26,684 nucleotides of DNA from Fimbriimonadia bacterium (GCA_041483895.1 JBGPGO010000030.1:1-26684), one strand, 5' to 3'; shown: positions 1 to 26,684, numbered from the stretch's first letter. The notes: generated by a model not told the origin, from the letters alone. Numbers and translations are program-made.

Positions 1-36
1 CCCTCCCCCGCTTGCGGGGGAGGGTTGGGGTGGGGG
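1..36. repeat. REP-like GC-rich palindrome (11-bp stem) with GGGGTGGGGG tail, inside the glcF reading frame
   Basis: 1-24 reads CCCTCCCCCGC-TT-GCGGGGGAGGG, a perfect inverted repeat, followed by TTGGGGTGGGGG. On the minus strand it translates as PHPNPPPQAGEG. Confidence 0.8.
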
Positions 37-1016
37 TTTTTCACTGCTATTGCCTCCCCCGCTTGCGACTCGGTCAGGAGACCGGTCGCATCGCGATCAG
101 CTACCTCCCCCGCTTGCGACTCGGTCAGGAGACCGGTCGCATCGCGATCGGCTACGTCCTCCGCTTGCGACTCGGTCGGGAGACCGGTCGCATCGCGGGG
201 GCTGAATTGTGCAACCCAACCGTGCATGTCCAGAAACTCCGCGAAGTCGAAGACGGGCAGGCCGCGCCCGATGAGACGCTCGTAGTGCTTCATGTGCGAC
301 CCGCAGCCGGCAGCGACCGACACAACCGCATCGGCATCCGACCAGGCGTCGACGGCGGCCTCGGCCAGTCGTTTTGCCTCGACGGGATAACCCGAATGCT
401 GGTAGAGCGCCCCGCAACAGCCGAGTTCGCTTGCGATCCGAACGTCGAAACCGTTCGCCGCAAGGCAGCGGGCGGCGGCCAAGTTCACTTCCGGAAGCGC
501 GACCCGTTGGGCGCAACCGGCGGGCATCACAATCGACCCACGCTTCGGGCCGATGGCCGGGAAGAACTCCGAAACGTCTAGCTTCCGCACCGTTAAGCTC
601 GGCAGCGGCGCGCCACCCACCCACCGTCCAAGCAGCTTGCCGACGAACGGAAACGCCCGGGTGAGTTTGGCAGCCCGCACGAACCGCTCCGGGGAGGAGG
701 TTGTCGCCAGCAGATTCTTTCGAATCAACCTCTTGGAAAACGGACGCCGCTTCTCAATTTCCGCCCTGGCATTGGCCAGCAATTGTTCGTACGGGACGGG
801 CGAAGGGCAGGCGGTTTCGCACGCGAGGCAGCCGAGGCATGTATCGATGGGGCCCGCAATCTGCTCCCACGTCAAGCGGCCTTCGGCGACGGCGCGCATG
901 GCATAGATCCGGCCTCGCGGACTGTGCAGCTCATTGCCGGTTTCCACAAAGGTAGGACAGCTTTGCAGACATAGCCCGCAATGGATGCATTTTTGGAGGT
1001 CGGGCAGGTCGCTCAT
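1..1016 (-). CDS. glcF: Glycolate oxidase iron-sulfur subunit-like (Fe-S)-binding CCG-domain protein, 3' end outside window
   Basis: Missing from the ORF track because it runs off the edge. Manual translation from ATG at 1016 is open to base 1: MSDLPDLQKCIHCGLCLQSCPT...SPRGRI...DTCLGCLACETACPS (two 4Fe-4S ferredoxin motifs), then GCAQ, GCCGAL and AAGCGSHMKHY of a CCG domain. The start overlaps the glcE stop (ATGA). Confidence 0.88.
   Translation of the reverse strand, partial: MSDLPDLQKCIHCGLCLQSCPTFVETGNELHSPRGRIYAMRAVAEGRLTWEQIAGPIDTCLGCLACETACPSPVPYEQLLANARAEIEKRRPFSKRLIRKNLLATTSSPERFVRAAKLTRAFPFVGKLLGRWVGGAPLPSLTVRKLDVSEFFPAIGPKRGSIVMPAGCAQRVALPEVNLAAARCLAANGFDVRIASELGCCGALYQHSGYPVEAKRLAEAAVDAWSDADAVVSVAAGCGSHMKHYERLIGRGLPVFDFAEFLDMHGWVAQFSPRDATGLPTESQAEDVADRDATGLLTESQAGEVADRDATGLLTESQAGEAIAVKNPHPNPPPQAGE
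53..197. repeat. Tandem repeat, about 2.8 copies of a 51-bp (17-codon) hairpin-containing unit
   Basis: Units at 53-103, 104-154 and 155-197 (GCTTGCGAC recurs at 61, 112 and 163). Each contains GCGAC-T-CGGTC-AGGA-GACCG-GTCGC (loop GGGA in the third) and encodes RDATGL(L/P)TESQA(G/E)(E/D)VAD in glcF. Confidence 0.95.
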
Positions 1017-2137
1017 AGTCCACCGACAAACCGGCCGGCGTTGAACAGTCCGTCGGGGTCGAACACGTTTTTGATTTGCTGCATCAATTTGAAGCCGGTT
1101 CTGGGCGCGGCCCATGGGGCGCCACCGCCGCCTCTTTCGATTCGCCAGCCGTAGCAATTCTCCGTGGCCACGGAAATGGCCGTCGCGGCATCGCCGTCTA
1201 TGTGCCACACGATTCCGCTGAGCGGTCGAATGACGAGCATTGCCTGCGGGTCGGCATCGGATAACCGACGGGCAAATGGGATGGCTCGGCCAACCGGCAT
1301 CGCGAACCGGATGAGGCTCGTCTCGCAAGCCGTCCGCCTTGGTTGGCCTTCACTCGCGCCGGTGAATTCTTTGCAGTAGTCCATCATTGACTGGTGTCCG
1401 GTCAGATCGTACTCGACCGACAGTCGTCCCTCCCATCGGATGACGAACGATACGAGCGAACCCATCTGCCTGTCGGCGTCCAACTGCGCCGCCTCGTCCC
1501 AATTGCTGAGCTCCCGGACGAGGGTTGTTCGCGGCAATTCTGGCTCGACCCGAACCGTCGCGTCCAGGATCAGGCCGAGCGTGCCCCAGGAGCCGCAGAA
1601 CAGCCGGTGGATGTCGTATCCCGCCACGTTCTTGACGACCGGCGCGCCAACTTGGATGCGTTTTCCATAGCCCGTCACCGCTGTTAGTTGCAGCACTCGG
1701 TCGCGGGGCAGGCCGAGGCCGTCTTGGGCCGCGCCTGAGCAGTTGGTCGCGATGGCTCCGCCAAACGTTGCGGGGCCGCCGAATTCCGGCTCGAACGGCA
1801 GCCACTGGTTGTTTTGCGCCAAGACGTTTTGGATGTCTTGCAGCGGTGTGCCGGCTCGGAAGCAGCCGGTCAAATCGGCCGGGTCATATCGGACCGTGCC
1901 GGTCAATCGGGATGTTGAGATTGCTACATCGCATTGCGCGGGAGGGCCGCCGATTGATACGCGGGTTCCCGCGCCGACGACGATGCAATGCAGCCGATCC
2001 CGTTGGATGGCCTCGACGATTGAGACCGCTTCCTCGTCGGTTGCGGGGGCGACGGCCATCTGCGGAACGACGCCGGCGAGCGAGAACCGTTCGGGATCGA
2101 GCCAACCGTCATCGCCGACAGTCTCCCGAAGCGTCAT
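1013..2137 (-). CDS. glcE: FAD-binding oxidoreductase, glycolate oxidase GlcE-like subunit
   Basis: FAD_binding_4-type motifs: YDPADLT..FRAGTPL, ATFGGAIATNCSG, GAPVVKNVAGYDIHRLFCGSWGTLG. C-terminal IKNVFDPDGLFNAGRF. Translationally coupled to the glcF-like gene. Confidence 0.88.
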   Translation of the reverse strand: MTLRETVGDDGWLDPERFSLAGVVPQMAVAPATDEEAVSIVEAIQRDRLHCIVVGAGTRVSIGGPPAQCDVAISTSRLTGTVRYDPADLTGCFRAGTPLQDIQNVLAQNNQWLPFEPEFGGPATFGGAIATNCSGAAQDGLGLPRDRVLQLTAVTGYGKRIQVGAPVVKNVAGYDIHRLFCGSWGTLGLILDATVRVEPELPRTTLVRELSNWDEAAQLDADRQMGSLVSFVIRWEGRLSVEYDLTGHQSMMDYCKEFTGASEGQPRRTACETSLIRFAMPVGRAIPFARRLSDADPQAMLVIRPLSGIVWHIDGDAATAISVATENCYGWRIERGGGGAPWAAPRTGFKLMQQIKNVFDPDGLFNAGRFVGGL

Positions 2138-2210
2138 GGCCCGTCCGGTTGCCCGGTCCGAGGGATTTCGAAGAAGCGCAAGCTAAAGCGCGCGGCTACC
2201 GGGGAGGGGA

Positions 2211-4115
2211 TCATTTCTCTGGAGCCTGGAGGCTGAGGACCGTGTACCGGGCGTGACTGAAGAGCGGCGAGGAGGGCGGCGGATCGATGGTGATGTGGAC
2301 CTTGGCCTTGCCCTTCGTAAATGCGGCGGGGATGAAAAAATCCCGCTCGGCCCAGCGGCAGCTCGTATTTTCCTCCGCCGTGTACCACATCCCAACTTCC
2401 TTGCCGTCCACCAGCACCCGCGCCCGCTGCCTGCCGTGGAATTGGTCGTAGCGCCGGCGCAGTTTGACCCCGATGTTCTCCGGCAGAATCTGCACGTCGA
2501 ATTCCGTCTTCCCCAACGACGAAAACACCTTGTCGGTAACGTCCTGTTTATAGTACTTGCCCTCGAAATGCGACGTCAGGGTCTCCGCTTCGCTTGCGTT
2601 AGTCATCTTCACGTTGTGCCCCGCGCGGGTGTCGGGATCGGAAAGTAGAACCTGGTCGGTGAACAGATATGAGGGACCGCCCGCATAGGTGAACACCGCG
2701 CCTGAGTAGTTGTAGTCTTGCTCGTTCTCGCTCCCATGCTCCGTGCTCCATTGCAGGCCGGCCCCGAACGGCACTCCGACGAAGAATCGATAGAGCGAGC
2801 AGTCGCCGTTATACTGTCCCTGGCGATCGAGCATCTTGACGTAGGGCTCACCATGCATGGGGAGGCTGAAGGGACTGTCCAAGAACTCGTTGGACCATCC
2901 GCCGAGGAAGTCGTCTTCGTGCCCGGTACCGTGGATCGCGGGACTCATCGCGCCATCGACATAGACTCGGACGTCGCCCTCCCACCACCCCTTGTTTCCG
3001 GGGTCACCCGGCTCGATGGCCTGCGCGACGCCGATCACCTTGCCCGCGCCGGACAGCGCCGCATGCTGGAAATCCACGCCTGTCTCAGTAGGATGCTCCT
3101 CATTGAACGCAATGGCGAAGTAGCCGGTTCTTGCTTTCTCCCATCTCTGGCTGCCAAGGCTCACCTCGAGCTTCAGTGCCTGCGGCGCTTCCACCTCGAT
3201 CTTGCAGCCTTCCCAAAACGGCATCGGGATGACCGACACGAGTTTCGTGGCGTCGGCATAGAGGGCGACCGATTTCAGATAGCCGGCGTCCAGCCAGAGG
3301 CCGAAAAAGACGCCGATCGGGACATCCACAAGAGTCTTGCCGTCCCAAGTGCATCGGATGCGACCCTCTCGCAGGGTCTTTTGCGTGAGGGGCTGATCGG
3401 ATCGGAGCGCCAGCCGCGTAATCGAGCCCGGGCCGCTATGGGAAAACGAGGGAGACTTGGCGGCGGCCACCGTCTGCATCTTTCCCGGCAGGCCGACGGG
3501 CCGGCCATCGATTGCGTGCTGCCACAGGTCCCGGACCTTGGCGCTATCCTCCTTGCCGGTCCAGCTTTCAATCTTCGTCCCGAAGGGATACAACTGATAG
3601 AAACAGTTGTAGAACCCGACTCGCTGTTCTGTCGTGATCTTTAGCGATTTGGCAAAGGGCATGGGGAGGTAGCAGGCGTATCCGCCCGTGCTGAGACGGT
3701 TGTCCATCACGAGCGGCGCCAGGAACGGAGCGTGGGTTCCGGAGAACAGATCGTTCGCCTCAATTTCCATTCGCGGCTTCGTCTCGTGATCGAAGTAGAA
3801 GCGAATCTTCCCCCAGTTCAGCTTCCCGTGGCCGCCGGAATCGCTGGTAAACCAAAGGGTATAGAGGCAGCCGGGCTGGTCGGCGTCGAAGATCACGTGC
3901 TCGCCGTGCTCGTCGACGAACAGGCGCGAATACTTTCCCGTGAAGCCGTCGTCGTTTCCGCCCGATCGGTCGAAGCTCGAGAAGTATCGAGTCTCCACGC
4001 CGATTTCGAATGTTGGCCACGATTCGAGCAGATGCTCTAAGCGGGGAAGTCCTACCAGGGGGCCCGCCGTGTCGAGTCGCAGGGCGGCTGTGGCAATTGC
4101 AAGTCCGATCGTCAT
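2211..4115 (-). CDS. DUF2961 / glycoside hydrolase family 172 protein, probably exported
   Basis: SSFDRSGGNDDG, GCLYTLWFT, IRFYFD, YLPMPFAKSLKIT, WWEGD and HGTGHEDDFLGGW match DUF2961/GH172. Start placed at ATG 4115 (MTIGLAIATAAL...) because the longer 4199 start overlaps the divergent gene. Confidence 0.82.
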   Translation of the reverse strand: MTIGLAIATAALRLDTAGPLVGLPRLEHLLESWPTFEIGVETRYFSSFDRSGGNDDGFTGKYSRLFVDEHGEHVIFDADQPGCLYTLWFTSDSGGHGKLNWGKIRFYFDHETKPRMEIEANDLFSGTHAPFLAPLVMDNRLSTGGYACYLPMPFAKSLKITTEQRVGFYNCFYQLYPFGTKIESWTGKEDSAKVRDLWQHAIDGRPVGLPGKMQTVAAAKSPSFSHSGPGSITRLALRSDQPLTQKTLREGRIRCTWDGKTLVDVPIGVFFGLWLDAGYLKSVALYADATKLVSVIPMPFWEGCKIEVEAPQALKLEVSLGSQRWEKARTGYFAIAFNEEHPTETGVDFQHAALSGAGKVIGVAQAIEPGDPGNKGWWEGDVRVYVDGAMSPAIHGTGHEDDFLGGWSNEFLDSPFSLPMHGEPYVKMLDRQGQYNGDCSLYRFFVGVPFGAGLQWSTEHGSENEQDYNYSGAVFTYAGGPSYLFTDQVLLSDPDTRAGHNVKMTNASEAETLTSHFEGKYYKQDVTDKVFSSLGKTEFDVQILPENIGVKLRRRYDQFHGRQRARVLVDGKEVGMWYTAEENTSCRWAERDFFIPAAFTKGKAKVHITIDPPPSSPLFSHARYTVLSLQAPEK

Positions 4116-4185
4116 TGCCGGCTGATTTCCCCGTCTAAGGCGGAAGTCCTGCAGGATTCGAACGAGTATGGGACAATAGAGAGCA

Positions 4186-4968
4186 GTGCTCACTTCCACT
4201 TTTGTCCATTGTCGCGGGGTCGGCAGTCAGACCGAGCAGTCCCTTTGGCGGCAAGGCGCGACCCATTGGGACACCTACCTCGACGACGTGGATCGATGGC
4301 AGGTGCATCCATCGCGCCGTGCGAGCCTGGAATTGGGACTAGACAAGTCGCAACGGGCGCTGGATGCCGGGGAGTTTCAGTATTTTGGGTTGACGCTGCC
4401 GCCGTCGGAGCGGTGGAGGTCCTATCCGGAGTTCCGCGACGGGATCGGCTATTTGGACATCGAGACGGACGGCGGGGTCGAAGCCGAATCGATTACGATG
4501 GTTGGGCTGTATTTCGAGCACAAATTTCAAGTGTTCATCAAAGGCGAGAACCTGGGCAGCTTTCCGGATGCCGTCGAACGCTGCTCGGTGTTGGTGACCT
4601 ACTTCGGGACCGGCTTCGATATCCCCATGCTCAAGAAGGCCTTTCCACAACTGCCGTTCGATCAGATTCACATCGATCTCTGCCCAACTTTGCGAAGGTT
4701 GGGACTTCGAGGCGGGCTCAAGAGCGTCGAGGAGCAGCTTGGCATCTCCCGCGCGTCGGAAACGCAGGGACTGAGTGGTTGGGACGCCGTGCATCTTTGG
4801 CGCCAATATCTGCGGGGGAACGACGGCGCGCTCGATACTCTCATCGCCTACAACCGGGAGGATTGCGTGAACTTGGAATTCTTGATGGCGCATGCGTACG
4901 ATAGGCTTTCCGCCGGTTGCCGGTCCATGATGGGCGCCTATCTGTCCGCGGTGGGGGCGGTGGAGTAA
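4186..4968 (+). CDS. YprB-like RNase H-fold (DnaQ/DEDD-type) 3'-5' exonuclease domain protein
   Basis: GYLDIETDG (Exo I), TYFGTGFDIP (Exo II), HIDL, GGLKSVEEQLGI and YNREDC (Exo III). N-terminal TFVHCRGVG..TEQSLW is a helix-hairpin-helix-like segment. GTG start. Confidence 0.85.
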   Translation: MLTSTFVHCRGVGSQTEQSLWRQGATHWDTYLDDVDRWQVHPSRRASLELGLDKSQRALDAGEFQYFGLTLPPSERWRSYPEFRDGIGYLDIETDGGVEAESITMVGLYFEHKFQVFIKGENLGSFPDAVERCSVLVTYFGTGFDIPMLKKAFPQLPFDQIHIDLCPTLRRLGLRGGLKSVEEQLGISRASETQGLSGWDAVHLWRQYLRGNDGALDTLIAYNREDCVNLEFLMAHAYDRLSAGCRSMMGAYLSAVGAVE

Positions 4969-4971
4969 GGG

Positions 4972-5727
4972 ATGCTCGAAGTATCAGGCCTCACCAAATA
5001 CTATAAAAGAGTCTGTGCCGTCGACGAACTGACCTTCCACGTCAATCCGGGCGAAATCGTCGGACTGTTGGGTCCGAACGGTGCGGGGAAGACCACGGCG
5101 CTGCGCTGTATTGCCGGCATCCTGAGAAGCACTTCGGGAAGCGTGCGTATCTGTGGCAATGATCTTCGGAGCCAACAGAAGCTGGCCAAGATGGCTTTGG
5201 CCTTCGTCCCGGAAACGCCGAGCCTGTACGAGCTTCTCACCGTCCGCGAGCATTTGCGGTTTGTGGCGATGTGCTATGAGTCGCTGGACCAGTATGAGAC
5301 TCTAGGCAGCGAGCTTTTGCGGCGATACGATCTGCACGAAAAAGAGGACGAACTGGTCGCCACTCTCTCCAAAGGAATGAAGCAGAAGCTGGCCGTCGTG
5401 TGCGCGCTCATTCATAACGCCCGCGTCTTCCTGCTGGACGAGCCACTCATCGGAATCGACCCCCGCGGGGCGGCGCAGCTCAAGAATCACTTTCTGGATG
5501 CCGCCCATCAAGGGGGCGCTTCCGTGTTGGTCAGCACCCACCTGCTCGACACGGCGGAGAAGATGTGCGACCGGGTCATCATCATGGCACACGGACGCAA
5601 GATCGAGGACGGAACCTTGGCGGAATTGCGATCGAGGACCGAAGGCGGCGCGGCGGAGTCGTTGGAAGAACTGTTCCTGAAGTTGACGGAAGAGGGGTAT
5701 GAAGCCGCTACTGTTTCTGACATTTAG
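4972..5727 (+). CDS. ABC transporter ATP-binding protein (ABC-2/exporter type)
   Basis: Walker A GPNGAGKT, signature LSKGMKQK, Walker B FLLDEP, H-loop STH, and LEELFLKLT tail. Confidence 0.95.
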   Translation: MLEVSGLTKYYKRVCAVDELTFHVNPGEIVGLLGPNGAGKTTALRCIAGILRSTSGSVRICGNDLRSQQKLAKMALAFVPETPSLYELLTVREHLRFVAMCYESLDQYETLGSELLRRYDLHEKEDELVATLSKGMKQKLAVVCALIHNARVFLLDEPLIGIDPRGAAQLKNHFLDAAHQGGASVLVSTHLLDTAEKMCDRVIIMAHGRKIEDGTLAELRSRTEGGAAESLEELFLKLTEEGYEAATVSDI

Positions 5728-7396
5728 GCAGGCCAAGAACAGCATCATCCGATCGCTCACGTCGGTAAAGCGGCTGATCGGGATCCTTTTCATCGTGCTG
5801 TACTACTATTCGTTCATCTTCCGGCGATTCACAAGCGGAGGAGTTCCGTCACGATTTGCCAGCCCGATGCAGTTGGATTTTCCGGCGACCGACATCATCG
5901 GCGCTGTTGTTTTTGGCGGCTCGCTTGTGGTGATGATGCTGTTCTGGCTCTCGTTGGGGGTCCAGCGCGGCGGGTTTCGCTCGGCGGATGTGGACATGCT
6001 TTTTCCGACCCCGGTCAACCCGCGAATCGTGCTGTTTTTCCGCATGATTCGAGAGAACATCGCCGCCTTGTTGCTGCCGCTGCTCCTGGTCATCTTCGGC
6101 GGGCCGGCCTTGGGCGGTCAGATCCGGATGCTGTTCCGGCACGTGCCCAACCCGGACGCATTGAGCCAGGCGGGACGTTGGCTGCTGCTGGCGTGGCTGC
6201 TCACCCAAGTGTTCTGGATCTCCGCGAGCTATGCGTATGCGCTGTGGGCCTACCGGTTCGACGAAAAGACCTGGCAGCGGCGAATCGCGGGATGGTCCTC
6301 TTTTGGGGCGCTCGCCATCATCGTCGGATATGTCTCTTTGCTGTTTCGGCAGCCCGACGCATCGGCCCACACGTTTATGGACGCCGCACTTCATGGCCCT
6401 CTCCGACTCATTTTCCCGATGGCGTCCGGCGCGGCGAACATCGCTATGGCGCCAGTGACCGGTGATACGATCCTGGCAATCCTAGCGGGGATCGGGTTGC
6501 TGGCAGCCGCCGGCGCGTTGATCTGGGCCGCGATGCTAAACGTCGCCTACATGTACGAACACGCAGCCCTGACGACATCGTCGATCGAGACCGCGCGGTC
6601 GGCAATCCGCGCCGGCGACCTGATGGCCTCCTTCAAAATTCGGGCTGCGGAAGGCAAGGTCAAGGTGCGCCACATCCGGTGGGTGGACCGGCTCCGTTGG
6701 CAGGGGCCGATGGCGGTGGTGTGGAAGGAGCTGATCCTGAACATCCGGACATCGCTGCCGTCTATGACCGTCTTTTTGGTTTTGGGGCTTGTCTACTCGC
6801 TCCTTCCTATCCTCGCCGCCCGTGCCGAGCGGCCTGGCAACGACGACTTCCGAATGCTGGTGGGTATTGCGCTTGGAACTTCGCCGTTCATAGTGTGGAT
6901 GACGGCATGGACGATGAGCCGATCCGGCTTTGTCGAGGTGCTGAAGCGGGTTGACGCTGACAAAGCGCTCCCGTTTTCCCTCAGCCAATTCCTCTTCGCG
7001 CAGTCCACGATCCGGAATCTGGAGGCGTGCCTGATCGGGTGGCTGATCGTGGTTGGCGTCATCATCGCCCGCCCGGATATGGCACATCCGGCCCTGTCTG
7101 TCGGAGTGCTCCTGCTGCCGTTTTGCTTTGTGGTGTCAAGCGTCGTTCTGTTCTTTATGCTTCTGTTTCCGGACATTGAAGACATGTCCCAGCGCACGTT
7201 CCGGGAGATGCTGACCCTGATCGTGATGGCCATTGCGATGGTTCCCGGCATCATTTTTGGCGGATTTGTGTTGTTCAATTTTGAGAGCATGTACTGGCTG
7301 GCGGCTCTGGTGATGAGCCTCGCGAACACCGCTGTTGCGTTCCTCGTGATGATGATGTGCGCTGAACTGTATGCCGTCCACAACCCGAGCGAATAG
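5699..7396 (+). CDS. Putative ABC exporter permease (multi-pass membrane protein)
   Basis: 565 aa with many hydrophobic segments in two halves. F...DVDMLFPTPV and 'AVVWKELI' motifs are typical of double ABC-2-like exporter membrane subunits. Overlaps the ATPase gene by 29 bp. Confidence 0.8.
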   Translation: MKPLLFLTFRQAKNSIIRSLTSVKRLIGILFIVLYYYSFIFRRFTSGGVPSRFASPMQLDFPATDIIGAVVFGGSLVVMMLFWLSLGVQRGGFRSADVDMLFPTPVNPRIVLFFRMIRENIAALLLPLLLVIFGGPALGGQIRMLFRHVPNPDALSQAGRWLLLAWLLTQVFWISASYAYALWAYRFDEKTWQRRIAGWSSFGALAIIVGYVSLLFRQPDASAHTFMDAALHGPLRLIFPMASGAANIAMAPVTGDTILAILAGIGLLAAAGALIWAAMLNVAYMYEHAALTTSSIETARSAIRAGDLMASFKIRAAEGKVKVRHIRWVDRLRWQGPMAVVWKELILNIRTSLPSMTVFLVLGLVYSLLPILAARAERPGNDDFRMLVGIALGTSPFIVWMTAWTMSRSGFVEVLKRVDADKALPFSLSQFLFAQSTIRNLEACLIGWLIVVGVIIARPDMAHPALSVGVLLLPFCFVVSSVVLFFMLLFPDIEDMSQRTFREMLTLIVMAIAMVPGIIFGGFVLFNFESMYWLAALVMSLANTAVAFLVMMMCAELYAVHNPSE

Positions 7397-7439
7397 CCTT
7401 CGGTACAATGCCTCTATTGCCGACCGAAAGGAACCCGAC

Positions 7440-8531
7440 TTGAAACTCGACGATGTTTTGCTCATGGGACCCGGACCGAGCGCCATGCATCCCGCCGTTT
7501 TGGAGACGCTTTCTTGCCCCATCCGGGGAATCGGCGACCCGGAGCTGTTTGAGGCCCGGAAGCAGGTGTCCCGCAGTCTCCGGCCGCTCCTTGGCACGCG
7601 AAATGAGAAGACCTTTTGCATCCCATCGTCCGGAATGGGGGGAATGGAGGCGGGCTTCGTCAACTTCTGCCAGCCGGGAGAGCGCGTTGTGGTTTGTACC
7701 AATGGCTTCTTTGGGGAGCGGATGATTGAGTTGGCGAATCGGCGCGGGCTGGACGTGACCTCAGTTCGCGCCGAATGGGGCACGCCCTTCGACAGGCAGG
7801 CTATCCGGGACGCACTTGGGAACGGACCCGCGCCCACGATGCTGGCCATCGTCCTCGCCGAAACATCGACTGGCTTCCATAACGACATGTCCGGCCTTGG
7901 GGACCTGGCTCACGAGCATGGCGCGCTGCTGATGGTGGATGTGGTGGCCGGAGTCGGCGGGATGCCTGTGGACGCGGATACACACGGCATCGACTATGCC
8001 TATGGCGCGGCGCAAAAGTGCGTCGGCTCCCCGCCGTGCCTCGCGATGGTTACGCTGAGTGACGAGGCCTGGGAGCGGCTCAAAAGCCAAAAGCGATGCG
8101 CCAGCTTTTATCTGGATCTCGAAATGATTGGAAACTATTGGCTGGAAATGACAACCTACCATCAGACGCCCAGCTCGCCGCTGATCTACAGCCTTCTCAC
8201 CGCGCTGGAGCTGATTGAGGCCGAAGGGCTGGAGGCGCGGTTCAAGCGGCATCGGGAAGTCAGCGCGGAGCTGCGGAGCCGCCTAACGGATTTAGGCATC
8301 ACGGTTCGAGTGCCCGCTGAGCATCGAATGCCCATGATGACCGTCGCCGGCCTGCCCGATAAAGTGGAGGCCAAGAGCGTGGTCACCCGGCTTCGGCAGG
8401 AATACAAGATTGAAATCGGCTCCAGCCTCGGACCCACGCCTGCAAATGACGTCCGAATCGGCACGATGGGATACGCCGGGCGAATGGAGAACGTAGAGAA
8501 GTTGGTGTTGGCGTTGAGCGACATCCTTTAA
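7440..8531 (+). CDS. Class V PLP-dependent aminotransferase (alanine/serine-glyoxylate aminotransferase family)
   Basis: LLMGPGPS, SSGMGGMEAG, NGFFGERM, AETSTG, VDVVAG, and PLP-lysine motif AQKC, plus YHQTP and RIGTMG. Start placed at TTG 7440 after an SD-like GAAAGGA; the ORF-track start 7371 overlaps the upstream gene. Confidence 0.9.
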   Translation: MKLDDVLLMGPGPSAMHPAVLETLSCPIRGIGDPELFEARKQVSRSLRPLLGTRNEKTFCIPSSGMGGMEAGFVNFCQPGERVVVCTNGFFGERMIELANRRGLDVTSVRAEWGTPFDRQAIRDALGNGPAPTMLAIVLAETSTGFHNDMSGLGDLAHEHGALLMVDVVAGVGGMPVDADTHGIDYAYGAAQKCVGSPPCLAMVTLSDEAWERLKSQKRCASFYLDLEMIGNYWLEMTTYHQTPSSPLIYSLLTALELIEAEGLEARFKRHREVSAELRSRLTDLGITVRVPAEHRMPMMTVAGLPDKVEAKSVVTRLRQEYKIEIGSSLGPTPANDVRIGTMGYAGRMENVEKLVLALSDIL

Positions 8532-8534
8532 ACT

Positions 8535-9638
8535 ATGCGAGCGTCCACAAAGATCGGAATTGGTGCGGCGGTGCTCGTCGGGGGTTGGTGGGGCTACCAA
8601 TGGTGGCTGAGCGAGGCGGCAAAGCATTTTCCCACGCCGCCCATTCCTCCCGGCCGCTTCACGCTGCTTGGCCTCAAGCCGAATGACGAATATTCGATCT
8701 ACATCGCCGGGGAAACGGCGTTCATCGCGGTCGCTACCAGCGGCTCGTTCGCCAAGGGGGACCAGGGAACGATCCGGGACCGAGTGCCCACAAGCGCCCT
8801 GGTTCAGGCGAAAGGCGGGAATAAAGAGGCGCTCGGCAAGCTGGTGATGCGGATGAACAAGGAGGAGTTGGAGCAGGAAGATGCTCCCACCAATCCCAAG
8901 CTGTGGCTCCAAAGCGACATCCAAAAGGCGCTCGACGGCGACAAGGCCCTGGCGGCGAAGTTGGAGGCTGACCTCGGCATGCCGCTCAGGCCGGGCGGCC
9001 TGATTCCACCCCTCACGCCGGCCGCGCTGGACAACGGCATCGCGATCCGATTATCGATCCCGGTCAACTACGAGCTGCCCGGCGCCAGGACTATGCTGAA
9101 CGCCGAGGTAGACGTCCCGTTCCGGCCGGAGGCCGCCAAAGCGGCCGAGCAATCGCTGGGAACCAAGAATCTGTCCCCCTCGGTCTATCTTGGCGAATAT
9201 CGGAAGAGGGTGGCAAGCTCGCAAGAGGATGTGAGCCTATCTCTTCGACGGATTATCGATCCGGCGCGGCTCCGGCAGTTTGCGCAAAAGACCGAGGACC
9301 TGCTGGACAAGACATTTATCATTTTGACCGAAAAACAGATCACGGGGGCGGACTTTACAACCGTTCCGCCGGCCCCGTATAAGACCCGGTCGACCTACGA
9401 TCTTCACTTGGACATCAATCCGGAGGGGAGGGGTCGATTGTGGAGATACAGCGAGCTGTTCGGGGGCCGCACGGTGCTGGTCCTTGTGGATGACGCCGCG
9501 ATCGAGGGCTCGAAGCTCAGTCAGGGCATGAATGTATCGCACTTTACAATCACCGAGTTGAAGGACAAGAGGCGGGTCGCGCAGGCCGTACAGCTCATCA
9601 ACGAGCGCGCCGGCCGGAAGAGCGCTCAAAACAACTAG
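8535..9638 (+). CDS. Membrane-anchored hypothetical protein with a C-terminal region resembling the SecD/SecDF P1 head subdomain
   Basis: Single N-terminal TM (KIGIGAAVLVGGWWGYQWW). The C-terminal ILTEKQITGA...YDLHLDINPEGRGRLWRYS...GRTVLVLVDD resembles the SecD P1 head pattern (by eye). Confidence 0.6.
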   Translation: MRASTKIGIGAAVLVGGWWGYQWWLSEAAKHFPTPPIPPGRFTLLGLKPNDEYSIYIAGETAFIAVATSGSFAKGDQGTIRDRVPTSALVQAKGGNKEALGKLVMRMNKEELEQEDAPTNPKLWLQSDIQKALDGDKALAAKLEADLGMPLRPGGLIPPLTPAALDNGIAIRLSIPVNYELPGARTMLNAEVDVPFRPEAAKAAEQSLGTKNLSPSVYLGEYRKRVASSQEDVSLSLRRIIDPARLRQFAQKTEDLLDKTFIILTEKQITGADFTTVPPAPYKTRSTYDLHLDINPEGRGRLWRYSELFGGRTVLVLVDDAAIEGSKLSQGMNVSHFTITELKDKRRVAQAVQLINERAGRKSAQNN

Positions 9639-9641
9639 AGG

Positions 9642-9647
9642 TAGAAT
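9642..9647 (+). promoter_or_regulatory. Candidate -10 element (TAGAAT) 6 nt upstream of ATG 9654, possible leaderless transcript
   Basis: GGTAGAATTCACTGATG. The spacing would put +1 at or next to the start codon. Confidence 0.35.
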
Positions 9648-9653
9648 TCACTG

Positions 9654-10397
9654 ATGACGATGCTGGGGAGATTATTAGTTGTTGCGGGGTTGGTGTGCAC
9701 CTTGTCGGGGTGCATCAATACCGAGGCCGTGCGCGAGGAGGTCCGCGAAGCGCGCAAGGGGCCGAAGTTTCTCGATACCGAGCCGACGTCCATCGAAGAC
9801 TATTCCCCGCACGTATCGGGGATGGTGTGGAGCTACTACGTCGGCGTCAACGCCAAGCCCTCCGCGGAGCTGACCGATTTGCAGCGGGTGAAGGCCGGAA
9901 AGGACCCGGACTCGTTTGGTTACGAAACTACGTACCCAGGGACATCCACAGTCACCATCGAGCATTTTCTTATTGAGAATAACACGTTGTACATCATTGA
10001 CGCCGGTGACTCTGGAGAGGGATTTCACGCTATCAAGCCGATGAAACCACTCCTTCAGTTTCCCGCCAAACAGGGCTCAACGTGGCAATGGACGGGAAAT
10101 GGCCAAACGCTCGCCGGCGAAATGCGGCATACATCCGCCTTCCATGTGGACACGGACATCCAATTGAAGACGCGGGCAGGGCAATTCAATGTGATTCGGG
10201 TGGAAGAGACACAGGTGCCGCTCGATGCTGAACACCAAGGGGTTCGGTGCAACCTCGTGACCTTTTATGCGTCTGGCTATGGGATGGTGAAGCAGGTGAG
10301 CAAGCTGATCCAGCCCGATGGCACCTTCGAACGGGTTGAGATGGAACTGGCGGACGCGACGCTCTTAAAAGATCAAAAAAAGAAGGAGAATCCATAA
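9654..10397 (+). CDS. Putative lipoprotein, DUF3108-like/TapB-like beta-rich fold (paralog 1)
   Basis: Signal peptide with lipobox LSGC. Motifs VWSY, PLLQFP..GSTWQWTG, KTRAGQFNVIRV and TFYASGYGMVKQ. Confidence 0.6.
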   Translation: MTMLGRLLVVAGLVCTLSGCINTEAVREEVREARKGPKFLDTEPTSIEDYSPHVSGMVWSYYVGVNAKPSAELTDLQRVKAGKDPDSFGYETTYPGTSTVTIEHFLIENNTLYIIDAGDSGEGFHAIKPMKPLLQFPAKQGSTWQWTGNGQTLAGEMRHTSAFHVDTDIQLKTRAGQFNVIRVEETQVPLDAEHQGVRCNLVTFYASGYGMVKQVSKLIQPDGTFERVEMELADATLLKDQKKKENP

Positions 10398-11027
10398 ATG
10401 GGTTCAATAGCCATTTTGCTGCTGCTCGTCGGGCAGAGCCACAAAGCCGAAATCCCCACGCCCGCCGAGCTTTTTCCCGCCGCTGTCCAGATGGCCTGGC
10501 TCTATGAAAAGGATTCCAGCTTTGGCGGACTCGCGACCGGATACGGCCTTACGGTCACGCGGCGCATCGATATTGCCAAAGGGACGGCCTTGGAGGTCAG
10601 CACTTCCGATGCCGCAAAGGGCGCGAAGACCGTGTACCAGATCGATGACAAAGGCGTGTACATGCTGTCGAGCGGCCCCGGGCAGCAAAAGCTGTCCAGC
10701 CCGATGCCGCTGCTGGTCGCGCCATTGAAGCCGGGACAAAAGTGGTCTTGGAAGGGCACGCTGCCTGTTCAGGATGGCCTTTCGCAAGGTTCCATGGAGG
10801 CAAAGGTGGTTGGCTGGGAGCAGTTGACCGTTCTTGGGAAGGAGATCGACTGCCTTAAGATTGAGTCCAAGAGCAAGATCGGATCGGGCAAGGCGGAGAT
10901 CAAGGTGAGCCGCACCTCCTGGTACGCGCCGGGCATCGGATTGGTAAAAGAACACAGCGATTACAATTTCGGAAAGCAAAAGCTGTCGGAAAACATCAAT
11001 CTGACACAATTTTCCGCACCCAAATAG
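10398..11027 (+). CDS. Exported protein, DUF3108-like/TapB-like fold (paralog 2)
   Basis: Short hydrophobic N-terminus. Motifs LFP..V.MAWLY, PMPLLVAPLKPGQKWSWKG, EQLTVLGKEIDCLKI and SWYAPGIGLVKE. The start abuts the upstream stop. Confidence 0.65.
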   Translation: MGSIAILLLLVGQSHKAEIPTPAELFPAAVQMAWLYEKDSSFGGLATGYGLTVTRRIDIAKGTALEVSTSDAAKGAKTVYQIDDKGVYMLSSGPGQQKLSSPMPLLVAPLKPGQKWSWKGTLPVQDGLSQGSMEAKVVGWEQLTVLGKEIDCLKIESKSKIGSGKAEIKVSRTSWYAPGIGLVKEHSDYNFGKQKLSENINLTQFSAPK

Positions 11028-11044
11028 CCGTACATAGTCATTGT

Positions 11045-11677
11045 ATGCATCGTTTGCTGCTCCTGTTTGGCTTACCTTTGTGCGCGATAGCGGTCGTCGC
11101 GGGATGCAGTTGCGCCTCGAAAGCGGGCAACCAACCTCCGAAGCCGGGATTCAAACTGGAAAAGACCGCCGGATTTTGGCCCCGCCCTTCCAAGGCTGAA
11201 GCATTCGATGTGGAATTGGGCTCCGGGACGCTGCCGTTCGCATCGGAGCAGCAGCGGTTGACCGAGCGCGGCAAACCGGTCATTCTCCTTCGCCTTTCGG
11301 CGCAGAACGAGTTTCTGAATGAGAAGTTCGTGGTGAACGACGCCGGAATCTACTTCGTCGGAACCGATATCGACCAGTTTTCCCCGCCGATCCCACTGGT
11401 GGAGTACGGCAATCGGGTTGGGGGGAAGTGGACCTGGCACGGCTTTAATGAGACGAAGGGCGTGCCGCCAATACCGGCGACGGCGGAGATTTCGAGCGAG
11501 GAGGAGCTGCTCCGGCTCCCTTCGGGCACGTATTCCACAGTCAAGGTTGCTGTGGCCATCAGCTTGGACAGCCGCACAGGCGCAGCGGATGAGATGGCGT
11601 TCTGGTTTAGCCCCGGCAGCGGCATTGTCCGGGCAAAGCTGCCGGGATATACGCGCACGATCCGCCCGGCCAAGTAG
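11045..11677 (+). CDS. Putative lipoprotein, DUF3108-like/TapB-like fold (paralog 3)
   Basis: Signal peptide with lipobox-like VAGC. Motifs GIYFVG...FSPPIPLV...GGKWTWHG, LRLPSGTYSTVKV and FWFSPGSGIVR. Confidence 0.6.
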   Translation: MHRLLLLFGLPLCAIAVVAGCSCASKAGNQPPKPGFKLEKTAGFWPRPSKAEAFDVELGSGTLPFASEQQRLTERGKPVILLRLSAQNEFLNEKFVVNDAGIYFVGTDIDQFSPPIPLVEYGNRVGGKWTWHGFNETKGVPPIPATAEISSEEELLRLPSGTYSTVKVAVAISLDSRTGAADEMAFWFSPGSGIVRAKLPGYTRTIRPAK

Positions 11678-11838
11678 ATTGGGTTCGGGAAGGGTCGATT
11701 CGGGCGCCAACTTCTCGTCAAATGGTATTGAGGAGAGGAATCCAGCTAAAATGCCGCGAGGCGGACCGACAAATCGCCGGCATTTCCCGTCTAATAGGCA
11801 GAAGATCCGTCGAAGTGGCTGGTAAAACAACCGGGTTC

Positions 11839-11889
11839 TTGACCCTTACGAGTGTTTTGGGCATTTTGTTAGCGAAAGAACTGACAAAA
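11839..11889 (+). promoter_or_regulatory. Candidate sigma70-type promoter of the pilin cluster with an overlapping inverted repeat
   Basis: TTGACC (11839-11844), 17-nt spacer, CATTTT (11862-11867). TTTTGTTAG-N8-CTGACAAAA (11864-11889) is an imperfect palindrome. Lies in a 315-bp, relatively AT-rich intergenic gap. Confidence 0.4.
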
Positions 11890-11992
11890 AATTGGTTAGG
11901 AAGGGAACAGGCCGCGGGAAGCAGCAGTCTAAAAAACGGCAGCTAGCTTAGTTTCCGGCCCCGGATCGGTATAAAAACGAGGTCCAAAAGAA

Positions 11993-12781
11993 ATGAAGAA
12001 ACGCGCGTTTACATTAATCGAGCTCTTGACGGTCATCGCGATCATCGCGATATTGGCCGCGATCATCTTTCCGGTTTTTAATGCGGCGCGGCGCAATGCA
12101 AAGCGTACGGAGAGCGAATCGAACCTAAAGGCGATCCACACCGCGCTGAAGCTGTACCACGCCGATTACAATGCCTATCCGGAGACGCTGGGCGGGTATG
12201 TCGAGCGGTACAACAACGTTGTTCAGCGATTCGATGAGCTAAAAAGCGCACCTCTCTATAAGAATCGGATTGAGTCGGTGGGCGCTTTCCACAGTGCGCT
12301 CAACCTGAACACGAACTTGACAGCCACAACGGGCGCGCAATATCCGCAACGCTCGCAGAAGATCAGCGGTCAGTACCAGATCCAAACAGGTTGGGGCGAG
12401 GGCAAGCCCGCGATGAATTCCCAAGGACAGCCAGCCGAATTCTACATCTACGACAGCTATGACGTCGGCTTGGTGAAAGATAATAAGTCCGGTGGGATGG
12501 TGCCTGAGCTCCACTACATGCTGTTCTGGACGCAACTGGGCATGGCGGGCGGTGGCAAAGATGACGATCCACGGCAGTTGGGGTATGCGCAGCCGGATGA
12601 GAGCTCCGTCGTTACTTGGGATACCTATTTTCGGCAATACCCTGCGGGTACCGGCGCCGGGAGCGACATCCCAATTCGCAACAAGGACGACATCGTTTTG
12701 TTCCTGAACGGCACGATCAAATCCGTGGATTCGGTAAACATGTCGTTACGCGGCCAGGGCCAGTACCCGACGGATCCTTAA
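11993..12781 (+). CDS. Prepilin-type N-terminal cleavage/methylation domain protein (GspG/PilE-like, 262 aa)
   Basis: MKKRA|FTLIELLTVIAIIAILAAIIFPVF..AR...ESNLKAIHTALKLYHADY..YPETL. SD-like GAGG upstream. Confidence 0.92.
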   Translation: MKKRAFTLIELLTVIAIIAILAAIIFPVFNAARRNAKRTESESNLKAIHTALKLYHADYNAYPETLGGYVERYNNVVQRFDELKSAPLYKNRIESVGAFHSALNLNTNLTATTGAQYPQRSQKISGQYQIQTGWGEGKPAMNSQGQPAEFYIYDSYDVGLVKDNKSGGMVPELHYMLFWTQLGMAGGGKDDDPRQLGYAQPDESSVVTWDTYFRQYPAGTGAGSDIPIRNKDDIVLFLNGTIKSVDSVNMSLRGQGQYPTDP

Positions 12782-12836
12782 TGAACAGTTTGGGATTGAT
12801 CATCGGTTGCAACGGGAAAAGGGGACGGATGAAGGT

Positions 12837-14732
12837 ATGAAGCATCACAATCGCAGAGGGTCTTCGTTGATCGAAGTCCTGGTTGTCATGATCGTCCTGG
12901 TGATCGGAATCTTCAGCATCATTCGCCTCTTCCCCGGCGGCTTCTTGGCGTTGCAGCGCACGGAAGAGCAGTCCATGGCATCCCAGCTCGCCAAGCTCTA
13001 CATCGAGCGGATGAAAGGCGACCCCGAAAGCATCCCGTTCGCGATCTATCCCGTTCAATACAAGGATGTCAACGGCAACCTGCTGTTGGTGGTGGACCCG
13101 GACCGGCGGCCGGACGACATGGGATATTACGAGGAGCCGAGCGGCATTATCTACCCGCAGTACACGAGCAACATCAATCATTTCCGTCGCGTAATCGGCG
13201 AGACGGTTCGAATCCCCGCCCCGCTCCCTTATCAGGGCTCGTTCCAGGGCGATGTGAAAATGTACGGCGGCCACTATCTGCTGAAATTCGCGCCGATCCT
13301 ATTTGACGACCGGGTCTTTACGGTGTACGGCTCGAATCTGCCGGGCAGCACGGTCGTGAAGGATGCGCCGACCGACGAGGTCTGTTTCCCGTTCGGCCGC
13401 GGCGGACAGAATACGTTCTATCTGGACACGAATCTGGGTGCCATTTGGCTGCCGACGATCCCATTTCGGCCGCTGCAATTTCGGATCAACCTTTCTTATT
13501 GGGTGTCGGATAATGCGGGCCTTGTGCGGCGCGACATTGTAGACTTGGTGGTGCAGACGGATGACACGCTGATTACTAGCGATCCGGGATGCTACAAAGG
13601 CATCGATCTGAAACCACTGCTCATTGCGAACGGCGAGCAGTTCCAGGGAATTATCTGGGAGAGCGTGCAGGTCGCGCGGGTCTTCAAACGTCTGAAGCTC
13701 AGCGACGATTGGACCGACGACGCATACGAGTTCAAGCTGCTCGACGACCGAGTGGGCCACGTCATCTTCAATCCCAAGGGATACGGCTACAAAGAGCGCC
13801 GGAACAGGCAGGAGATTCCGCTGCGGGCCAATTTCGACTACGACGTTCTCAATTGGCACATCCTCAACGATGAGCGGCGCGTCGGCGAAAATAGCCTACC
13901 GGCGGTGAAGCTCAGCCTCAATCGCATCAAGCATATCGGCGATTTCAATCAGGATCAGTCCAAGTACAAAGGGATTGACATGCCGTTCAATGGCGAGGAC
14001 ACAGATATGGCGATCATTGACGTCGCCACAGGCGGAACGGTGTTCAATCCAGCCAAGCCAAATCCCGCATCATACGTCGTCGATTACACGACCGGCAACG
14101 TCAAGTTCGGCGCCGAAGTGCATATCCGCACGATCAATTCCGATGGAAGCTACGGCGAATTGGTCTTTACACCGCAAGGCCGAACGATGCGATTCCTGTA
14201 CGAAGGAACGGATGATTGGGGCGTTCAGGTCCAAAAGGCTTCTCATCAATACCAGATGACCCTAGCGCTCAGCGCCGGCGGCAAGCTCGGGATCAGCACG
14301 TACTATGTTGGCCTGTCAGGCCAAACGCCGCAGGGCCTTCCGACGCGCATCTATTTCCCGCCGTGCGACATCGGGAAGACCGTGACCGTGCGGCAATACA
14401 GTTTTATCAACTCGGGCGGGAGATCCGACATCGCCTACAACGAGACGTTCCTGATCAATGCTCCCCGCGCGGGGGATGCCGTCAATCTCGGCTACGTTGA
14501 CATTCGGGAATCGCCGACCAGCGCGGGCGCGCAAGGGTTTGATTTCGCGGCGAACATCGCGCCTGTGCTCGCCGTCGAAGGCACGTCGGTCAAGGTTCGC
14601 GTCGTGTGGGCGCCGACCCACCGCGAACGGTCGGATCAGGAGCGCAAAGACAGCTATCCGAATGTACGGTTCGTTCCGGACTGGAAGAAAATCGATTTCG
14701 ACACCAACCTTACGAAAGTAACCGTGCCATAG
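12837..14732 (+). CDS. Large prepilin-type protein, PilV/GspI-like position (~631 aa)
   Basis: MKHHNRRG|SSLIEVLVVMIVLVIGIFSIIRLFPGGF is a class III signal with Glu5. Start placed at ATG 12837. Long beta-rich C-terminal region. Confidence 0.8.
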   Translation: MKHHNRRGSSLIEVLVVMIVLVIGIFSIIRLFPGGFLALQRTEEQSMASQLAKLYIERMKGDPESIPFAIYPVQYKDVNGNLLLVVDPDRRPDDMGYYEEPSGIIYPQYTSNINHFRRVIGETVRIPAPLPYQGSFQGDVKMYGGHYLLKFAPILFDDRVFTVYGSNLPGSTVVKDAPTDEVCFPFGRGGQNTFYLDTNLGAIWLPTIPFRPLQFRINLSYWVSDNAGLVRRDIVDLVVQTDDTLITSDPGCYKGIDLKPLLIANGEQFQGIIWESVQVARVFKRLKLSDDWTDDAYEFKLLDDRVGHVIFNPKGYGYKERRNRQEIPLRANFDYDVLNWHILNDERRVGENSLPAVKLSLNRIKHIGDFNQDQSKYKGIDMPFNGEDTDMAIIDVATGGTVFNPAKPNPASYVVDYTTGNVKFGAEVHIRTINSDGSYGELVFTPQGRTMRFLYEGTDDWGVQVQKASHQYQMTLALSAGGKLGISTYYVGLSGQTPQGLPTRIYFPPCDIGKTVTVRQYSFINSGGRSDIAYNETFLINAPRAGDAVNLGYVDIRESPTSAGAQGFDFAANIAPVLAVEGTSVKVRVVWAPTHRERSDQERKDSYPNVRFVPDWKKIDFDTNLTKVTVP

Positions 14733-16652
14733 ATGACGAGAATCGCGAGACAACCGCGGGCCGGATTCACGATGATCGAGATTTTGGTGGTGATGGCCAT
14801 CACCTCCATCTTGCTGCTGCTCGTCTTTGGTCCGCTCATTCAATCGTTCAATCTGACCCGCGAGGCGCAGGCGGAGGCGGTTGCGCAGGATACGGCGCGG
14901 CGCCTCATCGACGACGTCTCGAAAGAATTGGCGAACGCCACCTTCATCCGGGACAGCAGCGGCCGGTCCGCCGGGTTGGAAATCATCATGCCGGAAGAGT
15001 ATTTTGCGGTCACGCTGCCGGAGGCGCAGCGGCACATCTATCTGCCGTACGCGAAGATCGACTTCTATCCGCCGTCGCAGGGTAACCCGGGCGATCCGCA
15101 ATATAACCCGTACGTCGGCAAGCAGGACCCGACGCTGAAGAACAAGGGACCGATCGGCACGCTGAACCTGCCGCTCGCGCGCGGAATCTCGATGGTTCGA
15201 TATTTCATCGGCCTGCAGGACCCGACCCAGGAATACCGGAATACCGCCGAGCAGAAGCTGGTTCGCGCGACGTTGGGCGACAATTTATTCGTGTTGTATC
15301 GGGCCGAGGTGATCCCTGTTCTGGCGAACGGGCAGGTCAATACGGAATTCTTTGACGTGGGTCCGGACGGGCAGCCGGTGTACGACGATCCGACGTTCTT
15401 CACCGCTACGTCTACCGATACGGCGGCCAAGCGCCAGCGAATCCAGAGTTGGCGCAACGCTTCGACTACCGTATCGATCGTGGATCGCATGGACCTGATC
15501 AACGTCGTGCGGGACCTCAAGAGCAAAGACGTGATTTTCGATCCGAACGGCAGGCCGCAGGTGAGCTCGCTTCTCTCCTTCCAGCCGCAGCGGGTGGAAG
15601 ATGAGCCGATGTCGCAGGACACGACGACGTCCCTGGGCGAAGAATTTCCGAACAAAGTCCCTTCCGGATACAACAGCCTCAATGGGGGTTGGACGGATTC
15701 TTACGGCGTCACGATCTATCGCGATCCGCTCGGAGGAACAGACAAGTATTGGACGGATGAGGAGTTCATCAACAACAAGTGGCATAGAATCGTATGGCAC
15801 CAGTTCCAGAGTATCGGGGGTAATCCCGAGTCGGAGCGGGTGTTCGACATTACGAAGTATATGGACAGCGTCCAGGCAGGAACGCCGGACCTGAAGACCG
15901 CCACCTATCAGCCGTTGAATTCCCAGCCTCTGATGTTCACCGTCGATCAGGAGACCGGCAAGCTTTCGATGACCTTCGATCGGCAGAGCTGGACGATTAC
16001 CAATCCCTGGCTGCCGAGCACCGGCCTTGCTCTGACCTGGCAATCGGATTTGAACCCGGATCCAACGACGGTAAACGGGGCATACAACTATCAGTATCGG
16101 AACCATCCGCAGTGGGATCGCCGCATCCAGCGATTTATCCGATTGCGCGATGATATGGATTCGCCTCTGGCGCTTTGGAAAAACGCCACCATCGTGCCGG
16201 GGACCGAGGTCGTGATCGGACCGGACCAGCGGCCGGGTGTGCACTATGGAGCTCCGATCTGCTTCCGGCGAGTGCCATCTCTGTCGACGGAGATGGGCCC
16301 GAACCAATATCGGATCAACTACACGGCGTTGCCGTTCGATCCGGTGGCTCTGAAGAGTCAGGGATTCGATCCCAACGATCCGGAAGTCCTGAAGTACATC
16401 ATGCCCCGGTTCGAGCCCGGATATATCCAGTTTTATTCCGACCCGTACTATCCGATGCCGGAGGGCACGAGGAACATCCAGGTGTCTTATCGCTTCCAAC
16501 TCAATACGTCGGCGGATATAGCGACAGTTGACTATTCGACGCGGGAAGTGCTGCTGATCAACATGGCGGTGCGAAAATTCACGCAGGGTGCGTCAACCGC
16601 GCACATGACCACTCTGACCAACAAAGTAAAGGTCCGCAATTTCCTCCGGTAG
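14733..16652 (+). CDS. Large prepilin-type protein, PilW/GspJ-like position (639 aa)
   Basis: MTRIARQPRAG|FTMIEILVVMAITSILLLLVFGPL...AQDTARRLIDDVSKELANA. The C-terminal TLTNKVKVRN resembles the PilW/GspJ terminal strand. ATG abuts the upstream TAG. Confidence 0.85.
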   Translation: MTRIARQPRAGFTMIEILVVMAITSILLLLVFGPLIQSFNLTREAQAEAVAQDTARRLIDDVSKELANATFIRDSSGRSAGLEIIMPEEYFAVTLPEAQRHIYLPYAKIDFYPPSQGNPGDPQYNPYVGKQDPTLKNKGPIGTLNLPLARGISMVRYFIGLQDPTQEYRNTAEQKLVRATLGDNLFVLYRAEVIPVLANGQVNTEFFDVGPDGQPVYDDPTFFTATSTDTAAKRQRIQSWRNASTTVSIVDRMDLINVVRDLKSKDVIFDPNGRPQVSSLLSFQPQRVEDEPMSQDTTTSLGEEFPNKVPSGYNSLNGGWTDSYGVTIYRDPLGGTDKYWTDEEFINNKWHRIVWHQFQSIGGNPESERVFDITKYMDSVQAGTPDLKTATYQPLNSQPLMFTVDQETGKLSMTFDRQSWTITNPWLPSTGLALTWQSDLNPDPTTVNGAYNYQYRNHPQWDRRIQRFIRLRDDMDSPLALWKNATIVPGTEVVIGPDQRPGVHYGAPICFRRVPSLSTEMGPNQYRINYTALPFDPVALKSQGFDPNDPEVLKYIMPRFEPGYIQFYSDPYYPMPEGTRNIQVSYRFQLNTSADIATVDYSTREVLLINMAVRKFTQGASTAHMTTLTNKVKVRNFLR

Positions 16653-16671
16653 GGCCTTGGAGAACAATCGT

Positions 16672-19446
16672 ATGACGAAAACAGGGAACCACAATCGAGC
16701 CGGTCAAACGCTGGTCATCGCGCTGATGATCACGTTCATCATGCTGTTCCTCGGATTGATCTTTGTTGGAATCATCGCTCGGAATCTGTTCTTCACGCAG
16801 CGGGGCACGGCGGCCATGACGGCGGACAACTTCGCCGACAGCGGCATACGATTTTCTCACGATCAGTTGATGTCTACGCCGCAGGGGGCGGATTGGCGTC
16901 CCTCGCCGACCAACCTGCCGCCAACCCAAAACCGAGACCCGGACTATGCCTGGCTCCGCGCGCCGGACCCGAACATCGCGGGAGATCTTGGAGGTCCACA
17001 GAAGTCGCCCACCACCCCCGGCGCCGGATCGTTCACCCGCATCAACTTCGATCAGGGCCGGGCGCTCATCCGTGTCAGCTACAATCCGGACCCTGTCGAT
17101 CCGCTCTCGAAGTACATAATGATCGATTCGGTCGGCCGCGTGGGAGTGATTCGAGACAACGACCCGACGGTCTTTACCAGCGGGACCTCGACGACGTTTC
17201 GCGAGAAGATTGCTTACGCGGTCATCGGGATCACAGACTACACCCGCTTCGATACAGACAAGGATCACAAGGGCCAGCCGATCGATCTGGGCGTCAATAC
17301 GAAATTTGGCGCAATGTTTGCCGACGCGTCGGTGGAAGTGCCCCTGATCTTTGGGGACCCAGTGGCTATGGTCGCTTGGGATCCGAACAATCCGGGCATT
17401 CCGTACGGAGCGCCATGCCGATTCAACGGCGAGCTTCGTCTGTTTGGCGAGACGTTGTTCTATCTCAATCCCGAAATGAACGACAAGTTGGAGGTGGTCG
17501 GCGGAATCACATACGCTCCGAATTCCGTCACAAATACGACAACCTCCTTGCTGTACAGCAAGGCTTCGGCTCAGCTTCAGGCCGGCGCAACATTGTTTGC
17601 CAGCACGTCCACAAGCTTCCTGACTTACAGCGGACTGGTGCGGGATGGCAGACGGTATCAGGATGCGCAAGGGTACATGCGGCAGCTCGAGTTCCTTGAA
17701 CCGCCGGTTATCGATCAGGTGGATCAGGCGACGGGGCGGGAGCGCTACCGAGCGGCGACCGTTTCCAGCGGGGCGTGGAAAAAGGGATACGACGGGAACT
17801 ATTTCAATACGGGCCGCATCGGATATGGCCAGGGCATCTATGTCGATAACTTCGCCGATGTGCAAAGAGACGTGACGGATTTTGCCGGAGGGGCGAGCCT
17901 GCGAAGCGAATGGCTCAATCCGAACGGCGGCAGCCCGAACTGGCAGGGCCCCTACTATGTGCCGCCGGGATGCTTTATCGAACTGATCGATACGGGAAAT
18001 GTCGACACACGCGGGTTCCGAATCGTGCGCAATGCGAGAGACGACAGCCAGATTTGGAAAACCTTGGACAACCAGCCGACGCCGAATCACTCGATGCGGT
18101 TTTATGTATTCAAAGACGTGAACAGTCCCACCGGCCTCATGATCTATCCGGAGATCGCGCAGAAGAAGGACGCCTATCCTTTTAATGGAGTCATCTACTG
18201 CGAAGGGAATGCCCGGGTTCGCGGCATCATCCCTGCCACTCTGCAATTTACAATCGTGAGCAACTCGTCCATTTATGTCGAGGGGAGCATCACAAAAGGC
18301 ATTGCGGCGAACGAAAACGGAGTGCCCAGCTCGGCTCTCTCTCTGCTGGCACACGACTACATCTGTCTCAATACCACCCAGTTTGTCGGGCCGGCGATCG
18401 AAAGCCCGCTCAACTTTGAGCCCGACGCTCAAGACGTGATTGCGCCGTATCATATTAATATCACTCCGGGCAAGCCGTTCAACGCACGTTTCAGCTTCGG
18501 CGTCGATCCTGCGACATATACTGGCAGCGACGACGGCAAGAATCCGCGCATCTATCTGCGGCACGCGTCGGAGGCCGGCGGCTATGCGTTCTTCAACATG
18601 CTCGTAAACTACGGTTTCAACCCCGCCAATTCGGAGTACCTTTTCAACAGCGGCCTGCCGAATTATGCGGGATCGTTCTATCCGGGCCAGACTTGGATTC
18701 CGACGTACGGATTGGCGAACCAACAGAACCAGGTATTCCCGCGATACGAGCATCGGTCCTTTGCGCTGTGGCCCACGAACGGTCAGATCGGCATGTACAA
18801 CCTGCTCGCCAACGGGAGCGACAACTATCTGACGTTCCAGACCGATCCGAAGATGGCGACCCATACCGGCAACCGCGCCTATCTGCTCAGCGCCCTCGCG
18901 GTTCAGCCGATGGATGTGAAGATTGAGGCTCTCATGTACGCGCAGGAAGGCTCATTCTTCGTCATTCCCGGACCTTGGTTCAATTCCAACCCGAACGATC
19001 GGCGAGAGGTGTGGGATCGAAACAAGACCCTCGGCCTCGATCCGGCGCAGCGCCGGCTCGATGACTTCGGCGCATATCCGGAGTATCCGTTCTATGCGGA
19101 ACCTTTGGATATCCTGATCCAGATTCGCGGCGCGGTTTCGGAGAACTTTCCGCCGCCACTGGCCGATCAGGAAGAGTGGATTCGCCACTGGGGATGGATT
19201 CCAAAGGAATACGGACGATCGGGGATGCACATCCCAGATCAGCATATAAAGTCGCCCAAGTTCGACAACGCCAAGTATGTGCCGAATTTGCTGATGACTT
19301 ACGACCCGGTTTTCGTTACCGCGAGGGCTGGAGGCAGATACACAACGCCCGCTGTGCGGACCGATCGATACGGCCGCATGCTGCCCGCGACACCGATGTT
19401 GCCCGTCGGTCCCAAGCTTCTCTACAATGGCGAGGTCAGACCATGA
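16672..19446 (+). CDS. Large PilX/GspK-like minor pilin (~924 aa)
   Basis: MTKTGNHNRAG|QTLVIALMITFIMLFLGLIFVGII...ADNFADSGIRF has a prepilin-type signal without Glu5, plus the A...AxxG(I/L) PilX N-terminal pattern and IDSVGRVG. Alternative TTG start at 16657. Confidence 0.78.
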   Translation: MTKTGNHNRAGQTLVIALMITFIMLFLGLIFVGIIARNLFFTQRGTAAMTADNFADSGIRFSHDQLMSTPQGADWRPSPTNLPPTQNRDPDYAWLRAPDPNIAGDLGGPQKSPTTPGAGSFTRINFDQGRALIRVSYNPDPVDPLSKYIMIDSVGRVGVIRDNDPTVFTSGTSTTFREKIAYAVIGITDYTRFDTDKDHKGQPIDLGVNTKFGAMFADASVEVPLIFGDPVAMVAWDPNNPGIPYGAPCRFNGELRLFGETLFYLNPEMNDKLEVVGGITYAPNSVTNTTTSLLYSKASAQLQAGATLFASTSTSFLTYSGLVRDGRRYQDAQGYMRQLEFLEPPVIDQVDQATGRERYRAATVSSGAWKKGYDGNYFNTGRIGYGQGIYVDNFADVQRDVTDFAGGASLRSEWLNPNGGSPNWQGPYYVPPGCFIELIDTGNVDTRGFRIVRNARDDSQIWKTLDNQPTPNHSMRFYVFKDVNSPTGLMIYPEIAQKKDAYPFNGVIYCEGNARVRGIIPATLQFTIVSNSSIYVEGSITKGIAANENGVPSSALSLLAHDYICLNTTQFVGPAIESPLNFEPDAQDVIAPYHINITPGKPFNARFSFGVDPATYTGSDDGKNPRIYLRHASEAGGYAFFNMLVNYGFNPANSEYLFNSGLPNYAGSFYPGQTWIPTYGLANQQNQVFPRYEHRSFALWPTNGQIGMYNLLANGSDNYLTFQTDPKMATHTGNRAYLLSALAVQPMDVKIEALMYAQEGSFFVIPGPWFNSNPNDRREVWDRNKTLGLDPAQRRLDDFGAYPEYPFYAEPLDILIQIRGAVSENFPPPLADQEEWIRHWGWIPKEYGRSGMHIPDQHIKSPKFDNAKYVPNLLMTYDPVFVTARAGGRYTTPAVRTDRYGRMLPATPMLPVGPKLLYNGEVRP

Positions 19447-22400
19447 GATTCGTTCGTATTGTTTTCCTTTCGGCGGGGTTGCTGGCTATTGCCGGCCAGT
19501 CCATTGCCCAGGCTACTACGTACGGTCAGTCCCGCAATCCGATCAATTGCGGAATTCTGCTTGTGCCTTCTACCAGCAATGTGAATTCCCCCGGCGGCAC
19601 AGACGCCGACCCCTACGTCTTTTACAATATGGGGAAGCGGACGGACCTTTTGCCGGGAGGCTGGGACTTCCTCAATCCGTTTGCGCCGACTGTGACCACG
19701 CAGAGGATTTATGATCGATGGAAGGCGATCATGAACACCGCTCCGTACCAGATCGGCGACAAGATTCAGCGCAGCATGGCGCCGTACTGGGAGGTCAACC
19801 TCGCCGACCTTACCGACAAGCAGCTTGCGATGTATGACATCCTGCTCATCCATGCGCCGGGACCAATCCGATTCAATCCCGAAGATCGGGAGCGGCTGCG
19901 AAGATTTGTGGACGGCGGTGGCATTCTTTGGTATGACAAAGCGACGAACCAATCGGTCGATTCCAGTTCCGGATTTCCGCTTGCGTTTAGCGTTACCTCG
20001 GCCGGGTCCAACCAGCAGGTGGTCAATCCGACCCATCCGCTGCTGAACTATCCGCACAAATTGACGTTTGCTGAGGCGACGAGCCTAGGCATCCATCCCG
20101 GGGGCCACGCGATTTTGCCCTACACGGCAGGAAACCTCGCGCAGAAGGTGGATTACGATCGGCTGACCCCGGTTGTCGTAAACAGCGCCGGCGGGGTTGT
20201 GATGGAGGCTGATTACGGCACGGGCCATTTTGTGGTCACGGCATGCAACATCTCTTCCGCGATCAACGAACCCACGGGAGGAATCACGGGGCGCTACGGC
20301 TCCAACAGCGGACCGTTTGCCGGGAGCAACTTCCTCAATATTCCGACCGCGAGCCTCAAGTTCGCCTACAACCTGATGGGGTTGGTCGGAACCCATCGAA
20401 TGCAGGCGAAGGGATCGCGGCGTCTTAATGCCACGTTTGAGGATCTCGGCGCGCCGCTCCTGACTCGCTGGTCCGCTCCGGTTTCATCACAAACCTCGAG
20501 CAACTTTCATGGCAGGCTTTATAAGACTCCTGTCGTTTTCAAGGGGCTTCTGATCGTCGCGGATGATACGACTGTCTATGCTTACGATCTCACTCCCGGC
20601 CAAGACCTCGACGGCGACGGAAATCCGGACGATGGCTTTCAGGATTATTTTGGCGGAACGACCTACGACCTGGTTTGGAAGAAAACGATTCCCGGGGCCG
20701 GTAGACTTTCAACACCTCTTGCCATCGAAGTGCCGGTCACACTTCCCAATTTTGAAAGGGGCATCGCGCCACCGAACAATCAGATTTGGGTCATGGACGA
20801 CCACGACAATGTGTGGATTCTCAATGCGTATCCGTCGAACAACGGCAAGCTGTCCGACAGCCAGGGTTCGAACGATGTATTTGAGATCCAGCGTCCAGAT
20901 TTCGTAACCGAACTGGCATTGCCGGCGAATTCTCAACCGAATCCTTTGGCCTATTCTGACGGCATGGTGTTCGCGACCGGTCGACAGGCGCCGCAATCGG
21001 GCGATGGCGGAGTTTGTTGGGTGATGTCTCCCAAAGTGGCGCGCAACGTGCAGACTGGCACCGAATCACCGTTTTACGCTCGTGGCGGCACGCAGAAGTT
21101 CGTCGTCCGTCCTTTCTCCACAGGGCCAACGGTGGGAATGGTCCCGCAAAACATCGATGGCGGCGGATCGGATCAGATGGTTTACGCGGGATATGAGCCG
21201 CGGGCCGGCATCGGCCAAGGCAACCCGTGTGGCTTTGCTGCGTTGTGGTTCCGATCGCGCGGAGAGAAGCTGCGGTTCGAGCGCTACGATCCCAACACGC
21301 AGACGAGCTATTTCAAGTCGCAAGCATCGGGTCGAAACCTGAAAGTGTATGAGTACACGGGTACAGAAGCAGATTTCTATGAGCTAAATCCAAGATTTTA
21401 CATTTACGATCAGTATGGAAATCCGGTCAACAACACAACCGGCAGCTCGTCCGCATTCGCGGCGGGTCAGTTCGAATTCAAGGGCAACCTGTCGATTCTA
21501 AATATCTATTGCGACTACACAATCAACTGGGCGGATGGGGCCCAAACTCCGTCGGGCAATATGGACGCCATCGCCCGAACCATCATCAGTTTCCCGGATT
21601 CATCTTCCAACCCAAAGCAGGAGGTCATCAAGTCGATGGCCTTGGCGCCGAATGGCAACCTGTTCATCATTACGAGCGAATTGCAAATCACGAATGATCC
21701 ATATTCGGGCGGCGGTTCGCTGTTTTGCTTCAAAGAACAACTGAATAATACGAAGCTGCTGTATCGATGGCAGCTGCATAACGGCTACACGCAGGCCATG
21801 GGGAGCCAGACCTTCACGATTCCGCCGACGCTGATCGACAACGACGATCTTGTAAAGAAGACCTACCTGGCGAGTTTCCTCGACAAGCCGATGACGAAGG
21901 TGCACTTCCATGGCACTCCGACGATTCATGACAACATTTGTTACATCGTCGTATCCGCAAGGAAGCCTTTCCCCTTCGGCGGGGATCTTCCGGTAACCGC
22001 GGTTCTCGCGTTCGACGCCGATCCGGAACCGGCGGAAATTCGGCTCGGCGGCCCGATCGTGGGCAATGTCAGCGAAGTTGAAATCAGCCAGCCTGATCCC
22101 GCGAGCAGTCTCGACCGGACGAAGCCGACGGCGTATCAAAAGCTGACCTTCCAAGCCGGGATGAACAACCTGGACGTAGACGCGGAACAGGGCATTATCC
22201 GTATAACCAATTTCCTGTCGACGCAGAACCCGAAAGCTGCCCGCGCAATCAGCGTGAGCCAGCCCGTCGTGGTTAAGTTGCCTGGCCAACCGCAGATTCA
22301 GATCGATCCCAACGTCACGGGTACGCACTGGTCGCCGCTCAAGTGGTTCATGACCTTCAATGGATTTACGAATGAATCGCCGTGCATGGTCACGGGAGGC

Positions 22401-24065
22401 ACCCTCTATCTGGCGGGCGGATGGGCCATCGAGAGCTTCGTCTGCCGGCCGATGGCGATCCCGCCTCAATACCGCGCCGTGGTTATCGCGATGGACTCGC
22501 AAATTCCGACTAATGACGAATTCTTGATCAACGATCCGCTGGTGCCCAACAACACGCACAGCAATCGACAGTTGATGACGATAAAGTATGTGTCCGCAAC
22601 GCAAATCAAATGGAACACGCATACGCGTTGGCCTTCGGGAAAGGGCATTAGCAATCTCGAAGACTATTGCACTCGAGTGCGGCAAGCGGCAGTAAGCAAC
22701 CGCCAGATGGCGCTCGGCGTTGTCGGCGGCGACGGCACGGTGATTGCGTGGGACGATCGGACCACGATGGTGTTTGAACGGGCCCTCACCGCGGTGGCGG
22801 ACCAAGGACGCATCGTGGAATTCGACTCCGAGGGCTTCGTGACATGGAATTCGGAGAACACCTACGCCGGAACGCTGGCTTCGAACCAGATCTTTATGAA
22901 AGTGGTCAAGCTGACCGATCCGACGAAGGTGTACAAGCTGGGGTCGAATGAGTATTTGATTGCCGACACCGGCGCGAATCGCATCGTTCGAATCGAACGG
23001 ACCGGATTCGAGACTCGAAGCATCGAGAGCTTCAATTACGACGTCGGGTTGCTCAAGAACGACGTGCTGCGTGGCTTCAATCCGGGTGATCCGCTCACGT
23101 TGCGACAGCCGCGCGACGTGCAGACCTGGACGGACTATGTGCCGGCGGCGGTCAACCCGTTCCAATATGCGGAAGATCCGGACCTAAAACCGCAACCTTG
23201 GGAATATTGGGTCCACTATCTGATTGCGGACACGGGCAATGCGCGCATCATCGAGGTGGTGGATCGGCACGTCGCCGCGTTTGACAACAAGACGGGCAGC
23301 TTCGTCGTGGGTGGCATCATAAACGCGAAGACGATTGGCGATCTGGTCTATCACAGCCCTCTCAACGCAGTTGGTCGAAAGTTCCGCTATCAAGGCGTCA
23401 GCCGGGTAATCACGGCGCCGGACGCCCAAGGTTTGAATACATGGTTCAATGTCGCGATCATCGGCAACTGGGAGGCCACGAGGACGACAACCGGCGATGA
23501 TCCCTTTAATAACGATGTGACGTTGCAGGCATATAGCGGCGCCGGCGCGATCATCATCGAGCGATTCGAGAAGGGACTCACATTGGCCAACAAGATCAAG
23601 GTCGTGAATCGGGTGACGCTGCCCGGCGTCGGCGTCCGAGAGATCGTGAACCCGCAATCGGTCCAGGCCTTCCCCTATGTCTACGGGGGTCAATTGCAGC
23701 TAGGCATTTTGATTGCGGATCAGAACGGTGTGGCGTTCCTTGTTAGCGAAGCCACGGATCTGAAGAGTTGGAAAGTGATCTGGCAGTACACGGACGCGGA
23801 CAACCGATATCTGCGAGGCATCCCGCTGAACGCAACCAGCGCGCGTAGGCTTGGGAACGGAAATATCTTGCTGACCAATTCGTTTGTGGGTCAATCGGTC
23901 ATCGGGCAGGATACGGCTGGGGAGGTCTTGGAGATCCGATTCAGCGATTACAATCCCAGTAAGCCTTACGACGGATTCGACAATATACGAGGGAGCGTTC
24001 GGGCGGAATTGCCGCCAATCGTCGGTACTCGCCCGCTTCGACTGCCGTTATTTGCGGACCGTTGA
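19443..24065 (+). CDS. Very large secreted protein (1540 aa): DUF4159/GATase-like N-terminal domain plus beta-propeller/NHL-like repeats; candidate PilY1-analog adhesin
   Basis: ATG 19443 overlaps the upstream stop (ATGA). Sec signal MRFVRIVFLSAGLLAIAGQSIA|Q. Motifs YDILLIHAPG..FNPEDRERLRRFVDGGGILWYD, DLDGDGNPDDG, YLIADTGANRIV and YLIADTGNARII. Confidence 0.72.
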   Translation: MRFVRIVFLSAGLLAIAGQSIAQATTYGQSRNPINCGILLVPSTSNVNSPGGTDADPYVFYNMGKRTDLLPGGWDFLNPFAPTVTTQRIYDRWKAIMNTAPYQIGDKIQRSMAPYWEVNLADLTDKQLAMYDILLIHAPGPIRFNPEDRERLRRFVDGGGILWYDKATNQSVDSSSGFPLAFSVTSAGSNQQVVNPTHPLLNYPHKLTFAEATSLGIHPGGHAILPYTAGNLAQKVDYDRLTPVVVNSAGGVVMEADYGTGHFVVTACNISSAINEPTGGITGRYGSNSGPFAGSNFLNIPTASLKFAYNLMGLVGTHRMQAKGSRRLNATFEDLGAPLLTRWSAPVSSQTSSNFHGRLYKTPVVFKGLLIVADDTTVYAYDLTPGQDLDGDGNPDDGFQDYFGGTTYDLVWKKTIPGAGRLSTPLAIEVPVTLPNFERGIAPPNNQIWVMDDHDNVWILNAYPSNNGKLSDSQGSNDVFEIQRPDFVTELALPANSQPNPLAYSDGMVFATGRQAPQSGDGGVCWVMSPKVARNVQTGTESPFYARGGTQKFVVRPFSTGPTVGMVPQNIDGGGSDQMVYAGYEPRAGIGQGNPCGFAALWFRSRGEKLRFERYDPNTQTSYFKSQASGRNLKVYEYTGTEADFYELNPRFYIYDQYGNPVNNTTGSSSAFAAGQFEFKGNLSILNIYCDYTINWADGAQTPSGNMDAIARTIISFPDSSSNPKQEVIKSMALAPNGNLFIITSELQITNDPYSGGGSLFCFKEQLNNTKLLYRWQLHNGYTQAMGSQTFTIPPTLIDNDDLVKKTYLASFLDKPMTKVHFHGTPTIHDNICYIVVSARKPFPFGGDLPVTAVLAFDADPEPAEIRLGGPIVGNVSEVEISQPDPASSLDRTKPTAYQKLTFQAGMNNLDVDAEQGIIRITNFLSTQNPKAARAISVSQPVVVKLPGQPQIQIDPNVTGTHWSPLKWFMTFNGFTNESPCMVTGGTLYLAGGWAIESFVCRPMAIPPQYRAVVIAMDSQIPTNDEFLINDPLVPNNTHSNRQLMTIKYVSATQIKWNTHTRWPSGKGISNLEDYCTRVRQAAVSNRQMALGVVGGDGTVIAWDDRTTMVFERALTAVADQGRIVEFDSEGFVTWNSENTYAGTLASNQIFMKVVKLTDPTKVYKLGSNEYLIADTGANRIVRIERTGFETRSIESFNYDVGLLKNDVLRGFNPGDPLTLRQPRDVQTWTDYVPAAVNPFQYAEDPDLKPQPWEYWVHYLIADTGNARIIEVVDRHVAAFDNKTGSFVVGGIINAKTIGDLVYHSPLNAVGRKFRYQGVSRVITAPDAQGLNTWFNVAIIGNWEATRTTTGDDPFNNDVTLQAYSGAGAIIIERFEKGLTLANKIKVVNRVTLPGVGVREIVNPQSVQAFPYVYGGQLQLGILIADQNGVAFLVSEATDLKSWKVIWQYTDADNRYLRGIPLNATSARRLGNGNILLTNSFVGQSVIGQDTAGEVLEIRFSDYNPSKPYDGFDNIRGSVRAELPPIVGTRPLRLPLFADR

Positions 24066-24131
24066 TGGGGAACATCGGCGCGACGGGCATCGTCATAGGA
24101 AAGGCTATCTAACGATCGTGGGTGACATGGA

Positions 24132-26684
24132 ATGAATATGGGCCGAGTTTTTACACTTCTGGCTACGGCGCTGGGTGTCGTTGCCTCCAGTTTCGCGCAA
24201 GATATTTGGCCGGTGCCTCGCGGCGACCAACAGCGACCGGGCATTACCATCAACAGCACCAATGGGACTTGGAACAAAGCCGATGGTCCCGAAACCGGCC
24301 GATTGACATGGTATTGGCCGCTCAACAAAGACATCCTGCCGGCGATAACGGTCGACAATATCAGCGACGATTTTTCAATGACCGGGTCGTGGACCTTACC
24401 GCCTGATAATTTAAGATCATCCGGCTATTACGGCCTCGATTATTGGTACACCACCTGCGTCGCAGCCACGGATGTAAGCGATCCGTCGCAAGGCGCCACG
24501 AAGTCGGCCACCTGGGTGCTCCGGCCCACGCACTCAGAGGTCGAAAACTATGAGGTGTTCGTGCAGTTCCCGAGCGGTGGAACGCACACATCGGTCAGCA
24601 CTATCATTCCAAACGCTTTGAACGCCATCTATCGGGTGACATGGACGTCCGGCGGGGTCCCACAATCCGCAATCTACAAGATCCAGCACACGCAAGGCGG
24701 TCAGCTCGTCCGACTCGGCTCCGGCCTTCTGTTCCCGGCATCCAATGGAACACCCATCACGGTAACGCTATTCAACACCGTGGCGCTGTTGCCGGATGGT
24801 TCCGGTCCGGAAGAGGATCCCACGAAGGTGATCGTGACGGCGGATGCGGCTTTCTTGACGCCACCGCCGGCGGTTTCATCGTCATCACCGATCACCATCA
24901 ATGACGCGCAATATGGGAAGCGGTTTTATTATACGCGGGACATCACGTCTACCAATCCGGCGGGTGCGACCGGAACCGCCGGCACCTCCGGCCACCTGAC
25001 CTGCATCGCCCCGCCAGCCAACATCGACGCAACCGCGTTCATGCTGTGGGACTGGACTCCGTCGCAGCTCTCCAACGCGAACACAATCGTCGATGAGGGA
25101 CCGAATTTCAAACACGACGCCGGATTCACGGAGTACTTGGATGTCGGGAGAGACTTCTACGGCGCTCGCAGTTTCCGCGCTCCGGTTACGAGCAGTCCGC
25201 TGACAACGGATTGGAGCAACGCGCGGTGGGAGCCCAAACTGGAGTCGTCCGGCAATTTGGATATCTATGTCTGGTTCCCTTCGTCTGTCACGGGCAACAT
25301 CAATGCGCGGAAAGTTACCTATTACGTGCATTACTACGAAGCCGGTCTGAAAACGGACACGATCATTGTCGACCAGACCAATGGCGGCCGGTGGGCGCGG
25401 ATCGGGAATCGCTCCTATCCCAACGATCCGGACCAAGGCCAGGTATCGCTGGAGGTTGTGAACTTTTCTGACGATCCGGCGGATGCCGGCAGCTTTGTTC
25501 AAGCGGATGCGGCCATGTTCGTCGGCGACTACGACAGCAGCATAACGGTGAGCCCGGCATTTTATCCGGGCATCCGGGTGAAGCTCAAGAACGGCACGAA
25601 CGCGACGAGAGATGTCATCTTCGTGGCCGATCAGGGCGGCCGCGTGTACATGGTGGACGCGAAGGGCGTGCAGAACAGCGGCGATAACTGGCGGACGTTC
25701 GCGTATTGGGCCTACCCGTCGATTCCCAATGTCAACAATGCGAATTGGAAAGATCCGAACGACAAAGCGAATCTCGATCAGGGAATGACGCCTCCGGGCG
25801 CATTTTTGGGAACCACGGTATGCGTTGCAAGTGTGGGCGGAAAAGATGTGGTCTATATCGGCAACACAAATGGCCGAATCTATGCCATCGACTGCACGGG
25901 CCGAGGCGACTATGACGATACGCAAAACCTGGCGGGAACCGCGCAGCGGTTCTGGACTTATCCGGATACCTATCCGGACGTGACGGCGGACAAGCAGATC
26001 ACGTACAACGCGGTCGTCACAGGCGTCCCCGCGTATTACAACAACACGGTTTATTTCCCCACCCTCGAGGGACGCGTTTACGCTCTTTCGGCAGACGGCG
26101 ATGGGGACAAGACCACGACCCCGCGGTGGATTTGGCCGGGCCGAAACCTCGACGGTCTTGCGCCGGAGAACCCGGTTGGTGCAATCCGAGGGCCTGTGAC
26201 TGTCGCAACCGCTTCTGGGGCTCCTATGGTGGTCGTAGGTACCGAACTCTATCAGAAACCGGGCAGTCTCGTCTTTTCCGGATATGTGACGGCGCTCAAT
26301 GCCACCGGCACGGGCAATCATCGCACGGGCGAGATTTGGAGTTGGCCGAAAACCACTGATCCGCCCATTCAAGGTGTATCCTCCAGCGGGCCCGCCTATG
26401 TCCCACAGGTAGATGTGAACAGCGACGGTAATCTGGTCGATCTAATTTCCTTCGGAACCATTGGCGGTACCGTCTATGGCCTCAACGCAAAGACCGGGGC
26501 CAAGGTATGGGCATCACCGGCGTTGGGCAGCACCCTGACAGCGGCGCCCTCTTGGGGAGTCATCAAGTCCAGACCGGGCGACACCCTGCAAGGCCTGCAA
26601 GAATCCTTCCTGTTCCCGACTGCCGGAGGCGAGCTTCTCGGCGTCAGGGCACGGACCTATAGCGCGACCAAGGTGGCGGGGCAG
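24132..26684 (+). CDS. Large secreted PQQ-like beta-propeller protein with two inserted golvesin/Xly-CBD-like beta-sandwich domains, 3' truncated by window (>851 aa)
   Basis: Missing from the ORF track because it runs off the edge. Manual translation from ATG 24132 is open to the end: MNMGRVFTLLATALGVVASSFA|QDIWPVPRGDQQRPG, ITVDN...NYEVFVQFP...VTADAAFL, TIVDE...LDIYVWFP...VDQTNGGRWARIG...VQADAAMF, and propeller blades VIFVADQGGRVYMVD, VVYIGNTNGRIYAID, TVYFPTLEGRVYALS, FGTIGGTVYGLNAKTGAKVW. Confidence 0.78.
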   Translation, partial: MNMGRVFTLLATALGVVASSFAQDIWPVPRGDQQRPGITINSTNGTWNKADGPETGRLTWYWPLNKDILPAITVDNISDDFSMTGSWTLPPDNLRSSGYYGLDYWYTTCVAATDVSDPSQGATKSATWVLRPTHSEVENYEVFVQFPSGGTHTSVSTIIPNALNAIYRVTWTSGGVPQSAIYKIQHTQGGQLVRLGSGLLFPASNGTPITVTLFNTVALLPDGSGPEEDPTKVIVTADAAFLTPPPAVSSSSPITINDAQYGKRFYYTRDITSTNPAGATGTAGTSGHLTCIAPPANIDATAFMLWDWTPSQLSNANTIVDEGPNFKHDAGFTEYLDVGRDFYGARSFRAPVTSSPLTTDWSNARWEPKLESSGNLDIYVWFPSSVTGNINARKVTYYVHYYEAGLKTDTIIVDQTNGGRWARIGNRSYPNDPDQGQVSLEVVNFSDDPADAGSFVQADAAMFVGDYDSSITVSPAFYPGIRVKLKNGTNATRDVIFVADQGGRVYMVDAKGVQNSGDNWRTFAYWAYPSIPNVNNANWKDPNDKANLDQGMTPPGAFLGTTVCVASVGGKDVVYIGNTNGRIYAIDCTGRGDYDDTQNLAGTAQRFWTYPDTYPDVTADKQITYNAVVTGVPAYYNNTVYFPTLEGRVYALSADGDGDKTTTPRWIWPGRNLDGLAPENPVGAIRGPVTVATASGAPMVVVGTELYQKPGSLVFSGYVTALNATGTGNHRTGEIWSWPKTTDPPIQGVSSSGPAYVPQVDVNSDGNLVDLISFGTIGGTVYGLNAKTGAKVWASPALGSTLTAAPSWGVIKSRPGDTLQGLQESFLFPTAGGELLGVRARTYSATKVAGQ

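What the first reader, a model, noticed from the sequence alone, without database searches (positions are those of the whole stretch)
11993..26684. Giant minor-pilin operon: candidate enlarged type IV pilus/pseudopilus tip system with two large propeller adhesins
Seen: six co-oriented, closely spaced genes (TAG/ATG abutment at 14732/14733, ATGA overlap at 19443). Four have class III prepilin N-termini (262, ~631, 639, ~924 aa) and two are Sec-signal beta-propeller proteins (1540 and >851 aa). Established: in type IV filaments the tip complex is encoded as pilV-pilW-pilX-pilY1 (or gspI-J-K), where the PilX/GspK subunit lacks Glu5 and the pilins are usually well under 400 aa. Inference: this cluster keeps the V-W-X-Y1 order and signal signatures, but each subunit carries several hundred extra residues and there are at least two adhesin-like partners. 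This suggests a lineage-specific, multi-domain surface appendage tip for adhesion, polymer binding or cell contact that I do not recognise as characterised.
Basis: partly seen in the sequence, partly recalled or inferred. Interest (0 to 1): 0.82.

Follow-up and report, generated by a model that had tools for sequence, protein, structure and literature searches.

The report
Giant self-capping Armatimonadota pilus tip
Six adjacent genes, found together in most sampled lineages of the little-studied phylum Armatimonadota and joined to type IV pilus machine genes, encode oversized pilus-tip proteins that are predicted to cap the pilus without the usual PilY1 adhesin and that likely carry two huge secreted propeller proteins for sticking to surfaces; it is an undescribed, enlarged version of a known design.

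Summary
The six genes are real as described. The sixth is cut by the contig end; it continues on contig C20 (about 2108 aa in all), followed by pilM, a secretin and aroK-aroB. In relatives pilB-pilT-pilC-pilD lie directly upstream, so this is the tip cassette of the core type IVa pilus locus of Armatimonadota (PilX-like gene in 241 of 251 genomes).

AlphaFold models: the 924-aa protein is a ComZ-type pilin (GspK-like head, beta-solenoid, carbohydrate-binding-module-like jelly roll) whose own conserved C-terminus is predicted to supply the strand that PilY1 donates elsewhere. The 639-aa protein has a GspJ/PilW head with two inserted regions.

How they attach is open; a small beta-module shared by four of the proteins is a lead.

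No paper describing the cassette was found. This scan reported it at least eight times before on other genomes. Verdict: new variant of a known kind.

The parts
11993..12781 (+). p1: 262-aa pilin with Glu5, in the FimU/PilH slot; likely a divergent, locus-bound member of the DUF1559-like prepilin family that has about 41 scattered members in this genome
   Evidence: PF07963 E 6e-7, PF07596 E 4e-4 under cut-off. A profile lacking the first 61 residues finds 8 other ORFs at E<1 (7e-4 to 0.96); all 8 are such prepilins
12837..14732 (+). V: 631-aa PilV/GspI-slot pilin with Glu5 and about four copies of a small beta-module; not folded on its own
   Evidence: TIGR02523 PilV E 2e-8, under cut-off, residues 7-64 only; modules by hhalign; 99 homologues 498-748 aa
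14733..16652 (+). W: 639-aa PilW/GspJ-type pilin; head made of the N-terminal part plus the last two strands
   Evidence: AF2 pLDDT 90.8, pTM 0.83; VIA-align TTHA1219 Z 9.0 (rmsd 3.3, 130 aligned), XcpW 7.9, EpsJ 6.4, GspJ 6.1, all spanning about residues 35-628
15585..16544 (+). Inserted region of W (mature 274-593) with small beta-domains weakly like decorating domains of phage distal-tail/baseplate and contractile-injection baseplate proteins
   Evidence: Z 4.8, 4.5 and 4.2 (9gtp, 8gtc, 8rk3): weak, a lead only
16672..19446 (+). X: 924-aa PilX/GspK-type cap pilin without Glu5; ComZ-like beta-solenoid inserted before the last strand
   Evidence: AF2 pLDDT 92.4, pTM 0.92; ComZ 6qvi Z 14.5, rmsd 4.0, 259 aligned; ice-binding solenoids Z 10.8-11.5 and GspK Z 7.8, rmsd 3.3, 99 aligned; Atlas neighbours with DUF4900/PilX_N
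18388..18909 (+). Jelly-roll domain of X (mature 562-735) resembling carbohydrate-binding modules CBM6/35/36
   Evidence: Many CBM rows at Z 6.5-7.5, about 115 residues aligned; present in all 144 homologues aligned but variable, 29% mean identity. The fold does not show the ligand
19417..19434 (+). Final beta-strand of X (mature 905-910), predicted to complete the pilin sheet in cis
   Evidence: Strand in the model; head alignments run to residue 913 vs GspK residue 315 and to 911 vs S. sanguinis PilA residue 134; P897 in 144 of 145, P900 and G909 in 143 of 145
19443..24065 (+). Y: 1540-aa secreted protein; DUF4159-like N-terminal domain, PQQ-type propeller with a conserved DxDxDG motif, one shared beta-module, C-terminal NHL-type propeller likely closed by its own last residues
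   Evidence: DUF4159 in 16, NHL in 10, PQQ_2 in 8 of 26 homologues, no PilY1 family; PDB profile hits; DxDxDG in 21 of 26; C-terminal 9-mer is the best non-training match among 1507 windows to the NHL first-strand profile
24132..26684 (+). Z, first 851 of about 2108 aa: secreted protein; two Golvesin_C stretches, PQQ-type propeller, then (on contig C20) an unclassified region ending in a likely propeller with two shared beta-modules
   Evidence: Golvesin_C E 6e-13, 2 stretches, in 8 of 14 homologues; continuation; C-terminal part has no Pfam, PDB-sequence or Atlas hit but 680 relatives at 50% clustering

Best explanation
These six genes sit in the core type IV pilus locus of Armatimonadota and likely encode its pilus-starting tip: the three giant pilins would form a PilV-PilW-PilX-type trimer, the PilX-like one is predicted to finish its own beta-sheet so that no PilY1 is needed, and the two secreted propeller proteins likely ride on this tip as accessory adhesins. 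Shown: gene order, prepilin signatures, linkage to pilB/pilT/pilC/pilD and pilM/secretin/aroK, phylum-wide spread, lack of a PilY1 match in Y and Z, and families with the pilins but no detectable Y or Z. Predicted: GspJ-like head of W; GspK-like head, ComZ-like solenoid, CBM-like jelly roll and in-cis last strand of X. Inferred from known systems: PilD processes p1, V, W and X; V and W pair and recognise the completed X sheet; p1 adapts the trimer to the filament; PilB extends the pilus and PilT retracts it through the secretin. Inferred and weakest (about even odds): Y and Z are exported by Sec, dock on the inserted domains of V, W or X, perhaps through the small beta-module shared by V, W, Y and Z, and bind polysaccharide or cell surfaces.
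For: Locus: own genome has Z followed by PilM (TIGR01175 over cut-off), an STN-only gene, a secretin, AroK and AroB. In G031 the order is pilB, pilT (TIGR01420 over cut-off), pilC, pilD, then the cassette and pilM to aroK. Among 31 loci from 29 genomes chosen across families: V 29, W 29 by blast (30 with G105's ORF), X 31, Y 25, Z 21, pilD within the 7-8 kb upstream 21, pilM downstream 11. Spread: X 41 of 41 in the order and 241 of 251 in the phylum; Y N-domain 186 of 251; Z C-domain 166 of 251. Folds. In-cis strand: head alignments end at X's last residues and GspK's last residue, and the last 33 residues are among the best conserved, 53% mean identity. PMC13533445 (sections read) shows that systems without PilY1 carry this strand on the PilK homologue; PMC13759059 (passages) proposes the same capping role for cyanobacterial solenoid PilX. 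Y and Z dispensable: neither found in f8 (0 of 21), f13 (0 of 4) or f28 (0 of 7), where X is found in 19, 3 and 7; in single-contig G157, X is followed directly by pilM. Adhesion: CBM-like domain in X, Golvesin_C in Z; Fimbriimonas is non-motile and fimbriate and its pili were proposed to serve attachment (PMC4072686, passages). Shared module: 24 of 36 pairs among 9 motif-bearing segments align at E<0.01, against 0 of 42 pairs involving the 4 other segments (segments were chosen around the motif, so this is not an unbiased test).
Against: No expression, proteomic or microscopy data were obtained. V was not folded and rests on position, Glu5 and a sub-cut-off PilV hit. The summed mass of V, W, X, Y and Z is about 640 kDa (plus an estimate for Z), hard to fit through a secretin pore of about 60 A (PMC6561018, passage) unless the tip is elongated or Y and Z join outside. 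Z lies away from the locus in G044 and G167, and the whole cassette lies apart from pilD and pilM in G020. Non-detection of Y and Z may be divergence: Z's C-domain was also missed in Y-positive families (f17 0 of 2, f19 0 of 4, f27 0 of 8), although G187 has a 2069-aa ORF in Z's place. The CBM-like Z-scores are under 8 and jelly rolls are common. The pilN/O/P-like genes have no Pfam hit and are named by position. The genome has at least two more type IV filament loci, so which machine uses which pilin is inferred from linkage.
Confidence: 0.65

Rival explanations
1. V-W-X form the tip as above, but Y and Z are not tip passengers: they are periplasmic or outer-surface parts of the machine (assembly scaffold, secretin-associated cap), or cargo that the pilus pushes out in the manner of type II secretion to build a surface coat.
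For: Their size is hard to reconcile with the secretin pore. Their propellers are BamB/PQQ- and NHL-like, not PilY1-like. Both termini of Y, and probably of Z, look occupied in closing their own folds. Z directly precedes pilM in many loci and can move away from the pilins.
Against: No lipobox or membrane anchor was seen. Y stays directly behind X in 25 of 31 loci, overlapping its stop codon here. Y and Z share a module with V and W. Z carries Golvesin_C stretches, recalled as carbohydrate-binding-like.
Confidence: 0.22
2. The cassette builds a competence pilus tip: X binds DNA as ComZ does, and the enlargement serves DNA uptake rather than adhesion.
For: ComZ is X's best structural match and binds DNA (PMC6561018, abstract and passages). 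The genome has ComEC and PilT. The compact cyanobacterial solenoid PilX serves competence (PMC13759059).
Against: X is net acidic (77 K+R against 89 D+E). It is of the expanded, domain-grafted type that PMC13759059 links to adhesion and polysaccharide tracks. ComEC rang in 10 of 14 control genomes, so it discriminates little. Uptake and adhesion are not exclusive.
Confidence: 0.12
3. Y (or Z) is an unrecognisable PilY1/MshQ analogue that donates its C-terminal strand to X in trans.
For: Y sits directly behind the pilX-like gene, and its C-terminus is fixed in length, ending 0-3 residues after a conserved Arg in 25 of 26 homologues. MshQ is a precedent for a non-PilY1 donor (PMC13533445).
Against: X's own strand is predicted in that slot. 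Y's C-terminus matches an NHL first strand that its first blade lacks. Z's tail varies from 2 to 12 residues after its last invariant Pro. Families without detectable Y or Z keep X with the same C-terminal motif.
Confidence: 0.07

Closest known systems
Thermus thermophilus ComZ with PilA1-3 (PDB 6qvi; PMC6561018)
   Same: GspK-like pilin without Glu5, with a triangular beta-solenoid between the penultimate and last strands (Z 14.5). W's best match, TTHA1219, is also a Thermus minor pilin (that it lies in the comZ locus is recalled, not found in the paper).
   Different: X is 913 residues mature against about 518 in the ComZ crystal chain and adds a CBM-like jelly roll. V and W are about 625 residues each. 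Two giant secreted partners follow.
Cyanobacterial solenoid PilX, expanded PilX-EPS subfamily (PMC13759059)
   Same: Solenoid PilX proposed to cap the pilus in place of PilY1, with lineage-specific domains grafted on the solenoid; a second, smaller minor-pilin set exists in the same genome.
   Different: In the passages read, PilV and PilW carry a long coil or one extra domain, and the word propeller does not occur in the main text. No sequence comparison was run.
FimU-PilV-PilW-PilX-PilY1 / PilH-I-J-K-PilC tip complex of type IVa pili (PMC13533445)
   Same: Gene order, Glu5 pattern, GspJ- and GspK-like heads, large secreted propeller protein(s) in the fifth slot, PilB/T/C/D/M/Q machine.
   Different: No PilY1 propeller match; last strand predicted in cis; two partners instead of one; pilins several times larger.
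Modular pilins (S. sanguinis PilB/PilC, ETEC CofB with secreted CofJ; bioRxiv 10.1101/2021.01.27.428410)
   Same: Pilins with grafted ligand-binding modules are widespread (more than 1,200 proteins, 264 architectures); CofB is an adapter for a secreted adhesin.
   Different: Here three consecutive core pilins are all enlarged, and in W and X the modules are inserted inside the pilin fold rather than appended.
Caldicellulosiruptor tapirins (bioRxiv 10.1101/359786, listing only)
   Same: Cellulose-binding proteins encoded next to a type IV pilus locus; a C. kronotskyensis adhesin domain (4wa0) aligns to X's solenoid at Z 7.3 (that 4wa0 is a tapirin is recalled).
   Different: Tapirins are described as proteins near the locus, not as core pilins; the score is middling.

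Membership tests
Type IVa pilus core minor pilins (PilH/FimU-PilV-PilW-PilX) | Class III signal peptides; Glu5 in all but the PilX/GspK subunit | tested here: met
Type IVa pilus core minor pilins (PilH/FimU-PilV-PilW-PilX) | Conserved V-W-X gene order | tested here: met
   29 of 31 loci; the exceptions are a contig end (G168a) and a solitary second X (G082a). Four loci have an extra p1-type gene between V and W
Type IVa pilus core minor pilins (PilH/FimU-PilV-PilW-PilX) | GspJ-like head in W and GspK-like head in X | tested here: met
   Predicted models: XcpW Z 7.9, EpsJ 6.4, GspJ 6.1; GspK Z 7.8. Scores are middling but are the top or only pilin-class rows
Type IVa pilus core minor pilins (PilH/FimU-PilV-PilW-PilX) | GspI/PilV-like head in V | tested here: inconclusive
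   TIGR02523 E 2e-8, 34.6 bits against cut-off 52.2, helix only; V was not folded alone
Type IVa pilus core minor pilins (PilH/FimU-PilV-PilW-PilX) | Linked to PilB, PilT, PilC, PilD, PilM and a secretin | tested here: met
   PilT and PilM over curated cut-offs; PilB best hit just under; PilC, PilD, secretin by family hits. PilN/O/P by position only
Type IVa pilus core minor pilins (PilH/FimU-PilV-PilW-PilX) | V-W-X heterotrimer at the pilus tip | not testable with these tools
   The three mature chains total 2164 residues, over the 1000-residue limit
PilY1/PilC tip adhesins | C-terminal PilY1 propeller (PF05567 / IPR008707) | tested here: not met
   No hit at E 0.01 in 26 Y and 14 Z homologues; no PilY1 chain among the listed PDB profile hits (best 60 of 72 shown; 34). 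Sequence-level test only; Y and Z were not folded
PilY1/PilC tip adhesins | Free C-terminal strand that completes the PilX sheet in trans | tested here: inconclusive
   Slot predicted filled in cis; Y's tail matches an NHL first strand; no X-Y or X-Z model was run
PilY1/PilC tip adhesins | Large Sec-exported non-pilin encoded directly after pilX | tested here: met
   Y follows X in 25 of 31 loci; signal peptide by inspection
ComZ-type solenoid PilX | Beta-solenoid between the penultimate and last strands of a GspK-like head | tested here: met
ComZ-type solenoid PilX | Sequence membership (DUF4900, PilX_N) | tested here: inconclusive
   No such Pfam hit in the window protein or 25 homologues; Atlas feature neighbours at 0.94-0.95 carry these families in 12-58% of members
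ComZ-type solenoid PilX | DNA binding | not testable with these tools
   Only net charge was computed
DUF1559 / H-X9-DG prepilin family (for p1) | PF07596 match and C-terminal H-X9-DG-type motif | tested here: inconclusive
   PF07596 under cut-off; no H-X9-DG model among NCBIfam hits for 25 homologues; consensus has a conserved His followed by a DLVLFLxGxV-type strand; the globular profile finds only such paralogues, weakly

The most novel reading that the evidence does not exclude
Armatimonadota have a PilY1-free pilus tip of about 640 kDa in which a self-capping solenoid pilin and two module-studded pilins form a scaffold, and two giant propeller adhesins dock on it through a repeated small beta-module related to phage tail and baseplate decorating domains: a third way, besides C-terminal strand donation and N-terminal peptide hooks, of mounting adhesins on a type IV pilus. 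The lead pilin would also tie the large, unexplained DUF1559-like prepilin expansions to this retractile machine.
Probability: 0.22. Interest if true: 0.75.

Novelty: new variant of a known kind. Interest (0 to 1): 0.5.

Why it matters
It appears to be the near-universal pilus of a whole, barely studied phylum whose cultured member Fimbriimonas is visibly fimbriate, so it gives a concrete target for how these soil, sludge and hot-spring bacteria attach. It also tests two current ideas about type IV filaments: that assembly is licensed by one terminal beta-strand supplied in cis or in trans, and that tip size is limited by the secretin pore. A tip that supplies the strand itself yet keeps two very large secreted partners would need another docking route. 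The core design is known, so the surprise is moderate.

Tried and rejected
Complex prediction of V (26-623) against the head of W in two pieces gave no verdict: score 0.00 in two runs, controls not folded, job unlike the tool's calibration. It is not used as evidence either way.

No RNA holder was listed for window 11993-21900, so no reads were laid.

The PF05567 search of the own genome found nothing, but no control genome rang either, so it shows nothing.

Promoter- and terminator-like sites over 11500-26684 were at chance level: 8 against 7.8, and 13 against 15.1.

Profile searches of PDB sequences gave nothing for X or Z's C-domain, nothing meaningful for V, only N-terminal helix hits for W, and weak IFT52 and beta-galactosidase hits (E 0.12-0.28) for Y's N-domain. 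Foldseek gave no hit at E<=0.001 for W. The Atlas gave no usable hit for Z's last 1290 residues. The search for related loci returned a single locus.

The idea that V and W are paralogous beyond the helix was not supported by whole-profile comparison, though short modules align.

The idea that W's inserts go with Y and Z is not clean: W is short in two Y-less genomes (G145, 307 aa; G082, 348 aa) but long in three others (G113, G157, G105).

The alternative starts at 12807, 16657 and 19176 and the long opposite-strand ORFs were set aside because homologue alignments and signal positions favour 12837, 16672 and 19443.

Distribution outside Armatimonadota was not tested directly. All organism-named homologues seen were Armatimonadota or unclassified bacteria (5 of 10 Z clusters looked up carried a name, all Armatimonadota).
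Full report
1. Observation. All six ORFs, their lengths, the abutment at 14732/14733 and the overlap at 19443 are as described. I call them p1, V, W, X, Y and Z. Position +5 is Glu in 25 of 25 p1, 93 of 99 V (6 gaps) and 105 of 105 W homologues, and I/V/M/L in 141 of 145 X homologues. The window is all of contig C30. Z continues on the reverse strand of C20 through an 82-nt overlap with 10 mismatches, probably a strain bubble, giving about 2108 aa. GC content is that of the genome, 54-59% against about 58%.

2. Context. On C20, Z is followed by PilM (TIGR01175 over cut-off), three genes in the pilN/O/P positions with no Pfam hit, a small STN-only gene, a secretin, AroK and AroB. In this genome pilB-pilT-pilC lie on C21 and pilD on C3. 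In G031 they lie directly upstream of p1, and the same holds for G034 and G037 by reading of N-termini (their rows were cut). G001, G002 and G006 have pilD upstream and pilM to aroK downstream; G020 has the six genes alone. Named homologues are Armatimonadota, the closest from Fimbriimonadia.

3. Spread. X matched 41 of 41 genomes of the order (the tally includes the own genome and G036, which is unpublished) and 241 of 251 of the phylum. Many matches in distant families are weak; five such loci were confirmed with a profile at E 8e-100 to 3e-35, plus a second copy in G082. I fetched 31 loci from 29 genomes, chosen for family spread and long contigs, not at random. Labels by blast: p1 29, V 29, W 29, X 31, Y 25, Z 21, pilD 21, pilM 11, secretin 10 (only 7-8 kb upstream was read). 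Lengths in the alignments: V 498-748, W 487-770, X 741-1209, Y 1233-1872, Z 2098-2822; shorter W (307, 348) and longer X (1278, 1393) and Z (3590) occur. Y's N-domain was found in 186 of 251 genomes and Z's C-domain in 166 of 251; neither was found in f8 (0 of 21), f13 (0 of 4) or f28 (0 of 7). In G157 X is followed directly by pilM. Divergence can hide homologues: Z was also missed in some Y-positive families.

4. X. The AlphaFold2 model from 80 sequences has pLDDT 92.4 and pTM 0.92. The best match is Thermus ComZ: Foldseek E 1e-4, VIA Z 14.5, rmsd 4.0, 259 residues. Ice-binding solenoids follow at Z 10.8-11.5 and GspK at Z 7.8. Residues 562-735 form a jelly roll like CBM6/35/36 at Z about 7, a common fold that does not show a ligand. 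The GspK alignment runs from residue 29 to 913 against 29 to 315, and the S. sanguinis PilA alignment to 911. So the last strand, 905-910, is predicted to belong to the head; I infer this from alignment ranges and could not inspect coordinates. The C-terminal 33 residues are among the best conserved. PMC13533445 (abstract, Results part 1 and section 10 read) shows that this strand licenses assembly and comes from PilY1/PilC in trans or from the PilK homologue in cis. PMC13759059 (passages) describes cyanobacterial PilX with a solenoid at the same position and proposes that it caps the pilus without PilY1. PMC6561018 (abstract and passages) describes ComZ.

5. W and V. W's model from 105 sequences has pLDDT 90.8 and pTM 0.83. 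The top five structural matches are TTHA1219, XcpW, S. sanguinis PilB, EpsJ and GspJ, Z 9.0 to 6.1, each spanning about residues 35-628. The inserted region 274-593 gives only weak matches, Z 4.8 or less, mostly to phage tail, baseplate and contractile-injection proteins. V was not folded; its helix matches TIGR02523 PilV under cut-off. A short motif of the form Y.vDy..G.i.F recurs in V (about four times), W (two), Y (one) and Z (two). Profile comparison links these segments, best probabilities 85-92%, 24 of 36 pairs at E<0.01 against 0 of 42 pairs with other segments. The segments were picked around the motif, so this is a lead. One Y homologue has a marginal DUF2460 hit, E 0.0099.

6. Y and Z. 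Y has a DUF4159-like domain, a PQQ-type propeller and an NHL-type propeller; Z has two Golvesin_C stretches, a PQQ-type propeller and about 1200 unclassified residues. No member of either alignment matches a PilY1 family. Y's last residues are the best non-training match among 1507 windows to a profile of its own NHL first strands (4.4 against 1.6 for the next), and its first blade lacks such a strand, which suggests ordinary propeller closure. Z's end reads as a last propeller blade by pattern (my reading). Z's C-domain has 680 relatives in the 50%-clustered library.

7. p1. It is normal-sized. The genome has about 41 similar prepilins among 50 motif hits. A profile of p1 without its first 61 residues finds 8 other ORFs at E<1, all of them such prepilins, but weakly. 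Whether p1 is the FimU-type adapter or a major pilin is open; its slot suggests the adapter.

8. Mechanism. Shown: anatomy, linkage, spread. Predicted: folds of W and X and the in-cis strand. Inferred from known systems: processing by PilD, a V-W-X initiation trimer capped by X, extension and retraction through the secretin. Inferred with about even odds: Y and Z dock on the tip as adhesins for polysaccharide or cell surfaces. PMC4072686 (passages) reports fimbriae, no motility, 79 PulG-like genes and pilB/C/D/M/Q/T in Fimbriimonas, and proposes attachment. Against: about 640 kDa has to pass or bypass a pore of about 60 A, and Z can leave the locus. Rivals are Y and Z as periplasmic parts or cargo (0.22), a competence tip (0.12) and strand donation by Y (0.07).

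9. Novelty. Seven searches were run. The Armatimonadota-directed ones (18, 99, 127) listed 14, 7 and 1 papers; none by title or abstract start describes this cassette, and only PMC4072686 was opened. Supplements were not read: Tables S23 and S24 of PMC4072686 may list these genes, and most subscription papers are not in the library. Modular pilins as such are widespread (10.1101/2021.01.27.428410, passages). 10.1101/359786 was seen as a listing only. Eight earlier notes of this scan describe the same cassette in other genomes; I read them after forming my reading and count them as no support. Verdict: real, conserved, undescribed as far as searched, a new variant of a known kind; interest 0.5.

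Noticed in passing
window 26603-26684 and the end of contig C20 (L095, high end): The two contigs overlap by 82 nt with 10 mismatches inside gene Z, so the assembly probably broke at strain-level variation in this gene.
   Followed up: partly
L095:8760-9443 (-): A small separate gene with an STN/secretin-N0 domain sits just before the secretin; in G002 it has a long Gly-rich tail. It recurs in relatives, and two paralogues lie on C13 and C3. It may be a detached periplasmic secretin domain.
   Followed up: partly
L085:10610-13438 (G145): In this Y/Z-less genome two smaller signal-peptide proteins (497 and 440 aa, the first with a PD40 propeller hit) fill the slot after X, as if the slot were kept for secreted propellers of any origin.
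   Followed up: partly
L061-L064 (G168); L081 (G082); L083, L085, L091, L094: G168 has two copies of the cassette; G082 has a second solitary X; four loci have an extra p1-type pilin between V and W.
   Followed up: partly
L098:2852-4903 and 9661-14971 (own contig C5); L097:3583-10641 (own contig C9): Two more type IV filament loci. C5 has normal-sized minor pilins (129, 213, 345 aa; the last with DUF7305), a secretin, an ATPase and a platform protein. C9 has PilM, a secretin and an AAA_22 ATPase.
   Followed up: partly
window 8535-11677 (+): Four co-oriented genes for exported or membrane proteins just upstream of the cassette; 10398 is DUF3108-like and 9654 and 11045 look similar by eye. None was labelled in the 31 related loci.
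   Followed up: partly
window 1013-8531: Ordinary neighbours: FAD-linked oxidase (1013-2137, -), DUF2961 protein (2211-4199, -), RNase_H_2 protein (4186-4968), ABC ATPase with ABC_export permease (4972-7396), class V aminotransferase (7371-8531).
   Followed up: no
own contig C6:13219-14134 (-): Two adjacent pilins of about 103 mature residues, candidates for a conventional major pilin.
   Followed up: no
own contig C17:38357-39172 (-); C11, C13, C17: ComEC is present, and there are several extra PilT- and PilB-like ATPases.
   Followed up: no
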